NCBI GenBank assembly: GCA_964473815.1
Contig: CAYYQK010000001.1
Coordinates: forward strand, 93,523 to 157,522
Length of the DNA: 64,000 nucleotides
From: an uncultured Candidatus Saccharibacteria bacterium
Lineage (GTDB): Bacteria; Patescibacteriota; Doudnabacteria; UBA920
Reading direction: 5' to 3'
This document shows, piece by piece, positions 1 to 64,000 of this stretch. Within the stretch, counting starts at the first letter, position 1. Each line of letters opens with the position of its first letter. Under the pieces are notes generated by a model. The model ran no database searches and had not been told where the DNA came from. It saw nothing but the letters and a program-made list of their open reading frames with translations. The translations under genes were made by a program, and so were the position numbers.

Positions 1-1
1 A

Positions 2-445
2 AAAAACCAACGTTACTCAGGCGCTGTACCAAAACCAATCAGCAGCGCAGACTTAAATGAATTTCCTGAAGGATCATATGCAGAGCCGTTAGACGGCACA
101 CTTGTTAAAAGTCCAAACGAACCTTCTATCTACTACATGCAAAGTGGTTTACGTCGACCATTAACATACCAAGTATTTACAATGCGCGGTTTTAAATTCT
201 CAGACGTTGTAACTTTAACTAACATCGAAGTTAATTCTTGGATTGAAGGCAGCTTCTTAACACCTCCTGATGGTACTGTCATGAAAAGTACAATCAACCC
301 AACTATCTATTGGGTAGTAAATGGAATTTTGCGACCAGTAAATTATAATTTTTATATCCAACGTGGCTTAAATGCTTTTCCGATTGTTATCACTTCGGAA
401 AATGATATTTCAAAAATGCCACGCGGTGATGCATACGTGTTGTAA
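2..445 (+). CDS. Hypothetical secreted repeat-domain protein, 5'-truncated by the window edge (C-terminal part only)
   Basis: Open frame runs from the window edge with no stop. Sequence (GFKFSDVVTLTNIEVNSW...TIYWVVNGILRPVNYNFYIQRG) resembles the internal repeat modules of the following ORF 552..2351. Confidence 0.45.
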   Translation, partial: KNQRYSGAVPKPISSADLNEFPEGSYAEPLDGTLVKSPNEPSIYYMQSGLRRPLTYQVFTMRGFKFSDVVTLTNIEVNSWIEGSFLTPPDGTVMKSTINPTIYWVVNGILRPVNYNFYIQRGLNAFPIVITSENDISKMPRGDAYVL

Positions 446-551
446 ATTCTTGTAAGTCGCTGTAACATTTTCACTTCTAAAAACGATATAACTTTAAGGG
501 TTGATTTTCATCAACTTTTAAGATAAAGTAAAAAAGCAAAGAAATCTTGTT

Positions 552-2351
552 ATGAAGAAACAAACACTTTCCAAAAAATCAATTTTAATAAATGTCTTAG
601 TTGCAGGCGGTTTAATTTTTTCTGCCTTTTTTAAGCTGCCAACAGCATATGCCGCACTAAGTGTTGACTCTTCTTTTAACCCAGACAAAATTATCGACGA
701 CAAAATTTTTAGCGATAAGAATGCAATGTCTGCTGCTGATATCCAAAAGTTTTTAGAAGATAAGAAGAGTGTGCTAGCTAACACTAGCAATTCATTTTTG
801 ATGCAACTTAAAGAACCAGTTGATAATCAAAACACCAAACAAATTTTGGAAGACCCTCATGCGGCTTCAAATACACCACGAACAGCGGCTCAGTTGATCT
901 ATGATGCATCAAACTCTGCCGGATTAAATCCGCAAGTATTGTTAGTTTCGTTGAACAAAGAACAAAGTTTAATCACTGGTCGTCAAACTGCCACTCCAGA
1001 ACAGCTGCAGCGCGCCTTAGACTTTGCGTTAGGTTTTGGTTGCCCAGATAGCCAGCCTTGTGGCGCTGTTTATCAGGGTTTTTATTTCCAATTATTCGGA
1101 GGTGTGGATACAGAAAATAATCGCTACTTGGGCGCAGCCCGTTCTTTAATGAAATCTTTCAGCACACCGGGCGGCCGCGGGCCATACTACAACGGTGGAA
1201 TTTCTAAGGTAGGGGACACAATCGAATTAAACAATACTGTTGGTGATTACGACGGAGTACAGCCTACTCAGCGCGTGCGTTTGTCTAATAACGCCACAGC
1301 CGCACTTTACCGTTATACCCCACACGTCTTCAATGGCAACTATAACTTCTTTAAATTTTATAAAGCTTGGTTTGGTTCTCCAACCTCTGGCGGAAGTGAT
1401 TCACCTGCCACAAACGGATTAATAAAAGTTTCCGGTAATGCTGATTTGTATATCTTGGAAAATGGCGGCGTTTACAAAGTTTTGCCTTTCGTTGCTAAAG
1501 CGCGCAAAATCAGCACTACGAAATACAAGAAAGTATCGAAGAGTCAATTCGCAACATACAACAACTTCGGTTTGTATGCAGTACCAGATTTCACTTTAAT
1601 TAAAGTCGGCACGCAGTACTACTTGTTTGTTAATAACAAAAAAGTGGCTGTCACCACCGATGTTTTAAAAGCGAGAAATATTAGTGCGAACAAAGCAATT
1701 ATCGTTAAATCAACTGATGCAAATCAGTATGAAACTGGTACTAGTTTAGATCCAAGCCCAATTGTGTCTTCACCGCCACCGACACCAAGTACGCCAACCC
1801 CACCTTCTCAGGGCGGACAACTGATGACAGGCGCGATTATTAAATCCGCATCTTCTTCGACCGTGTACCTTTACGAAGATGGCAAGAAGAAACCAATGGA
1901 TGGCGAAATTTTCCGCAACCGCGGTTTCTCATTCAATAACTTAATGACTGTTCCGGATGATCAATTGAATGCGCTTCAACTTGGCTCAATGCCTTTGCCG
2001 GTTGATAACACATATTTCAAAGATAAAAAAACCGGGCAACTTTACGTTTACCGTGACGGAAAGAAGAGTTCAATTTCTGCGTTCGTAGCAAAGCAACGCA
2101 ACATTACACCTGATTTCACTTTCGGTGAAGACATTACGAACAATCTGCCAAATGGCAAACCGATTTTACCAAAAACCGGCACGATATTTAAAGGCGACAA
2201 AAAGGCTGATGTATTTTTGATGAACTTAAGTTCCGCTAGTCCAATGACTTTAACCGCTTTTCAAGCCCGCAACATCAAGCCTGCAGACTTAAACATTTTG
2301 CCACAGGCTGAAGTTGACAGCTATCCAAAGGGTGCGCTACTGTCTAAATAA
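552..2351 (+). CDS. Secreted protein with a signal peptide, tandem ~80-aa repeat modules and a Pro/Thr linker; function unknown
   Basis: N-terminal signal peptide MKKQ...FKLPTAYA. Repeated motifs include VYLYEDGKKKPMDG and LYVYRDGKKSSISAFVAKQRNITPD. PT-rich linker SSPPPTPSTPTPP. A-rich upstream region. Confidence 0.6.
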   Translation: MKKQTLSKKSILINVLVAGGLIFSAFFKLPTAYAALSVDSSFNPDKIIDDKIFSDKNAMSAADIQKFLEDKKSVLANTSNSFLMQLKEPVDNQNTKQILEDPHAASNTPRTAAQLIYDASNSAGLNPQVLLVSLNKEQSLITGRQTATPEQLQRALDFALGFGCPDSQPCGAVYQGFYFQLFGGVDTENNRYLGAARSLMKSFSTPGGRGPYYNGGISKVGDTIELNNTVGDYDGVQPTQRVRLSNNATAALYRYTPHVFNGNYNFFKFYKAWFGSPTSGGSDSPATNGLIKVSGNADLYILENGGVYKVLPFVAKARKISTTKYKKVSKSQFATYNNFGLYAVPDFTLIKVGTQYYLFVNNKKVAVTTDVLKARNISANKAIIVKSTDANQYETGTSLDPSPIVSSPPPTPSTPTPPSQGGQLMTGAIIKSASSSTVYLYEDGKKKPMDGEIFRNRGFSFNNLMTVPDDQLNALQLGSMPLPVDNTYFKDKKTGQLYVYRDGKKSSISAFVAKQRNITPDFTFGEDITNNLPNGKPILPKTGTIFKGDKKADVFLMNLSSASPMTLTAFQARNIKPADLNILPQAEVDSYPKGALLSK

Positions 2352-2354
2352 TAC

Positions 2355-3791
2355 ATGTCGAGCCCGTCCAAAAACATTTTCTGGTTATCGTTATCGAGGA
2401 TCATTTCCCTGATCCTCTTGTTTTTGGCATATTTATTTTTAACTTCCTATTTAGGGCCCTACCGCTATGGTCAATTTCAGTTTGTACTTTCTTACTCCAC
2501 GCTGTTTGGGGTGATGGTGGATTTTGGATTGCAGCAATACATCATCAAAAAAATTAGCGAAGATAAGTCACAAGCCAAAAAATATTTTCACAACTTTCTT
2601 GTTGTCGAAATAGTATTGGCGTCGTTGCTTTATGTTGTAATGGTGGCAGTGGCTTATTACAATAACTACGACCGTGAAGTTATACATGCCATTATTGTGT
2701 CTGGTTTAGGCATGACTTTGACCGGTCTGACCTACCCATTTCTGTCTGTTGTCACCGCCTTTTACGATTTAAAGAAAGCCGCGATCTTAAATTTTTTGTC
2801 ATCATTCATAAACTTCCTCATCATTTTGTTAACGATCTGGCTGCATGGTGGTATTGTGATGCTAGTAACACAGCAAGTAGTGTACGCCATAGTTGCTTTG
2901 ATAATTTACTACTTCCTAATCCAAAAGCATATTGGCAAACCGGAAATTTTGCGGGGACTATTTTCTTTAGACTCCAAGATAGTGAAGGGAATTATTAAGT
3001 ATGGACCGCCATTTGCATTGTTGGCTGGTTTTGCGACTTTGTACAATCGTATTGATGTAGTGTTAATCAAACATTTTTACGACTACAGCCAGGTGGGTTT
3101 GTATAGTGCAGCCTACAAAATTTTTGACTTGTTAGCGTTTTTTCCGGCCGTAGTAGCGTATGCATTGTATCCATTATTCGCTTCCTTAATGGCAGAAAAG
3201 AAGATTGGCGAAGTGAGGGATATAATTGAAAAATATTTACGCATGATGACTGCAATTGCGTTGCCAATGGCAGTCGGTGGAATGTTGCTCTCGAATCAGC
3301 TTATGGGCATTTTAGACGCGCGTTTTAGTAATGCAGCACCAGTGTTATCTATTGTAGTTTGGGCTCCGGCTGTTTTGTATATTTATGTTGTGGCCAATTC
3401 TTTAGTCATTTCACAATTAACTAAATGGGCAGTCGTAATAACCGCAACCAATGTTTTGATAAACATAATCGGAAATATTATTTTATTACCGCACTATGGA
3501 ATCAAAGGAGCTGCGGTGATGACGGTAGTTTCTGAAACCTTTCAAGCCATTTTCTATTTCTATTTTGTACGCACCAAAGTTACGAACTTCAAATTTTTCT
3601 CACTGGTTTGGCGGCCAGTATTGGGCGCAATCGTCATGGGGGTTGTGGTGTGGTACTTCCGCGCTTGGCCATTAGTACCAGCTGTAGTCTTGGGCGTTGT
3701 TGTCTATGGCGCCGCATTGCTTGCGCTTCGCTTTTTCCAAAAGGATGACATTGCATTCGTTAAGTCATTTTTAAAACGTGGCACAGCTTAA
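2355..3791 (+). CDS. Polysaccharide biosynthesis flippase (MOP/Wzx-like multi-TM transporter)
   Basis: 478 aa with about 12-14 predicted hydrophobic helices, the typical length and architecture of Wzx/MurJ-like oligosaccharide flippases. Lies in a glycan gene context. Confidence 0.65.
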   Translation: MSSPSKNIFWLSLSRIISLILLFLAYLFLTSYLGPYRYGQFQFVLSYSTLFGVMVDFGLQQYIIKKISEDKSQAKKYFHNFLVVEIVLASLLYVVMVAVAYYNNYDREVIHAIIVSGLGMTLTGLTYPFLSVVTAFYDLKKAAILNFLSSFINFLIILLTIWLHGGIVMLVTQQVVYAIVALIIYYFLIQKHIGKPEILRGLFSLDSKIVKGIIKYGPPFALLAGFATLYNRIDVVLIKHFYDYSQVGLYSAAYKIFDLLAFFPAVVAYALYPLFASLMAEKKIGEVRDIIEKYLRMMTAIALPMAVGGMLLSNQLMGILDARFSNAAPVLSIVVWAPAVLYIYVVANSLVISQLTKWAVVITATNVLINIIGNIILLPHYGIKGAAVMTVVSETFQAIFYFYFVRTKVTNFKFFSLVWRPVLGAIVMGVVVWYFRAWPLVPAVVLGVVVYGAALLALRFFQKDDIAFVKSFLKRGTA

Positions 3792-4239
3792 AACAAAAAT
3801 TAAAGTTACGAATCGAGCAACACGTATTTTAGTGTTTGGTACTTTTGATATGGTCCATCCAGGCCATAGACATTTTTTTGCGCAAGCTCGGAAGTTGGCA
3901 AAAAAGAGTACTGAACCTTTTTTAATTGTGTCCTTGGCGCGCGATAAAAATGTTCTGCGCATTAAAAAGCATTTACCAAAAAAATCTGAAAAGCAAAGAA
4001 AGGCACAAATGGAATCTGTGCCAGAAGTAGACAAAGTTGTGCTGGGTGCAATCGGCAACCACATCCCAGCAATTGTCCGCTTAAAGCCCGACATAATTGC
4101 TTTAGGCTACGACCAGAGCGCTTACGTTAAGGGGTTGCGTACTCAGCTTAAATATGCAGGACTGGCACCCAAAATTGTGCGTCTTAAATCCCACAAACCT
4201 CACATTTACAAAACTTCTCTCTTGAAGAAAACTAAGTAA
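3778..4239 (+). CDS. Cytidylyltransferase-like nucleotidyltransferase (HxGH family; TagD/RibL-like)
   Basis: Motif VFGTFDMVHPGHRHFF (the HxGH nucleotidyltransferase signature) followed by a Rossmann-like segment. Overlaps the upstream flippase gene by 14 nt. Confidence 0.6.
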   Translation: MAQLKTKIKVTNRATRILVFGTFDMVHPGHRHFFAQARKLAKKSTEPFLIVSLARDKNVLRIKKHLPKKSEKQRKAQMESVPEVDKVVLGAIGNHIPAIVRLKPDIIALGYDQSAYVKGLRTQLKYAGLAPKIVRLKSHKPHIYKTSLLKKTK

Positions 4240-4332
4240 AAACTTCAGATATTCTTTGGGGATAATCGAGATGGTTAATTAGCTTCTATTATTCTATAAT
4301 GCAAATAGAAGAGAAAATTTAGCATAACTATA

Positions 4333-5049
4333 ATGGAAACGGTTTCACCTTCAGAGAATAATTCAAGGCTTCCAGAGAGTTTAGATACCTTAACTTTTTT
4401 GTTAACTCTAGTTTTAATCTCTCTATCCATTGTCATCATGGTTGGAGAAATTCGCTATTTGATCATTTCCAAAGATATCAAGTCATCCACTAACATTAAT
4501 CAAAACGACACCTCAAATTCTCAAATCGTCGAGTGCAATACGGATTTAAATACTTGGAAACCTTTCACGTATATGGCCGGAAAAGTCAAAGTTTCATTTA
4601 AGTATCCATCTTGTTGGCAACAAAATACTGATGAACGTTTTGATGAGTATGCCCCCCTATGGCATTTTGTGAATTCTAGCATAGATTTGTCCTACTCCGA
4701 CCCAAACAAGTTATACAAAGGTCCAACTGCGGAAACAGAGGAAAAGAAATTTTCTAGTTTCACTTTGGGGTATGGTTATGGCACCTCTGTTTTGAGTCAA
4801 ACTGTTAGTAAAGTTGTAGAGCAATCTAAGATAGCCGGTTATCCCGCAACAAAAACTATTTACAAAGGAATTAAAAATGACGGTAGTATAGTTATGTATG
4901 CCAACACAGGCATAGTATATGAAATTCCTCATCAAATTGAACGCGGGAAGCTGGGCATAACGTTTACAATTCAATTTTACGATTCAGACAAAACCGATTA
5001 TTCAAAGATCGCAGATTTAATTGGCTCAACTTTTGAAATAAAGCAATGA
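4333..5049 (+). CDS. Hypothetical membrane-anchored protein
   Basis: N-terminal TM helix (LTFLLTLVLISLSIVIMVG). C-terminal region has an FKYPSCWQQ motif also seen in the 5633 ORF. Confidence 0.45.
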   Translation: METVSPSENNSRLPESLDTLTFLLTLVLISLSIVIMVGEIRYLIISKDIKSSTNINQNDTSNSQIVECNTDLNTWKPFTYMAGKVKVSFKYPSCWQQNTDERFDEYAPLWHFVNSSIDLSYSDPNKLYKGPTAETEEKKFSSFTLGYGYGTSVLSQTVSKVVEQSKIAGYPATKTIYKGIKNDGSIVMYANTGIVYEIPHQIERGKLGITFTIQFYDSDKTDYSKIADLIGSTFEIKQ

Positions 5050-5615
5050 CAAAACGGAATAAAATCACTATATTGATAGCCGTGGTTCTATTGATGATAG
5101 ATATTGCCTTGGGAGTATATATTGTCTATGGTACAAAAACCCACGAAGAGATTAAAAACAATCTTACGTCAAACGTTTTAGATAAATCTAAAAGTACTCA
5201 AACAGAACAGACGAACCAAGAATACAACATCATCAAGATCGACAGTGACGAAAAAATGCTTTCTGCAGCAAAGGAGTCGCTCAAATTTATTGACAATTTC
5301 CATACAGAGAAGGGTTATTTCCCATGTGAGGATGAGTTTTATATTAACTTTTGGAATAGGCATTATACGTATGAGCCAGATCTAGAAGGTCCTTTCTATA
5401 ACTCCCCATTAATTTATTATTATCCAGATTGTTCGAGCGATAGTGATAGACCTCAAAAATTTCTTTGGTTTTATTATAGTCTTAATAAAGCTAATCCTAA
5501 AGCTTTTGGTACACCTTCTCCTTCTAACGGGGGTGTAGGAACAGAATATCGTGTAACTTCAGAGCAGAATGATCCAGACCAGCAATATTATAAGGATGCC
5601 TTGAAACAATTTTAA
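5046..5615 (+). CDS. Hypothetical membrane-anchored protein
   Basis: Overlaps the previous stop (ATGA). N-terminal TM helix ILIAVVLLMIDIALGVYIVYG. Confidence 0.45.
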   Translation: MTKRNKITILIAVVLLMIDIALGVYIVYGTKTHEEIKNNLTSNVLDKSKSTQTEQTNQEYNIIKIDSDEKMLSAAKESLKFIDNFHTEKGYFPCEDEFYINFWNRHYTYEPDLEGPFYNSPLIYYYPDCSSDSDRPQKFLWFYYSLNKANPKAFGTPSPSNGGVGTEYRVTSEQNDPDQQYYKDALKQF

Positions 5616-5632
5616 TTAGTAACCACTTTTTT

Positions 5633-6382
5633 ATGGATCAAAATATAGATAATCAACAGCCAGAAGTCATAGCCCCTTTAGAACAACAACCAAACCCGGT
5701 TGCGCCGCAAGATGCAGCGGTGAAATCAAATCGGGCAAATATAATAATTGTCATCAGTTTGTTAATTTTGATTTTACTCGCGCTTGGGGGAATTGTTTGG
5801 ATTTATACAAAATCACCTTCTAAACAAACAATAAAAAACGACACTTCAACTCAATCGTCAAGTTCTGCAAACGAAACTGCGCCAATAGCAGAAATGAAAG
5901 GTTGGCAAACTTTTAACGATAAGCGTATCGATTTTACATTTCAATATCCCCAGGGTTGGACGGCGACTGTCGAGGGAACGGCTGATTTTCCAGATGTAAT
6001 AATAACACCACAAGGAGCGAATTATTATTCGAATATCGTGCAACAAGAGGGAAACTCCAATCAAGATTATAAGACACCAGATCCAAAGTACATACGTATT
6101 CAGCAAAGGAAGGGTGACTATTCTTCTAAAAGCTTTGCGAATTTTAAGGCCAATAATGATGCGGAATTTAACAGCCAGTTTTATAAGGATAGGAATATCA
6201 CAATATCCTATGAAGACACCACATTGGGTGGTAAGCAGGCTCTTATTCTTAGAACTACAGAGTTACCGGGTTATAGAGAAATCGTTGTATTCATTAATGG
6301 TGCAGAATATGACTTTGAGGTTGGTGTTGGCAACGAAGCAGAGTTAAATGGCATTCTAAAAACCGTAAAATTTTCTAACTGA
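5633..6382 (+). CDS. Hypothetical membrane-anchored protein (shares an F-x-YPxGW motif with ORF 4333)
   Basis: TM helix IIIVISLLILILLALGGIVWIY; motif FTFQYPQGW. Confidence 0.45.
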   Translation: MDQNIDNQQPEVIAPLEQQPNPVAPQDAAVKSNRANIIIVISLLILILLALGGIVWIYTKSPSKQTIKNDTSTQSSSSANETAPIAEMKGWQTFNDKRIDFTFQYPQGWTATVEGTADFPDVIITPQGANYYSNIVQQEGNSNQDYKTPDPKYIRIQQRKGDYSSKSFANFKANNDAEFNSQFYKDRNITISYEDTTLGGKQALILRTTELPGYREIVVFINGAEYDFEVGVGNEAELNGILKTVKFSN

Positions 6383-6492
6383 AATAATTAGATCTTTTTT
6401 AGCTTAAACACCCTTGCGGGTTTTTAGCTATTTTTTTGTTACTTTTCCTCAATTTCCACGTAATATAGCTAGAAACACATGATACAATAGAA

Positions 6493-7071
6493 TTGATGGA
6501 AATATCAGAACCAAAAATTATCGCGGACTGTCAGGCAGGTCAAATGGAGACATTTGTATATCTTTACGACAAATATGTCGAAAAAATCTACAAATTCCTC
6601 TATTTCCGGACTTTTGACCAAGAATTGGCCGAAGATATCACTAGCCAGACCTTTTTGAAGGCTATGGATAAAATTGGCTCCTTCAACGGAGAAAAGGGAA
6701 CTTTTCAGGCGTGGCTTTACCAAATTGCTCGCAACCTGCTCATTGATGAATATCGCAAGCAAAAGCCGACTGACAACATTGATGCTCACTTTGATTTAGC
6801 GAGTGACATTAATCTGGAATCGGAAACAGCTGGCAGTATTACCAATGAAAAGTTGCGCGAGTTATTACTTAGCTTGCCAGCGGAAGCGCAAGAACTTGTT
6901 AGTATGCGCTTATGGGATGAAATGTCTTACGCGGAAATCGCCATAATTACTGGCAAGAGCGAAGGCGCATTAAAAATGCAATTCTCCCGCATCGTTGATC
7001 AATTAAAAAAACATTCACACTTGTTGGTGCTATTCGTAGCCCTCCACTTATCATTAACGAAAATTATATGA
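6493..7071 (+). CDS. ECF-type RNA polymerase sigma factor (sigma-70 regions 2 and 4)
   Basis: Region 2: FLYFRTFDQELAEDITSQTFLKAMDKIGSF...WLYQIARNLLIDEYRK. Region 4 helix-turn-helix: SLPAEAQELVSMRLWDEMSYAEIAIITGKSEGALKMQFSR. Confidence 0.75.
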   Translation: MMEISEPKIIADCQAGQMETFVYLYDKYVEKIYKFLYFRTFDQELAEDITSQTFLKAMDKIGSFNGEKGTFQAWLYQIARNLLIDEYRKQKPTDNIDAHFDLASDINLESETAGSITNEKLRELLLSLPAEAQELVSMRLWDEMSYAEIAIITGKSEGALKMQFSRIVDQLKKHSHLLVLFVALHLSLTKII

Positions 7072-8744
7072 TAGAACATACTTCAAATAATGTAGACGAA
7101 CAAGTTTCCAGTATCATGGCAGAATTGGGATTGAATACAGATGATAGCAATGCGCGTAAAATAATCGCTCGTTTGCTTCAGTCAAAGCCAGACGTGGCAA
7201 TTGACTCGCAGTTTATGTCTCAACTCCGCAATGTACTTCAGGCGCACGGCAATGTGGCCGCAGCGCAAACAAAATCTAATCAATCATTTAAATTTACAGT
7301 AATGTTTGTAAACAGAATTCTTGCCTCAGCTTTAATTGTGATGGTGGTATTGGCGGGTGGTGGTTTTTGGTACATCCAAAACAAAACTGACAAACCTCTA
7401 TTTACTTCTCCTGCAGCAAAACAAGTAAACCAAGTTCTCTCTGGTAAGTATGGAGTATCAGAAAAGTCTCAAGAATCTTTCGGGGACTTAAGTAAAGTTT
7501 CTATCATCAATACAAAAAATGCGCCTAGTTTAGCGAACAATAGCACAGCTCCAAACAACAAAGCAGAGACCGCTACCATGAAGGCTTTTGGGGGTGGCGA
7601 TACTAAGTACATTGCCCCAGGCGAACCTTATCCAATTTACGACTACTCATTCCGTTACGACGGCAAGGACTTACCACAATTAGGTGCGAATCAGTTCGTT
7701 CTTCGACGCACATTGCCGCAACAGCAACCAAGTTTGTTTGACCGCATTGTTAGCACACTTAGCTTTGGTCTAATTGATTTAACTAAATTTAGAGATACCA
7801 AAGTACAGTCGCTCTCCTTTGTTGAAGACCATCAATATGGTTACAGTGTTGGTGTTGATATGGTAAATGGCAGTGTGAATTTAAGCCAAAACTGGGAAAA
7901 GTGGCCACAACCAGATTATTCTAAATGCGCGCAACCTGTTCCTGCAGGATCGGCAGAGCAAACTATGCCAGCTTGTGGTCCTCAACCTCTGAAGATTGGC
8001 GATATCCCTGCAGACGATGTGCTATTTAAATCTACCAATGCTTTTCTTGACCAGTACGGAATTTCTCGTGAAGCCTACGGCAATCCAAAAGTAGATAACT
8101 CTTGGCGCATCTATTACGACCAAGCTCCTGAATCTGAAAAGCAAAGCATATACATTCCGGAACAGTTGAATGTAATTTACCCTTTGATTTTGGATGGTCA
8201 ACAGGTGTTTGATGAATCCGGGAATCCATACGGCATGAATGTAACTTATGATGTTCGCAATCAAAAAGTTGCTAGCATTTATGAACTGACTACACATCAA
8301 TACGACCGTTCACAGTACACGGGCGTAACTAACAGCAAGATAATTACCGACTATGCTGAACGCGGTGGCTGGCGCAATCAGATTTATCCACTTGATCGCA
8401 GCATTCCAGAGAACCGTAACGCTAAAAGCGCTGTGTTGAAACTGGACACTCCAACAGTGAAGTTAGTAAAAATGTATTACACAGATCCGAATCAACCTTA
8501 TTCACCAAGCAATAGTGGCGAATTGTATGTACCAGCTTTGGTGTTCCCAATCAAAAACTATCAGGAAGTTAATTACTGGCGTTCTAGTATTATTGTACCG
8601 TTGGTTAAAGATATCTTTGATAGTGATCAAACTGGCCCGCAAACCTATTCTGAACCTGCACAGGGGATGGGTGGTTCAGCTGCGGGAGGTAGTGCTGAGA
8701 TTGAAATAGTATCTCCTTCAGACCTGCCAAAAAATCAAAACTAA
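7068..8744 (+). CDS. Putative anti-sigma factor / single-pass membrane protein with a large extracytoplasmic domain
   Basis: Start overlaps the sigma factor stop (ATGA coupling). Short N-terminal cytoplasmic segment, TM helix ILASALIVMVVLAGGGFWYI, then about 450 aa extracellular. Confidence 0.5.
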   Translation: MIEHTSNNVDEQVSSIMAELGLNTDDSNARKIIARLLQSKPDVAIDSQFMSQLRNVLQAHGNVAAAQTKSNQSFKFTVMFVNRILASALIVMVVLAGGGFWYIQNKTDKPLFTSPAAKQVNQVLSGKYGVSEKSQESFGDLSKVSIINTKNAPSLANNSTAPNNKAETATMKAFGGGDTKYIAPGEPYPIYDYSFRYDGKDLPQLGANQFVLRRTLPQQQPSLFDRIVSTLSFGLIDLTKFRDTKVQSLSFVEDHQYGYSVGVDMVNGSVNLSQNWEKWPQPDYSKCAQPVPAGSAEQTMPACGPQPLKIGDIPADDVLFKSTNAFLDQYGISREAYGNPKVDNSWRIYYDQAPESEKQSIYIPEQLNVIYPLILDGQQVFDESGNPYGMNVTYDVRNQKVASIYELTTHQYDRSQYTGVTNSKIITDYAERGGWRNQIYPLDRSIPENRNAKSAVLKLDTPTVKLVKMYYTDPNQPYSPSNSGELYVPALVFPIKNYQEVNYWRSSIIVPLVKDIFDSDQTGPQTYSEPAQGMGGSAAGGSAEIEIVSPSDLPKNQN

Positions 8745-8765
8745 TCTAGAGTTAGTTATTACAAA

Positions 8766-8795
8766 AAGCTCCTTAACTAATAGGGAGCTTTTTGA
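8766..8795 (+). terminator. Rho-independent terminator after the anti-sigma gene
   Basis: Hairpin agctcctta/actaa/tagggagct followed by TTTTT. Confidence 0.55.
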
Positions 8796-8802
8796 TTATT
8801 AT

Positions 8803-8830
8803 TGACAAAAACCCCAGAAATTGATATATT
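8803..8830 (+). promoter_or_regulatory. Sigma-70-like promoter for the GC-rich ORF 8889
   Basis: TTGACA (8803-8808), 16-nt spacer, TATATT (8825-8830). Strong SD AAGGAGGTG at 8872-8880, 8 nt before the GTG start. Confidence 0.5.
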
Positions 8831-8888
8831 CTGATATTGTCCGAGATGGACTATTGTACTTATTACATCAAAAGGAGGTGAAAAAAGT

Positions 8889-11003
8889 GTGAGCTACCGA
8901 ATACCTACTAGGCTCGAAGATCTAGATCTAAAAGCCATGAGCATAGCTCAGTTAGGTGAATATCTATTCGAGATCGATGCCATTCAGGCAAGACGGTTTC
9001 GTAAGCTGGCTGATGAGGTTCGGGAGATTGCTTTTGATCCCATTTTGAATCATCTCCTTGCTTGTCAAAAGATGGATGTTCTTCCGCAAAAAGATGCTGT
9101 CAGAGAAGTGATTGATGACGCACAAAACGGGCGCTCGTTTCACGATGGGCGTAAGTTACAATATCGACTAGATTCGTACGTAAGACCTGAAGAAATAGAG
9201 GAGAGCACAGAAGACGATATGAGAAGGAACGGAGCAGTATGGAAGAAGGTGTCTGGTATTGAAATTTCATCAAGTAACCAGCTCTTTCTTTTGGTGAAAC
9301 CTAAACATGAAGCAACGTTTGTGGAGTGGCTGGGCAAAACACCCAATGTGATCGTGAAGTCAACCGATTTCGTTAAGACTTGCGGTGGCTTCAAAAGTAC
9401 GGAACGCAACGTATGGTCACTTGCTCGGCGGGATGAGTTTTCAAAGGCCGTGCGAAACCAGCTTAATCCCAAAATTGGTCCCATCCAATTTAAATACTTT
9501 GATCACCCCATCGCCTTAGCGCGCGCTGTGGCGGATAAATTACTTAAGGAATTGCCCAGCGAAGTCCTGGCGAGACTCGAAGAAAGGCAGCAAGTATTTT
9601 CTGTCCCTGCGGTGAATAACGCCGTAGGTTTACCGCCGCATCCAGTGGCGCAACCAAAGGAGAAAGCAAAGATGATACGAACACACGAAGAAGTTTTAGA
9701 TCAGCTGCCGCGGTGGATCTTTGCGAAAGCAAAAGGTACCACTGGATGGCAGCTGGAGTTTGAGCGGTTGTGGAATTTCACCAGAGACCACGCTGACTTC
9801 GCTGGGGTGAATTTGGCGGAGTTTACTTCGGCCATGTTTCACGCCCTATGTCTTACGAGCAAAATGCCGAGCGATACAACCAAGCACCTAATATTCTATC
9901 TCATGGATGTTAATGGTTGGGGTCGGAAGGATAAGGACCTGGTGGTTAAAGCTCTTCATAACCGAGGTTTCCAGAGTGTCAATGAATCGATCCTCGAGCT
10001 CGCCATGAGTCAGTATGTTCCTTCGGAACTCGCCGTCGGGCGGGACTCGGAGAATTCAGAAAGGTCCGCTTCAGTTGAAGGTGATGCCGTATCGAACGAC
10101 TTTACTCGTCCGAAGGTGGAAGAATTTATGGTCGACCTCGATTCGATGGACTTCTCGTCGATGAAGCTTACCGAGATGGCGCGGGTATTTCTGACACCTA
10201 ACGGTGAACTGATCGAAAACTTCCACACCACCAAGGACTTGTTTGAGTACATCTCGGAGAAGCATCCGGGTATCAAACTTGGCAGCTTTACGTCCACCTT
10301 CTATGCTGTGGCTCGGAAGCAAAAGAGCCCGAACGGATCCAAACCCGAAACTGCGAAAGGGACTAAACCACAGACGCCGCGAGGGTCGAGATTTGATGAG
10401 GTGAAGTCTGACCAGGTGAAGGCTGGTGAAGGGTCGGTGCTGACCATCCACCAAATATTGCAGCAGTACATGAATCCGGATGGTTCTTATCCGGCATCGC
10501 ATCCGACTCGACTCGACTTCATAAAGCTGGTGAATCAGATCAATCCCGAGATCCAAAGAGTCACCATTCTAAATTCCTTGGCAGATTTTCGCAGAAAACT
10601 TCGGAATGGCCAGATTGTTATGGAGCAGAGATCGCCGGAGGTCGAGCCTGAATCGAGAATGGAGACCGGGGAGGAGTTGGAGCCTGGCGCCGAAACTCAG
10701 GAGGCATTCGATCCTTCGGAAGGGCTCGATAAAACTTTCGACGAAGAACCTGAACCGGATCAGTCTGCCAACGAAGAGGCCTCTGCAACGCCAGCAATCA
10801 TCGCTCCTGAGCGAGAAATCGTTCCTGAGCCGATCAAGGCGGTGGAAAGCAGTGATGGCGGATCTGAACTGGAGAGGCTTAAGGCCAAGATCGCTGCGGG
10901 ACGGGATGTGTACGACTTTCTCGGGAATCATCCGGAGTTCCTCGAGATGTACGTTCGGTTCAAAGCAACGCATCCAAATGTAAGTCTGTTCGAAGAGAAC
11001 TGA
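8889..11003 (+). CDS. Hypothetical 704-aa soluble protein with an acidic C-terminal region; GC-rich foreign-looking gene
   Basis: GTG start with a consensus SD. GC clearly higher (about 53%) than flanks, producing several long antisense ORFs. No TM helices. Acidic tract EPESRMETGEELEPGAETQEAFDPSEGLDKTFDEEPEPDQSANEE. No recognisable family. Confidence 0.6.
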   Translation: MSYRIPTRLEDLDLKAMSIAQLGEYLFEIDAIQARRFRKLADEVREIAFDPILNHLLACQKMDVLPQKDAVREVIDDAQNGRSFHDGRKLQYRLDSYVRPEEIEESTEDDMRRNGAVWKKVSGIEISSSNQLFLLVKPKHEATFVEWLGKTPNVIVKSTDFVKTCGGFKSTERNVWSLARRDEFSKAVRNQLNPKIGPIQFKYFDHPIALARAVADKLLKELPSEVLARLEERQQVFSVPAVNNAVGLPPHPVAQPKEKAKMIRTHEEVLDQLPRWIFAKAKGTTGWQLEFERLWNFTRDHADFAGVNLAEFTSAMFHALCLTSKMPSDTTKHLIFYLMDVNGWGRKDKDLVVKALHNRGFQSVNESILELAMSQYVPSELAVGRDSENSERSASVEGDAVSNDFTRPKVEEFMVDLDSMDFSSMKLTEMARVFLTPNGELIENFHTTKDLFEYISEKHPGIKLGSFTSTFYAVARKQKSPNGSKPETAKGTKPQTPRGSRFDEVKSDQVKAGEGSVLTIHQILQQYMNPDGSYPASHPTRLDFIKLVNQINPEIQRVTILNSLADFRRKLRNGQIVMEQRSPEVEPESRMETGEELEPGAETQEAFDPSEGLDKTFDEEPEPDQSANEEASATPAIIAPEREIVPEPIKAVESSDGGSELERLKAKIAAGRDVYDFLGNHPEFLEMYVRFKATHPNVSLFEEN

Positions 11004-11029
11004 CTGTAGTTCACGCACTTCACACGCTA

Positions 11030-11073
11030 AAACGGGTACAGGAGCAAACGCTCTTGTACCCGTTTATTTTTTT
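11030..11073. terminator. Bidirectional intrinsic terminator between convergent genes
   Basis: 16-bp stem aaacgggtacaggagc / gctcttgtacccgttt with one G-U pair, followed by a TTTTTTT run. Confidence 0.6.
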
Positions 11074-12889
11074 ATTTATCTAAGTCGCTTTTTTTGATGA
11101 AGTCCGTTGGCATTTCAATAGTTTTGACTGTGCCAATATTTTTGGATTCAGTTTCAATTTTGAGTTCCGCATCAAAATTTAGTTGCTTGATTACTTCCAT
11201 GGCGATTTTGTAAAAATCATCTTCGATTTTTGAGTCTTCCTGCTTGATAGTTGATTCACTTGTGCCAGGTTGATTCGCGAATTCTGCCGGGATTCCTTTT
11301 TCCGTAAGCGCAACTTCGCCTGATTTCATTCCGGCCGTGGCTTGACCAAGACAAAATTCAATTTTATAACTTTGCGGTGAGACCTGAGTGTACCAATAAG
11401 TGTTGTAATAATCAGTACAAGTTCCATCGGGTGGAGTAGGGGAAGCGGGATACTTTTGTATAAAGCCGGCCTCTATCACTCCTACAGGCTGTCCGTCTTT
11501 TGCTTCTGGATAATGACCATTTGCTTCATAGTATAACTCGACTGCGGACGAAATACTTCTGGCATCTGAGACGCGACGTGCGTCGCGAGCCTTGGCATCT
11601 GTATTTTTTATTTGGTCTTTTGGATTTAGAATTCCCGGTTTGTTAATTGCATCTTGAAATGCTTGTAAAGTTTTTGATACAGAAATAGCATTCAATGTTA
11701 GCTGGCTCTTATACATTTTATGGTTTGTCACACCAACCCAAATTTCATAATTTTTAAATTCAATTTTATCTACGATTGCGTTAGCAATATCTTTGGATTG
11801 CTGCTTAAATTTGCTGTCCGCTAAACTTCCTTCATCAATAGAGTCTTCAACATACTTATGAAATCTGTCTTTGTTAAGAGCTAAAGAATAATGCGCAACT
11901 ACATGACCGTCTATGTATGTGAGTCCATCCAATTGCTTTATATCAAACAAGCGATTTTCTTTGAGCAGTTTGACTGTACCAACATCGCGTGAATCGTAAA
12001 ACGCAGATTTAATATCACTACGGATAGTATCGATGTCTTTTTTGTCGGTAGATTTAATCCACTTCCCTTTGCCTGGAGCAACTTCATGGCTTCCTAAAAT
12101 GGCATCAACAGTTTTTTGGATATTGTCGTTATAGTCAAATTTTCCAAAAGCTTCACTGTCATTAAGCTTTATGTCAACATTGCCGGAATATTCTTTGGCA
12201 TCGTTTGTGAGAGAGAGATCTACGTGAGTATCGGTTTGTGGTGCATCTTCATCTTTTACATTCAAATAAGCATTCACATTCCCGGCGATAGTTAAATCGG
12301 AGATTTTAAATGAATACTGGCTATCGTATTGATTGAGCTCTTCGTCTGTAAAAATACCAAACGCTTTAGCAAAATTTGAAGGCTTAAACTGATAACTCCC
12401 AGAATCAGTGTATGTAATACTTAGCTTACTATCTTGAGTTTCCTTTAAACTGCTATCTACCATTTGCACCCAAACTTTGTTTTGGAAATCTTCACCCATC
12501 GAAGTCTTGCCCATTCCATAAACAACATAGGCCGAGGCTATAAGAGCAATTACTACCAAAATCAAAACACCAGGAATAATGAGAATTAGTTTTGAATGAA
12601 GAAAACGGCTAAAAAACGATCTGGCTGGTGGTGGGGGTGGTGTCGATGATGTAGGGGGAGCGGGCGGGGTTGGAGTTGGTGGAGCGGGTGGAGTTGGCGG
12701 TGGCGGTGTCGGAGGAGTGGAAGGCATGGGCTTCAACGGAGCCGGTGGCGGTGTCGGTGGCGGTGTCGGTGATTTAGATGCGGGCGCAGCGACACTCGCT
12801 GGTTTAAATGCAGAGCTTGGAATCGGTGGTGCGAGCGGCACCGATGGTTTTGGTTGCTGCATTTTAGGATCCAAGTTTTGATTTTCCAT
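11072..12889 (-). CDS. Membrane protein with a Pro-rich N-terminus, one TM helix and a C-terminal pseudopilin (GspG-like) motif
   Basis: Start set at internal ATG 12889 (MENQNLDPK) because the longer ORF overlaps msrA. PTPPP repeats; TM LILIIPGVLILVVIALIASAYVVY. C-terminal motif DARRVSDARSISSAVELYYEANGHYPEA resembles type II secretion pseudopilin cores. Confidence 0.55.
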   Translation of the reverse strand: MENQNLDPKMQQPKPSVPLAPPIPSSAFKPASVAAPASKSPTPPPTPPPAPLKPMPSTPPTPPPPTPPAPPTPTPPAPPTSSTPPPPPARSFFSRFLHSKLILIIPGVLILVVIALIASAYVVYGMGKTSMGEDFQNKVWVQMVDSSLKETQDSKLSITYTDSGSYQFKPSNFAKAFGIFTDEELNQYDSQYSFKISDLTIAGNVNAYLNVKDEDAPQTDTHVDLSLTNDAKEYSGNVDIKLNDSEAFGKFDYNDNIQKTVDAILGSHEVAPGKGKWIKSTDKKDIDTIRSDIKSAFYDSRDVGTVKLLKENRLFDIKQLDGLTYIDGHVVAHYSLALNKDRFHKYVEDSIDEGSLADSKFKQQSKDIANAIVDKIEFKNYEIWVGVTNHKMYKSQLTLNAISVSKTLQAFQDAINKPGILNPKDQIKNTDAKARDARRVSDARSISSAVELYYEANGHYPEAKDGQPVGVIEAGFIQKYPASPTPPDGTCTDYYNTYWYTQVSPQSYKIEFCLGQATAGMKSGEVALTEKGIPAEFANQPGTSESTIKQEDSKIEDDFYKIAMEVIKQLNFDAELKIETESKNIGTVKTIEMPTDFIKKSDLDK

Positions 12890-12940
12890 TTTTTGTTTCT
12901 TAGAAAGTCTTTTCTTAATTATATATGATATAATCGGTTC

Positions 12941-13492
12941 ATGGAAAGTTATCCACAGAAAAATGAAATTGCTGTTTTTGCGGGTGGATGTTTTTGGTGT
13001 ACCGAAGCAATCTTTCAAAAATTGCGTGGTGTTGCCAGTGTGGTGCCAGGGTATGCTGGTGGGACCGTTGAAACCGCTAATTACGAGCAAGTATCCTCTG
13101 GTCGAACCGGGCATGCGGAGAGTATTCGGTTTGAATTTGATCCACAAAAAATTTCCTACCGCGATTTACTCGAAGTCTTTTTTGCTACTCATGATCCGAC
13201 TACTTTAAATCGGCAGGGAAATGATATTGGGCCACAATACCGATCGACAATTTTTTATGCCAATGATCAACAAAAGGGCGAGGCGGAAAAAATTATTAAA
13301 GAACTCACGGATGAGCGGGCTTTTACTGATCCGGTCGTGACAACCTTAGAGCCATTAAATGAATTTTATGAGGCTGAGGACTATCACAAGAATTATTATG
13401 AAAGAAACCAAGGGCAACCGTATTGTCAGGTTGTAATTAATCCGAAGATAAAAAAGTTTAAAGAAAAGTTTGCATCATTAATACAAGAATAA
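12941..13492 (+). CDS. msrA: Peptide methionine-S-sulfoxide reductase MsrA
   Basis: Catalytic GCFWC motif ([15 protein letters not shown]) and conserved YHQ/NYY regions. Confidence 0.85.
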
Positions 13493-13493
13493 T

Positions 13494-13898
13494 ATGGACG
13501 ATCAAGAAAAAATTATAAAAACCGAAGAAGAGTGGAAAAAGGATTTAACCCCAGAGCAATATGCGGTGTTGCGCGAAAAGGGCACAGAGCCCGCTTTTAC
13601 GGGGACGTATGTAGATAATCACGGCCATGGCGTGTACCGATGTGCGGCTTGCGGTCAGCAATTGTTTAGCTCCGAAACAAAATTTGACTCGGGCAGTGGT
13701 TGGCCATCTTTTACTGATCCGATGAATTTGGAACACGTAGAATTAAAAGATGATAGTAGTTTTGGGATGCATCGAACCGAAGTTATTTGCAAGCGGTGTG
13801 GCTCACATTTAGGCCATGTGTTTGACGATGGACCCCAAGACAAAGGCGGTAAGCGCTATTGCATCAATTCTTGTGCATTAAATTTCGAGAAAAGATAA
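13494..13898 (+). CDS. msrB: Peptide methionine-R-sulfoxide reductase MsrB
   Basis: Zinc CxxC pairs (CAACGQ...[12 protein letters not shown]) and an RYCINS active-site motif. Immediately follows msrA. Confidence 0.85.
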
Positions 13899-13951
13899 TT
13901 TTCCAAAATGAAAAGGGCTGCAGCGGAGAGCGTATGATATAATAAATCTCT

Positions 13952-14302
13952 ATGAATGATTTACAAGAAGTTTTTAATCGTATTCGCGAAACGCGAAACA
14001 AAGCCAAAGAGATTCGTAAGATGTATAAAGATACTTTGATTGCGCATCAGGAGTATCAGGAGGTTGTAGAAAAATTAGACAATTTGAAGATTCGCAAAAA
14101 ACAAATTGAAACGGAAATTAAAGACGACCAGATGGCGGATTTCCAAAAACTCGATGCATACAAAATGCACGTCAAAAACGATACGGAAATGTTGTCTGAT
14201 TTGGCGCTAAATAAATTAGTTTCTGGCGAAACAGTTGAAGTAGTTGATGAAGCCGGGGATAAATACGAACCCTTGTTCACAGTGAAATTTAAAAAGGCTT
14301 AA
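13952..14302 (+). CDS. Hypothetical coiled-coil protein
   Basis: Charged heptad-like sequence with no recognisable motif. Its stop overlaps the next ORF. Confidence 0.4.
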   Translation: MNDLQEVFNRIRETRNKAKEIRKMYKDTLIAHQEYQEVVEKLDNLKIRKKQIETEIKDDQMADFQKLDAYKMHVKNDTEMLSDLALNKLVSGETVEVVDEAGDKYEPLFTVKFKKA

Positions 14303-14658
14303 TGGAATTAGTAAAACAGCGCAGTTTGCAACAACTGCGCTTATTAATTAGACGATGCGAAACGGAGAGCGCGGCAGTAGTTGGCAAAAAGCCAACGTCC
14401 TTACGATTGAAACCAATGAAGTCGCAGTGGGGAAGCTGTAATAGTCAGGGGATAATTGCGATTAACACACGATTGATGTATTTGCCAGAGCGCTTGGTGG
14501 GATACATTGTACATCACGAAGTGGTGCATTTAAAAATCCACCGCCACGATCGAAAGTTTCGTGAGGCGGTGGAAATATTGTTTCCTGATCGGTTGGAGCT
14601 AGATAAACAATTACATGCAGCAGCGGGAATTTTGCGTATTAAGTTAACTACTGACTAA
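14302..14658 (+). CDS. YgjP/DUF45-like zinc metallopeptidase-fold protein (short form)
   Basis: WGSC....HHEVVHLKIHRHDRKF matches the DUF45/YgjP signature (WGSC...HELxHL..xNHS). Confidence 0.5.
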   Translation: MELVKQRSLQQLRLLIRRCETESAAVVGKKPTSLRLKPMKSQWGSCNSQGIIAINTRLMYLPERLVGYIVHHEVVHLKIHRHDRKFREAVEILFPDRLELDKQLHAAAGILRIKLTTD

Positions 14659-15154
14659 CTGAGAACATCGTCATAATTGGAATGTTGTTGCTTTTAACTG
14701 GCATGTCTGTGGCGGCATTAAATTTTTTGTCGCCGTTATCTTCGTGCAGCATGGCAATATATTTACCGCCGGCTACAATAGGGACATTAATTTCCAAATC
14801 TTGTTTCGGCCCAACAGTTAAGTAACCACTTGCGCCAATTATTTTTCCAGGTTGGCCTTTGCTGTCTACTTCGTGAATTGCGATGAAGCCAGGTTTTTCG
14901 AGGAAGGCGTTGTCAATTGTGATGCTACTGCCAGGAGTTTGTTCACTGACGGCAACGGTAGCAGAAGTTGGTTGGCCAGAATTATCCGGTTTGTCATTAG
15001 GAACATCACCAGTGAATTCGTTGGTGTTCGAATTTGTGCTAGAAGTTTGGTTAGTATTTTCCGGGGCTGCTGCTTTGTGGTTCCTCATATATAGATAGAG
15101 TCCACCGAGAATAACAATGGCGGCCACAGCAATGATCAAATATTTTTGTTTCAT
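14648..15154 (-). CDS. Hypothetical secreted/membrane-anchored protein
   Basis: N-terminal TM/signal IIAVAAIVILGGLYLYM. Low-complexity S/T/N linker followed by a globular C-terminal domain. Confidence 0.5.
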   Translation of the reverse strand: MKQKYLIIAVAAIVILGGLYLYMRNHKAAAPENTNQTSSTNSNTNEFTGDVPNDKPDNSGQPTSATVAVSEQTPGSSITIDNAFLEKPGFIAIHEVDSKGQPGKIIGASGYLTVGPKQDLEINVPIVAGGKYIAMLHEDNGDKKFNAATDMPVKSNNIPIMTMFSVSQ

Positions 15155-15289
15155 CTTTGAAGCTTAATTACGTGATAATTATAACATGAAATATCAAAAT
15201 AATAGGGAATTTGAGCTATATTGACAAATAGCTCAGATTTTGGTATAATATGGAAAAGTTCTAAAATACATTTGGTAGGGGGTATTCTA

Positions 15290-15703
15290 ATGACAGTACT
15301 AAGCGTAGCTTATGAAGCGCCGTTTCGCCTAGAGGGTTTGCCCATCGACGACGAGGTTCGTCAAAGCGTTCAGGATGGCACGTTTATTTGTCCTCGTTGT
15401 TCATCCGAAAACATCAATTGTGGATGTTATTCCGCAATGGATATATTGGATGATCTCGGCGTTGATAAGTTTACGTTTAAACAGGCGTATACCTTTGGAC
15501 GGCGCGGCTTTAATCCGCTAACTAGCTCGGTGATGTTCAAGGGCAAGTTCGTTGCCTCGCGGAAGGATCCGAATGATCCCGAGAGCGATGTAATGTTCGC
15601 TGTTCTTGAACCATTCCGGGTGAGCGGCATAGGCTTCCGTGCTGTAGCTTTGCCTGAGGTTGAGCAGATCATTCTGCGCGGCCTCGCGACTAAGCTTTGC
15701 TGA
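15290..15703 (+). CDS. Hypothetical Cys-rich small protein; GC-rich singleton
   Basis: ATG at 15290 preceded by GGGGG. CPRCSSENINCGC motif. GC about 50%. Followed by a terminator hairpin. Confidence 0.45.
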   Translation: MTVLSVAYEAPFRLEGLPIDDEVRQSVQDGTFICPRCSSENINCGCYSAMDILDDLGVDKFTFKQAYTFGRRGFNPLTSSVMFKGKFVASRKDPNDPESDVMFAVLEPFRVSGIGFRAVALPEVEQIILRGLATKLC

Positions 15704-15726
15704 AATCAGCCAGCGCACTTAAAAAC

Positions 15727-15760
15727 AAAGGGCGGAGTCACAACAGACTTCGCCTTTTTT
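15727..15760 (+). terminator. Rho-independent terminator
   Basis: Stem ggcggagtc / gacttcgcc, loop acaaca, then TTTTTT. Confidence 0.6.
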
Positions 15761-15778
15761 CTATGCTAAAATACCTGT

Positions 15779-16879
15779 ATGTTAATAGGAATTGAGGCAG
15801 AACGGGCCAATAATACTCAGAAAACCGGAGTTGAGCATTATGCCAAAGAATTGATTTTACAGTTGGCCAAAATCGATTCGCAGAATGAATATACTTTATA
15901 TTTACGAACACAACCACAGGAGTGGTTTTTGAAATTGCCGCAAAATTTTCAAGTTAAAGTAATGCCATTCCCAATTTTTTGGACGCAATTGCGGTTAAGT
16001 TGGGAAATGTTGTGGCATAAGCCTGATGTATTGTTTGTGCCTGCATCGACGTTGCCATTGGTGCATCCACGAAGTGTTTACACAGAACATGATGTTGCCT
16101 GGATTTATTATCCGGAGATTTTTACTTTATGGATGCGTTGGTTCCACAAGGTATTTAGTTGGTTGGCGCGAACTGGTGCAACAAAAATTATTTCTATTTC
16201 AGAAGCCACAAAAAAAGATTTAATTTCAAATTATGGTGTACCGGCAGAAAAAATTGCCGTCGTGCCGCATGGCTACACAGTGACTGAAAACATGTCGAAT
16301 GAATTAAGTGCCGAGGTTGCTAGTAAGTTACCACAGAAATATGTGCTGTTTCTGTCGACCTTGCAGCCGCGTAAAAATATCGAGCGCCTAATAGACGCAT
16401 TCCGCCAGTTAAAAATCGAACATCTGGAATTGCCACATAAATTAGTAATAGTGGGAAAGCCGGGTTGGAAATTTCAGAATATTTTGAAAAAGATAGAGGA
16501 GAATAAGGATATTGTTGTTTTTCTGGGTCATGTATCTGACAATGACCGCTGGCCGATATTCCGCAAAGCGGATATGTATATCAACCCCAGTTTGTATGAA
16601 GGATTTGGCATGCCTCTTCTTGAAAGCTTTGAATGTGACTGTCCTGCAGCAGTTTCAAATAATTCCAGTTTGCCAGAAGTTGGCGGGGACGCAGCAGAGT
16701 ATTTTGACCCAACTTCAACTGATCAAATAAAAGAAGCAATGTGGAAAATTTTAAGTAATGAATCATTGCGTAAGGAAATGATTGCAAGGGGTCGCCAGCA
16801 ACTCGCAAATTATAGCTGGGACAAATGCGCACGCGAGACACTTAAAGTTTTAGAGGGAGCAGGAAAAACTAATGAATAA
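15779..16879 (+). CDS. Glycosyltransferase family 1 (GT4-like)
   Basis: C-terminal EGFGMPLLESFECDCPAAVSNNSSLPEVGGDAAEYFDP, the GT1 nucleotide-sugar binding signature. Confidence 0.8.
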   Translation: MLIGIEAERANNTQKTGVEHYAKELILQLAKIDSQNEYTLYLRTQPQEWFLKLPQNFQVKVMPFPIFWTQLRLSWEMLWHKPDVLFVPASTLPLVHPRSVYTEHDVAWIYYPEIFTLWMRWFHKVFSWLARTGATKIISISEATKKDLISNYGVPAEKIAVVPHGYTVTENMSNELSAEVASKLPQKYVLFLSTLQPRKNIERLIDAFRQLKIEHLELPHKLVIVGKPGWKFQNILKKIEENKDIVVFLGHVSDNDRWPIFRKADMYINPSLYEGFGMPLLESFECDCPAAVSNNSSLPEVGGDAAEYFDPTSTDQIKEAMWKILSNESLRKEMIARGRQQLANYSWDKCARETLKVLEGAGKTNE

Positions 16880-18536
16880 ATTTAAATTTAAAACTCAACA
16901 ATTAATTTGGCTAATTGTTTTCTGGCAGTTTATAAGCGTTGGCTTGATGGCAGTCGGTGTTTGGCCTGCGAATGTCGCCTTAGTAAACAGTGTTTTGTTG
17001 GGTTTGTTTATTTTGTTTGCCAAACCGTACCAAAGCGTATTGTTGTTAGTGTTATCAATTCCATTTTATATAATCCTTCCTAATACTGTTGTTGCCAATT
17101 TGCCAATGTGGCGTCCGCTGTTTGTAGAATTATTTGCGGTGTGGTTTGTTCATTTATTGATTGCCCAGCGCGCGTGGTTGCAAAGATTGTTTACAATTCA
17201 GCGGTGGACCAATGATGAACCACTGACCGGAACAAAACTCAAAGAAATCGTTATTAATTCCCTTAAACGAATAGACAGTCGGTTTATGCCGTGGGATAAA
17301 GTCGCAGTTCTATTTATTGTATTAGCGGCTTTGTCTTTGCTGATTGCCCGTTTCCCTGGTCATGGCGCGAAACAAATTCTGTTTTTGCTGAATGTTTATT
17401 TGTTATACATAGTTGTCATCAATGTTGTTACCGATCGTGACAAGCTAAAAGAGTTGATCCGCTACACCCTGGTTTCTCTGGGAATTATGGTAGCACTGGG
17501 GTATATCCAATACATTGGTACTATGTTTTCTCAGCCATATTACTTTTGGCAATATTGGGCCGTAATGGTTTCTAACTTGTATTACGGAACGCCGCTGGCG
17601 AATGTTTTGGTTTACTCGAATTCATGGTTTTCATATTCCGGTGGTTCACAGGCTTTGCGTATGTTCGGCATTTTGCCAGACACTCACGCCTTTGGAGTAG
17701 TCTGCATCTTTGCATTAGCATTTTTAGCACCGTATTTAAAAAGTTGGCGCAAAAATAAATGGTACTTGGTAGTGGCAATCGTACTGGTCGCTTTTGCGAT
17801 TATGGCAGATGGTACGCGCGGGGTGTGGATCGCGATGCTGGCGCCACTGCTTTTGACTTTGCTTTTCATTGGTAAAAAATTATTTGTTAATTTTTCTAAG
17901 GCGTTACTGGGTGTTTATTTTGTTGTGATCATCTTGTTTGCATTGTCTCCATTTATTTCGCAAGGACTAAACTTCATTCGGACATACGATGTGAATGATG
18001 ATTTTCTTTCTCGAGCAGGCAGCATTTATGATTTAAACGAAAGCTCTAATGCCGGACGCCTTGAAATTTGGAAAAGTAGTGTTAAATATGCTGCGCTCCA
18101 TCCATTTGGGGTTGGTTACGGAAACTTCATTGTCTCGTTTATTGATCGCATTCCAGAACGAATGACCTATGAACAATTAGCTGACCAAAAAAACTTGCGA
18201 TATAATTTGCCCGCTGGTTTTGTGACTGCTCACAGTTTGTATTTGCAACTTTTGGTTGAATTGGGCTTTGCTGGCTTGCTGGCATTCATCTTATTTTGGT
18301 GGGAATATTTTGAAAGACTATTCCAATTTTTAAGCTCACACTTAGCCGAAGACTCATATTACAGCAATTTAGTCATTAGTTTGGCGATGGCTTTCTTGTG
18401 GCTTTTGGCTTATGGCGTCTTTGACTTAACCATCCTTAATGATAGGGTATTGCAGTATTTATTCCTCTCATTAGCCATTAGTGGATTGCTTTTTGCAAAA
18501 TACGACAGTTTAAATGATATAATAGTAGAAGACTAA
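16872..18536 (+). CDS. O-antigen ligase/polymerase (Wzy_C)-like polytopic membrane protein
   Basis: At least 10 TM helices and a large loop with TAHSLYLQLLVELGFAGLLAF, which matches the O-antigen ligase motif. Overlaps the GT1 gene. Confidence 0.6.
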   Translation: MNKFKFKTQQLIWLIVFWQFISVGLMAVGVWPANVALVNSVLLGLFILFAKPYQSVLLLVLSIPFYIILPNTVVANLPMWRPLFVELFAVWFVHLLIAQRAWLQRLFTIQRWTNDEPLTGTKLKEIVINSLKRIDSRFMPWDKVAVLFIVLAALSLLIARFPGHGAKQILFLLNVYLLYIVVINVVTDRDKLKELIRYTLVSLGIMVALGYIQYIGTMFSQPYYFWQYWAVMVSNLYYGTPLANVLVYSNSWFSYSGGSQALRMFGILPDTHAFGVVCIFALAFLAPYLKSWRKNKWYLVVAIVLVAFAIMADGTRGVWIAMLAPLLLTLLFIGKKLFVNFSKALLGVYFVVIILFALSPFISQGLNFIRTYDVNDDFLSRAGSIYDLNESSNAGRLEIWKSSVKYAALHPFGVGYGNFIVSFIDRIPERMTYEQLADQKNLRYNLPAGFVTAHSLYLQLLVELGFAGLLAFILFWWEYFERLFQFLSSHLAEDSYYSNLVISLAMAFLWLLAYGVFDLTILNDRVLQYLFLSLAISGLLFAKYDSLNDIIVED

Positions 18537-18551
18537 ATTTAGAAAAACTTT

Positions 18552-19823
18552 ATGGATAACCCAGAAAATAACGATAATCAGTTAAATGGTTTTAAACCGG
18601 AAACAAACAAATTTAATTACAAAAAATGGATCCTAGGATTGCTGATTGCTTTTATAGTAATTGGCGGATCGTTTCGAGTTGGATATGTGAGCGGCTCTAA
18701 AGGTTACACCTTTGATTCCAAAACATTCCAAGTTGTAAACAAACAGAATGCCCCAACAAATGTTGATTACAATTTGTTATGGGAAGCTTTAAAAATTGTT
18801 CAAGATAAATATATAGATTCAGATAAAATTGATCAGCAGCAGGTTTTGTACGGAGCAATTCGTGGCGCGATTGCCGCAGCCGGCGACGATTACACCCAAT
18901 TTTTCGATCCAAAAAGTTTGAGTGAATTTAAAACTGAACTACAGGGAAGTTTTTCGGGAATCGGCGCAGAAATTGGCCGAAAGAATGAAAACATCACTGT
19001 TATTTCTCCGCTCAAAGATAGCCCTGCAGAAAAAGCTGGCCTGAAAGCAAAAGATATTATTGTAAAGATTAACGGCGAAGCTACCACCGACATGACCGTG
19101 GATGATGCAGTTGGTAAAATTCGCGGCCAAGAAGGTACTGAAGTAACCTTAACTATTTACCGCGAAGGTGATACCGGTACTAAAGATTTAACTATCAAAC
19201 GACAGAAGATCGAAATTAAGAGTGTTAAGTGGGAATATAAAAATGTAGGCAATAAAAAAGTTGCCGTAATTACCATTAGTAAGTTTGGTGACGATACTAA
19301 AGATTTGTTTAACCAGGCCGTTGCTGAAGTTCAGAAAAATAAACCAGACTCTATTATTATTGATTTGCGCAATGATCCGGGTGGTTACTTAGATACCGCC
19401 GTAGATGTAGCTTCGCACTGGTTAGAATCAGGAAAGTTAATTGTAAAAGAAGCAAAGAGTGATGCCAGTTCAAAAGATTATAATTCTAATGGCAGCAATG
19501 AACTCGGGGGCATTAAAACATTAGTATTGATTAACGGCGGGAGTGCATCAGCATCAGAAATCTTGGCCGGAGCTTTAAGGGATAACGGCAAAGCAAGTTT
19601 GATTGGAGAAAAAAGTTTTGGAAAGGGAAGCGTACAAGAATTAATTCAATTGAGCAAAGACACCGCTGTAAAGGTAACGGTTGCGAAATGGATCACTCCT
19701 GGCGGCAAGAATCTAAATAAAGATGGATTAGATCCAGACATAAAAGTTGAATTGTCCGATAGTGATGCACAGGCTGGCAAGGATCCGCAAATGGATCGCG
19801 CGCTGGAAGAAGCAGGAAAGTAA
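18552..19823 (+). CDS. ctpA: Carboxyl-terminal processing protease (S41, PDZ-containing)
   Basis: PDZ segment GIGAEIG...ISPLKDSPAEKAGLKAKDIIVKING. S41 catalytic motifs GGSASASEILAGAL and GEKSFGKGSVQ. Confidence 0.85.
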   Translation: MDNPENNDNQLNGFKPETNKFNYKKWILGLLIAFIVIGGSFRVGYVSGSKGYTFDSKTFQVVNKQNAPTNVDYNLLWEALKIVQDKYIDSDKIDQQQVLYGAIRGAIAAAGDDYTQFFDPKSLSEFKTELQGSFSGIGAEIGRKNENITVISPLKDSPAEKAGLKAKDIIVKINGEATTDMTVDDAVGKIRGQEGTEVTLTIYREGDTGTKDLTIKRQKIEIKSVKWEYKNVGNKKVAVITISKFGDDTKDLFNQAVAEVQKNKPDSIIIDLRNDPGGYLDTAVDVASHWLESGKLIVKEAKSDASSKDYNSNGSNELGGIKTLVLINGGSASASEILAGALRDNGKASLIGEKSFGKGSVQELIQLSKDTAVKVTVAKWITPGGKNLNKDGLDPDIKVELSDSDAQAGKDPQMDRALEEAGK

Positions 19824-19890
19824 AAAAATAAAAGCCGTCGTTCAGCGATAGATCGACGGTTTTTAAATTGGGAAAATTCAGTGGGAAAAT

Positions 19891-20475
19891 TTAAGGGATG
19901 TTGAATCGCGCGCCGGCTTTCAGGCCACGCCACCAGGACACTATCCTGCCTATAGAGGCGTTCCCGTGCGGGTTGCGTTTGTAGTAGCGGAGACGAATCT
20001 TGCGGCCGAGTCGCTTTGCCCAACCAATTTGGTAATCAGACTCGATAACCGCGCAGTCCATGCTGCAGATCCTTTTGAACAAAAGCTTAATCCCGACGCA
20101 GTGCCATTTTTCGCTGACCACGGTTAGGTCGTAATCGCAAATGTGGATCCCGCGGAGAGCGAAGCAAATTGCCAAATTGCTTATATTTTCTCGAGTTGTT
20201 TGCGACTCATTTTCGCAAATGAATTTAAATGATCGAACCCCGCCTTGTTCTAAGTAGCGATCAAAAATTTGCTCATACATGATTTGGGCAGCAGATCGAG
20301 TTTGGTTATGGGCGAAGATACCACCCACCGTTGCCACTACATCATAGTAGTTAATTGGCCGGTTTAGGAGCTCTTTCACAGCCGCTTCGATGTTTGCAGT
20401 TGTATCGGCGGCCGGACAGTCTCCGTTCATTCCCAAAGAAAAAACCACCAAAGCTCTTTTGTTTACATTTTCCAC
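19891..20475 (-). CDS. DUF218 (YdcF/SanA-like) domain protein; GC-rich singleton
   Basis: ALVVFSLGMNGDC and ENESQTTRENISN resemble the DUF218 signature (xxQSxxTxENA). GC about 50%. Confidence 0.5.
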   Translation of the reverse strand: MENVNKRALVVFSLGMNGDCPAADTTANIEAAVKELLNRPINYYDVVATVGGIFAHNQTRSAAQIMYEQIFDRYLEQGGVRSFKFICENESQTTRENISNLAICFALRGIHICDYDLTVVSEKWHCVGIKLLFKRICSMDCAVIESDYQIGWAKRLGRKIRLRYYKRNPHGNASIGRIVSWWRGLKAGARFNIP

Positions 20476-20577
20476 TGAATTTCCTCCTGAGAATAGTGAT
20501 AGGAACTAATTGGCATTACGGTATCACTCTGGCACCGGTTTGTCAAGGCTACTAATATTCGTTAAAATGTTTAATAT

Positions 20578-22359
20578 ATGACTAAAATTACTGCATCAGA
20601 ATTACGTACTAAATGGTTGGAATTTTTTAAAGAAAAAGGACACGAAATAATTCCATCTGCCTCGCTCGTGCCGGAGAATGATCCTTCGGTTTTGTTCACT
20701 ATGGCGGGAATGTTCCCACTAGTGCCTTACCTAATGGGTCAACCGCACCCTAAAGGAGTGCGTGTGGCAAATGTCCAAAAATGTATCCGCACCATAGATA
20801 TTGATGAAGTTGGTGATAACACTCACTTAACCTTTTTCGAAATGCTCGGCAACTGGAGCTTTGGTGATTACTTTAAAAAAGAAGCCATTGAATGGAGTTA
20901 TGAATTTTTAACTTCTCCAAAGTGGTTAGGGATTCCTGTGGAGCGTTTAGCGTTTTCTGTTTTTGCTGGCGACGACGACGCGCCATTCGATGAAGAAAGT
21001 TATGCTCTCTGGAAAAGTTTAGGTGTACCGGAAGCGCGCATTGCAAAACTTGGTAAAGAAGACAACTGGTGGATAGCAGGTTTAACCGGTCCGTGTGGTC
21101 CTGATACAGAAATGTTTTATTGGATCGATGACGGCACTCCGGCACCAGAGAACTTTCAAGAAACTGCGAGTGATCCGCGATGGGTGGAAATTTGGAATGA
21201 CGTGTTCATGGAATTCGAAAAGAAAGAAGATGGTTCGTTAATTCCACTTGAAAAGAAAAATGTAGATACCGGAATGGGCCTCGACCGCGTGGTGGCAGTT
21301 TTAAACGGCCACAAGTCTGTTTACGATACTGAATTCTTTGCCGGTATGTTCCAAGTGATTGGCGTGCAGAACGATGTTTTGTCGGGTGATGAAATTCGTA
21401 AGGCGCGTATTGTTGTTGATCACATCCGCGCGGCGGTGTTTATTGCGGCTGATGGAGTTGAACCGTCTAATAAAGAACGAGGGTACATTTTGCGTCGTTT
21501 GTTACGCCGCGCGATTGTTTATGCGCGCCAGTTGAGTCTAACGGACCACTGGCTCGAAGGTCTTGTGGGAAAAGTAGTAGCAGAGTATGGCGATGCTTAC
21601 CCGGAACTCAAAGAAAACGAAAACTACTTTAATAGTATTTTAAGCGAACAAAAGAAGTTTGGTAACACGATCGAAAAAGGCCTAAAAGAATTCGACAAAC
21701 TTTTCCAAAAGCAAAATGAAATTTCCGGTACTGATGCATTTAATTTGTATCAAAGTTTTGGTTTTCCGTTGGAGCTAACTCAAGAACTAGCAGAAAGTTA
21801 TGGCCAGAATGTTAATCGTGAAGTTTACGAAGCTGAATTTAAAAAACATCAAGATTTGTCTCGGACTGCCAGTGCCGGTACTTTTAAAGGTGGCCTTGCT
21901 GACCATAGCGAAAAAGTTGTGCGGTACCACACTGCAACGCACTTAATGCACAAAGCATTGCGCGATGTTCTTGGTCCCGATGTTTGGCAAAAGGGAAGCA
22001 ATATTACATCTGAACGCACCCGCTTTGACTTTACTTATCCGCAGAAAATGACTGATGAACAAAAACAACAAGTCGAAGAATTGGTGAATAAATGGATTCA
22101 ACTCGATGCAAAAATGGAGCAAGAAATGATGCCTCTGGAAAAGGCGCGAGAACTTGGCGCGATTGGTTTGTTTGGCGAAAAATATGCCGACACTGTATCT
22201 ATATATACCGCAACAGATAAAGATGGTAATGTAATCTCTCGCGAATTTTGCGGTGGCCCGCACGTTGAGCACACCGGTGTTATCGGAAAGTTTCGCATTG
22301 CCAAAGAAGAAGCCGTGTCCGCCGGTGTTCGCAGAATCAAAGCAGTAATTGAACCTTAA
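20578..22359 (+). CDS. alaS: Alanine--tRNA ligase, short form lacking the C-terminal C-Ala domain
   Basis: Class II AlaRS catalytic core (FTMAGMFPLVPY, CIRTIDIDEVGDNTHLTFFEMLGNWSFGDYFK). Editing-domain zinc motifs HTATHLMHKAL and CGGPHV. 593 aa against about 870 aa for typical bacterial AlaRS. Confidence 0.85.
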   Translation: MTKITASELRTKWLEFFKEKGHEIIPSASLVPENDPSVLFTMAGMFPLVPYLMGQPHPKGVRVANVQKCIRTIDIDEVGDNTHLTFFEMLGNWSFGDYFKKEAIEWSYEFLTSPKWLGIPVERLAFSVFAGDDDAPFDEESYALWKSLGVPEARIAKLGKEDNWWIAGLTGPCGPDTEMFYWIDDGTPAPENFQETASDPRWVEIWNDVFMEFEKKEDGSLIPLEKKNVDTGMGLDRVVAVLNGHKSVYDTEFFAGMFQVIGVQNDVLSGDEIRKARIVVDHIRAAVFIAADGVEPSNKERGYILRRLLRRAIVYARQLSLTDHWLEGLVGKVVAEYGDAYPELKENENYFNSILSEQKKFGNTIEKGLKEFDKLFQKQNEISGTDAFNLYQSFGFPLELTQELAESYGQNVNREVYEAEFKKHQDLSRTASAGTFKGGLADHSEKVVRYHTATHLMHKALRDVLGPDVWQKGSNITSERTRFDFTYPQKMTDEQKQQVEELVNKWIQLDAKMEQEMMPLEKARELGAIGLFGEKYADTVSIYTATDKDGNVISREFCGGPHVEHTGVIGKFRIAKEEAVSAGVRRIKAVIEP

Positions 22360-22751
22360 TGGAAGATCAATTATTTTTCGTAGGTCAGAAAGCATTTATA
22401 GAAAAAGATGGTCAAGTTTTGATTTTACATCACGAAAACGGATTGGACTTCCCAGGCGGTAAAATAAATCAGCACACTTTAGATTTTATTCCTGAGCTCC
22501 AAAGAGAAGTTAGAGAAGAAACAAATTTGGAAATTGAAGTTGGAGACCCGTTTGTTATTTGGCATACAGAATTCCAAATTGATGGATATTTTGTATTTCT
22601 TGTAGGATATAAATGTAAATACATTTCCGGAGATGTTAAAATAAGTGATGAACATACAGGGTATCAGTGGGTGAATGAAAACGATTACAATTCCCTTAAC
22701 GATGGTAAACAATATTTCGCAGCTTTAAGAAAATATTTTGAAACAAAATGA
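22359..22751 (+). CDS. NUDIX hydrolase
   Basis: Nudix box GGKINQHTLDFIPELQREVREETNLEI. Confidence 0.7.
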   Translation: MEDQLFFVGQKAFIEKDGQVLILHHENGLDFPGGKINQHTLDFIPELQREVREETNLEIEVGDPFVIWHTEFQIDGYFVFLVGYKCKYISGDVKISDEHTGYQWVNENDYNSLNDGKQYFAALRKYFETK

Positions 22752-23914
22752 AGTTAGAATTTTTTAATTGCCCGCAGCCTCAGGAATTTAATAGTGCGTT
22801 GGTGCAGCAACGACCAGCGTTTTTGTCGTATCAGCCAAAGTTTGGGGAGATAGAAACCCTCGCTGCTGAATACGCTAACTTTAAAAATATTGTACTAATT
22901 GGTCATGGCGGAAGCGTAACTAGTTTTTACGGAATGTTTTACGCGCTTCATCATGATTCTAATAAGCATTTGTATGTTGTTAGTACTGTTGATCCAGATT
23001 ATATTTCTGAACTGAAAGCGTCGCTTAGCACTGCAGACACACTTGTAATTGCAATTAGTAAGTCAGGAGAAACCGTAACCCAAATAGAAGCGCTGCTACA
23101 TTTTACGGAATTTCAAATGCTGGTAATCACTGGGGCAGTTGGACCGCTTGCAGATATTGCGCAAAAACTTTCTGCCCGCACAGTTATGCATCCGCCAATT
23201 GGTGGAAGGTACACAGCGTTTACAGAAGTTGCACTTTTGCCAGCAGCGATTTGCGGTTTAGATATACGCGCCATGTTTGCAGCCGCTCAAAAAGTTTACG
23301 CCGACTTTGCGAAAAATAACGAAGCCTACAAAGCCGCTTCTATTTTAGAACAGTTAGAAGACAAGGGTATTGTAGACGTGTTCATGCCGGTTTACGACTC
23401 GCATTTGTACCCAATGACAAATTTAATTGTGCAACTTTGTCATGAAAGTTTTGGTAAAGATGGGGAAGGGCAAACCTATTTCGCGCATCATGCACCAGAG
23501 TCACAGCATCATACGAACCAAAGATTTTTCGGGGGCCGTAAAAATATTGCCGGATGGTTTTTAGCAACAGAGAAACCCCTCACAGATTCAGCAACGGTTG
23601 TGCCAGATAATTTAAAATCAATCACTTTAAAAGATGCCACTCTAGACACCTTAGATCAAATTCCTCTATCTGTAGCATTGCAGGCCGAACTTCATGGAAC
23701 ATTGGAAGATGCAAAAGTAAAAAGTATTCCAACCGTATTACAAACTTTGCCTCAACGAACGCCCGCAGAAGTTGGAGCGCTAATTGCCTTCTGGCAACTT
23801 TTTGCAGTTTACTCGGCGCTACTTCGTAATGTAGATCCATTTGATCAACCCCAGGTTGAATCTAGTAAAAAAATTAGTTTTGCCAAACGCCAGCAATTTA
23901 AGGGTCAAATGTAG
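22748..23914 (+). CDS. SIS-domain sugar-phosphate isomerase (glucose-6-phosphate isomerase-like)
   Basis: LIGHGGSVTSFYG and ISKSGETVTQIE (SxSGxT) SIS motifs. Length is consistent with small bifunctional PGI/PMI-type enzymes. Confidence 0.5.
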   Translation: MKLEFFNCPQPQEFNSALVQQRPAFLSYQPKFGEIETLAAEYANFKNIVLIGHGGSVTSFYGMFYALHHDSNKHLYVVSTVDPDYISELKASLSTADTLVIAISKSGETVTQIEALLHFTEFQMLVITGAVGPLADIAQKLSARTVMHPPIGGRYTAFTEVALLPAAICGLDIRAMFAAAQKVYADFAKNNEAYKAASILEQLEDKGIVDVFMPVYDSHLYPMTNLIVQLCHESFGKDGEGQTYFAHHAPESQHHTNQRFFGGRKNIAGWFLATEKPLTDSATVVPDNLKSITLKDATLDTLDQIPLSVALQAELHGTLEDAKVKSIPTVLQTLPQRTPAEVGALIAFWQLFAVYSALLRNVDPFDQPQVESSKKISFAKRQQFKGQM

Positions 23915-24019
23915 CCAAATTTATAGGTTGCATAGACTTTAGAAAATCTTTAGAATAAATATAGAAGAAAAGAAAAACCCTTTAAATTAAGGGTTTTTAT
24001 ATACCAGAAATTCAAGATT

Positions 24020-25819
24020 ATGTCGAAAACTCTTTATTTAAATTTAGAAGATGATGTAGCCAAAGTGGCCGCTAAACTCCAGCGCGAACGCGCTGAAGAT
24101 ATAGTTTTGGTTTTTCCTAAAGGGAGCTATCTGTTTTCGGATCGTATTAATATGCGACTGCTCAAGAAGCAGCTCGACATGCTTGGGAAAAATATTTCCA
24201 TTTTAACGATGGATGAGCGCGGTAAGGCTTACGCTGAGGAAGCAGGTTTTGTGATTAAGAGCATGCCCCGCTCACTACGCTCCAGCTCTTTGTCCGACAT
24301 TCGCCCGCGCCGCACAGAATCTCGTCTCACAGAATCCCGCAGCGCAGAACCACGCAACGTGGCACCCCGCCGCACAGAAACTCAACCAACAAAACCTCAG
24401 ATAACATCACCAAAGAAAACTTTGGCAACTTTAGCTGCAGCCGCAGCTGCAATCCCTGTTGCAAAGAAACTGAAGAAGAGACCAGTCGCATCAGCTGCAA
24501 CTGCCCAAACAACAGCTGCCGCATCAAATGCAATGCGCATTAATACAAATGCCAATCCAACCCCGCATAGCGGCAGAACGGTTTCTGCAAAAAGAGCAGA
24601 TGAACTTTTCGAACCTGTTCAAAAGCAAGACAATGTCTTTATGCCCCCAAATTCGCGCAATGCAAATTTACCGCGCCGTCGTCGTTCTTACCGTGCATGG
24701 GTAGTTGGATTTATTGCTCTAGCCTTAGTAATAATTTTAGTGCTTGTTCTGGTCGTGCTTCCAAGTGCTAACATCACAGTTTATGCGAAATCAGAAACTA
24801 TCGCTCGCGACATGGACATTGTTGCTAATATCCAAACGCAAACTCCGCAGTCACAAACTCTTACCATCCCAGCAGTAGCAGTAAATGAACAACGAGACCA
24901 ATCCGACTCTTTCACGGTTAATGGTAAAAAAGAAATGGGCAGCAAAGCCGAAGGTCGCGTGGCGATTTATAATTTATCTGGCCAACCAATCACACTAAAA
25001 GCATCAACCACCACACTTACGGTTGGTACAAAATCTTACAGTTTCAAATCTGATCAGACTGGAGTCCATGCCTTAACCAGCGCAGCGAACGACAACAATG
25101 CTTCTGTTGCAGACATTATTGCTAGCGATGGGGGAGAGTCATTCAACTTGCCTGCTGGGACGCGCATGGAAATTACCAACCAGGCCTTTGGTAGTCAGCC
25201 ACAAAAATTATATGCAAAGACTGTAACCCAAGTGGTGGGCGGTTCATCCCGATTTATCTCAGTGATCACAAAAGAAGATACTGACAATGCCCAAAAACAG
25301 CTTATTCAAAAAATGGTCGACAATATTAACGCCGGCCTTTCCGACCGTAACGTAAAATTGGTTGATGGCGCATACACTATTAATGTGCAATCTTTCACAA
25401 CTGATAAACCTGAAAATACTGAAACCACCACTTTCAACGCCGAACTGAAAGTCACTATAACTGGTCTCGCCTTTGATGAAACAGGGTTAAAAAATTTGGT
25501 GCGTACTCGATTGCTCTCCTCTCTTGATGGCAATAAAACTTTACAACCTCTTGATCAAGATACAATCATTTATAAAATTTCAAATCTGGATGTGCAAAAT
25601 GGCATCATGCAACTCTCCATTCACTACGAAACCACCGACAAGCCAACTATTGACCCAGTTGATATTAAAAATAAGATCACTGGTAAGTCCAAACAGGAAG
25701 CTTCTGATTTAATTCTTGCCAACAGTGATATTGATCATGTGGAAATTACAGTACAACCTGCTTGGCAGTCGGGGATACCACGCATCTCTGGGAAAATCCA
25801 CATTGAAGTAAAAGAATAA
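24020..25819 (+). CDS. Hypothetical single-pass membrane protein
   Basis: N-terminal globular domain, then a low-complexity R/S/T/E repeat tract (RPRRTESRLTESRSAEPRNVAPRRTETQP), TM helix WVVGFIALALVIILVLVLVVL and a large C-terminal domain. Confidence 0.5.
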   Translation: MSKTLYLNLEDDVAKVAAKLQRERAEDIVLVFPKGSYLFSDRINMRLLKKQLDMLGKNISILTMDERGKAYAEEAGFVIKSMPRSLRSSSLSDIRPRRTESRLTESRSAEPRNVAPRRTETQPTKPQITSPKKTLATLAAAAAAIPVAKKLKKRPVASAATAQTTAAASNAMRINTNANPTPHSGRTVSAKRADELFEPVQKQDNVFMPPNSRNANLPRRRRSYRAWVVGFIALALVIILVLVLVVLPSANITVYAKSETIARDMDIVANIQTQTPQSQTLTIPAVAVNEQRDQSDSFTVNGKKEMGSKAEGRVAIYNLSGQPITLKASTTTLTVGTKSYSFKSDQTGVHALTSAANDNNASVADIIASDGGESFNLPAGTRMEITNQAFGSQPQKLYAKTVTQVVGGSSRFISVITKEDTDNAQKQLIQKMVDNINAGLSDRNVKLVDGAYTINVQSFTTDKPENTETTTFNAELKVTITGLAFDETGLKNLVRTRLLSSLDGNKTLQPLDQDTIIYKISNLDVQNGIMQLSIHYETTDKPTIDPVDIKNKITGKSKQEASDLILANSDIDHVEITVQPAWQSGIPRISGKIHIEVKE

Positions 25820-25836
25820 ATAGCAGATAAATGAAA

Positions 25837-25868
25837 AAGCCTTGCTCACTGTCGTGGGTAAGGCTTTT
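25837..25868. terminator. Possible bidirectional terminator hairpin between convergent genes
   Basis: Stem aagcctt / aaggctt with a 16-nt loop and a short T-run. Weak. Confidence 0.35.
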
Positions 25869-25896
25869 ACGTAGTTGCAGTTTGAGTTTTATTACT

Positions 25897-26364
25897 CTAG
25901 GCGATCCATCTCGCCAAGTTCACGGGCTCGACCTCGGCACCGGGGGTCAGAAACTCGACTTTAGGGAAGAGTTCTTTGAGCCGATCGACGTCATGGCCGT
26001 TTTCGACCACTTCTTTTACGAAACTGGCCATTTCTCCGCATCCTCCCATAATCACAGGGACTACGCGGCCATTGATGTGGTACCGGCTGGTAGGCGAGGT
26101 CGTAAAAGTGTATACATAGACGTTCGGATTGATCTCCCTGGCCGCCTTTGCGATGGAGTCTGCGTTGGGCATGTCGGGATCATACGTATAGTCGCTGGAG
26201 ATTACCAGTAACTCTTCATTAGGGTTTTCCTGAACGAAATCGATCACTTCCTCAGCCCAGCCGGTTACAGTGACACTCTTGTTTTGAATTAATCCCAGAT
26301 CCTCAAGCGCTTGCTGTGATGGTGTGCGGCCCGACGATGATGACTGAAATACTACTGCTTTCAT
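25897..26364 (-). CDS. Hypothetical protein (possible flavodoxin-like fold); GC-rich singleton
   Basis: SD AAGGAGA 7 nt before the ATG. Starts MKAVVFQSSSSGRTP, reminiscent of flavodoxin-like NAD(P)H-dependent reductases. GC about 50%. The overlapping antisense ORF 25831..26211 is judged spurious. Confidence 0.45.
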   Translation of the reverse strand: MKAVVFQSSSSGRTPSQQALEDLGLIQNKSVTVTGWAEEVIDFVQENPNEELLVISSDYTYDPDMPNADSIAKAAREINPNVYVYTFTTSPTSRYHINGRVVPVIMGGCGEMASFVKEVVENGHDVDRLKELFPKVEFLTPGAEVEPVNLARWIA

Positions 26365-26499
26365 TGTATTTTCTCCTTCTAGCTGAAATTTGTGCCTTTT
26401 TTGGCGGCTAACCAGTTTTTATTTGTGATTAAATTATAGCACAAAATGGTATAAATGTCAATAGTTGTAATAAAATCGATTGTTTTCACCTAAAATTCC

Positions 26500-26527
26500 T
26501 TGACATTCCAGGGATATGTGTTAAAAT
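26500..26527 (+). promoter_or_regulatory. Sigma-70 promoter upstream of infA and the ribosomal block
   Basis: TTGACA (26500-26505), 16-nt spacer, then TGt-TAAAAT extended -10 (26519-26527). Confidence 0.5.
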
Positions 26528-26574
26528 TAGTCCAATAAGTCAAACAGTAAGATTTCCTAAGGAAAAGCAAGAAT

Positions 26575-26805
26575 TTGGGTAGTTCCGACACAAATAAAGA
26601 GACAATTGAACTAGAAGGTAAAGTCATTGAGAGTTTACCTAATGCTGTTTTTCGCGTTCAATTGGATTCCGGACAAGTCCTTCTTGGTCACTTAGCCGGC
26701 AAAATGCGCATTCACCGAATCCGCGTACTGCCTGGCGACAAAGTGCTAATGGAAGTAACTCCGTACGACTTATCAAAAGGGCGAATTACTCGCCGCCTGC
26801 GCTAA
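26575..26805 (+). CDS. infA: Translation initiation factor IF-1
   Basis: S1-like fold sequence [50 protein letters not shown]. Confidence 0.85.
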
Positions 26806-26910
26806 ACAGGAATTTAAATATTTATTAGCGGCCTCTAAGCTGCGGGAACAGATTCGTGAAATCATTTTTGTTCCCTGAATTGTAGCCTTATAGGCTTGCA
26901 AGGATTATCA

Positions 26911-27024
26911 ATGAAAGTTCGAGCAAGTGTAAAACCAATGTGTAAGAAGTGCAAAATCGTAAAGCGATTCGGTCGTGTTTACGTTATTTGCGATGTCCCT
27001 AAACATAAGCAACGCCAAGGTTAA
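26911..27024 (+). CDS. rpmJ: 50S ribosomal protein L36
   Basis: Not in the ORF track because it is under 60 aa. [37 protein letters not shown], the classic L36 zinc ribbon. Confidence 0.85.
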
Positions 27025-27070
27025 TTGGCGCTGTGCCTTTTGTATTTATTAACTAATTAAGAGAAACAGT

Positions 27071-27460
27071 ATGGCTCGTATTGCCGGAGTAAATATTCCG
27101 AACGAAAAAAGAATCGAAGCATCACTTCAGTACATCTATGGTGTTGGCCCAACCTTGGCGAAGCGCGCGTTAAGCGAAACCAAGATTAGCGCTGACATTC
27201 GTACCAAAGATTTAACTGAAGCTGATCTAAATAAATTACGTGAATTTATTGATAAGAACTTCAAGACCGAAGGTAACCTTCGCCAGGAAGTATTGCTGAA
27301 CATTAAGCGCCTTAAGGAAATTGGATCTTATCGCGGAATGCGTCACAGCCGCTCTTTGCCGGTTCGTGGACAACGCACCAAGACTAATTCCCGTACCCGT
27401 CACGGCAACGTTCGCCGCACTGCAGGTTCAGGACGTAAGAAGGCAGCAGAAAAGACCTAA
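27071..27460 (+). CDS. rpsM: 30S ribosomal protein S13
   Basis: [34 protein letters not shown]... with a C-terminal basic tail. Confidence 0.9.
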
Positions 27461-27552
27461 TCATTAGGGGTCCTGTCAGCAGATAATTTTTTTCTTCGCG
27501 ACATAAGTCGACTCAGAAAAAAATTACCCTGCTGCCACCCCACCAAATTATT

Positions 27553-28074
27553 ATGAAATTACTAGAAGAAGATATTATAACTCAAAACGCTTCTGATGCT
27601 GCTGATACAGCTATGGAAAGCGATGTTGCTGCACAGGTTTCTGCTGAATTAGCAGCTGCTGACAGCTCTAAAGACGGCGCTGCTGCTCCAAAGATCAAAG
27701 GTAGCAAAAAGAAGAAGTCGAAAATCAAAATTCCTAAAGGAAAGATTTTCATCAACTCTACTTATAACAACACTATCATTGCTGCAACTGACCCATCTGG
27801 GAATGTATTTGCTTGGGGTAGTGCTGGTAAAGCTGGTTTTAAGGGAAGCAAGAAATCAACACCTTATGCTGGTGGTAAGACTATGGAAGATTTGTTGGCG
27901 CGTATTAAAGATCGCGGTTTACAGGAAGTGGAAATTTTTATCAAAGGAATTGGAACTGGACGCGAAAGCGCTATTCGTGCTTTGCAAAGCTCTGGTTTAA
28001 CAGTTTTGACCATTAAGGACCGCACGCCTTCACCTCACGGTGGCGTTCGCCAGAAGAAGGTGCGCCGCGTTTAG
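27553..28074 (+). CDS. rpsK: 30S ribosomal protein S11 with an N-terminal low-complexity extension of about 45 aa
   Basis: The S11 core starts at KGKIFINSTYNNTIIAATDPSGNVFAWGSAG... and is preceded by an acidic/Ala-rich extension. Confidence 0.85.
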   Translation: MKLLEEDIITQNASDAADTAMESDVAAQVSAELAAADSSKDGAAAPKIKGSKKKKSKIKIPKGKIFINSTYNNTIIAATDPSGNVFAWGSAGKAGFKGSKKSTPYAGGKTMEDLLARIKDRGLQEVEIFIKGIGTGRESAIRALQSSGLTVLTIKDRTPSPHGGVRQKKVRRV

Positions 28075-28094
28075 TTTAACGGCAAAATAAATTT

Positions 28095-28703
28095 ATGAGA
28101 TATACAGGACCAAAAGTTAAAAGAGCCCGCCGTCTCGGCATGGCCTTTACCGATAAAGATGTTCGCATTTTGCAGCGCCGCCCAACCCCTCCGGGTCAAC
28201 ACGGTGCTAGCCGCGCCCGCGTTTCTGAATACGGTTTGCAGCTTCGCGAAAAGCAAAAAGCGAAAATCAATTACGGTGTACAAGAAAAACAATTCTTGCG
28301 TTACTTCGATAAAGCTTTGAACAAGCCAGGTGTAACCGGTGATTTGTTGCTAGAATTCTTAGAACTTCGCCTTGATAACATTGTTTATCGTTTAGGTTTT
28401 GCTGAAACCCGCGCGCAAGCTCGTCAGTTAGTCAGCCATGGATTCTTTGAAGTTAATGGTAAGAAAGTAGATATTCCTTCTTACGCAACCAAGCCCGGTG
28501 ATGTTGTCAGCGTTCGTGAAAACAAGCGCACCAGCAAGTACATGGAAGCTCGCAAAGAAAAGCTGAAGGGCGTACAGCCTCAGGAATGGGTATCACTAGA
28601 AGCCCAAAATTGGTCTGGAAAAGTGTTATCAACACCAACCCCAGAACAAATTGGTAATCAGATCAACACCCAGTTGATCGTTGAACACTACAGTCGTATT
28701 TAA
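28095..28703 (+). CDS. rpsD: 30S ribosomal protein S4
   Basis: MRYTGPKVKRARRLG..., an S4 domain. Confidence 0.9.
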   Translation: MRYTGPKVKRARRLGMAFTDKDVRILQRRPTPPGQHGASRARVSEYGLQLREKQKAKINYGVQEKQFLRYFDKALNKPGVTGDLLLEFLELRLDNIVYRLGFAETRAQARQLVSHGFFEVNGKKVDIPSYATKPGDVVSVRENKRTSKYMEARKEKLKGVQPQEWVSLEAQNWSGKVLSTPTPEQIGNQINTQLIVEHYSRI

Positions 28704-28799
28704 TTAATTTTTAATCAATTAATTGCTTTAAGGGGATCGAAACCACAAGACTATTGGACGTTTGAGAATAACGAGTCCCGCAAAGCAAAGAAGGTTTAT

Positions 28800-29777
28800 A
28801 TGGAACAAATTCCATTACCCAATCAAGCCCAAGCCGTACATTTGGGTGGCAACTCATACGAAGTGACTCTTGAGCCACTTTATCCAGGATATGGTGTTAC
28901 CATTGGTAACGCTATGCGCCGCGTATTGTTGTCTTCCATGCCAGGAGCAGCGGTAACCGCTGTAAAGATCAAGTATGTTGATCACGAATTCTCTACTGTA
29001 CCGAATGTAAAAGAAGATGTGATTCAAATCATTTTGAATCTAAAGCAATTGCGTTTGCGCAGTTTTTCTCGCGAACCAGTGCGCCTTACTTTGCAAGCCA
29101 AAGGTGAAGGTGTAATTACTGCAGAAAATATTTCTGGTAATGACCAGGTAGAAGTAGTAAACAAAGATTTGTACATTTGTACTTTAGATAACAAGAACGC
29201 AGACTTTGACATGGAACTTATTGTTGAACAAGGTCGTGGTTACGTTCCTGTAGAAGCTCGTGATGGCAGCGCCAAGCTCGAAGCTGGCATGTTGGCAATC
29301 GATGCTATCTACACCCCAGTACGCAGTGTTTACTTTGATGTTTCAAACGTTCGTGTTGGTCAAATGACTAACTTCGACAAACTTGTGTTGCGCATGGAGA
29401 CTGACGGTACTATTACTGGTGCTGAAGCAGTAGATATTGCATCACACATTTTAGTGGATCACTTTAGCATGTTGTTTAACAACGAAGGTGCAGCTCGCAT
29501 CGAAATGATGGCTACCCCTTTGGTTGAAGAAGCTCCATCTAGCGAAGTTGAAGATATGGCAGACATGCCAACTTCATTTGATGCTCCAACTGAAAACAGT
29601 GGCACCAGTTTGGATGAATTGAATCTTTCAAACCGCGCTAAAAATGCTTTAACCAAAGCTGGTATTAGCTCTGTAGAAGCTTTGCAAGGTTTGACCAACG
29701 ATGAAATTACTAACACTGCTGGTTTGGGTGAAAAGACTATTTCCGAAATTTTAGAAGTATTAGGACGCAATCAATAA
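28800..29777 (+). CDS. rpoA: DNA-directed RNA polymerase alpha subunit
   Basis: N-terminal dimerisation domain and C-terminal domain (LSNRAKNALTKAGISSVEALQ) in the conserved position between rpsD and rplQ. Confidence 0.9.
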   Translation: MEQIPLPNQAQAVHLGGNSYEVTLEPLYPGYGVTIGNAMRRVLLSSMPGAAVTAVKIKYVDHEFSTVPNVKEDVIQIILNLKQLRLRSFSREPVRLTLQAKGEGVITAENISGNDQVEVVNKDLYICTLDNKNADFDMELIVEQGRGYVPVEARDGSAKLEAGMLAIDAIYTPVRSVYFDVSNVRVGQMTNFDKLVLRMETDGTITGAEAVDIASHILVDHFSMLFNNEGAARIEMMATPLVEEAPSSEVEDMADMPTSFDAPTENSGTSLDELNLSNRAKNALTKAGISSVEALQGLTNDEITNTAGLGEKTISEILEVLGRNQ

Positions 29778-29780
29778 TTT

Positions 29781-30125
29781 ATGAGACACCTTAAGAAGAA
29801 AAAATTTGGTCGGGGAATGGATTCACGTCGCAAATTGTTGCGCTCTTTGGCGAGCTCCGCAATTTTGTACGAACGCATCGAAACCTCTTATTCCAATGCC
29901 CGCGCTGTAAAGCCTTACATTGAACGCCTAATTACTCGGGCTAAAGTAGACTCTTTGCACAATCGTCGTCACTTGTTGTCGAAATTGACCCGCAATGCCG
30001 CTGCTAAAGCCTTGGAAGTTTACGGTCCAAAGTATGCGACACGCAACGGTGGTTATGTACGCATGATGAAATTAAATGATCCGAAAGCCGGCAACTCGAA
30101 AGCGCTGTTGGAATTCGTAGAATAG
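29781..30125 (+). CDS. rplQ: 50S ribosomal protein L17
   Basis: LRSLASSAILYERIETSYSNARAVKPYIERLITRAK. Confidence 0.9.
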   Translation: MRHLKKKKFGRGMDSRRKLLRSLASSAILYERIETSYSNARAVKPYIERLITRAKVDSLHNRRHLLSKLTRNAAAKALEVYGPKYATRNGGYVRMMKLNDPKAGNSKALLEFVE

Positions 30126-30144
30126 GCTGAAAGGATATAAAGAA

Positions 30145-30573
30145 ATGTTAAAGACTCAGAAGATTACATTACCGAAAACTGTGACCCGCACTTGGCACGA
30201 AATTGATGCCTCCGGCGATACCATGGGCCGCGTGGCAACTAAGATTGCTAACTTGCTTCGTGGTAAGCACAAGCGCGATTTTACCCCACACATGGATATG
30301 GGTGATTTTGTTGTGGCTGTAAATGTCGACAAGATGAAATTCACTGGCCGCAAGATTGAACAGAAAAAGTATTATCACCACAGTGGTTACTTGGGTGGCT
30401 TGAAGACTAAGACTTTGAAAGATGAAATTGTCCGCAGTCCAGAGACTGTATTGCGTAAAGCCGTTTTCTCGATGATTGATGATATTAAATTCCGCAAGAA
30501 ATTGTTATCCCGCTTAAAGGTCGTAAAGGGTACAACTCACTCTTACAAGATTGATAAGAAAGGAAGCAAATAA
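30145..30573 (+). CDS. rplM: 50S ribosomal protein L13
   Basis: TWHEIDASGDTMGRVATKIANLLRGKHKRDFTPHMDMGDFVV. Confidence 0.9.
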   Translation: MLKTQKITLPKTVTRTWHEIDASGDTMGRVATKIANLLRGKHKRDFTPHMDMGDFVVAVNVDKMKFTGRKIEQKKYYHHSGYLGGLKTKTLKDEIVRSPETVLRKAVFSMIDDIKFRKKLLSRLKVVKGTTHSYKIDKKGSK

Positions 30574-30575
30574 TT

Positions 30576-31139
30576 ATGGCTGAAAAAGATACAAAAGAAG
30601 TGAAGAAGCCGGTTGCTAAGAAGGCTGTTGCAAAAAAGGTAACTGCACCGCGTAAGCCTGCTCCTAAGCCACAGGCTGAGAAGGTTGAAGCTCCTGTTGT
30701 TGCAGAAACTACAACTGCCGAAGTTGCATTTGCAAAACCAACTATTGCTAAAGGCAAATACGTATTCGCTACTGGTCGCCGTAAAACAGCTGTTGCAAAT
30801 GTGCGTTTGTTTGCTGGAACGAGCGACAGTTTGATTAACAAGAAGAAAATGGATGATTACTTTGGTCAGCCAAATTTGCGCGATGCAGCAATGCGTCCGC
30901 TTGCTTTGACTGGTTTGATGGGTGACTTCCATATTGTTGCTAGCGTAAACGGTGGCGGTATCGCTGCCCAGTCTGAAGCAGTTCGTCATGGAATTGCTCA
31001 AGCCTTGGCTTCGATGAACGCAGACATGAAGACTGTTTTGAAGAAGAATGGTTTTCTAACTCGTGATGACCGCGAAAAAGAACGCAAGAAACCAGGTTTG
31101 CGCCGTGCGCGCCGCGCTCCACAGTGGGCTAAGCGTTAA
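30576..31139 (+). CDS. rpsI: 30S ribosomal protein S9 with a Lys/Ala-rich N-terminal extension of about 55 aa
   Basis: S9 core YVFATGRRKTAVANVRLF...RRARRAPQWAKR preceded by AKKAVAKK repeats. Confidence 0.85.
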   Translation: MAEKDTKEVKKPVAKKAVAKKVTAPRKPAPKPQAEKVEAPVVAETTTAEVAFAKPTIAKGKYVFATGRRKTAVANVRLFAGTSDSLINKKKMDDYFGQPNLRDAAMRPLALTGLMGDFHIVASVNGGGIAAQSEAVRHGIAQALASMNADMKTVLKKNGFLTRDDREKERKKPGLRRARRAPQWAKR

Positions 31140-31168
31140 TCGAAAAAGCGAAAATTTTGTAAAATTTT

Positions 31169-31194
31169 AAACTCCCCGAAAGGGGAGTTTTTAT
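31169..31194 (+). terminator. Strong rho-independent terminator after rpsI
   Basis: aactcccc-gaaa-ggggagtt followed by TTTT. Confidence 0.7.
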
Positions 31195-31360
31195 TTATAC
31201 AGCGCTTATTTCAAGGGCATTTTTTAAAAACTCCTTTTTTATTGACAGATTTTCAACTCAATGCCATATTAGTTATATATAACTAAATTTTTAATAAACT
31301 CCTCATAAAAAGGAGTTATTATCAGTTTGAGAACTAAAGTATAATTAATCTTTTAAATAT

Positions 31361-34300
31361 ATGGCCACTCGACCACCTACGCCGGCACAAGCTCGGTATA
31401 GAATGCGCTTTACCGTGCATCAAATTCCTGACCCCGCTCCAAAGCAATTTTTTCACCTTAACCGCATAATGCTTGGGAAGGCGCTAGCTTTTGTGGCGGT
31501 TTTTTCTTTATTACTAAATAGTATCGGAGCTGCGCAAGCTAAGACAGATAAAGTATCAGTCTGTCATAAGACCGGCAATGGATTTCAATTACTGGAAGAT
31601 ATAGCTGATAACGCTTTACCTGGTCACTTAGGCCACGGGGATATTTACCCAGTACCGGCGAATGGCTGTCCTGAGACTCTGCCCGAAAGTACCGCAACCG
31701 TTACAATTGTAAAATATATTGACGGAGTCCCTGCTACAGCTGAACTGGCCCACAGCGCAGAATTTCCTATGACCGCAACCTGGAATGCAACGAATATTGG
31801 TCCTGGCAGTGGTAATTATACCTTAGGTCCGACTGGTTATAACAATAACAACCCCTATCAAGCCACCACATCAGCAATGACAACTGGGGCTAGTTATACA
31901 ACTTCTGAATTAACAAATACCGCTGTAGTCGGTACTAATTGCGAAGGGAATAATGCCTTTGCTTTAAGTGGATATTCATTGGGCAATACTTTGTCGGATG
32001 CAGAATCAGCTTTGGTATCAGTTGATGCTCCTGCTCTAACTAATTTAAGTTCAGATAAATACATTATTGTTTGGAATAAGGATTGTAGTAAAGTTGTACC
32101 GCCGGTGAATGTTGATTTTGAAATTAATAAAGTTTGGGAAGACGCCCAAGGTGCTCCAATTGATGCTCCTAATAACAAGGATGACATTAGTATTACGGTA
32201 AGCCACGATAGCGATTCATTAAATTGTAAATATACGGACGGAAATTTCGGTTGCGATGGAGATGGGGTTTTGAGCGGGCTTTCAACCGATACATTCAATA
32301 TCACTGAGACAGGTGTGCCAGCAGGTTGGTCTGCAGATCCTCAGACTGTGGGGGAAAACATCGCCGCGAATTGTCCGGCAGACGTTGAGGATGGAGATAC
32401 ATGTACTATAACAATCGTCAATAAGCTCAGTTCAATCTCACCATGTAATACAGAGCTGATAATTAATGGCGGCTTTGAAGCGCCGTTGGTAACTGATTCT
32501 AATAATTGGCAATTATTCCCATCAGGTACTGAAAATCTGGGGTGGTCTGCCGATGCCGCCGGTACAACTACTAACGGTAATTTAGAAATACAAGCCGGAG
32601 TCTTTGGCTGGAATGCGCATAGCGGCAACCAATTTGCAGAAGTTGATTCAGATAAATCAATGAGTTATTCACAGGACTTAATCACAGTTCCCGGTGGAAT
32701 TTATACGGTTACTTTGTGGTCATCTCCTCGTCCTGGTCAATCAGCCAGTGAAAATAAAACTGAAGTGAAAGCCGGGGCAACAGTGTTAGATATAATTTCG
32801 GAAGATGGTACTAGCCTAAGCCAAACCAATTGGACAGAGCATACGTATACATTTACGGCAGCAACGCCGATCACTCATTTTAGCCTGACGGATGTAGGGC
32901 CAAGCAATGGTTTGGGTGGCTTATTTGACGATGTAAGCGTTAAGCAGCAATGTGTTTCTCAAGTGACGTTATGTAAAAAGGATAACCACGACAATCCACT
33001 TTCTGGGTGGGAGCTGTATTTGAAAGGTCCAAAAATTGAGACAGTGAATGTGCCTTCAACCAACGGATTGGATGTTTCAACAAGCACATTGCCTGCCGGC
33101 GACTATGCTTTAGAAGCTAGTGGTACCTATGTTTATCGCCCAAACGATCCGAGTGCTTCAATTTCCGATGCGGCGTTTTCTAAAAGACTGCCATCAGATT
33201 CCGTTTATTCCATTGGAACGTCTCAGCCGTGGGTTCGCGTCAATGATTTCCCAAGTCCTTATCAAGGTTACTTAGGAATTCAAGTGGATGATACTAACAA
33301 TTTTGATTGGGGGTCTACCTTTAGCGCCACTCATAATTACACAGGAAATAAAACTTTAGCAGTTGACGGACAAATTAAATTCCGCATATTGGACGATAAC
33401 TATTCTGATAATAGTGGTGATTTGAGCGTTGATATATATCCGATTATCAAAGGCACTACAGGTGATAATGGTTGTGTGACTTTGCCGAATATACAATTTG
33501 ATACCTATACCGTAGGGGAAGTGATGCAGGATGGCTGGAGTAATGTCAGTGGTAATGGAGTGACTGCAGTTATTAATGAAAGCACGGAAAATTATACTGT
33601 AGTTAATCGTTGTGATAGCAATTGTAAATCCACAGTGACGGTTTGTAAGAAGGATAGTAGCGGAAATCCTCTTGCAGGGTGGGATGTGTTCTTGAAGGGC
33701 TCATTGCTTGAAACTGTTTCTGTAAATTCTAATAATGTTGCTGGCGCAGATTCAACGAATAGTCTTGTTGCCGGTCAAAAGTATGCTGTGGATGTCTCGG
33801 GAACCTGGCAAAACCGGGGTTTTGAGACCGTAGATGCCAGTTATACATCCCCCGATGGTTGGACCACCGTACTGGCAGCTCCGCAAGGTGGGTTTCCTGA
33901 CAATTTGCTGGAAATGCAAATTGACCACAACTTTATCGATTGGGGAGCGTATGCCAATGATCATAAATATCACACTGTGATAACTGGAACCGGAGCACCA
34001 GTAAACTTCGGAGTGTTTGATATTAATGACGATACTTATACTCCAGACCCTAGCTGGTACGGAGACAATATCGGTAATCTGACAATAAAAATTTATCCTA
34101 TTTACGAAGGCGTAACTACAGCCCAAAATGGCTGTGCGACTTTGGAAAATGTACCTTTTGGTAATTATGCTTTGGGGGAAGTGATGCAAGATGGTTGGGT
34201 AAACGAAAGCGGTGATGGTACATCGGTTCATGTCGTTAAACCAATCGAGCCGGGCCCAAACACCGAAATAAACCCATTCACTCTTGTAAATTCCTGTCAG

Positions 34301-36037
34301 TCTGAATCTTGCAGGACAGTTCCTCAGCTGCATCTAGTTAAAGTGGTCTGTTCTAGTTTTGGCGACATCAAAGGAAATGCAAATGCTGATACATACGACG
34401 CCACTGGCGGCAAATATAATTTGTTTAGCAACTATCCAAACTTTGACGGCGTGGTTGAACCTATTAGCCCCGCTGAAATTCCGGAAAATTGTAATACTCA
34501 GTCAGGCTGGAACTTTAAGCTTTCTACCGATATCGAACAAAATGATAATTCCCAAACAGTTACTACTGGAAACTCAGGAGAATATGTTACCCCGATTTCC
34601 GGCAATGACTCTGGATTAAATCCTGTATTGCAAACAGCTATTGCAAACGGTTCGTTATACGTAAGTGAAGTCACTCAAGACGGGTATGATTTTGGTGCTT
34701 TGCGCTGTTATAACGACGCTCTCAATGGCGATAATAAAGAATTAATTAATTTGGGCGAAAGCCAACCGGCAAATATTTATTGTATTGCATACAATGTCAG
34801 CCAGGTAAAACCTTGTGTGGTGGAGCCGATCACAAATGTATTAAGCAGTACTGATACACAATTCTTGGGACTTAAAGAAGGTGGGTCAGCACCGGCTGAT
34901 CTTTCCGATCCAACTGATTATCCATCTGGCACAGCTGGACCAGCTCAAACAGCAGGTCCAACAGGGTATCCTGGGGCATGGGATGGCTCAGCGAACGATT
35001 CTAGCGTCTCTGGTGCAGTTTATATCAGCAATGACTCTACTCAACCAACCAACAGCGGCGGACTCGGCTACGACGGTTCGGTGGATTCGTGGCGATTATT
35101 TAGTCAGACGTTCACAATCCCGGCGGGGGCAGTGAGTATTTCCACTCCTTCATTGCATTTTGCTGCTGACAACGAAGTCACTGTATTCTTAGATGATGCC
35201 CAAATTGGTACCAGTAATAGTTTTAGTTCTATCACAACAGTTGGACCGATCACTCTAACCGCCGGAACTCACACTTTGAAATTTGCAGTTAAGAATTATG
35301 CATTTGATCAAACTAATAATCCGACAGGAGTAATTTATAAGTTGGATAATATCTCCTACCAATGTAGTAATGGTGGTGGAGATTCAGACAAACACACCAT
35401 TTCCGGAATTGTTTACAATGACAACAACACCCAAAATGGCACATATAACGACGGTGAAGCAGGATTGCCGGGTTGGACTGTGTATATTGATGCAAACGAC
35501 AATGGAACTTTGGATTCTGGAGAAGAAACTACTACTTCCGGTGCAGACGGGCATTATAGCTTTACAAACTTACCATCAGATTGTTATGTAATACGAGAGG
35601 TCGTGAATGACGGTTGGAATCAAACCGGTCCGGTTGGTCCACCTGCCAATAAATATCAATTTGGTATTGGTTCGGGAAATTGTGATGAGTCCCTGACTAT
35701 TGTAGGAAAAGTTTTAGGGTCGGTTATTCATACGGCAAATGCCTTAACGATCAACCCTGACCCAACCGATGCTAATTTTGGGAACATAATCACCACTAAT
35801 AATACTGGTGGAAGTAGTGGAAGTAGCAGAACAAACATCCCACAGGGACGAGTATTGGGAGATACCACAAATATTCCTTACATTGACCCTGGTACCAATG
35901 GCCAAGTTTTGGGTGCATCCACAACCTTGCCTGTAACTGGGAACACTATGAATATACTTTGGGCTTTATTGGCATTAACTGCTGTTATTGTCTTACCAGC
36001 AAAAATCGTTCTCAAAATGAAGAAAGAAAATTCTTAA
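31361..36037 (+). CDS. Giant (about 1558 aa) LPXTG-anchored surface protein / adhesin with Cna-B/SdrD-B-like repeat domains
   Basis: Signal peptide MLGKALAFVAVFSLLLNSIGAAQA (an alternative start at ATG 31469 is possible). Repeated modules include TxCKKDxxxNPLxGW and GCxTLxNxxFxxYxxGEVMQDGW. An SdrD-B-like segment YNDNNTQNGTYNDGEAGLPGWTVYIDANDNGTLDSGEETTTSGADGHYSF. C-terminal sorting signal LPVTG, hydrophobic stretch, then KMKKENS. Confidence 0.75.
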   Translation: MATRPPTPAQARYRMRFTVHQIPDPAPKQFFHLNRIMLGKALAFVAVFSLLLNSIGAAQAKTDKVSVCHKTGNGFQLLEDIADNALPGHLGHGDIYPVPANGCPETLPESTATVTIVKYIDGVPATAELAHSAEFPMTATWNATNIGPGSGNYTLGPTGYNNNNPYQATTSAMTTGASYTTSELTNTAVVGTNCEGNNAFALSGYSLGNTLSDAESALVSVDAPALTNLSSDKYIIVWNKDCSKVVPPVNVDFEINKVWEDAQGAPIDAPNNKDDISITVSHDSDSLNCKYTDGNFGCDGDGVLSGLSTDTFNITETGVPAGWSADPQTVGENIAANCPADVEDGDTCTITIVNKLSSISPCNTELIINGGFEAPLVTDSNNWQLFPSGTENLGWSADAAGTTTNGNLEIQAGVFGWNAHSGNQFAEVDSDKSMSYSQDLITVPGGIYTVTLWSSPRPGQSASENKTEVKAGATVLDIISEDGTSLSQTNWTEHTYTFTAATPITHFSLTDVGPSNGLGGLFDDVSVKQQCVSQVTLCKKDNHDNPLSGWELYLKGPKIETVNVPSTNGLDVSTSTLPAGDYALEASGTYVYRPNDPSASISDAAFSKRLPSDSVYSIGTSQPWVRVNDFPSPYQGYLGIQVDDTNNFDWGSTFSATHNYTGNKTLAVDGQIKFRILDDNYSDNSGDLSVDIYPIIKGTTGDNGCVTLPNIQFDTYTVGEVMQDGWSNVSGNGVTAVINESTENYTVVNRCDSNCKSTVTVCKKDSSGNPLAGWDVFLKGSLLETVSVNSNNVAGADSTNSLVAGQKYAVDVSGTWQNRGFETVDASYTSPDGWTTVLAAPQGGFPDNLLEMQIDHNFIDWGAYANDHKYHTVITGTGAPVNFGVFDINDDTYTPDPSWYGDNIGNLTIKIYPIYEGVTTAQNGCATLENVPFGNYALGEVMQDGWVNESGDGTSVHVVKPIEPGPNTEINPFTLVNSCQSESCRTVPQLHLVKVVCSSFGDIKGNANADTYDATGGKYNLFSNYPNFDGVVEPISPAEIPENCNTQSGWNFKLSTDIEQNDNSQTVTTGNSGEYVTPISGNDSGLNPVLQTAIANGSLYVSEVTQDGYDFGALRCYNDALNGDNKELINLGESQPANIYCIAYNVSQVKPCVVEPITNVLSSTDTQFLGLKEGGSAPADLSDPTDYPSGTAGPAQTAGPTGYPGAWDGSANDSSVSGAVYISNDSTQPTNSGGLGYDGSVDSWRLFSQTFTIPAGAVSISTPSLHFAADNEVTVFLDDAQIGTSNSFSSITTVGPITLTAGTHTLKFAVKNYAFDQTNNPTGVIYKLDNISYQCSNGGGDSDKHTISGIVYNDNNTQNGTYNDGEAGLPGWTVYIDANDNGTLDSGEETTTSGADGHYSFTNLPSDCYVIREVVNDGWNQTGPVGPPANKYQFGIGSGNCDESLTIVGKVLGSVIHTANALTINPDPTDANFGNIITTNNTGGSSGSSRTNIPQGRVLGDTTNIPYIDPGTNGQVLGASTTLPVTGNTMNILWALLALTAVIVLPAKIVLKMKKENS

Positions 36038-36051
36038 CTTTAAGTAAACAT

Positions 36052-36087
36052 ACAACTACCCCGGGGAGGGGTAGTTGTATGTTTTTT
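36052..36087 (+). terminator. Rho-independent terminator after the LPXTG protein gene
   Basis: 11-bp perfect stem acaactacccc / ggggtagttgt, loop gggga, then TGTTTTTT. Confidence 0.7.
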
Positions 36088-36151
36088 GTGGATAATTATT
36101 TTATAAAAGTGGGTCGCGTGGCGTTGGTTTACACGCCGGTGAAGTTTAATT

Positions 36152-36748
36152 ATGCCTAAGATATTAATTAAAATATTATCGGGTTTCTTAATTTTATTGC
36201 TGTTGGCAATAATTGCTTATGTTGTTTTAAACGCAACGTATTTTTCAAAGCAATTTGAATTTAAATTTAATCCACCAGTCCCAGCTCCGCCAGTAAATCA
36301 AAATAATATCAAAGGCGACCCTAATCAAGTAGAAATTCCCAGCTTGGGAATCAAAGCGCCAATTGTAGAACCTATATCAAACAAAGAGACAGATTTTCAA
36401 GAAGCATTAAAAACAGGCGTGGTTCATTTCCCCGGCTCTGCAAAAGTAGGGGAAGAAGGTAATATGTATATCTTTGGACACTCGTCGGACTTTGCGTTCA
36501 AAGCAGGTTCGTATAAAACCGTGTTCGCATTATTACCTAACATCAAAAATAATGCTGAGATTATCGTTACAAACAATGAGGGTACAAAATTTACTTATAT
36601 TGTAACAGGTCAGAAGATAGTTCGTTCGAATGATACGTCAGTGTTAGATCAAAATACTCACGGAAAAAAAATATTAACCCTGCAAACATCGTACCCGATT
36701 GGAACTGCGCTAAAAAGATATATTGTAATTGCAGAGTTCAAAGAATAG
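36152..36748 (+). CDS. Sortase-family protein with Ser in place of the catalytic Cys (TLQTS instead of TLxTC)
   Basis: N-terminal TM anchor. Sortase His motif NMYIFGHSSDF. Beta-strand region LTLQTSYPIGTALKRYIV aligns to the LTLITCTPYG....R motif of class C/E sortases with a conserved Arg. The codon is TCG (Ser). Confidence 0.6.
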   Translation: MPKILIKILSGFLILLLLAIIAYVVLNATYFSKQFEFKFNPPVPAPPVNQNNIKGDPNQVEIPSLGIKAPIVEPISNKETDFQEALKTGVVHFPGSAKVGEEGNMYIFGHSSDFAFKAGSYKTVFALLPNIKNNAEIIVTNNEGTKFTYIVTGQKIVRSNDTSVLDQNTHGKKILTLQTSYPIGTALKRYIVIAEFKE

Positions 36749-36842
36749 CGCTTAGATAAGAGGAATTTTTCTTAGATTATCAAGAAAATATCAAATTTCC
36801 TAGGAAAACCCTTGACATATCCCAGAAAATCCTTGATTTTAC

Positions 36843-36870
36843 AGGGGAATTTGCTAATATGAATTCGTAA
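36843..36870 (+). promoter_or_regulatory. Sigma-70-like promoter upstream of hup
   Basis: TTGATT (36843-36848), 16-nt spacer, TAATAT (36865-36870). A second TTGACA lies 25 nt upstream. Confidence 0.45.
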
Positions 36871-36929
36871 TCATTTTAACCAATCCAGCTCTTCCCGTAA
36901 GGTAGTGCCATGGATTTAAGGATACAAAC

Positions 36930-37202
36930 ATGACTAAGTCAGAGACTTTGCAAACCTTGGCGGAAACAACTGGCCGTACCAAGAAAGAAGTAAGCGAAAT
37001 GTTGGATGCTATGGTAGCTCTAGCTTACAAAGAAACTAAGAAGAGTGGTGAATTCACTATTCCTGGTCTAGGTAAACTAAAGAAGAAGCACCGCGCTGCA
37101 CGCGAAGGTCGCAATCCAGCAACTGGCGCTACTATCCAAATTCCAGCTAAGACTGTTGTAAAGTTTACAGTTGCAAAAGCTGCAAAGGACTCTATCCTTT
37201 AA
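36930..37202 (+). CDS. hup: DNA-binding protein HU
   Basis: MTKSETLQTLAETTGRTKKEVSEMLDAMVALAYKE...GRNPATGATIQIPAKTVVKFTVAKAAKDSI. Confidence 0.85.
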   Translation: MTKSETLQTLAETTGRTKKEVSEMLDAMVALAYKETKKSGEFTIPGLGKLKKKHRAAREGRNPATGATIQIPAKTVVKFTVAKAAKDSIL

Positions 37203-37258
37203 TTGAAATTGATAAAACCCTGGTCGAAAGGCTGGGGTTTTTGTTATATAATTTTGCT

Positions 37259-38257
37259 ATGGATAAAATGGAAGAACATGTACGCGCTGTTATGTTCGAC
37301 AGCAATAACAATTTAGTACTGATTCATCGTGTAAAACCAGATCGAGAGTACTGGGTTTTTCCAGGTGGAACAGTTGAAGCTGGGGAGAGTCATGAAGCTG
37401 CCCTGAAACGTGAGATTTTGGAGGAGGTGGGTGTAGAAATTGAAGTGGGGGAATTGTTTACCAGAATTGTTTTTGAAGGTTATGAGAGACCCCAGTTAAA
37501 TTTTTACTATTTGGCCAAGATTACTGGTGGGCAAATCGGTAGTGGTATGGGGCCGGAATTTCAGCGTGATCCTAAAATTCATGGAACTTATGGGGTTGAG
37601 GCTTTGTCTTTAAATGATGTGGTACTGCGGGATGTGGCCTCGCCTGAAGTGAAAAAGTTGGTGTGCGAAAAATTCCAAAAGACAGGCTGGGATCAGCATT
37701 ACAAAGATACCAAAGATAAACCACCTTCTGAATTATTAGTACAGGCTTTGGGGTACGTTATCAACAAGAATAATGCAATTGATATCGGTGCTGGTGCGAC
37801 TCTTCGGGATGCAAAGTATTTGTTAGATCAAGGATTTGAAAATGTAACTGTTGTGGATCAGGAAGAATCTGTTGCTGCGGCTGCAGAAAAAATCGGATCG
37901 AAAAAATTGCATTGTTATATCTCAAAATTCGCTGAGTTTGAATTCCCAGAAAATGAATATGATTTAGCTAATGCTAATTATTCTTTGCCGTTTAATCCGC
38001 CAGAAGATTTTGATAAGGTTTTCAGTAGAATTAAAAACTCGTTGGTTAAAGGTGGAATTTTTTGCGGGCAGTTTTTTGGGGTGAATGATGATTGGAATAA
38101 AAGTCCGCACCTAAGTTTTCATACAAAAGAGCAGGTTTTAGGTTTGCTTCAGGGGATGGAAGTTTTACATTTGGAAGAAAAAGAATTTGATGGAAAATTG
38201 GCCAGCGGAGCCCCAAAGCATCGTCATGTTTTTGATGTAATCGCTAGGAAAATTTAG
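37259..38257 (+). CDS. NUDIX hydrolase fused to a class I SAM-dependent methyltransferase domain
   Basis: Nudix box GGTVEAGESHEAALKREILEEVGV in the N-terminal half. C-terminal half has motif I IDIGAGAT and a DLANANYSL post-I region. Start placed at the first ATG (MDKMEEH); the ORF track uses upstream TTG 37241. Confidence 0.55.
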   Translation: MDKMEEHVRAVMFDSNNNLVLIHRVKPDREYWVFPGGTVEAGESHEAALKREILEEVGVEIEVGELFTRIVFEGYERPQLNFYYLAKITGGQIGSGMGPEFQRDPKIHGTYGVEALSLNDVVLRDVASPEVKKLVCEKFQKTGWDQHYKDTKDKPPSELLVQALGYVINKNNAIDIGAGATLRDAKYLLDQGFENVTVVDQEESVAAAAEKIGSKKLHCYISKFAEFEFPENEYDLANANYSLPFNPPEDFDKVFSRIKNSLVKGGIFCGQFFGVNDDWNKSPHLSFHTKEQVLGLLQGMEVLHLEEKEFDGKLASGAPKHRHVFDVIARKI

Positions 38258-38306
38258 ATACAAAAAAACACTCATCAGAGCGCTAGAAAAAGACAATAAA
38301 AAATGT

Positions 38307-38816
38307 TTAGTAGGTTGGGGGAGGAATTGTGGCGCTGTCAGGGGCAGGAGCAGCTGCTGGGGCGCTTGTAGACGCACCAGGACCGCTGTTAGGGGCACCG
38401 GAATCTTCACTGACCACATTTGGATTAGCTAAGACGTCATTGACCTTCTTGAGGATCTCCTCGGTAGTAAAGTAGGCCTTTACGAGGTAGGCTTGGACTT
38501 TTAATGCTTTGGTTTTGAGGATGTCTTTGTTGCTCCAAAGGTTGGAAAGGACAATTATTGGCGTGTCAGCCAATTTTTTGTCTTCATTTTTGCGGACGGT
38601 TTCTAGAACCTGGAAGCCATCGACTTCAGGAAGCATCAGGTCGAGCAAAACTATGTCCGGTTTTTCGGAAAGGATGAGGTTGATGCCCTCCTTGCCATCA
38701 CCGGCTTCTTTGACTTCGAAACCGTTCGTGGACAATTTATGTACCACGATTTCTCGCATGGCGATATTATCTTCTACAATGACGACTTTTTTGAGGTTTG
38801 TTTCAGGGGCGGACAT
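38307..38816 (-). CDS. Stand-alone receiver (REC/CheY-like) response regulator with a Pro/Ala-rich C-terminal tail
   Basis: KKVVIVEDNIAMREIV...DIVLLDLMLPEVDGFQVLETVR....IIVLSNL with phospho-acceptor Asp in LLDLMLP. No output domain. Confidence 0.7.
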   Translation of the reverse strand: MSAPETNLKKVVIVEDNIAMREIVVHKLSTNGFEVKEAGDGKEGINLILSEKPDIVLLDLMLPEVDGFQVLETVRKNEDKKLADTPIIVLSNLWSNKDILKTKALKVQAYLVKAYFTTEEILKKVNDVLANPNVVSEDSGAPNSGPGASTSAPAAAPAPDSATIPPPTY

Positions 38817-38999
38817 GGCTTTTATTTAACCTAAAGCACTGTATAAATCCTGAGAGTATTATAGCACACGTTTGCTTTGTGGTATAATAAATAAAATTAA
38901 CAATATGGCTGAGCACTTTTCCGCTCTATCAGAGAGTGTGAAACTAATTTTATAGAGCTGACAGAAATATCCTGACTACAACATTTACCAAGAAAAATT

Positions 39000-39917
39000 A
39001 TGAATTGGTTTTTGATCGCATTGATAAGTCCGCTGGCTCACTCAATTGCCAATCATTTTGATAAGTATTTGCTATCGAAGCATATTAAAGGTGGTACAGT
39101 AGGAGCTTTAATAGTTTTTACCTGCCTTTTTTCTTTTTTTGCTTTGCCAATATTGTTATTAATTCACCCACAGATTCTTTCTTCTGTAGGCTTCACCGAT
39201 TCCATAATTTTAATAGTCAACGGAATCTTTGTAAGCTTTGCCGTGGCTTTGTACTTGTTTGCTCTGAATTTAGACGAAGCGTCTTACGTCGCTCCGTTTT
39301 TTCAATTTTGCCCAGTATTTGGTTTCATTTTGGGGTATTTATTTTTGGGTGAGGTTTTAGCTAGCAATCAGTTATTCGCTGCACTGTTTATTATTTTAGG
39401 GAGTCTCTTGCTGTCAATAGAATTTTCTAAGAGTAAGAGAAGATTTAAGGGTAAAATGATCACCTTGATGATCGGTTCTAGTTTCTTTTACGCTTTGAAC
39501 GCGGTTATATTCAAATCTATTGCAATTGACCAAGGTTTTATAAATTCTTTATTTTGGGATATGGCGGGTAAATTTTTATTTGGGGCTTTTCTTTTTGTAG
39601 CTATAAAGAAATACCGACAGCAGTTTTTGAATCTGGTAAGATTGAGTGGCACGAAAATTTTCATTTATAATATTTTTAGCGAAATAATTGAATTTGTGGG
39701 CCAAGCAGCAATAATTTTAGCTGTGTTGTACGCACCCGTAGCTTTGGTGGAATCTGTTTCAGGTGTACAACCTATGTTTGTTTTAATTATTGGGATACTG
39801 ATTACTTTATATTTCCCTAAATATGGAAAAGAAGAAATGGGTCATAGACACATGGCCCAGAAAATAGTTGGTGTTTTGATAGTTACTGTAGGTGTATTAT
39901 TTTTAACCTTGGCTTAA
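39000..39917 (+). CDS. DMT/EamA-like family transporter (10 TM)
   Basis: 305 aa with two 5-TM halves, typical EamA topology. Confidence 0.55.
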   Translation: MNWFLIALISPLAHSIANHFDKYLLSKHIKGGTVGALIVFTCLFSFFALPILLLIHPQILSSVGFTDSIILIVNGIFVSFAVALYLFALNLDEASYVAPFFQFCPVFGFILGYLFLGEVLASNQLFAALFIILGSLLLSIEFSKSKRRFKGKMITLMIGSSFFYALNAVIFKSIAIDQGFINSLFWDMAGKFLFGAFLFVAIKKYRQQFLNLVRLSGTKIFIYNIFSEIIEFVGQAAIILAVLYAPVALVESVSGVQPMFVLIIGILITLYFPKYGKEEMGHRHMAQKIVGVLIVTVGVLFLTLA

Positions 39918-39939
39918 ATGTAATAACTAAAGAATATAA

Positions 39940-39978
39940 ACGGCCATTATTGACAAAGTGGCCGTTTTTTGTTATAAT
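39940..39978 (+). promoter_or_regulatory. Terminator hairpin with an embedded consensus sigma-70 promoter (TTGACA-17-TATAAT)
   Basis: Stem acggcca/tggccgt plus T-run 39965-39970. TTGACA at 39950-39955 inside the loop, 17-nt spacer, TATAAT at 39973-39978. SD GGGAGGGG before ATG 40039. Confidence 0.5.
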
Positions 39979-40038
39979 TTTGCAAATTCAGTTCGGGCTA
40001 TTAACGCCAAATTTTTGGACTGAAATAAGGGAGGGGAA

Positions 40039-40485
40039 ATGAATACAAGCTTGAGAGTACTCATATCCGTAGTTTTTTATGCTGTAGCCAACTTGATTCT
40101 TGATAGAAAGCTTTCAAACTTCTCGCTCCCGTCCTTAATGGTCATGTGGGAGCCGGTGATGTTGGTATGCGGCTGGGCGTTTTGGGGATACTATCGATAC
40201 ACCGATCAACCTCTGGTAACTCCTGAGTTTGGTTGGCCATTTGTATTTTTAGTTATCATGGCTGTTACTTATTTTATCGCTGACTCGTTCTATGTTAGCG
40301 CGTACACTTCCGGTGGGAGTCTATTCACAATCACCACTGTGTTTCTGGCTTTCCCGCCGGTTACAGGTTTGTTGAAGGTTATAACCGATAACCAGTATCC
40401 TAGCCGGGCTCAGGTTCTTGGGTACTTACTCATAGCTGGTGGGGTTCTCATGTGTGTTTGGAACGATAAGTCGCAAGCGCAGTAA
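40039..40485 (+). CDS. Small 4-TM membrane protein
   Basis: Strong SD. Four hydrophobic helices. Confidence 0.45.
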   Translation: MNTSLRVLISVVFYAVANLILDRKLSNFSLPSLMVMWEPVMLVCGWAFWGYYRYTDQPLVTPEFGWPFVFLVIMAVTYFIADSFYVSAYTSGGSLFTITTVFLAFPPVTGLLKVITDNQYPSRAQVLGYLLIAGGVLMCVWNDKSQAQ

Positions 40486-40638
40486 CGACAATAAACTGAG
40501 AATTTGGGTCTCGCTTTGTATGAAGCGAGGCCTATTTATTTTCCCCTTGATTTAAGGCGACCACCTTAGAAGTGTTCGTCTTTTTTTTGATACATCATCT
40601 ATTTATGGTATAAATAGATAGATATTCAAAAACTTAGT

Positions 40639-41547
40639 GTGATACCAAAGTTCCCAAAATTTAAAGATTTAGAGTTATCTGACCAGAAAGATATAGAAAA
40701 GGTTACTAAGCAATACCTCCCATATTGTGATTTTAATTTTGAGATCATGTGGGCGTGGGATTATAACAACAGTGCTAAAATTTCAATTTTGAATGAAAAT
40801 TTAGTCTTAATTCAAAAAAATGTTTTCACTGAGGAAATTAGCACTTCTTTCCTTGGAAATAATAATTTAGAGAGTACATTGGAAGAAATTTTTGATTTTC
40901 TTGATTCGACTAAAGTTAAAGATTCTAAACTAAGTTTAGTGCCGGAAGATTCTTTGAAAGGACTTAATTTTAAAAAATATTTTATAGAAATAGACCTAGG
41001 AGCCTGTGATTATATTTATTCATTAAAGGACCTAGCTGATTTTTTGGGACATAAATATTCAAAAAAAAGAGGGAAGTATAACTTATTTTTTAGAAATTAT
41101 CCCGAAGTAACAATTAAAGAACTTGATCTAAATTCGGATATTATTAAAAAGGAAGTTGTCGGATTGAATAGCTTTTGGGCTCAAAATAAAACTATTATTG
41201 ATTTAGAGAATTTCAACGAAAATGAATTATTGGCAATCGACCGTTTCATCGAGGCAAAATTTAAAAACACCATCTGTATAGGGGTTTTTGATAAAAATAA
41301 GTTGATTGGTTATTCAATTTTTTCCACATCAAGCGATAAGTTTTGCATTGCGCACTTCACCAAAGCCGATGTGAGTTACAAAGGAATTTATGAATTCCTT
41401 ATGAATAACTCAGCGAAGATTTTAATCAATAAAGGGTATGAATTTATGAATTTTCAAGAGGACATGAATATCGAAAGCCTGAGAGAAGCAAAGATATCAT
41501 ACAGACCCACTAGGTTTTTAAGAAAATATTTCCTTAGAAGGTTATAA
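40639..41547 (+). CDS. Hypothetical protein, possibly DUF2156-like (MprF C-terminal-domain-like acyltransferase fold); AT-rich
   Basis: GTG start. N-terminal pattern resembles DUF2156 family starts. GC about 30%. Confidence 0.35.
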   Translation: MIPKFPKFKDLELSDQKDIEKVTKQYLPYCDFNFEIMWAWDYNNSAKISILNENLVLIQKNVFTEEISTSFLGNNNLESTLEEIFDFLDSTKVKDSKLSLVPEDSLKGLNFKKYFIEIDLGACDYIYSLKDLADFLGHKYSKKRGKYNLFFRNYPEVTIKELDLNSDIIKKEVVGLNSFWAQNKTIIDLENFNENELLAIDRFIEAKFKNTICIGVFDKNKLIGYSIFSTSSDKFCIAHFTKADVSYKGIYEFLMNNSAKILINKGYEFMNFQEDMNIESLREAKISYRPTRFLRKYFLRRL

Positions 41548-41593
41548 ACAGTGATTACTTTACCATTAAAAAAACTGGGTATATAATAAAAAT

Positions 41594-42427
41594 ATGTTAG
41601 TTTTCATTTGGGAACAATTCAAAGCAAATAAGATTTTGAGAGTTTTGGGTCTTCTTTTTGCTCTCTTAACCATTTGGTGGATATACATGTTCGCCAGAGG
41701 GATAACCAGCGGTACTGGAAATAATTTATACATTTTAGTCTATCCAACTTTGCCATTAGTAGGTGGTTTTTATGGTTTTATATTCGCTAAGAAATGGGGA
41801 GGATTTAGAAGCACCTTTGGTAGTGCAATTTCATTTTTTGCCTTAGGCTTTTTCTTTCAATTTTTGGGACAATATTTATATGTTTACTACCAACTTTATT
41901 TAAATATAGATGTTCCATACCCTTCCGTGGGAGATATATTTTATTTAGGAAGTGTATTTTTATATATTTTTGGAGCTTACCAACTATCAAAAGTTTCCGG
42001 AATACGCTTTACTTTAAATACACTTCAGGGAAAATTAAAGGCAATTCTCATACCTTTTGTTGTTTTGTTGTTATCGTATCTTATTTTATTGAAGGGTTAC
42101 GAGGCCGATTGGTCCAATAAAATAATTATTTTCCTTGATTTTGGATACCCAATTGGACAGGCCATTTATTTGTCAATCGCATTATTAGCGTTACTTATTT
42201 CTAAAGATATTTTAGGTGGTTTGATGAGAAAGCCTATTATGCTACTCATCGCAGCTTTATTAGCACAATTTATCTCTGATTTCGTATTTTCTTATCAAGT
42301 AAGTAGAGAAGTAACCACATTTTATGCTGGAGGTTCAAATGACTTTATGTTTACTTGCGCATATTTCCTAATGGCTTTGGCTTTATTCTCAATCGGTAAC
42401 ATGTTCTATAAAGTACAAAAATCGTAA
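41594..42427 (+). CDS. Hypothetical polytopic membrane protein (about 8 TM); AT-rich
   Basis: Multiple hydrophobic helices. Confidence 0.45.
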   Translation: MLVFIWEQFKANKILRVLGLLFALLTIWWIYMFARGITSGTGNNLYILVYPTLPLVGGFYGFIFAKKWGGFRSTFGSAISFFALGFFFQFLGQYLYVYYQLYLNIDVPYPSVGDIFYLGSVFLYIFGAYQLSKVSGIRFTLNTLQGKLKAILIPFVVLLLSYLILLKGYEADWSNKIIIFLDFGYPIGQAIYLSIALLALLISKDILGGLMRKPIMLLIAALLAQFISDFVFSYQVSREVTTFYAGGSNDFMFTCAYFLMALALFSIGNMFYKVQKS

Positions 42428-42432
42428 AAATT

Positions 42433-42726
42433 ATGGCAGACACAGCAACAATTTTTGATCAGATTTCACTCCGAATAATCAAAGAACAAGTTTTGATTAT
42501 CGGCCCTGTGGCATGGGAAGAAGCTCGCAAGGTTTCTGGTTTAACTGTGGTTAATCAAGATCCAGGAGAAGTAAAATTATCAGGTGACCCAAAAGACATC
42601 TTGAATCGACTAGTAGCTCAGTACTCTCGTTTGTTTGGAAAAGTATCATCTGAAGTTTGTAAGGAAGCAGCTCAGGATCTTTTGGTAGAACTCCCAGCCG
42701 GCGATATACCCACCGCCCTCCAATAA
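42433..42726 (+). CDS. Hypothetical small protein
   Basis: ORF of 97 aa immediately upstream of the histidine kinase. Confidence 0.35.
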   Translation: MADTATIFDQISLRIIKEQVLIIGPVAWEEARKVSGLTVVNQDPGEVKLSGDPKDILNRLVAQYSRLFGKVSSEVCKEAAQDLLVELPAGDIPTALQ

Positions 42727-42745
42727 AATCTGAACAAAAACAAAA

Positions 42746-44155
42746 ATGCCAACCACCCCTGCAGCAACACCTGCGAATAGCAGTGACTTGCAGGAGCTGA
42801 ATGAACAAATCTATCGACACAGCCTTGAGTTGGCAGTAGTCAATAAAACTCTTTCGCTCCTCAGGAAACTGTATCAAATCAGTCTGCTTTCTCTTGACCC
42901 TGCTTCTATTTCGGAAAAAGTTTCCGAAACAGTTAGGGTTGATTTAAATATGGAATTAGTTGGGGTGTACCTGTACCGCAAAGAGGCCGATACCCTTATT
43001 CCTTACAAATTTTCTGAATCCGAGCGACTGATGAAAACTTTGTCAGAACAAAATTTAAAATTAGAGAATCTGATAATTGCAGATCCGTCCAAAAACGACT
43101 TTTTTAAAAAGATTCTAATAGATAAAACTTCAGTTCAAAGCACTAACCTAAAAGAAGTTTGGCCAGCTTCTACTTATTCGAAAAAATTGCAGGTTGTGAA
43201 CGATGCCTCGCATATCAAAACACTTTTGTTGTATCCGTTAGAAACACAAAACGAAGTCATGGGTATGTTAATGCTAGGCTTGAATCGCAGCTACGACATC
43301 CTTAGTGACTTTGAACAAGATGCAATCAAGAGTTTAATCAATGTTGTTGCCGTTGCATTGGACAAAGCATTGGTTTATGAAGCTTTGCAAATTGCCAATG
43401 AACAATTGAAAGCTTTGGATAAAGCCCGCGCAGAGTTCATCTCCATTGCTAGTCATCAACTTCGAACACCACCGGCGACAATCAAGTGGTATGTAGCGGC
43501 TATTTTAGCAGGGGATTTTGGGCCTTTAAGCGAAGATTTGAAGGCTGCTCTTGAAAGAACAAAAGTAACCAATGACGCTCAAATTGCCACAATCGACGAT
43601 TTGCTTAACGCATCGCGTATTGAGCGCGGTAAGTTAGAATTTTTCTTTGAAGAGGCACCACTTGAGCCTCTGGTATCTGAATTAGCTGAACAATTACGAC
43701 CGTTGGCTAAAATGAAAGGACTTGAACTTGAATATCGTAAGCCAACTTTGAGTTTCCAGACCATTTTAATGGACAGAGAAAAAGTCCGACAAGTTCTGAA
43801 TAATATGGTCGACAATGCCATAAAATATTCCAAAACAGGCACTATAAAAATTGATTTGAAAGAAGTTGGGACAGACGCTGTGGTTAGTGTTACAGATAAC
43901 GGCAAAGGGATTGCGCCAGAAGATGTTAATAAATTATTTGAAAAGTATCAACGAGGGCACGACTCAGTTACTCATGCTGAAGGCCTTGGTTTAGGTATGT
44001 ACGTTGCTAAAGTCATTGTGGATCAGCACAATGGCAAAATTTGGGCAGAAAGCCCTGGGGTAGGGAAGGGTTCCACGTTTAGTTTTAGTCTTCCCATTCA
44101 CAATACATTGCAGCCAACAACAGTGGACTTGGCTAAAGAGATTGAACACAAATAA
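42746..44155 (+). CDS. Cytoplasmic sensor histidine kinase (GAF-like N-domain, HisKA, HATPase_c)
   Basis: H box FISIASHQLRTPPATI. N box NMVDNAIKYS. G1 DNGKGIAPED. G2 GLGLGMYVAKVIV. No TM helices. Confidence 0.8.
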   Translation: MPTTPAATPANSSDLQELNEQIYRHSLELAVVNKTLSLLRKLYQISLLSLDPASISEKVSETVRVDLNMELVGVYLYRKEADTLIPYKFSESERLMKTLSEQNLKLENLIIADPSKNDFFKKILIDKTSVQSTNLKEVWPASTYSKKLQVVNDASHIKTLLLYPLETQNEVMGMLMLGLNRSYDILSDFEQDAIKSLINVVAVALDKALVYEALQIANEQLKALDKARAEFISIASHQLRTPPATIKWYVAAILAGDFGPLSEDLKAALERTKVTNDAQIATIDDLLNASRIERGKLEFFFEEAPLEPLVSELAEQLRPLAKMKGLELEYRKPTLSFQTILMDREKVRQVLNNMVDNAIKYSKTGTIKIDLKEVGTDAVVSVTDNGKGIAPEDVNKLFEKYQRGHDSVTHAEGLGLGMYVAKVIVDQHNGKIWAESPGVGKGSTFSFSLPIHNTLQPTTVDLAKEIEHK

Positions 44156-44194
44156 TTTCCAGTCAGCTATCTTTATATTTGATATACTTAACCT

Positions 44195-45043
44195 ATGATT
44201 AGAAGAATCTTTGTTTTTGGGTTTCTGGTGGTCCTTATAGCCGCGATTACTGGCACATATTTGCTGTATAGAGGCATCGAAAACCGCCGCGCAGAACGCT
44301 TAGCCAGACTGCAAGCTCAGGCTGCCGAAACATCTATTACACTCATTGAAGGGTGGAACAAGAATCAAATTTCTGACTACTTAGAAAAGCAAAACCTGTT
44401 TTCTAAATCCGACTTCTTAGCTGGTCTAAACAAATTTGATGAATCACAATTCCCACTCCTAAAAAGACCAACCGGCCAATCACTTGAAGGCTATTTATTC
44501 CCAGACACCTATCGTGTTCCAAAACAAACCACCCCAGACGAAGTTATCAAAAAAATGGTAACCAATTTTTCGTCTCGGCTTTCCAGTGTTGGAGTCACAG
44601 ATCCAGACGCAAAATATAACGGCCTGAGTTTGTATCAAATAATTACACTTGCTTCTATCATCGAAAAAGAAAGCGGGGGACACGGCTCAACTGGCAACAC
44701 CAATCTTTCACTCCAAGACGAGCGTAATTTAGTCGCAAGCGTGTTTTACAATCGATTGAATCAAGGAATCGCCTTGCAAAGTGATGCCACTGTAAACTAT
44801 GTCACCGGTAAAGAGACTCCTGCAGCTTCCGCCGAAGACTTGCAAGTTAATTCACCTTACAATACTTATAAATATCCGGGATTACCACCGGGACCGATAT
44901 GCAATCCTTCACTTGGCAGCATTAAGGCTGCACTCCATCCTGCCGAAAGCGACTATTTATATTTCTTGCACAAGCAGCCTTCTGGGGAAGTGGAATTTAG
45001 TAAAACTCTAGAAGAGCATAATCGACAGAAAGCCGCCAAATAA
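44195..45043 (+). CDS. mltG: Endolytic murein transglycosylase MltG (YceG-like)
   Basis: N-terminal TM helix. YceG motifs SLYQIITLASIIEKESG and NSPYNTYKYPGLPPGPICNPS. Confidence 0.8.
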   Translation: MIRRIFVFGFLVVLIAAITGTYLLYRGIENRRAERLARLQAQAAETSITLIEGWNKNQISDYLEKQNLFSKSDFLAGLNKFDESQFPLLKRPTGQSLEGYLFPDTYRVPKQTTPDEVIKKMVTNFSSRLSSVGVTDPDAKYNGLSLYQIITLASIIEKESGGHGSTGNTNLSLQDERNLVASVFYNRLNQGIALQSDATVNYVTGKETPAASAEDLQVNSPYNTYKYPGLPPGPICNPSLGSIKAALHPAESDYLYFLHKQPSGEVEFSKTLEEHNRQKAAK

Positions 45044-45199
45044 CACTAAAAAATTTCAGTTATCCACACGGCAAATTGGAAATTTCATAATCTTTTCATA
45101 ACTAACCTTCAGTATGTAGAGTGTGAGCCTTCATTTAAATTTTATTTCTTTGAAGTATTGCACAAATAAGCTGATTTGCTTTTGAAATCAGTATATCAA

Positions 45200-45363
45200 G
45201 GGGGACCTATATGCAGCATTACAACGATCCTGGCCGTAGCAAGGCCGGAGTAATGTCGGAGCCCGGCAGGCGCAATTAATGTCAGCTTGGCATCACTTAA
45301 CCTCCAGTGACCCGCACTGGTTGCCGCTAGCGATAATACCCCCCTTTTGTCGCTAGTTTTTTT
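45200..45363 (+). ncRNA. Candidate structured small RNA or cis-regulatory leader of unknown class, ending in an intrinsic terminator
   Basis: GC-rich segment in an AT-rich 455-nt intergenic region. 5' GGGGG (45200-45204) can pair with CCCCCC (45339-45344). Internal GGCC/GGCCGG helices. Terminator stem ctagcga/tcgctag plus TTTTTTT (45357-45363). Confidence 0.3.
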
Positions 45364-45498
45364 CTTGCCCAGATTTCCCAGCTCGTGCTACAATAAAAAC
45401 CCTTTAACAAAGCCGAAAATTCCATCATTTTATCATCATAACTACTTCATATCATAAATATGAAAGTTTAAGATAAAATTAATATAAAGGAGCAAGCT

Positions 45499-46170
45499 AT
45501 GGTTATTCTTTTAATCGAAGATGAGCGCAAGCAGGCCGAATTCATCCAAAAAGCCCTTGAACAGGATTATTATAAAGTTGATGTTGCCTACGATGGCAAA
45601 GAAGGTGTGGATCGCGTGGAAGTTCGCGATTACGATTTAATTATTGTTGATCTAAATTTGCCATTGGTAAACGGCAGCGATATCGTTAAGCACATTCGTG
45701 AACTTAAGTTAAAAACCCCGGTAATGGTTCTAACCGCCAATGACGAAGTTGGTATGAAGGTTGCTAACCTCGACAATGGAGCCGACGACTACTTAACAAA
45801 GCCATTTGCATTAGATGAGTTACTTGCTCGTGTTCGCGCATTGCTGCGCCGCGAAGCTACTCCTATTCCCCAAACCTTTAAACAGGGTAATCTGGAATTG
45901 ATGTACTCTACGCACGAAGTGAAAATTGATGGTACGCAAGTTAAGCTGACCAAAAATGAATTTCGATTGCTTGATTTCCTTAGCCGCAAACCCGACCGTG
46001 TTTGCACCCGCGCGATGATCGAAGAACATGTTTGGGGATACAATTCGGAAAATAATAGTAATGTTATTGAAGCTTCGATATATAATCTCCGCCGTAAACT
46101 TGGTCAGAAAAACAAGAACTTAATTCAGACAGTTCAGAATATTGGTTACCGCTTTAAACCGTCCGCTTAG
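45499..46170 (+). CDS. OmpR-family response regulator (REC plus winged-helix)
   Basis: SD AAAGGAG. REC with DLIIVDLNLP. C-terminal wHTH LTKNEFRLLDFL...GYRF. Confidence 0.85.
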   Translation: MVILLIEDERKQAEFIQKALEQDYYKVDVAYDGKEGVDRVEVRDYDLIIVDLNLPLVNGSDIVKHIRELKLKTPVMVLTANDEVGMKVANLDNGADDYLTKPFALDELLARVRALLRREATPIPQTFKQGNLELMYSTHEVKIDGTQVKLTKNEFRLLDFLSRKPDRVCTRAMIEEHVWGYNSENNSNVIEASIYNLRRKLGQKNKNLIQTVQNIGYRFKPSA

Positions 46171-46195
46171 TCCGCTTAATTGATAAATTAATTTT

Positions 46196-47308
46196 ATGCC
46201 AGCACACTCTGATTTCCCACCGCATTTTACAGGACACTTGTTAGAAAAAATCGGAGGCAATTCCGCTACCATTGTTTTAGATAGTAGCGGAATTTGTATT
46301 TTCGCCAGCAACGCAGTTGACCAGGTTTTAAATCTGCAAACCGATGAACTGCTTGGTCAGAATTTTATCTCCATTGTCCCGCTGCATACTTTAGATGGTC
46401 AATTACCCAGAGAAGGAAGTCATCCCATTGGCAAAGCTTTAGATCATGTTGGATTTGTGCAAACCACTCCTTTTTTTGGTCGACTTGGCCCGGAGGAAAG
46501 TTTACCAACTTTAGCAGTCCGTACTATTCAGATTGTTAACAACGGAAAAATTGATTTTGTAATCGTTCAAATTCGCCAAGCTAAACGTGAGGTGGAAGTA
46601 GGGGAGATGAAATCTCTGTTTTTGTCGTTCGCTGCACATCAATTAAAAACTCCTAGTTCAGTTGTAAAAGGATTTTTGGAATTGATGATGCGCCAGGGTG
46701 AAGCGGCGTATTCTGCGGATCAATGGCACTATATTACTTCAGCGTTTGAGTCTAATGAACAACTGATCGAAGTTTCTAAGTCATTACTGAATATGGCCCG
46801 CCTTGAAGGTGGCTTAATTGAGCCAAGTATTAAGGAGTTTGACCCAGAGCGCGCGTTGCAAAGTAAGATCGCTAGCTTCGCGCCGCTGTATCAGGCCAAA
46901 CGTGTGAGTGTGAATTTATCAGGTTCACAAGAAGGTGATGAACCTTTAAATTTGCTTAGTGATGAAACTTTTTTCTTGGAAATATTTGGAATCATTTTGG
47001 GTAATGCTATTAAGCATTCTCCAATTGGATCAGAAATTACTGTTTTGTGTACTCTTACGCATTCGCAATGCGAAGTCCATGTAATAGACAATGGGCCGGG
47101 AATAGCTGAAGAAATTCGTAAAAAACTTTTTCAACAAGCACAAGAAGCCAGTAAAGACGAAAACAGCCATGGACTTGGATTGTACATGGCTAAGAAGTAT
47201 ATTGCTTTGCTAAATGGCAGCATTGGGATAAATGAAGTTGTCAGCAATACCAGCGATGAGCCAAAAGGAAGCGATTTTTATTTTATTGTGCCGAACCAAG
47301 TTGGCTAG
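46196..47308 (+). CDS. Cytoplasmic PAS-domain sensor histidine kinase
   Basis: H box FAAHQLKTPSSVVKGF. HATPase_c motifs (GNAIKHS, DNGPGIAEE, GLGLYMAKKY). No TM. Confidence 0.8.
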   Translation: MPAHSDFPPHFTGHLLEKIGGNSATIVLDSSGICIFASNAVDQVLNLQTDELLGQNFISIVPLHTLDGQLPREGSHPIGKALDHVGFVQTTPFFGRLGPEESLPTLAVRTIQIVNNGKIDFVIVQIRQAKREVEVGEMKSLFLSFAAHQLKTPSSVVKGFLELMMRQGEAAYSADQWHYITSAFESNEQLIEVSKSLLNMARLEGGLIEPSIKEFDPERALQSKIASFAPLYQAKRVSVNLSGSQEGDEPLNLLSDETFFLEIFGIILGNAIKHSPIGSEITVLCTLTHSQCEVHVIDNGPGIAEEIRKKLFQQAQEASKDENSHGLGLYMAKKYIALLNGSIGINEVVSNTSDEPKGSDFYFIVPNQVG

Positions 47309-48209
47309 GCTGAAAATCCGGATAGCCGTTAAGAAAATCTTTCATACTCATAGTATTTTTTCCAGCAGGTTGCACGGTAATTAATTTCAGAAATGTGTTT
47401 TGGCCGCAGGTAATTGTGTCGCGGTCGTTTTTGCCTGAGTTATTTTCTTCGTGTTCAGTTGCAACCGAGCATTCTAATATTTTAAAGTTTTCACCGCGCC
47501 AAGTTGTATAGATCCCTGGCCACGCAATGTAGGCTCGCCATGAGTTATAAATTTCTTGCGCGCTTTTATTCCAATCAACCAGACCATCTTCTTTTTTTAT
47601 AATTTTGGTTGGTGTGGCCTGGGAGTGATCTTGTTCTTGCGGTTGAATCTGTCCTGACTGATATTTCGGCAATAACTCAATCAATAGTTTTGCAGAAAGG
47701 TCAGCAAGTTTTGGCACAAGTGTTAAGAAAGTATCACTAGGCGCAACATCAATTTCTTGCTGAACTAAAATGGGACCGTGATCTACAAGTTCATCAAGTA
47801 TAAAAATTGTTGTGCCTGTTTTAGCTTCTCCATTTAGTAATGAAAATTGAATTGGCGCTGCCCCGCGGTATTTGGGCAACAAAGAAAAATGCACATTAAT
47901 AGTTTTTAATGGCGGAATCTCTAAAAGTTCAGCTGGTAGAATTTTGCCATAAGAGACAACTATAAAAATATCAGCACCTAACCCGCGCAGAAAATCCATA
48001 AATTCCGAATTGTTTTTAACTTTTTGTGGCTTGTTTACAGGCAATTTTAATTCATCTGCTAAGGCAGAAATAGCTGATTGGGTTAGGATTTGTTTGCGGC
48101 CAACTGGAGCATCTGGACTGGTCACAACCTGCACTATTTCGTGCTGCTCGTTTAAACTGCGCAAAATAGGCAGGCCAACATCTGATGTGCCAAAGAAAAC
48201 AACTTTCAT
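47283..48209 (-). CDS. fmt: Methionyl-tRNA formyltransferase
   Basis: MKVVFFGTSDVGLPILRSL....INVHFSLLPKYRGAAPIQFSLLNGE. Confidence 0.85.
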   Translation of the reverse strand: MKVVFFGTSDVGLPILRSLNEQHEIVQVVTSPDAPVGRKQILTQSAISALADELKLPVNKPQKVKNNSEFMDFLRGLGADIFIVVSYGKILPAELLEIPPLKTINVHFSLLPKYRGAAPIQFSLLNGEAKTGTTIFILDELVDHGPILVQQEIDVAPSDTFLTLVPKLADLSAKLLIELLPKYQSGQIQPQEQDHSQATPTKIIKKEDGLVDWNKSAQEIYNSWRAYIAWPGIYTTWRGENFKILECSVATEHEENNSGKNDRDTITCGQNTFLKLITVQPAGKNTMSMKDFLNGYPDFQPSQLGSAQ

Positions 48210-48775
48210 TATTTTAAATTTGTGCGTTTAAGAATTTGGCGTAATACTTCGGCTTCAATTTCGCAGTCCACCAAAGCTGTGTGGCGACCTTCTGAAACAT
48301 TAATTTTAAAATGTTTCGCTGCTTCATCAAGTCGAAATCCTGAAAAACGTTTTTTGTTTTTCAAAAGTTTTTTCTTAGCCATGTATGTGTAAACCAAAGG
48401 CCAAATGTCGAAGACATGATAGTCAAAAGGATAGCGCATTTTGTTCTCGCGGTATGCCAAGCGCAGCATCAACGTATCTAAAATAGTTCCGTAAGGAGCG
48501 AGAATGACATTATGACCAAAAGTTTTTTCAAACTTTTTTATTGCAGTCTTTAGATCTGGCGCATTTTTTAGCTGATCCCAAGTGATATTATTAACCTTCA
48601 TTGCTTCCGGTTCGCGCAGTTTCCAGCGCTTGGGCTTTATAAAAGTCTCAAAGCGCTTCTTTTCTTTCAAAGTTTTTTTATCGAGCTGAATTGCAGCGAT
48701 TTGAATGAGTTCGTGCTTAAAATAATCTAGGCCAGTGCACTCAACATCGAGCACTAATAAATCTTTGTTAAACAT
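48209..48775 (-). CDS. DEDD-family 3'-5' exonuclease (DnaQ-like)
   Basis: Exo I motif LVLDVECTGLD. Conserved HTALVD near the C-terminus (Exo III YxxxD/H). Confidence 0.65.
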   Translation of the reverse strand: MFNKDLLVLDVECTGLDYFKHELIQIAAIQLDKKTLKEKKRFETFIKPKRWKLREPEAMKVNNITWDQLKNAPDLKTAIKKFEKTFGHNVILAPYGTILDTLMLRLAYRENKMRYPFDYHVFDIWPLVYTYMAKKKLLKNKKRFSGFRLDEAAKHFKINVSEGRHTALVDCEIEAEVLRQILKRTNLK

Positions 48776-48790
48776 AAAATAAATTAATTG

Positions 48791-49324
48791 TTATCCGTTA
48801 ATGATCTTACGAAAAACTTCCGCAGCCAGTCGCGCCTTTTCTAAAGCGTTACTGCGATTTTTAATCTTCAAATGAAAATGCGTAAACAAAGTTTCCAAAG
48901 TCGGCATTTTCTTAACACCGTAATGGAGAGTATATACATAACCAAGCGACCATAAATCTAAAACATGTGAATCATATTCGTAAGGGACAAAAGTTTTTTT
49001 AAACGCTTGCCTTAAAAATTGCACGTTGCTAACAGTGTGTGTTGCGAGGAGGGGGCTGGAGCCAAATTTTGTGGCAAATTGTTTGATGACTTCGTTTAAT
49101 TTCGGACTTTTTTGGAGGGTTTCAAATGGCACTTGCAGTTGAGTGGAATGTTGCGCAATAGTATTGTCCAGGAAGCTGACTTTCACATACGAATTGAAAA
49201 AATCCTTTTCCAGTTGGTTGTCTTTATCTAACAAAACAGCAGACAACTGAATAATGCTATCTCTGTCTAAATTTGGTCCTGATGTTTCAATCTGGAATAA
49301 TAGAATGTCTTTGATGAATTTCAT
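48791..49324 (-). CDS. DEDD-family 3'-5' exonuclease paralog
   Basis: Exo I-like ILLFQIETSGPN. Similar length and arrangement to the adjacent paralog. Confidence 0.6.
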   Translation of the reverse strand: MKFIKDILLFQIETSGPNLDRDSIIQLSAVLLDKDNQLEKDFFNSYVKVSFLDNTIAQHSTQLQVPFETLQKSPKLNEVIKQFATKFGSSPLLATHTVSNVQFLRQAFKKTFVPYEYDSHVLDLWSLGYVYTLHYGVKKMPTLETLFTHFHLKIKNRSNALEKARLAAEVFRKIING

Positions 49325-49431
49325 AATGGTATTTCAAAGTGGAAAAAGTTTGACTCGTCAACTAGCGTTGCTACGAATTGCTTCGCAATTCTGGGCAGTC
49401 GATAGTTTCCTCCGCCAATACTTTTTCTACT

Positions 49432-49926
49432 TTAACTCTCTTTATAATTATCCAAAAGTTCTTCGCCGTTAGTGATTTTTTCAAATTTGTCTACGATTAA
49501 AATATTATTTAAGTGATCAATTTCGTGCTGCAGTACCCGAGCCAAAAAAGTGTCATCAGTGATAGAGAACTTTTCGCCATTTACATCGTAGGCCTCCATG
49601 GTAATTTTCTTTGGGCGCTTAACAACACCAAACACACCTGGCAAAGATAAACAACCTTCTTCCATCTCCGACAATTCTTTAGAAGAATTTGTAATCTTTG
49701 GATTGATAATTGGGAAGGGTGGCACTCCGACATCATCCAAATAAATTAGAGCCATGTTCAAACTTTTAGATATTTGCGGGCAAGCTAAACCAACGCCATT
49801 GGCAGCAATGACGGTTTGCAACATATTGTGAATTAAACGCACATCATCTTTTTTGAGTGGGAATTTCACATCGGAAACAGGGGAGCGCAATACGCGCGCC
49901 GGTAATTTGGCTATCGGTAAAATCAT
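49432..49926 (-). CDS. def: Peptide deformylase
   Basis: Motifs GVGLACPQI, EGCLSLPG and QHEIDHLNN. Confidence 0.85.
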   Translation of the reverse strand: MILPIAKLPARVLRSPVSDVKFPLKKDDVRLIHNMLQTVIAANGVGLACPQISKSLNMALIYLDDVGVPPFPIINPKITNSSKELSEMEEGCLSLPGVFGVVKRPKKITMEAYDVNGEKFSITDDTFLARVLQHEIDHLNNILIVDKFEKITNGEELLDNYKES

Positions 49927-49932
49927 TTCTTG

Positions 49933-50208
49933 TTATTTCGACTTGTGTTCGTCGTTATATTTCTTAATCAGATAAGAAAATAAGCGACCGCGATTTTGCA
50001 CTTTTGGATTTTCTAAAACTTCACCGGCAATCTTACGCAGGATGTCAGGGGGGTGAGTAACTGCCATTTTTAGATACAATCCAAAATGAGCGCGGTCATT
50101 CATTTGGTCGGCTAATTCATCGGCTAAAACATGCGCAGCCGAGTGTAATTTAGGGTCGCGTTTACGACTAAATTTGTGCCCTGCGGCCACATCTTTTAAC
50201 GAATCCAT
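49933..50208 (-). CDS. Hypothetical small protein
   Basis: ORF of 91 aa co-directional with def/fmt. Confidence 0.35.
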   Translation of the reverse strand: MDSLKDVAAGHKFSRKRDPKLHSAAHVLADELADQMNDRAHFGLYLKMAVTHPPDILRKIAGEVLENPKVQNRGRLFSYLIKKYNDEHKSK

Positions 50209-50254
50209 GGGGTAATTATAAGCTATTTGGAACTAAAATGGAATGAAAATCTGT

Positions 50255-50282
50255 TTGACTCTTTTATCCCCAAGAGTATAAT
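50255..50282 (+). promoter_or_regulatory. Consensus sigma-70 promoter driving the AT-rich six-gene operon
   Basis: TTGACT (50255-50260), 16-nt spacer, TATAAT (50277-50282). Confidence 0.55.
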
Positions 50283-50316
50283 GCTTTTAAAAGCACTATT
50301 TTATTTTTGGTTTAAA

Positions 50317-50898
50317 ATGAGCCTAACTTTCATCGGCGGAATCAACGGAGTGGGCAAGACCAGCGTTGCTGAGTTAATTTGTAATTTAGAGCCCACCTGC
50401 GAGGTTGTGAAAGGTTCTGATGTTATGATGGAGCGTCTCGGAATCAAAGGTGATTACGATGCTTTCCGTTCAATGAATGAAAATATAAAAAATACAGAGT
50501 TTATTAAACTCCTTTCTGAGCTGAAAAACAAACCCTCAAAAACGATAGTAACAGGTCATTTTGTAAAAATTTTGGACGGTACTTTATCACCGAGTTTAGG
50601 GCCTTGGTACGATATTTGTGATAACATAGTCCTTCTAATAAGTAATCCTAAAATGGTTTTAAAGCGCATCCAATCAGATGACATGCTTAATAAACGGACA
50701 AATCGTAGACTATTTTCGGAATACATGAAAGGTCATAATCTACAAGTTGCCTTTCTTAATAATGCACAAGACCTATCAAGGTCCATATTTGAGCATGTCT
50801 CTGAAAACCAAAGTCTGAAAACAGCATCTTTTTATAACCGACAAGGGAACCTGTATGATTGCTCGGCTCAGATAATAAGTTTTATGAATAGTCTATAA
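50317..50898 (+). CDS. P-loop nucleoside/nucleotide kinase-like protein (deoxynucleoside-kinase-like)
   Basis: Walker A IGGINGVGKTSVAELI near the N-terminus. Possible ERS-like MERLG and Arg-rich lid NKRTNRRLF. Start placed at ATG 50317 downstream of the promoter; the ORF track's TTG 50227 would lie upstream of the -35. Confidence 0.5.
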   Translation: MSLTFIGGINGVGKTSVAELICNLEPTCEVVKGSDVMMERLGIKGDYDAFRSMNENIKNTEFIKLLSELKNKPSKTIVTGHFVKILDGTLSPSLGPWYDICDNIVLLISNPKMVLKRIQSDDMLNKRTNRRLFSEYMKGHNLQVAFLNNAQDLSRSIFEHVSENQSLKTASFYNRQGNLYDCSAQIISFMNSL

Positions 50899-50903
50899 AA
50901 CAT

Positions 50904-51380
50904 ATGCGAATTATCAAATTTAAAAACTTGTCACCAAAAGACATTCTTAATATTAAGAATGTCAAATTAGAGTCAAAAAAGTCAAAAACCAATGGCGGCC
51001 ATATGGTAGGTTGTTTAATTGTAAGGGATAATAAAAAAGTTTTTGGTGTGACTTTGGGAAGGAGTAGAGCGATTGGTTCAACATGCGCAGAGCGAATGGC
51101 TTTAGACCAATGGGTTTACAAATACAAGGATTCATTACCAGAGAAAATTTATGTTATAGGAAACTTTAACAGGGAATCATGGAGTGAAGACTATATCACG
51201 ACACCATGTGGTGTGTGTTTGGAAATGTTTTTGGAGTTTATTTTATCGATGAAAGTTGCAAACCTTTCTTTCATTTTTGCAAATTGGAAATTAACCAAAG
51301 CGATGCTAATAAAGTTAGACGAATTGTTCCCCCAATATGGCAAGGGCGGATGGCCATATAAAAAAGGAATAAAGAGATGA
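50904..51380 (+). CDS. Cytidine/deoxycytidylate deaminase-fold zinc enzyme
   Basis: CAERMAL (the H/CAE zinc ligand plus catalytic Glu) and PCGVCLE (PCxxC). Confidence 0.55.
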   Translation: MRIIKFKNLSPKDILNIKNVKLESKKSKTNGGHMVGCLIVRDNKKVFGVTLGRSRAIGSTCAERMALDQWVYKYKDSLPEKIYVIGNFNRESWSEDYITTPCGVCLEMFLEFILSMKVANLSFIFANWKLTKAMLIKLDELFPQYGKGGWPYKKGIKR

Positions 51381-52735
51381 TAGATAATTTTGAATTGTGG
51401 TCTTCTGCCCATGTAAATTTTGCCACGAGTAAAAGAATGTTGGACTTTACAGAATATGGTGAAGATTCTGACACTGACTGGCTTAAATATCAAGTAGATA
51501 AGACTCCTAATGGTAGTTTGCTGATTAATAATGCAATGTTCGATTGTCTTTCTGAAGAGAAAGTTTATTTAGCTCATATAACCAGTCAGTTTAATAAAAT
51601 TAAGGAAACAAAAAAATTACTTTCAAGTAGCGGTTGTCTCATCGGTAGTCTGTATTGCGTACCTGTTATAAAAGATAAAAGTGGTCTAAGATTGCATAAT
51701 TTGGGGCGTTACATATACAAAAATGAACTGCCGGCTTTCAAGAATAACGAAGATGATTCTGATATTCTGTTAATCGAAATTAATAATCCACTTTCTGAGC
51801 GATCTTTATACGGAATAGACTATCTGAAATTGGGTTTAGTTCATTATTCAACTTTTAGACAACTTAATTATCTACTCTCATTGTCAGAGCTGGACTCAAT
51901 AAAAAACAATACAGTTAAAGCAATACAAAAATCTTATGAACTCTTTCTATTATTAGAAAAGAAGCCTATTGTTGACCTTGTTGTCGATTTTGAAAAAATA
52001 TACAGCTATTATCTTGATTGTATTGAGACTTTGCCAATACTGGGTTATTTATTATTTGAGGTTTTATCGGAATATATTGCTTTATATCAGCAAGGGCCAG
52101 AAGTAGATAGATACAAACTTTTCAATGAATTGTATTGTAATAATTTTAAGAATTTAATTTTAGAGATATCTCCTCACTTGACCAAATCATTTAACTTAGG
52201 TTATTTTAATCCGACTTTGTCTGGCATTAAGGCATATCTAGAAAAACTTAATTTATTACAACCCAATGATGAGGTCAGTTTTGAATCTTACTTTTTAAAA
52301 AGAATTAAATATTTAATACGAAATCGTTTTTATAATATTGAATCAAATTATTTCTTTGAAGGATTGCCCTCGAGATTCGAAAATGATTTTGATAAATTAA
52401 GTGTGAGTATGAGACCGTTGGTTGGCCACACTATCCACCGATTAATGCGAAATATGCATCGTTACCCAAATTTCTATTTTTATTTTGATCAGTATAAAGC
52501 TCTGCAAGCCTGGAATCATTGGAATCAGTCCCGTATCCCCATTGTATATAATGCTTTGCTTCCAAAAGGGGAGATAGGAATAAATGCCGCTTACCCCGAT
52601 TTAGAATACAAAATATACAAGACAAAACCTGTGGAACAAAATGGGGATTCATATCTAACTGATTTAGAAGAACTTGATTTAAAACTTCAACCACGCTTGG
52701 CGGAAATAGAAACTTTAATTATGAGAAAAAGATAA
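51377..52735 (+). CDS. Hypothetical 452-aa protein (no recognisable domain)
   Basis: 4-nt overlaps with both neighbours (ATGA). Very AT-rich coding. Confidence 0.45.
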   Translation: MIDNFELWSSAHVNFATSKRMLDFTEYGEDSDTDWLKYQVDKTPNGSLLINNAMFDCLSEEKVYLAHITSQFNKIKETKKLLSSSGCLIGSLYCVPVIKDKSGLRLHNLGRYIYKNELPAFKNNEDDSDILLIEINNPLSERSLYGIDYLKLGLVHYSTFRQLNYLLSLSELDSIKNNTVKAIQKSYELFLLLEKKPIVDLVVDFEKIYSYYLDCIETLPILGYLLFEVLSEYIALYQQGPEVDRYKLFNELYCNNFKNLILEISPHLTKSFNLGYFNPTLSGIKAYLEKLNLLQPNDEVSFESYFLKRIKYLIRNRFYNIESNYFFEGLPSRFENDFDKLSVSMRPLVGHTIHRLMRNMHRYPNFYFYFDQYKALQAWNHWNQSRIPIVYNALLPKGEIGINAAYPDLEYKIYKTKPVEQNGDSYLTDLEELDLKLQPRLAEIETLIMRKR

Positions 52736-52739
52736 AAAT

Positions 52740-53477
52740 ATGGCAATTGAGAATGAATTGGAGATTTTGAAAAATATTTCTGACAGGATACTCCGATCCG
52801 AAGAAGTAAATAGTGGATTCCGCAATTGCTTAGTGCAGCTGGAAAAAGAAATAAAAGCTATTGAGTCCCATATAAAAAATTCCAATAATTTTGAAAAAGA
52901 CTTTTTAAAAGTAAAAGATTTGCGGAAGCTTCAAATTGGCGGAGGTAAAAGAACTTTGGAAGGGTTTATAAATGTTGATATATTCCAGCCAGCTGATATT
53001 GTTTGGGATTGTAGAAGCGGCCTTCCATTCAAAGAAGATGCTTTTGACTTTATTTTTACAGAACACTTTTTAGAGCATGTAGACTACCCTGTTTCAGCTT
53101 TGAAAATCGTAAATGAATGCTATAGAGTATTATCCAAGAGCGGAGAGCTTTATATTTCGTTACCTGATGCAGGTAAAGTCATTGATGCCTATAATAGAGA
53201 TGACAAAAAGTATCTTACAGAACTAAATAATGAATGTTATGTAAAAAGAAATCCACCAGTAGTCATTAACGGGAATATAGACTATGTCAATTATCTTTTC
53301 AGGGATCAAATTGAAAATACCAAATATACCATACATCACTGGGCCTATGATTTTGAATCCTTGAGAAACATTTTGCAAAGGGCTGGGTTTTCTAATGTAC
53401 AGAGAACAACATTGATTCCAGAATATTGCAACCCCGCTCGAGAGTTTTATAGTTTATATATAAAAGCAATTAAATAA
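52740..53477 (+). CDS. Class I SAM-dependent methyltransferase
   Basis: Motif I LQIGGGKRTLEGFINVD. Post-I acidic residue and FDFIFTEHFLEHV (motif II/III). Confidence 0.6.
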   Translation: MAIENELEILKNISDRILRSEEVNSGFRNCLVQLEKEIKAIESHIKNSNNFEKDFLKVKDLRKLQIGGGKRTLEGFINVDIFQPADIVWDCRSGLPFKEDAFDFIFTEHFLEHVDYPVSALKIVNECYRVLSKSGELYISLPDAGKVIDAYNRDDKKYLTELNNECYVKRNPPVVINGNIDYVNYLFRDQIENTKYTIHHWAYDFESLRNILQRAGFSNVQRTTLIPEYCNPAREFYSLYIKAIK

Positions 53478-53484
53478 TATTTAT

Positions 53485-54018
53485 ATGTACGAAATAGAAT
53501 TTAGAGGTAAAATCTCTGAAGAAAAGTATAAGTCCACTATAGATTTTTTGAATATTAATGGGAAAAATCTTGGGGAAGATGACAAAGAGGTTTACTATTA
53601 CATCTTTAAAGATAAATTGTTAAAGCTAGTTAATAATATTTCAAAAGGGAATGCAAAAGTATCTCTTAAGCTGAACCGTATAGGAGATGGTGCTGTTTTT
53701 GAAGAAATGGAATTCTTTTTTGATCAAAATGATTTTGAGAAGGCAGCTAGTCTGTTTAATAAACTTGATCTTAACGCAAAGGTTATGACTGGCCCACAAA
53801 AAAGAGTTAATTATGAATATAAGGGTTGCGAAATTGCGATGAAGTTTAGTGATGTTTGGGAATACCATTTTGAAATCGAAAAAGTAGTAGACTCGACAGA
53901 AAATCAAGAAAAAGTGGAGTCAGAGATCCGCAGTGTGGCACAAGAATTAGGCCTAGAAATAATGTCCGAAGAAGATTTGAAGAATTTTGTCGAAAATGTT
54001 GAAAGCAAAATCAAATGA
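53485..54018 (+). CDS. CYTH-like (triphosphate tunnel metalloenzyme / CyaB-like) protein
   Basis: N-terminal YEIEFRGKI resembles the ExExK signature. C-terminal WEYHFEIEKV resembles the terminal ExE strand. About 177 aa, the typical CYTH size. Confidence 0.4.
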   Translation: MYEIEFRGKISEEKYKSTIDFLNINGKNLGEDDKEVYYYIFKDKLLKLVNNISKGNAKVSLKLNRIGDGAVFEEMEFFFDQNDFEKAASLFNKLDLNAKVMTGPQKRVNYEYKGCEIAMKFSDVWEYHFEIEKVVDSTENQEKVESEIRSVAQELGLEIMSEEDLKNFVENVESKIK

Positions 54019-54752
54019 GTTTGCAAACTGACTTAGCGAATAAAATTCATCCAAAGTACCAAAATTTGGACAGGGAATCTCTTGATTTCATTTGCTCCAA
54101 CATGGACATTTCAATATTGAAAATTCAGAACTGGAATGACAATTTATTTGAATTTATTTTTAATAATTCATCCTGGCAGGATATAGAGCTAAGTTGGTAT
54201 GATGATAAACAAATTGCCGAAGGTATACATGGGCTAAGGCATGCAATGAGGGTGGCAATTAACATTGGCTTCCTAACTTTTGGAAATGATAAGTACAAAG
54301 AGATTACGAAACCCTTAATATGGGCCGCTTTAAAACATGATTGTTCAAGAAAGAATGATAACGAAGATCTGGAGCATGGTCTAAATTCCGCGAGGTCAAT
54401 CATGTCGAATTCTCATAACGTTCCGAAGGATATCTTACCTTATTTGGATATGATTGCTTTTTCTGTTGAAAACCATAATGTACCTTACGCAGAGGTGGAA
54501 AAAAATAAAAGATACTTGAAAAATAAAGAAGTGACAGATCTGTTAAAGACTGCCGATGCCTTAGATAGATATAGGTTGCCCAAAATTAAATGGTGGCCTA
54601 ACACAGATTATTTAAAAATTATTCCAAATAAAGCTCAGTTATCTTTTGCTTATTATTTGATGGATTATAGCGAGAGAGAATATTTAAATTTAAAGAATGA
54701 TAAACAATCTATAATATTTGCTTTAAAAAAAATGCGGGACTCTATGAAATAG
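54015..54752 (+). CDS. HD-domain phosphohydrolase
   Basis: H...HxxRV (IHGLRHAMRVAINIGF), the HD dyad in ALKHDCSR, and a downstream Asp in KTADALDRYR. Confidence 0.5.
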   Translation: MSLQTDLANKIHPKYQNLDRESLDFICSNMDISILKIQNWNDNLFEFIFNNSSWQDIELSWYDDKQIAEGIHGLRHAMRVAINIGFLTFGNDKYKEITKPLIWAALKHDCSRKNDNEDLEHGLNSARSIMSNSHNVPKDILPYLDMIAFSVENHNVPYAEVEKNKRYLKNKEVTDLLKTADALDRYRLPKIKWWPNTDYLKIIPNKAQLSFAYYLMDYSEREYLNLKNDKQSIIFALKKMRDSMK

Positions 54753-54790
54753 AGCCCCGGCGTATCTTATGGTTTACGAGATCTTACGAA

Positions 54791-55261
54791 CTAACTGATT
54801 TTGTCTATGGTCAAGTCCTCTCCCTTAAAAGAAAATTCATCACCTTCTTCCAGGCCCATTATTAATTTGGCAAGCCCGGAGTCGTAGGAGATGGTTTGTA
54901 TGGGATGCTCAGCGAATATTTGGTAACTGCCTATGCGGAAGGACTTACCATTACTCAATTTTACTGTAGCACCTAATACTACTTTATCAAAAGGACCTTT
55001 CCCGTGGACAACAGAGGAATGCATTAGGATGTCACGCAAGTTACGCAATCTTCCTAGTGCAACGTTTCTTTCAATCGTGATCGTCTCCTGCACGGCGTCA
55101 TCATGGCCAAAGTTTTCAGTGCTTTGGGCATTTGCTATGCCTTGCTGGCGCCCTAGTTCGAATATACTCTCGCGTAATTGCTCCACTTCATGCTGGAGGA
55201 TTTTAAAGTCCTCTGGTAAAAAGTAGTATTTTTTCAAAGCATTACCTCCTTGGAATACCAT
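54791..55261 (-). CDS. greA: GreA/GreB-family transcription elongation factor
   Basis: N-terminal coiled coil YFLPEDFKILQHEVEQLRE. C-terminal FKBP-like domain ending ...SYDSGLAKLIMGLEEGDEFSF. Start chosen at MVFQ (156 aa); the ORF track extends to TTG 55321. Confidence 0.55.
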   Translation of the reverse strand: MVFQGGNALKKYYFLPEDFKILQHEVEQLRESIFELGRQQGIANAQSTENFGHDDAVQETITIERNVALGRLRNLRDILMHSSVVHGKGPFDKVVLGATVKLSNGKSFRIGSYQIFAEHPIQTISYDSGLAKLIMGLEEGDEFSFKGEDLTIDKIS

Positions 55262-55352
55262 CCACACTTGGAATGTGGTAAATATTTTACCATAAAACAA
55301 AGATTTTGGCAAGTTAAACAATTTCTCCTAAATTGCGCTATAATTCTTAGGT

Positions 55353-56207
55353 ATGAACAAGAAAATTGCCGCTGCAACCTTAATTTTAATCGGCCTGATC
55401 GTTGGCTTATTTTTAGGTTGGCCCGAGAAAATTCAAAAATGGTTAGGTAGCACGGATTTCGGCTCGCGGGTAATTTCGTATACATCAGAAGAGAATTTTC
55501 CCGCACCGCTGCGCGGCTTGCTCGACTCGAGTGCAAAAAGTTATCTAACCAAACAAGGTGTCATTGATGAAACCAATAAACAACGAGCTAACAATGGCAA
55601 CACACCGTTACACGAAAATGCTCGCTTAGACAAAGCCGCTGAAGCAAAAGTTGATGATATGTTTGCCCAACAATATTTTGAACATAAGTCGCCGGATGGA
55701 AAAATGCCAGCTGACTTGGCTCACGCCCAAGGTTATGATTTTGTTGTTGTTGGAGAAAATCTTGCTTTAGGAAATTTTGAGAATGATAAAGCTCTTGTCG
55801 AAGCCTGGATGAACAGCCCTGGTCATCGCGCGAATATTTTACATTCCTCCTATCAGGAAATTGGAGTAGCGGTAAAGAAAGGTCAATTCGAAGGGAAGAC
55901 AGTTTGGTTGGCTGTACAGGAATTTGGTACGCCACTTTCAAATTGTCCTGGCGCTGATTTAAGTTTGAAGGCGCAGATAGATACTAACCGTGCTAATATT
56001 GCTGCGCTTCAAAGTTCATTGTCACAAGAAAAGGCTGATCTCAATTCAAACCGCTACTCTAACCGTGAAGAATACAATGCGGCAGTTGCGGTGTATAACA
56101 ACAATGTTAATAAAGTTAACGCGTTAATAAACGAAACGCAAAAGTTAGTGACACAATACAACAGCAGCGTCAATCAATTTAATTCTTGTTTGGAGACTAA
56201 TTCTTAG
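55353..56207 (+). CDS. CAP (SCP/PR1, YkwD-like) domain secreted protein with a C-terminal coiled coil
   Basis: N-terminal TM/signal. CAP motifs HENARLDKAAEAKVDDM...GENLA....AWMNSPGHRANIL. Confidence 0.65.
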   Translation: MNKKIAAATLILIGLIVGLFLGWPEKIQKWLGSTDFGSRVISYTSEENFPAPLRGLLDSSAKSYLTKQGVIDETNKQRANNGNTPLHENARLDKAAEAKVDDMFAQQYFEHKSPDGKMPADLAHAQGYDFVVVGENLALGNFENDKALVEAWMNSPGHRANILHSSYQEIGVAVKKGQFEGKTVWLAVQEFGTPLSNCPGADLSLKAQIDTNRANIAALQSSLSQEKADLNSNRYSNREEYNAAVAVYNNNVNKVNALINETQKLVTQYNSSVNQFNSCLETNS

Positions 56208-56208
56208 T

Positions 56209-57048
56209 ATGAGAAAAATTGATGTTGCTGGTTTAAAAATTGATGCGATTACAAAATCTGAACTACTGTCAGAAATTTCTGAGCGAATAGAACGCAAACA
56301 AAAAACTTTTGTTTCAACCCCTTACTCGGAATTTTTATACGCCAGCATTAAAGACGAACAACTCCGTACTGAGTTTAACAAAGCAGATTTTGCAATTCCA
56401 GATGGAGTTGGGGTAATTTGGGCGCATGCATTTTTGGCTGAGCCAGTAACTTGGCCTGGGTTTTTAAGTAAACTACAAATTTGGTGGCAAATGGTTTGGA
56501 CTGGCGCCTCTATTTTATTGAACCCAAAATACATTTACCGCGACATCCCAGAAAAAATTGTAGGTGCAGACTTTATTTGGGATTTAGCAAAGTTGGCTGA
56601 ACAAAAAAACTTTACGATTTTTTTGTGGGGCTCAAAAGATAACGAAGCTAAAATCACCGCCCAAAAATTAATTGCAAAGTTTCCAAATTTAAAAATTGTT
56701 GGCACTTCAAACAAAAATTTAGACGACAATACAATTTTCCAAGATTTAGACTCTGCTAAACCTGACATGTTGTTAGTAGCTTTGGCTGCTCAAGAAACAG
56801 AAAAATGGTTGGCGCAAAACCTGCAAAAAACTCCAGCTATGTTTGCAATTGGTTTGGGCGGCACATTCGATTACATTGCCGGAACAAAAAAACAACCGCC
56901 GCAGTTCGTCAGAAAAATTGGTTTGGAGTGGCTTTACCGACTCTTCACCCAACCATCGCGAGTTTTCAGAATTTATAGAGGCTTTGTTGGTTTAATTTTC
57001 CTGGTGATCAAGACCAAAACCAAGCTTGCCCGAGACAAGCAAAATTAG
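56209..57048 (+). CDS. WecB/TagA/CpsF-family glycosyltransferase (N-acetylmannosaminyltransferase-like)
   Basis: DGVGVIWA, FLWGSKDNEAKI, FAIGLGGTFDYIAG and LEWLYRLFTQPSR motifs. Confidence 0.8.
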   Translation: MRKIDVAGLKIDAITKSELLSEISERIERKQKTFVSTPYSEFLYASIKDEQLRTEFNKADFAIPDGVGVIWAHAFLAEPVTWPGFLSKLQIWWQMVWTGASILLNPKYIYRDIPEKIVGADFIWDLAKLAEQKNFTIFLWGSKDNEAKITAQKLIAKFPNLKIVGTSNKNLDDNTIFQDLDSAKPDMLLVALAAQETEKWLAQNLQKTPAMFAIGLGGTFDYIAGTKKQPPQFVRKIGLEWLYRLFTQPSRVFRIYRGFVGLIFLVIKTKTKLARDKQN

Positions 57049-57074
57049 CTATAATTAGCTAGAAATAAACTATT

Positions 57075-58556
57075 ATGGCTAATATTCGTACCCGTTTTGC
57101 CCCTAGTCCGACTGGGGAAATTCATATTGGAAATTTTCGAACCGCACTGTTCGCGTATTTATTTGCGCGCCACAACAACGGTACTTTTATTTTGCGCGTA
57201 GAAGATACTGACCAAAATCGCAAAGTCGAAGGCGCCATGGAGAACATGATTGCTGTTCTTGAAAAAATGGGTTTGCAAATTGATGAAGGTCCAGGCAAAG
57301 GCGAGCATGGTCCGTACATCCAATCGGAACGTTTAGACATTTATAAAAAATATATTGATGAATTAATTGCTAAAGGCGGTGCATATTATTGTTTTTGTAG
57401 TGCAGAACGTTTGGAAGAATTGCGCGCCGAACAAACTGCGTTAAAACAACCACCAATGTACGATCGTCATTGCCGCAACTTAAGTGACGAAGAGCTTGCT
57501 ACCAAGCAAGCTGAGTTTAAAGCGGCCGGTAAAAATCCGGTTGTTCGTCAAGCTAATCCAAGCGATGGACAAACTATTGTGCACGACATTGTCTATGGTG
57601 ACATTACTTATGACAATGCCACTTTGGATGATCAAGTTTTAATAAAATCCGATGGCTTTCCAACTTACCACTTCGCAGTTGTAATTGACGATCATTTGAT
57701 GGAAGTATCGCACATTATTCGTGGTGAGGAATGGATGCCTTCTACTCCAAAACATATAATTTTGTTCAATCATTTTGGTTGGGATATTCCGAAGTTTGCC
57801 CATTTCCCATTAATACTAAATCCTGATAAATCAAAACTTTCTAAACGCCAAGGTGATGTATCTGTGGAAGATTTTTTGAGTAGTGGCTATTTAGAAAAAA
57901 CTTTGGTGAACTTTGTGGCTTTGTTAGGGTGGAATCCAAAAACCGAGCAAGAAATTTTTTCATTGCAAGAATTAATAGAGCAATTTGATTTAGCCAAGGG
58001 CAATAAGTCTGGTGCTGTGTTTGATCGTGTAAAACTCGACTGGATGAACTCACATTACATCCGCGAAATGTCAGATGAAGAATTGTTGGGAAAATGTTTA
58101 CCGTTCTTAGAACAACAAAGCATTAATCTTGAAACTTTCGATAAAAATTATTTGCTCGCAGTTGTAAATTTAGAAAAGGAACGCTTAAAGAAATTATCCG
58201 AGATAGGGGATGAGCATGCAAAGTTTTATTTTGGAGCGCCCAACTACGACGGACAGATTTTAGTTTGGAAAAAATCTGACGCAGCAACAACAAAGCAAAA
58301 TTTAAAATTGTTGCAAGACCTATTCAATATTTCTGGTGACGACGTATTAGGGGATAGTGCCAAACTTGAAGAAACTATCAAAGCGTTTATTGCAGAACAT
58401 GGTCTGGATAATGGAAGTGTGTTGTGGCCGCTGCGCGTAGCCATGACTGGACTAGAAAAAAGCCCGGGACCATTCCAAGTCACAGCAACTTTGTTCAAAG
58501 GGTGGGGGAGAGCAGGTCTCAATGAGCGTTTAGAAAAAGCGATTTCATTGCTATAG
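57075..58556 (+). CDS. gltX: Glutamate--tRNA ligase
   Basis: RFAPSPTGEIHIGN (HIGH motif) and KLSKRQG (KMSKS motif). Confidence 0.9.
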   Translation: MANIRTRFAPSPTGEIHIGNFRTALFAYLFARHNNGTFILRVEDTDQNRKVEGAMENMIAVLEKMGLQIDEGPGKGEHGPYIQSERLDIYKKYIDELIAKGGAYYCFCSAERLEELRAEQTALKQPPMYDRHCRNLSDEELATKQAEFKAAGKNPVVRQANPSDGQTIVHDIVYGDITYDNATLDDQVLIKSDGFPTYHFAVVIDDHLMEVSHIIRGEEWMPSTPKHIILFNHFGWDIPKFAHFPLILNPDKSKLSKRQGDVSVEDFLSSGYLEKTLVNFVALLGWNPKTEQEIFSLQELIEQFDLAKGNKSGAVFDRVKLDWMNSHYIREMSDEELLGKCLPFLEQQSINLETFDKNYLLAVVNLEKERLKKLSEIGDEHAKFYFGAPNYDGQILVWKKSDAATTKQNLKLLQDLFNISGDDVLGDSAKLEETIKAFIAEHGLDNGSVLWPLRVAMTGLEKSPGPFQVTATLFKGWGRAGLNERLEKAISLL

Positions 58557-58600
58557 ACATTATCTAGCTTTTTTAGCCAAAATGTGCCATAATAAAGTTA

Positions 58601-59905
58601 ATGTTGGCACATTTAAAAGAAACTAAAACCAACATCAAACTCATTCTTATAGCCGCGGCATTACTGATGCTTGCCGTTGGTGTTTTTGTGTTTGCCTGGA
58701 AATATCAGATAAATATGGCAAATGCTGCGACCGCCAATCGTAGCGAGTTAAATAGCAAAATCCAGCAGTTGCAGACGAAAATTAATTCGTATCAACAATC
58801 GATTATAGAAACACAAAAACTTAGCGCCACTTTGCAGAATGAAATAACCATTTACGATAGTCAGATTGCCTCTCTCGAATTGCAAATTGAAGCAACGAAA
58901 ACTCAAACTGAAGACATGACTTTGCAAGTTAATGAATTGCAAACTCAAATCGACCGCCGTAAAGCCGAAATCGAAGATAACAAAGTAGTGCTTGGTGAAC
59001 TCGTTCGGCAAATTGCTCTTCTCGACAACGACTCATTCATTCAAATCGGCTTGGGCACAGACAACTTCTCTGCTTTTTTAGACCAAGTGCAATACAACAG
59101 AAGTATTTCACAGCAAGTCTATAACCTTGTGGCAAAAATAAAAGACATCAAGCAGAAACTGGAAACTCAGCAAAACGATTTAAAAAAATCTTTAGATAAG
59201 CTGAATGAACTTTCTCAGCAACTTCAAATATCCCAAGAAACTCTAAACGAACAAAAAACATCTAAGCAGCAATTGCTAGCGCAAACGAAAGGTAACGAAA
59301 AGAATTACCAGAAACTATTAGCAGCAACAACCAGCCAGCAGGGCAAAGTTGAAAAGGAATTGTATGACTTAGATGTTGCAGCTGGTCGAAGGGTTGGCGC
59401 GCCAAATATTTCGGCGAAAAAAGGCGTCTTGGCTTGGCCGATGGAAGGCGTAGTCACGCAAGGTTATGGCAACACTGGTTTTACGGACCTTGGCTATTCG
59501 TTCCACAACGGTATCGATATTGCTGCACCAGCAGGACAGCCAATTTACGCGGCTGCAGATGGAATAGTGGACACCTGCAATTCGAGTAATTATGCCTATG
59601 GAAATTGGTGTTCAATTCTGCACACTGTTGATTCAAATAGCGGCCCGGCGCAAATCGTTACTTTGTACGGTCATATGCGTTCTTATGTTGTTTCGGCTGG
59701 GCAGGTTGTGAAGCAGGGCGATTTAATTGGCTTTGAAGGAAATACTGGTAACACCACACGATTGCTATACGGCGCGGCCAGTGGTTTTCATGTCCACTTC
59801 ACAATCTTTGCCCGTACCGGTTATACTGTAACTAAAGGTTCGTATGGGGATTACTTAATTCCATCCGGTGTTACATTGAATCCATTTAGCTTCTTAGGTT
59901 CATAA
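58601..59905 (+). CDS. M23-family peptidoglycan metalloendopeptidase with an N-terminal coiled coil (EnvC-like)
   Basis: TM anchor and a long coiled coil. M23 motifs HNGIDIAAPAGQPIYAAADG and TLYGHM. Confidence 0.8.
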   Translation: MLAHLKETKTNIKLILIAAALLMLAVGVFVFAWKYQINMANAATANRSELNSKIQQLQTKINSYQQSIIETQKLSATLQNEITIYDSQIASLELQIEATKTQTEDMTLQVNELQTQIDRRKAEIEDNKVVLGELVRQIALLDNDSFIQIGLGTDNFSAFLDQVQYNRSISQQVYNLVAKIKDIKQKLETQQNDLKKSLDKLNELSQQLQISQETLNEQKTSKQQLLAQTKGNEKNYQKLLAATTSQQGKVEKELYDLDVAAGRRVGAPNISAKKGVLAWPMEGVVTQGYGNTGFTDLGYSFHNGIDIAAPAGQPIYAAADGIVDTCNSSNYAYGNWCSILHTVDSNSGPAQIVTLYGHMRSYVVSAGQVVKQGDLIGFEGNTGNTTRLLYGAASGFHVHFTIFARTGYTVTKGSYGDYLIPSGVTLNPFSFLGS

Positions 59906-59928
59906 AATAAATTGATGAGGAGAGATAG

Positions 59929-60945
59929 TTGAAAAGAGTTGCTTTAATTTTGATGACTGCAATACTGCCAGTAGAAATGCTACTGGGGTACTTGGCATTC
60001 GCACAACCGGTGCAAGCGCAATTGAATCCTCCCACCACAACGCAAACCGCTGCGCCGGAATATAAAAATGTTGATTCAAGTATTGAAAAATATTTGTGTA
60101 CCCCGAACGATAGTAATTTAGGCGGTGCGTTATTTAACTGTATTAGTAAGGTATATCGGTTTGGCGTGGCCTTTGGCGCCATTGCCGTAGTGTTCTTTAT
60201 AGTTCTTGCCGGATACATGTATATTACCGGCGGCGAGGCAGCTAAGGGCAAAGCTAAAACCATGATCCAGAATTCGATTATTGGAATTGCCTTGATGCTT
60301 GGAAGTTACTTGTTGTTGAGTTTTATTAATCCTGATTTAGTTAAAATTAAGCCCATTCAAGCGCCAATTTTTAGCGCTAGTGATTTGCCTAAGTGTGCGG
60401 ATGTGGGGCTGGGAGTTAATTGTGTTCTTCCTGATGGACAAGTGAACGTTCCTAATCCTGCTCCAGGCGGAGCAAGCGGTTGTGCTAACAGAGAAAGTGG
60501 AAGTTGTACAAAACAGGTAATTTCGGCCTGTCCAGCATTTGCCTCGCAAATGGAAAATTCGTTGAGAGCTTGTAACCAAGAAAGTATGGGTGGTCGCGCC
60601 GATATTGCAAGTACTGTGGACCGCTGTGACGAAACAACAACTGGAAAGGTGGTCGCATTCAGTTGGGGGTTATGGCAATTGAATGTTGCAGCTGGTAGTT
60701 ATGGCGCAGAGTTTCCTGAGTGTAAGGGGGTTTTGTCTCAAGCAGGTGGACCATGGAGTACTTTATGTATTACCGGAGGAACGTGTGGTCGTAAATGTAC
60801 TTTTGGAAAAGGTGCTGATGCGTTTTATGCTTGTACCAAAGCCCTTGCTGACCCAGTTCGTAACACAAAACAAGCCTGCAATTTATATGCAAAAAGTGGC
60901 TGGGGACCATGGCCTTATACGAAAAAAGTTTGTAACTTACCATAA
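59929..60945 (+). CDS. Secreted Cys-rich protein: VirB2/TrbC-like two-helix core fused to a lytic-transglycosylase-like C-terminal domain
   Basis: Signal peptide. Two-helix hairpin FGVAFGAIAVVFFIVLAGYMYITGG-EAAKGKAKTM-IQNSIIGIALMLGSYLLLSFI. C-terminal NQESMGG....FSWGLWQLN resembles the GH23 SLT motif (ES...GLMQ). 16 Cys residues. Confidence 0.5.
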   Translation: MKRVALILMTAILPVEMLLGYLAFAQPVQAQLNPPTTTQTAAPEYKNVDSSIEKYLCTPNDSNLGGALFNCISKVYRFGVAFGAIAVVFFIVLAGYMYITGGEAAKGKAKTMIQNSIIGIALMLGSYLLLSFINPDLVKIKPIQAPIFSASDLPKCADVGLGVNCVLPDGQVNVPNPAPGGASGCANRESGSCTKQVISACPAFASQMENSLRACNQESMGGRADIASTVDRCDETTTGKVVAFSWGLWQLNVAAGSYGAEFPECKGVLSQAGGPWSTLCITGGTCGRKCTFGKGADAFYACTKALADPVRNTKQACNLYAKSGWGPWPYTKKVCNLP

Positions 60946-60947
60946 AA

Positions 60948-61397
60948 ATGGATAAAAAATATATTTACATTATTGCAGGTATTCTCGCCTTATTGATCAT
61001 TCTAGGTATGGTTTTCATTTTGCTTAAACCTAAGAATAACAATTCAAATTCCATTTCAATAACGGGACTTAATAATCAACCGGTCAAAACTAAAGACTTT
61101 ATTTCAGCGTCCAAAACTTACGATAAAGAGACTGTAATTTTTTCTGATTCAGATTTAAATATTGAGTATGACGCTGCTTCTCAGTTTTTCCAAATCACCT
61201 TTACAAATGTTGACCCGCAAATACTTTTAGTTAATAGAGATAAGGCCGAAAAGCTCTTGCTGGATCAGTTAGGGGTATCGCAAAAGGATGCTTGTAATTT
61301 AAATGTTCGCGAAGTGTTGCCTCCTATTGATCCCACTGCCTCACAGGCAAAGTTTTACGTAATGAGTTTTTGTCCTGGCGGGGATAAATTTCCTTAA
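60948..61397 (+). CDS. Hypothetical membrane-anchored protein
   Basis: TM helix YIIAGILALLIILGMVFILL. Contains a CPGG motif. Confidence 0.4.
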   Translation: MDKKYIYIIAGILALLIILGMVFILLKPKNNNSNSISITGLNNQPVKTKDFISASKTYDKETVIFSDSDLNIEYDAASQFFQITFTNVDPQILLVNRDKAEKLLLDQLGVSQKDACNLNVREVLPPIDPTASQAKFYVMSFCPGGDKFP

Positions 61398-61405
61398 TAA
61401 TACTT

Positions 61406-62128
61406 ATGGATGAATTAGAGGATCAACAGAAAGAGGTTGTTATTAATAATAGTCGGTGGCCAGTCGCCATTGCGATTTTTTTTGGCACTTGGATAATCGG
61501 TATGTGTATTATTGTTGCCGGTTTAATGATTTCCAAAGAATTAGCGAAAAATAATGCACCGCAAAATATATCGAATATTCCTCCTCAAAAAACTGATATA
61601 GCAGTACCGGCCGGTATTCCGGTCTTGGGGAATAATAATGCCCCTGTAACTATTATTGAATTCGCAGACTTCCAATGTCCTTTTTGCGAAGAATGGCAAA
61701 AAAGTGTTTTCCCTGATTTAAAAAAGAATTACATTGATACAGGAAAGGCTCGCTTTGTATTTATGAATTACGCTTTCTTGGGTGAAGAGTCAGTTAAAGC
61801 GGCGGAGGCGGCAAGGTGCGCACAAGACCAAAATAAATTCTGGGAGTATCATGATAAATTGTATGAATTACAGAAAGGGGAGAATCAAGGAACCTTTTCT
61901 GATGCGAACCTAAAGAATTTTGCCAATCTGACTGGTTTGGAGTCCGGGAGTTTTAACAAATGTTTTGATTCAAGAACTTATCAGAAAGAAATTGAAGCAA
62001 ATGTTACCCAAGCGTCTCAGTATGGAGTGCAATCTACGCCAACTGTGTTTATTAATGGTTTAAAGTACGAAGGAGTTTATCCATACCAAACATATGCGGA
62101 TACCATTGAAATGTTGTTAAAAAAATAA
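61406..62128 (+). CDS. Membrane-anchored DsbA-family thiol:disulfide oxidoreductase
   Basis: TM anchor. Thioredoxin-fold CxxC active site FADFQCPFCEEW. DsbA-like helical insertion and a second Cys pair ARCAQD. Confidence 0.75.
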   Translation: MDELEDQQKEVVINNSRWPVAIAIFFGTWIIGMCIIVAGLMISKELAKNNAPQNISNIPPQKTDIAVPAGIPVLGNNNAPVTIIEFADFQCPFCEEWQKSVFPDLKKNYIDTGKARFVFMNYAFLGEESVKAAEAARCAQDQNKFWEYHDKLYELQKGENQGTFSDANLKNFANLTGLESGSFNKCFDSRTYQKEIEANVTQASQYGVQSTPTVFINGLKYEGVYPYQTYADTIEMLLKK

Positions 62129-63099
62129 TGATGAAACTAAAACAAAAATTAATTCGTGGCATTTTATTATTTGCATTCGCATTGGTTATTGCAAACCCTA
62201 CTTTTGTTTTTGCGCAGTCAAATAATAATTCGACGGGTGGAATCGGTTTAACCAATTATAGCGGAGTCGATAGTAGCATCAGTAAATATTTATGCACTCC
62301 ATCCGACCCATCTACCCCAGACAATAGTCAAGACCTACCTCGGTGTATAAATAAAGTCTACCGATTTGGCGTGGCCTTTGGCGCCATTGCGGTAGTGTTT
62401 TTTATAGTCTTGGCGGGTTACATGTATATTACCGGCGGTGAGGCAGCAAAAGGCAAAGCTAAAACCATGATTCAGAATGCTGTGATTGGCATTGGGTTGA
62501 TGCTGGGCAGTTATGTCATTTTGAGCTTTATCAATCCTACATTAGTTATTTATAAACCCATCCAGCCTCCAATTTTTATTGCATCTGATCTGGCTGATTG
62601 TGCGCAACTTGGTTTAGGTGAAGAATGTGTTTTGCCGGATGGAAGCACGGGCTTGTCAAATGGTAGTGGAGGAGGTACAAAATATGCGCCTTGCCCTGGC
62701 GGTCAGTTAGTTTCGGTGACCGGCGTTTCTACAGATGGAGGTGTTGGTCAAATTTGCAAAGCGCTCCTAGAAAAAATAGTCCAGTTAAAAGCGAATACAA
62801 AAGATATCCCTTGGTTAGCAACTTCTGCTGTTGATGGTACACACATTAGTCAGTGTCATAAATCAGGAAATGCCTACTCGGGTACTTGTGTAGACCTTGC
62901 TTTAAATGGTGGTCGCTCACCATCTTACACAAAAGAATCAGGATCTACCAATCCGAAGTGGGGGGACTTATGCAAAGCGATTTATAGTTTAGGTGGAGTA
63001 GCTATCGCAAATGAAGCATCTAAAAATTCTTCCTGTTCGCCTTACAAGGTTTATGACACAACAACAGGACCAAACTTACATATCTATTTATCTCAGTAA
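62128..63099 (+). CDS. Paralog of 59929: secreted VirB2/TrbC-like core with a divergent Cys-rich C-terminal domain
   Basis: Signal peptide. Core KVYRFGVAFGAIAVVFFIVLAGYMYITGGEAAKGKAKTMIQN is almost identical to the paralog, with about 90% nucleotide identity over roughly 130 nt. C-terminal domain differs (CHKSGNAYSGTC...). Confidence 0.5.
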   Translation: MMKLKQKLIRGILLFAFALVIANPTFVFAQSNNNSTGGIGLTNYSGVDSSISKYLCTPSDPSTPDNSQDLPRCINKVYRFGVAFGAIAVVFFIVLAGYMYITGGEAAKGKAKTMIQNAVIGIGLMLGSYVILSFINPTLVIYKPIQPPIFIASDLADCAQLGLGEECVLPDGSTGLSNGSGGGTKYAPCPGGQLVSVTGVSTDGGVGQICKALLEKIVQLKANTKDIPWLATSAVDGTHISQCHKSGNAYSGTCVDLALNGGRSPSYTKESGSTNPKWGDLCKAIYSLGGVAIANEASKNSSCSPYKVYDTTTGPNLHIYLSQ

Positions 63100-63161
63100 A
63101 TGTTAGGGCAGGGGAGTATACCCTACTTTCGTCAGTAGTAAAAAGTAACATAAAAATTTAG

Positions 63162-63185
63162 CCACCTAGAAGTAGGTGGTTTAAG
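63162..63185 (+). terminator. Rho-independent terminator
   Basis: ccaccta-gaag-taggtgg followed by TTT. Confidence 0.5.
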
Positions 63186-63545
63186 TTTGAAAAAATATTT
63201 ATGCGCAAAATAAATAATAGATATAAAAGTGCAAAGCATTGAAAACATATTTTGAATTAGCCTAACCGGTTCAAACCCAGTTTTATCACTATAAAGGATA
63301 TTATATATTATACATGTCGTAGAAGATACATTGTGCGACGTGAAAAATATGTTGTTTTGGTTGTCCCCTGTAGGACCTTCCTGTTTGGTACTATATTCCC
63401 TAATTTAAAATGCATCGCTATTAGTAGCGATGCATTCTCTGTTAGTTTGCTTATTATGTTCTTTTTAATTCTCTTCTGTATATTTATGAGCCTCAGTTTG
63501 ACGAACGACAGAATAAAAAGTATAACCTATTTTTCGTTTATGATA

Positions 63546-64000
63546 TTAGTTGTTTAGCTGCTTAACTTTCGACAACATGGGGATTAGCTCCCCTAATGCC
63601 TTTAAGACGTAATCTAAGTCAGCCTTGCCGGTATTATGACCCATGGTGAGCCTTATAGCTCCAAAGGCATCTTGCTTGTCGCGACCAATAGCAACTAGTA
63701 CATGTGATGGATCTAAACTTTGCGTTGCGCACGCGCTGCCTGTTGCCACTGCTACGTTTAAATTGTCCAAGTACAACATCAAGGTTTCGCCCTCAACATT
63801 TTTAAAACTTACATTGATATTATTTGCCAACCGATTTGATCCAGGCTTTGGGCCATTCAATGTAAATCCCTTTACTTTTTTCGACAGACGATCGTCAAAG
63901 TACTTCTGAAGCCCAAGCAAGCGTGTACTTTCTTTGTGAGCATCTTTTTGTGCAAGAGTTAGCGCGGTGGCGAGTCCAATAATTCCTGGAACGTTTTCAG
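63546..64000 (-). CDS. Cysteine desulfurase (class V aminotransferase; C-terminal part, N-terminus beyond the window)
   Basis: ATGSACAT...PSHVLVAIG...AIRLTMGHNT, the C-terminal active-site Cys loop region of NifS/IscS/SufS. The ORF continues past position 64000. Confidence 0.65.
   Translation of the reverse strand, partial: ENVPGIIGLATALTLAQKDAHKESTRLLGLQKYFDDRLSKKVKGFTLNGPKPGSNRLANNINVSFKNVEGETLMLYLDNLNVAVATGSACATQSLDPSHVLVAIGRDKQDAFGAIRLTMGHNTGKADLDYVLKALGELIPMLSKVKQLNN

What the first reader, a model, noticed from the sequence alone, without database searches (positions are those of the whole stretch)
59929..63099. Duplicated Cys-rich secreted proteins with a VirB2/TrbC-like two-helix core flanking a membrane-bound DsbA
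What the sequence shows. Two paralogs (338 and 323 aa) share a signal peptide and a KYLCTP motif. They also share a near-identical hydrophobic hairpin: FGVAFGAIAVVFFIVLAGYMYITGG, then the loop EAAKGKAKTM, then a second helix. The two cores have about 90% nucleotide identity over roughly 130 nt, which suggests recent duplication or gene conversion. The C-terminal domains are divergent, each about 200 aa and Cys-rich (about 16 Cys each). Between the paralogs lie a small membrane protein and a membrane-anchored thioredoxin-fold oxidoreductase with a CPFC active site. The C-terminal domain of the first paralog carries ES...FSWGLWQLN, resembling the catalytic motif of GH23 lytic transglycosylases.

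Inference. The two-helix core has the topology of type IV secretion pilins (VirB2/TrbC), and T4SS-associated cell-wall hydrolases are known (VirB1 and PrgK-type). The arrangement suggests a secreted or surface-displayed effector or pilin family with swappable Cys-rich heads, matured by a dedicated DsbA. No VirB4 or VirD4 genes are in the window, so the T4SS link is untested.
Basis: partly seen in the sequence, partly recalled or inferred. Interest (0 to 1): 0.6.

Follow-up and report, generated by a model that had tools for sequence, protein, structure and literature searches.

The report
Pilin-anchored cell-wall hydrolases with swappable heads
Two neighbouring genes in an ultrasmall (Patescibacteria) bacterium encode cell-wall-cutting enzymes held in the membrane by a module borrowed from secretion-system pilins; the same anchor carries at least five different enzyme heads in related genomes, an arrangement I found no description of in the literature I could search.

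Summary
A (59929-60945) and B (62128-63099) share a 165-aa N-terminal module: 65% identity, 42 consecutive identical residues, 88.6% nt identity. Their C-terminal heads are unrelated. A has 16 Cys; B has 10, not 16.

The module belongs to the Patescibacteria T4SS_pilin/VirB2-like family at family level (26 of 27 relatives hit PF18895). A and B themselves score below Pfam's cut-off.

Head A is a divergent lysozyme-like SLT_3 domain. Its relatives pass PF18896, and E218 and the GLxQxN motif are invariant. Head B is a domain with no Pfam family. Its AF2 model (pLDDT 83) matches only LAS zinc peptidases (VanY/LdcB, Hedgehog, MepA, M15A), and H244, D256, E296 and H318 are conserved.

Related genomes put SLT, M23+M15, M15_4 and other heads on the same anchor. 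The cluster lies in a conserved core-genome slot after gltX and a coiled-coil M23 peptidase. No T4SS genes lie within 10 kb in any fetched locus.

The DsbA and a small membrane protein accompany the Cys-rich A-type head in all four Saccharibacteria-type genomes that have one. They are absent from the eight that lack it. In distant lineages the same fusion sits inside arrays of short pilins.

Verdict: membrane-tethered wall hydrolases on a pilin-family anchor, a new variant of a known kind. A T4SS role remains unproven.

The parts
58601..59905 (+). Upstream gene of the cluster: N-terminal TM segment, about 250 aa of coiled coil, and a C-terminal M23 metallopeptidase with intact HxxxD (H302) and HxH (H397) motifs.
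   Evidence: Pfam Peptidase_M23 8e-22. NCBIfam gives weak hits to ShyC, MepM, DipM and EnvC. Motifs located. Syntenic in front of the fusions in all Saccharibacteria-type loci whose upstream side is held.
59929..60945 (+). Paralog A (338 aa): pilin-family anchor plus a Cys-rich lysozyme-like (SLT_3-type) head.
59929..60018 (+). A: predicted signal peptide (residues 1-30, ending ...PVQA|QL).
   Evidence: Read from the sequence. The cleavage site is inferred, not computed.
60157..60327 (+). A: TM hairpin. Helix 1 is residues 77-100, the basic cytoplasmic loop GGEAAKGKAKT is 101-111, and helix 2 is 112-133.
   Evidence: PF18895 match over A79-125, E 0.002-0.012, 16-19 bits, below the gathering cut-off of 26.6. 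The single-sequence AF2 model gives two helices with pLDDT 79-88.
60148..60273 (+). Conversion tract, copy in A (residues 74-115). It is identical in protein to B76-117, with 88.6% nt identity over residues 75-115.
60328..60480 (+). A: conserved post-hairpin segment (INPDLVKIKPIQAPIF, Cys pair C156/C165) and the Gly/Pro linker VLPDGQV..., which is the junction where heads change.
   Evidence: Alignment A3. The linker is shared with SLT-headed relatives.
60481..60942 (+). A head (residues 185-338; 12 Cys, 8 of them conserved). Candidate catalytic E218 lies in CNQES (60571-60585), followed by GLWQLN (60667-60684) and NTKQACNLY (60862-60888).
   Evidence: E, S, G, Q and N are invariant in 21 diverse heads. 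12 of 21 heads hit PF18896 weakly. The head profile hits PF18896-positive proteins at 1e-20 to 1e-34.
60948..61397 (+). Small single-TM protein (149 aa, two conserved Cys). It is the conserved partner of A-type heads; its function is unknown.
   Evidence: It follows the A-type fusion in the window (= L001), L011, L014, L015, L019 and L021. No Pfam or PDB match.
61406..62128 (+). Membrane-anchored DsbA-like thiol:disulfide oxidoreductase. CPFC lies at 61676-61687, and a TP (cis-Pro) loop is present.
   Evidence: Pfam Thioredoxin_4 1.2e-41 and DSBA 5.3e-15. NCBIfam hits. Co-location with A-type heads.
62128..63099 (+). Paralog B (323 aa): pilin-family anchor plus a LAS-type zinc-peptidase-like head. 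Identical to database protein P0035.
62362..62532 (+). B: TM hairpin. Helix 1 is residues 79-102, the loop is 103-113, and helix 2 is 114-135.
   Evidence: PF18895 E 7e-4 (20.1 bits) and TrbC E 0.004 (17.7 bits), both below cut-off.
62353..62478 (+). Conversion tract, copy in B (residues 76-117).
62692..63096 (+). B head (residues 189-323; 6 conserved Cys). Candidate metal and catalytic residues are H244, D256, E296 and H318.
   Evidence: AF2 with the alignment gives pLDDT 83.3 and pTM 0.80. All top Foldseek PDB hits are LAS enzymes and the top viral hits are M15/M15A peptidases. H, D, E and H are nearly invariant in 139 representatives. No Pfam family exists for the head.

Best explanation
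A and B are paralogous, membrane-tethered peptidoglycan hydrolases of a Patescibacteria lineage (MAGs labelled Candidatus Saccharibacteria).

Build of each protein:
(i) A conserved N-terminal module of the T4SS_pilin/VirB2-like family. It comprises a Sec signal peptide, a short ectodomain with a Cys pair (KYLCTP...C), two TM helices joined by a short Lys-rich cytoplasmic loop, a conserved INP...IQPPIF segment with a second Cys pair, and a Gly/Pro linker.
(ii) An exchangeable extracytoplasmic enzyme head.

The two heads:
- Head A is a Cys-rich, lysozyme-like (SLT_3-type) glycan-strand cleaver with E218 as the likely catalytic acid.
- Head B is a LAS-fold (VanY/Hedgehog/M15-like) zinc peptidase with H244, D256 and H318 as likely ligands and E296 as the likely base.

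With the upstream coiled-coil M23 endopeptidase, the cluster encodes one glycan-cutting and two peptide-cutting activities. The embedded DsbA most likely oxidises the many extracytoplasmic cysteines. It arrived as part of a three-gene cassette (A-type fusion, small partner protein, DsbA). The small partner most likely regulates or restrains head A.

Shown: the paralogy, the family membership of the anchor, the head folds and homologies, head shuffling on a constant anchor, the conversion tract, the synteny, and the co-location of the DsbA and the small partner.

Inferred: the topology, enzyme activity, disulfide dependence, and physiological role.

My split for the role:
- About 0.4: local wall opening coupled to whatever machinery recognises the pilin module (a VirB1-like function built into pilin paralogs).
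- About 0.4: housekeeping remodelling or cell separation of the cell's own wall.
- About 0.15: attack on the host bacterium's wall.
For: - Paralogy: E 2e-65.
- Anchor: 26 of 27 N-modules hit PF18895 and 9 hit TrbC. A finds the PF18895-positive P0081 at E 1e-5 database-wide. My anchor HMM also detects short stand-alone pilins.
- Five or more head classes sit on one anchor. Of 143 B-head representatives, 129 carry the anchor, and 112 of 139 hit PF18895.
- Head A: invariant E-S and G-L-x-Q-x-N. Its relatives pass the PF18896 and PF18895 gathering scores.
- Head B: a confident model, a uniform LAS hit list, and conserved H/D/E/H.
- Synteny CAP-WecG-GltX-M23-fusion(s) holds in about 12 genomes.
- The DsbA and the small protein follow the A-type head in 4 of 4 Saccharibacteria-type genomes and in 0 of 8 without that head. 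The small partner is also conserved in distant L019 and L021.
- In L019 and L021 the fusion lies inside arrays of short PF18895 pilins.
- The S. epibionticum T4SS cluster encodes a separate lysozyme, an M15B peptidase and short pilins, the same parts that are fused here (PMC10633639).
- The hairpin is much more conserved (78% mean column identity) than the heads (28-32%).
Against: - A and B themselves fall below the Pfam gathering scores for PF18895 and PF04956.
- The PDB sequence-profile search found no pilin for the anchor and no lysozyme for head A.
- The hhalign link between head A and SLT heads vanished once the shared linker was removed.
- Head A was never modelled with an alignment, and the single-sequence model failed.
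- Foldseek scores for head B are marginal (E 1e-2 to 2e-3, TM 0.45-0.54), and I could not inspect the metal-site geometry.
- No T4SS gene lies within 10 kb of any locus.
- The DsbA is absent near the distant A-type fusions in L019 and L021, so the link is lineage-specific. The 4 versus 8 split may reflect a single ancestral event.
- No enzymatic or expression data exist.
Confidence: 0.75

Rival explanations
1. Pure housekeeping autolysins. The hairpin is only a membrane anchor that happens to descend from a pilin. The operon (M23, lysozyme-like, LAS peptidase) remodels or splits the cell's own wall during growth and division, perhaps under FtsEX control, with no link to any secretion system.
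For: - The cluster sits at a fixed core-genome position after gltX and a coiled-coil M23 peptidase of EnvC/PcsB-like build in about 12 genomes.
- ftsX and ftsE lie about 9 kb downstream.
- No T4SS or mobile-element genes lie nearby.
- The genes are tightly packed and co-directional.
Against: - The hairpin is far more conserved than a simple anchor needs (42 identical residues; 78% column identity), more so than the catalytic heads.
- In other lineages the same fusion is embedded in arrays of short pilins.
- Head shuffling and intragenomic conversion are more typical of interaction or variation modules.
Confidence: 0.35
2. Enzyme-tipped or enzyme-decorated T4SS pilus, or host-directed weapon. 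The pilin module is extracted from the membrane and built into (or onto the tip of) the Patescibacteria T4SS pilus. The heads are then presented to, and cut, the wall of the host bacterium. The small downstream protein acts as an immunity or inhibitor protein that protects the producer.
For: - The anchor belongs to the pilin family that is essential in the S. epibionticum T4SS (PMC10633639, PMC12102498).
- The fusions occur inside pilin arrays.
- Cognate pairing of head type with small-protein type resembles effector-immunity pairs.
- The heads are diverse and shuffled.
- Patescibacteria are epibionts on walled hosts (PMC10633639).
Against: - A head of 135-170 aa on every subunit is hard to fit into a VirB2-type helical filament. 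This rests on established knowledge of F- and T-pilus structures, not on a test here.
- No T4SS genes are nearby.
- The core-genome synteny with gltX and M23 argues for a cell-autonomous role.
- No pilus has yet been seen for Patescibacteria T4SSs (PMC12857230 speaks only of their 'potential').
Confidence: 0.15
3. Chance or annotation artefact. The similarity of the core to pilins is only hydrophobic composition bias, and the heads are non-enzymatic Cys-rich domains.
For: - A and B are below the Pfam cut-offs.
- TM segments give spurious weak hits to families such as Choline_transpo and Acyl_transf_3.
- No PDB sequence hits.
Against: - 26 of 27 family members hit the same Pfam family, and several pass its cut-off at 37-44 bits.
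- Non-hydrophobic positions are invariant (G95, Y98, K110, N134, P135).
- Catalytic-type residues are invariant in both heads.
- Two independent structure libraries give uniform LAS fold hits.
Confidence: 0.03

Closest known systems
VirB2-like pilins of Patescibacteria (Pfam PF18895 T4SS_pilin; the pilin arrays of Quinonero-Coronel et al. 2025, PMC12102498, and Wang et al. 2023, PMC10633639)
   Same: - Signal peptide plus two hydrophobic helices joined by a short basic loop.
- Sequence homology at family level.
[quoted passage not shown]
- Same phylum.
   Different: - Described pilins are about 95-160 aa stand-alone proteins. These are 320-560 aa, with extra Cys-pair segments and a C-terminal wall-hydrolase head.
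- They are not next to virB4. They sit in a gltX-M23 housekeeping neighbourhood.
- The papers I could search do not mention enzyme fusions.
VirB1 / PrgK / TraG(pIP501) / TcpG-type T4SS-associated peptidoglycan hydrolases
   Same: - Lysozyme/SLT-type and peptidase-type wall hydrolases serving an envelope-spanning machine.
- Multidomain, and membrane-anchored in Gram-positive systems.
- The S. epibionticum T4SS cluster has a lysozyme (SEML1_0006) and an M15B peptidase (SEML1_0007).
   Different: - Those enzymes are not fused to a pilin module, and they are encoded inside T4SS clusters.
- Here the heads are SLT_3-like and a novel LAS-like domain rather than SLT+CHAP.
- No T4SS context is shown.
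LAS metallopeptidases (VanY/LdcB M15B, VanX, MepA M74, Hedgehog N-domain, phage M15A/M15C endolysins)
   Same: - The predicted fold of head B.
- A conserved His...Asp...His set plus a Glu.
- A peptidoglycan-related context.
   Different: - No sequence-level match to any Pfam LAS family.
- The spacing is H-x11-D and E-x21-H rather than H-x6-D and E-x2-H or H-x-H.
- Six conserved Cys.
- It occurs almost exclusively on the pilin-type anchor.
Pfam PF18896 SLT_3 (lysozyme-like domain) and GH23 lytic transglycosylases
   Same: - E-S catalytic motif, a GL(M/W/F)Q motif and a downstream A-x-x-Y-type motif, in the same order.
- Relatives of head A pass PF18896, and a few hit PF01464 weakly.
   Different: - A itself scores only 13.6 bits against a cut-off of 27.
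- It has 8-12 extra Cys and long insertions.
- The fold was not verified here.
- Whether it acts as a lytic transglycosylase or as a hydrolytic lysozyme is unknown.
FtsEX-controlled coiled-coil hydrolases (EnvC, PcsB, CwlO, RipC)
   Same: The upstream gene has the TM + long coiled coil + hydrolase-domain build. ftsEX lie on the same stretch of chromosome.
   Different: - The M23 domain here keeps its metal ligands, whereas EnvC lacks them.
- Interaction with FtsX was not tested.
- The fusions themselves have no counterpart in those systems.

Membership tests
VirB2/TrbC-type T4SS pilin (PF04956) / Patescibacteria T4SS_pilin (PF18895) | Sequence match to the family profile above the curated cut-off. 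| tested here: inconclusive
   A scores 16-19 bits and B 20.1 bits on PF18895 (cut-off 26.6). B scores 17.7 bits on PF04956 (cut-off 27.9). At family level, 26 of 27 N-modules hit PF18895 (best E 6e-12). Relatives P0081, P0087, P0088 and P0101 pass at 37-44 bits. A against P0081 gives E 1e-5 database-wide.
VirB2/TrbC-type T4SS pilin (PF04956) / Patescibacteria T4SS_pilin (PF18895) | Signal peptide followed by two hydrophobic helices joined by a short, positively charged loop. | tested here: met
   Read from the sequence: A77-100, loop GGEAAKGKAKT, A112-133; the same in B. The AF2 hairpin has pLDDT 79-88.
VirB2/TrbC-type T4SS pilin (PF04956) / Patescibacteria T4SS_pilin (PF18895) | Small stand-alone protein (about 70-160 aa precursor). 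| tested here: not met
   338 and 323 aa, with enzyme heads of 135-170 aa. Canonical S. epibionticum pilins are 127-139 aa.
VirB2/TrbC-type T4SS pilin (PF04956) / Patescibacteria T4SS_pilin (PF18895) | Encoded with T4SS machinery (VirB4, VirB6, etc.). | tested here: not met
   No T4SS Pfam hit among 20 large window ORFs. None within 10 kb in the loci with gene calls. The rest of the genome was not searchable.
VirB2/TrbC-type T4SS pilin (PF04956) / Patescibacteria T4SS_pilin (PF18895) | Polymerises into an extracellular pilus. | not testable with these tools
   Needs microscopy or biochemistry.
GH23 / SLT / SLT_3 lysozyme-like domain (head A) | Profile match above the cut-off (PF01464 or PF18896). 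| tested here: inconclusive
   A scores 13.6 bits on PF18896, E 0.09 (cut-off 27). 12 of 21 A-type heads hit PF18896 weakly. Homologues found at 1e-20 to 1e-34 pass PF18896 at 27.5-41.8 bits.
GH23 / SLT / SLT_3 lysozyme-like domain (head A) | Catalytic Glu in an E-S motif, followed by GLMQ-type and A..Y-type motifs. | tested here: met
   E218-S219, G247, Q250 and N252 are invariant, and A316 is nearly invariant, in 21 diverse heads.
GH23 / SLT / SLT_3 lysozyme-like domain (head A) | Lysozyme-like alpha-helical fold. | tested here: inconclusive
   The single-sequence AF2 model failed for the head (pLDDT about 30-50). PDB profile searches were empty. hhalign against SLT heads gave only 4.5% once the shared linker was removed.
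LAS zinc metallopeptidases (M15/M74/Hedgehog fold; head B) | Hedgehog/DD-peptidase fold. | tested here: met
   Model pLDDT 83.3, pTM 0.80. The top 50 PDB hits are all ShhN/IhhN/DhhN, LdcB, MepA or VanXY/VanY (probability up to 0.99, E from 1e-2, TM 0.45-0.54). The viral library gives M15A, M15 and Shh-like hits at E 2e-3.
LAS zinc metallopeptidases (M15/M74/Hedgehog fold; head B) | His-Asp-His zinc ligands plus a catalytic acid or base. | tested here: inconclusive
   H244, D256, E296 and H318 are invariant or nearly so across 139 representatives. Their spacing is atypical, and their positions in the model could not be inspected.
LAS zinc metallopeptidases (M15/M74/Hedgehog fold; head B) | Sequence match to a curated LAS family. 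| tested here: not met
   No Pfam family for the head in 20 + 139 members. The only hits are single weak ones to Peptidase_M15_3 (E 0.005) and HH_signal (E 0.001). hhalign against the M15_4 and VanY-like heads was negative.
DsbA-type thiol:disulfide oxidoreductase (61406-62128) | Thioredoxin/DSBA profile above the cut-off, a CxxC active site and a cis-Pro loop. | tested here: met
   Thioredoxin_4 143 bits and DSBA 56 bits. CPFC at residues 91-94, and a TP loop within STPT starting at residue 210.
DsbA-type thiol:disulfide oxidoreductase (61406-62128) | Dedicated to the neighbouring Cys-rich proteins. | tested here: inconclusive
   Adjacent to the A-type head in 4 of 4 Saccharibacteria-type genomes, and absent from 8 of 8 clusters without that head. 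L018 also pairs a DsbA with a 16-Cys fusion. There is none within 10 kb in L019 or L021. The loci are not phylogenetically independent, and the DsbA may be the genome's only one.

The most novel reading that the evidence does not exclude
The pilin-type module is not just an anchor. The Patescibacteria T4SS (or a self-assembly process) extracts these fusions from the membrane and builds them into, or onto the tip of, a pilus. The result would be an enzymatically armed filament that carries lysozyme-like and LAS-peptidase heads to drill through the host bacterium's wall. The small downstream proteins would act as cognate inhibitors that protect the producer. This would make the essential but enigmatic 'pilin arrays' of these epibionts a toolbox of structural and enzymatic pilins.
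Probability: 0.12. Interest if true: 0.9.

Novelty: new variant of a known kind. Interest (0 to 1): 0.58.

Why it matters
Patescibacteria make up a large share of bacterial diversity and live attached to other microbes. Their T4SS and its unusual VirB2-like pilin arrays are essential in the one species tested, but what they do is unknown.

This family physically joins the pilin module to wall-cutting enzymes. The enzymes are of the same two classes (lysozyme-like and M15-like) that sit as separate genes in the S. epibionticum T4SS cluster. Such a fusion points to a functional link between pilin modules and local peptidoglycan cleavage, and it gives concrete proteins on which to test that link.

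The work also does the following:
- It defines a previously unclassified LAS-like domain family of about 180 representative clusters, nearly all on this anchor.
- It identifies a conserved small partner protein of the lysozyme-like head.
- It describes a three-gene cassette that carries its own DsbA.
- It warns that counts of 'VirB2 pilins' in these genomes include enzymes.

Tried and rejected
1. Single-sequence AF2 of A. The head was unusable (pLDDT 30-50). This cost one of the two prediction jobs, so head A never got an MSA-based model.
2. hhalign of A-heads against SLT heads gave 91% probability. I rejected it because the score came from the shared VLPDGQV linker. Without the linker it fell to 4.5%.
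3. hhalign of B-heads against the M15_4, VanY-like and M23+M15 heads on the same anchor showed no relation.
4. PDB sequence-profile searches with the A-head, enlarged A-head, B-head, N-module and small-protein alignments gave nothing significant.
5. NCBIfam on the five cluster proteins added only weak hints, such as the Mbov_0395 pilin-like family at E 0.016 for B.
It was redone with a tighter alignment.
8. I looked for an equivalent locus, or Pfam-annotated fusions with Tn-seq data, in S. epibionticum. None was found.
9. The promoter/terminator scan was uninformative.
10. A holin/endolysin or SAR-endolysin reading was considered and dropped. The proteins have a cleavable-type signal peptide, a pilin-family hairpin and chromosomal core synteny, with no phage genes nearby.
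11. A mobile-element or ICE origin was considered and dropped. No integrase, relaxase or T4SS genes are present, and the flanks are conserved housekeeping genes.

Full report
OBSERVATION

The ORFs are as described:
- A: 59929-60945, 338 aa, TTG start. An in-frame ATG eight codons downstream gives the 330-aa version, P0001.
- A 149-aa single-TM protein: 60948-61397.
- A 240-aa thioredoxin-fold protein: 61406-62128.
- B: 62128-63099, 323 aa.

The genes are co-directional, with spacers of 2, 8 and -1 nt, and they follow a 434-aa gene (58601-59905) after 23 nt.

BLASTP of A against B gives 65% identity over A22-181 (E 2e-65), and nothing beyond that region. A74-115 and B76-117 are 42 identical residues. 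Nucleotide identity there is 109/123 (88.6%), against 66-68% in the flanks.

One detail in the finding is wrong. A has 16 Cys, but B has only 10. The heads are about 155-173 aa and 135-156 aa, not about 200 aa.

The 240-aa protein is a DsbA-type oxidoreductase (Thioredoxin_4 1.2e-41, DSBA 5.3e-15, CPFC active site, N-terminal TM anchor).

WHAT THE SHARED MODULE IS

On their own, A and B hit Pfam T4SS_pilin (PF18895) and TrbC/VirB2 (PF04956) only below the gathering scores: 16-20 bits against 26.6, and 17.7 against 27.9.

The family-level picture is clear, however:
- A database search with A returned 81 relatives whose N-terminal halves are 45-65% identical to A.
- 26 of 27 aligned N-modules hit PF18895 (best E 6e-12), and 9 hit TrbC (best E 6e-6).
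- A itself finds P0081 at E 1e-5 in a 5.8-billion-sequence database, and P0081 passes PF18895 at 43.7 bits.
- An HMM of the module also detects short stand-alone pilins in other loci.

The module is more elaborate than a plain pilin. It has a signal peptide, an ectodomain with a conserved Cys pair (Y.GV..SI..YLCTP...C), helix 1, the loop GGE..K.K.K, helix 2, a conserved INP.LV.IKPIQPPIF segment with a second Cys pair, and a VLPDGQ-type Gly/Pro linker.

By the positive-inside rule, the Lys-rich loop is cytoplasmic and both ends are outside. The heads are therefore extracytoplasmic. This topology is inferred, not tested.

A PDB sequence-profile search found no pilin. That is not surprising for a TM hairpin.

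THE HEADS ARE EXCHANGEABLE WALL HYDROLASES

I clustered the regions downstream of the module in the 81 relatives (Pfam labels):
- 29 heads of SLT type (most hit PF01464)
- 22 A-type heads
- 20 B-type heads, six of them with a further VanY-like SDHxxGxAxD...EPH domain
- 3 with M23 + M15 (PF01551 + PF01427)
- 2 with M15_4 (PF13539)
- several singletons

Several contigs carry two or three paralogs with different heads.

Head A. Its 21 diverse members keep E218-S219, G247, Q250 and N252 invariant, plus eight Cys. Twelve of the 21 hit PF18896 (SLT_3, 'lysozyme-like domain') weakly. A profile of the head finds proteins at E 1e-20 to 1e-34 that pass the gathering scores of both PF18896 and PF18895. 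Head A is therefore a divergent SLT_3-type lysozyme-like domain, and the T4SS_pilin + SLT_3 architecture already exists among curated Pfam members.

Some caution is needed:
- An apparent 91% hhalign match to the SLT heads was an artefact of the shared linker.
- The single-sequence structure model failed.
- The PDB profile searches were empty.

Head B. It has no Pfam or PDB sequence match. With the 20-sequence alignment, AlphaFold2 gave a confident model (pLDDT 83.3, pTM 0.80). Foldseek against the PDB returned a uniform list of LAS-fold proteins: Hedgehog N-domains, VanY-like LdcB, MepA and VanXY. Probabilities reach 0.99, but E-values (about 1e-2) and TM-scores (0.45-0.54) are marginal. The viral library returned M15A and M15 peptidases, a Shh-like protein and tape-measure wall-hydrolase domains, with a best E of 2e-3.

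An exhaustive HMM search found 182 representative clusters of this head among 1.84 billion. Of 143 of these, 129 carry my anchor HMM, and 112 of 139 hit PF18895. The head itself still matches no Pfam family. H244, D256, E296 and H318 and six Cys are invariant or nearly so. Head B is thus a previously unclassified LAS-like domain that occurs almost only on the pilin-type anchor.

The upstream gene is a TM + coiled-coil + M23 peptidase with intact HxxxD and HxH motifs.

GENOMIC CONTEXT

The window matches an ENA scaffold (L001). Its relatives are MAGs labelled Candidatus Saccharibacteria or Patescibacteria.

In about 12 genomes the order is fixed: CAP-domain protein, WecG-type transferase, GltX, coiled-coil M23, fusion 1, small TM protein, fusion 2 (sometimes fusion 3). 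Then come Aminotran_5, ArfC, L27, CTP synthase, L9 and FtsX/FtsE. No T4SS component appears in the window or within 10 kb of any locus that has gene calls.

The DsbA tracks the Cys-rich A-type head:
- It immediately follows the A-type fusion and its small partner in the window, L011, L014 and L015.
- It is missing from the eight distinct clusters whose fusion 1 is a two-Cys SLT type.
- In L011 and L014 the trio (A-type fusion, small protein, DsbA) sits between M23 and an SLT-type fusion, as if inserted as a cassette.
- L018 also pairs a DsbA with a 16-Cys fusion.

This pattern may trace back to a single ancestral event. Distant A-type fusions in L019 and L021 have no DsbA within 10 kb, and L020 has one 3 kb away.

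The small 149-aa protein is specific to A-type heads. SLT-type fusions are followed by an unrelated, Cys-free protein of about 175 aa. The 149-aa type also follows the A-type fusion in distant L019 and L021 (E 3e-17 and 2e-13). It matches nothing known.

In L019 and L021 the fusion lies within arrays of short stand-alone PF18895 pilins of 93-158 aa.

EVOLUTIONARY DYNAMICS

A is a mosaic. Residues 56-70 and 131-165 follow the fusion-1 lineage, while residues 106-125 follow the B-type lineage. Together with the 42-residue identity, this supports a conversion tract from B into A. It is not very recent, because there are 14 synonymous differences.

A's head is 75% identical to the A-type head of L011. 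A's anchor, in contrast, is closer to its in-genome paralog B (75%) and to SLT-headed fusion-1 proteins of other genomes (70-71%) than to L011's A-type anchor (63%). That discordance is what head swapping at the conserved junction would produce.

MECHANISM

Best supported: these are Sec-exported hydrolases tethered by a hairpin, with their heads on the outer face of the membrane. One cuts glycan strands (A). Two cut peptides (B and the M23 protein). The DsbA oxidises their cysteines.

The hairpin is far more conserved (78% mean column identity) than the heads (28-32%). This suggests it does more than anchor.

Published work shows that VirB2-like pilin arrays are widespread in Patescibacteria and essential in S. 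epibionticum. That species' T4SS cluster also encodes a separate lysozyme-like protein and an M15B peptidase (PMC12102498, PMC10633639, PMC12857230). The fusions here join these same parts.

Set against that, the strict core-genome synteny with gltX and M23, and the absence of nearby T4SS genes, favour a cell-autonomous role in wall remodelling. I cannot choose between these roles with the data to hand. I rate them about equally likely, with a host-directed or pilus-displayed role less likely.

COMPARISON AND NOVELTY

The parts are known: T4SS_pilin, SLT_3, the LAS fold, DsbA and M23. So are pilin arrays in this phylum. Source annotations call these proteins 'pilin' or 'SLT domain-containing protein'.

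I found no description in the searchable literature of the following:
- the pilin module as a constant anchor for a shuffled set of wall hydrolases
- the B-type LAS-like head family
- the head-specific small partner proteins
- the DsbA-containing cassette

I therefore rate this a new variant of a known kind, with interest of about 0.58.

Noticed in passing
window 552-2351(+), 7068-8744(+), 8889-11003(+), 11072-13147(-), 24020-25819(+): Five large ORFs (558-704 aa) have no Pfam hit even at E<=0.01. They lie among polysaccharide and envelope genes (Polysacc_synt flippase 2355-3791, GT4 15779-16879, Wzy_C ligase 16872-18536).
   Followed up: partly
window 31361-36037 (+): A 1558-aa protein with SpaA/SdrD-B prealbumin-like domains near its C-terminus. 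It may be a surface adhesin of the epibiont.
   Followed up: no
window 20578-22359 (+): The alanyl-tRNA synthetase is short (593 aa: catalytic core plus SAD only).
   Followed up: no
window 55353-56207 (+): A CAP/PR-1 domain protein is conserved at the left edge of the hydrolase cluster in all Saccharibacteria-type loci that include that side.
   Followed up: partly
L003 11130-11672; also L004-L008, L010, L012, L013 between fusion 1 and fusion 2: A second small single-TM protein family (about 170-182 aa, no Cys, motif EDKYLMLL...YWLV) follows SLT-headed fusions. It is unrelated to the window's 149-aa protein. Each head type seems to have its own partner.
   Followed up: partly
L011 7740-12655; L014 5901-11038: These genomes carry three anchor fusions in a row. 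The trio (A-type fusion, small protein, DsbA) sits in front of an SLT-type fusion. The window genome lacks the SLT-type copy.
   Followed up: partly
L019 11420-12658; L021 9525-10001 and 12993-14235: Arrays of short stand-alone PF18895 pilins (93-158 aa) flank a pilin-SLT_3 fusion, next to gyrA and an SBP_bac_1 gene. No VirB4 lies within 10 kb.
   Followed up: partly
L021 11563-12711: A 382-aa, extremely Cys/Gly/Ser-rich secreted protein sits inside the pilin array.
   Followed up: no
L018 7141-8783; L016 3244-4545: L018 comes from a MAG labelled Gammaproteobacteria, possibly misbinned. It has a DsbA directly upstream of an anchor protein with a 16-Cys head. L016 has an anchor fused to an M23-like head with 21 Cys.
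   Followed up: no
P0053, P0059, P0066, P0068, P0069, P0077 (B-type relatives): Some B-type fusions carry a second C-terminal domain with the VanY signature SDHxxGxAxD...(D/N)EPH. That gives two LAS-type domains in tandem on one anchor.
   Followed up: partly
window 37241-38257 (+): A single ORF fuses a NUDIX domain to a class I methyltransferase domain.
   Followed up: no
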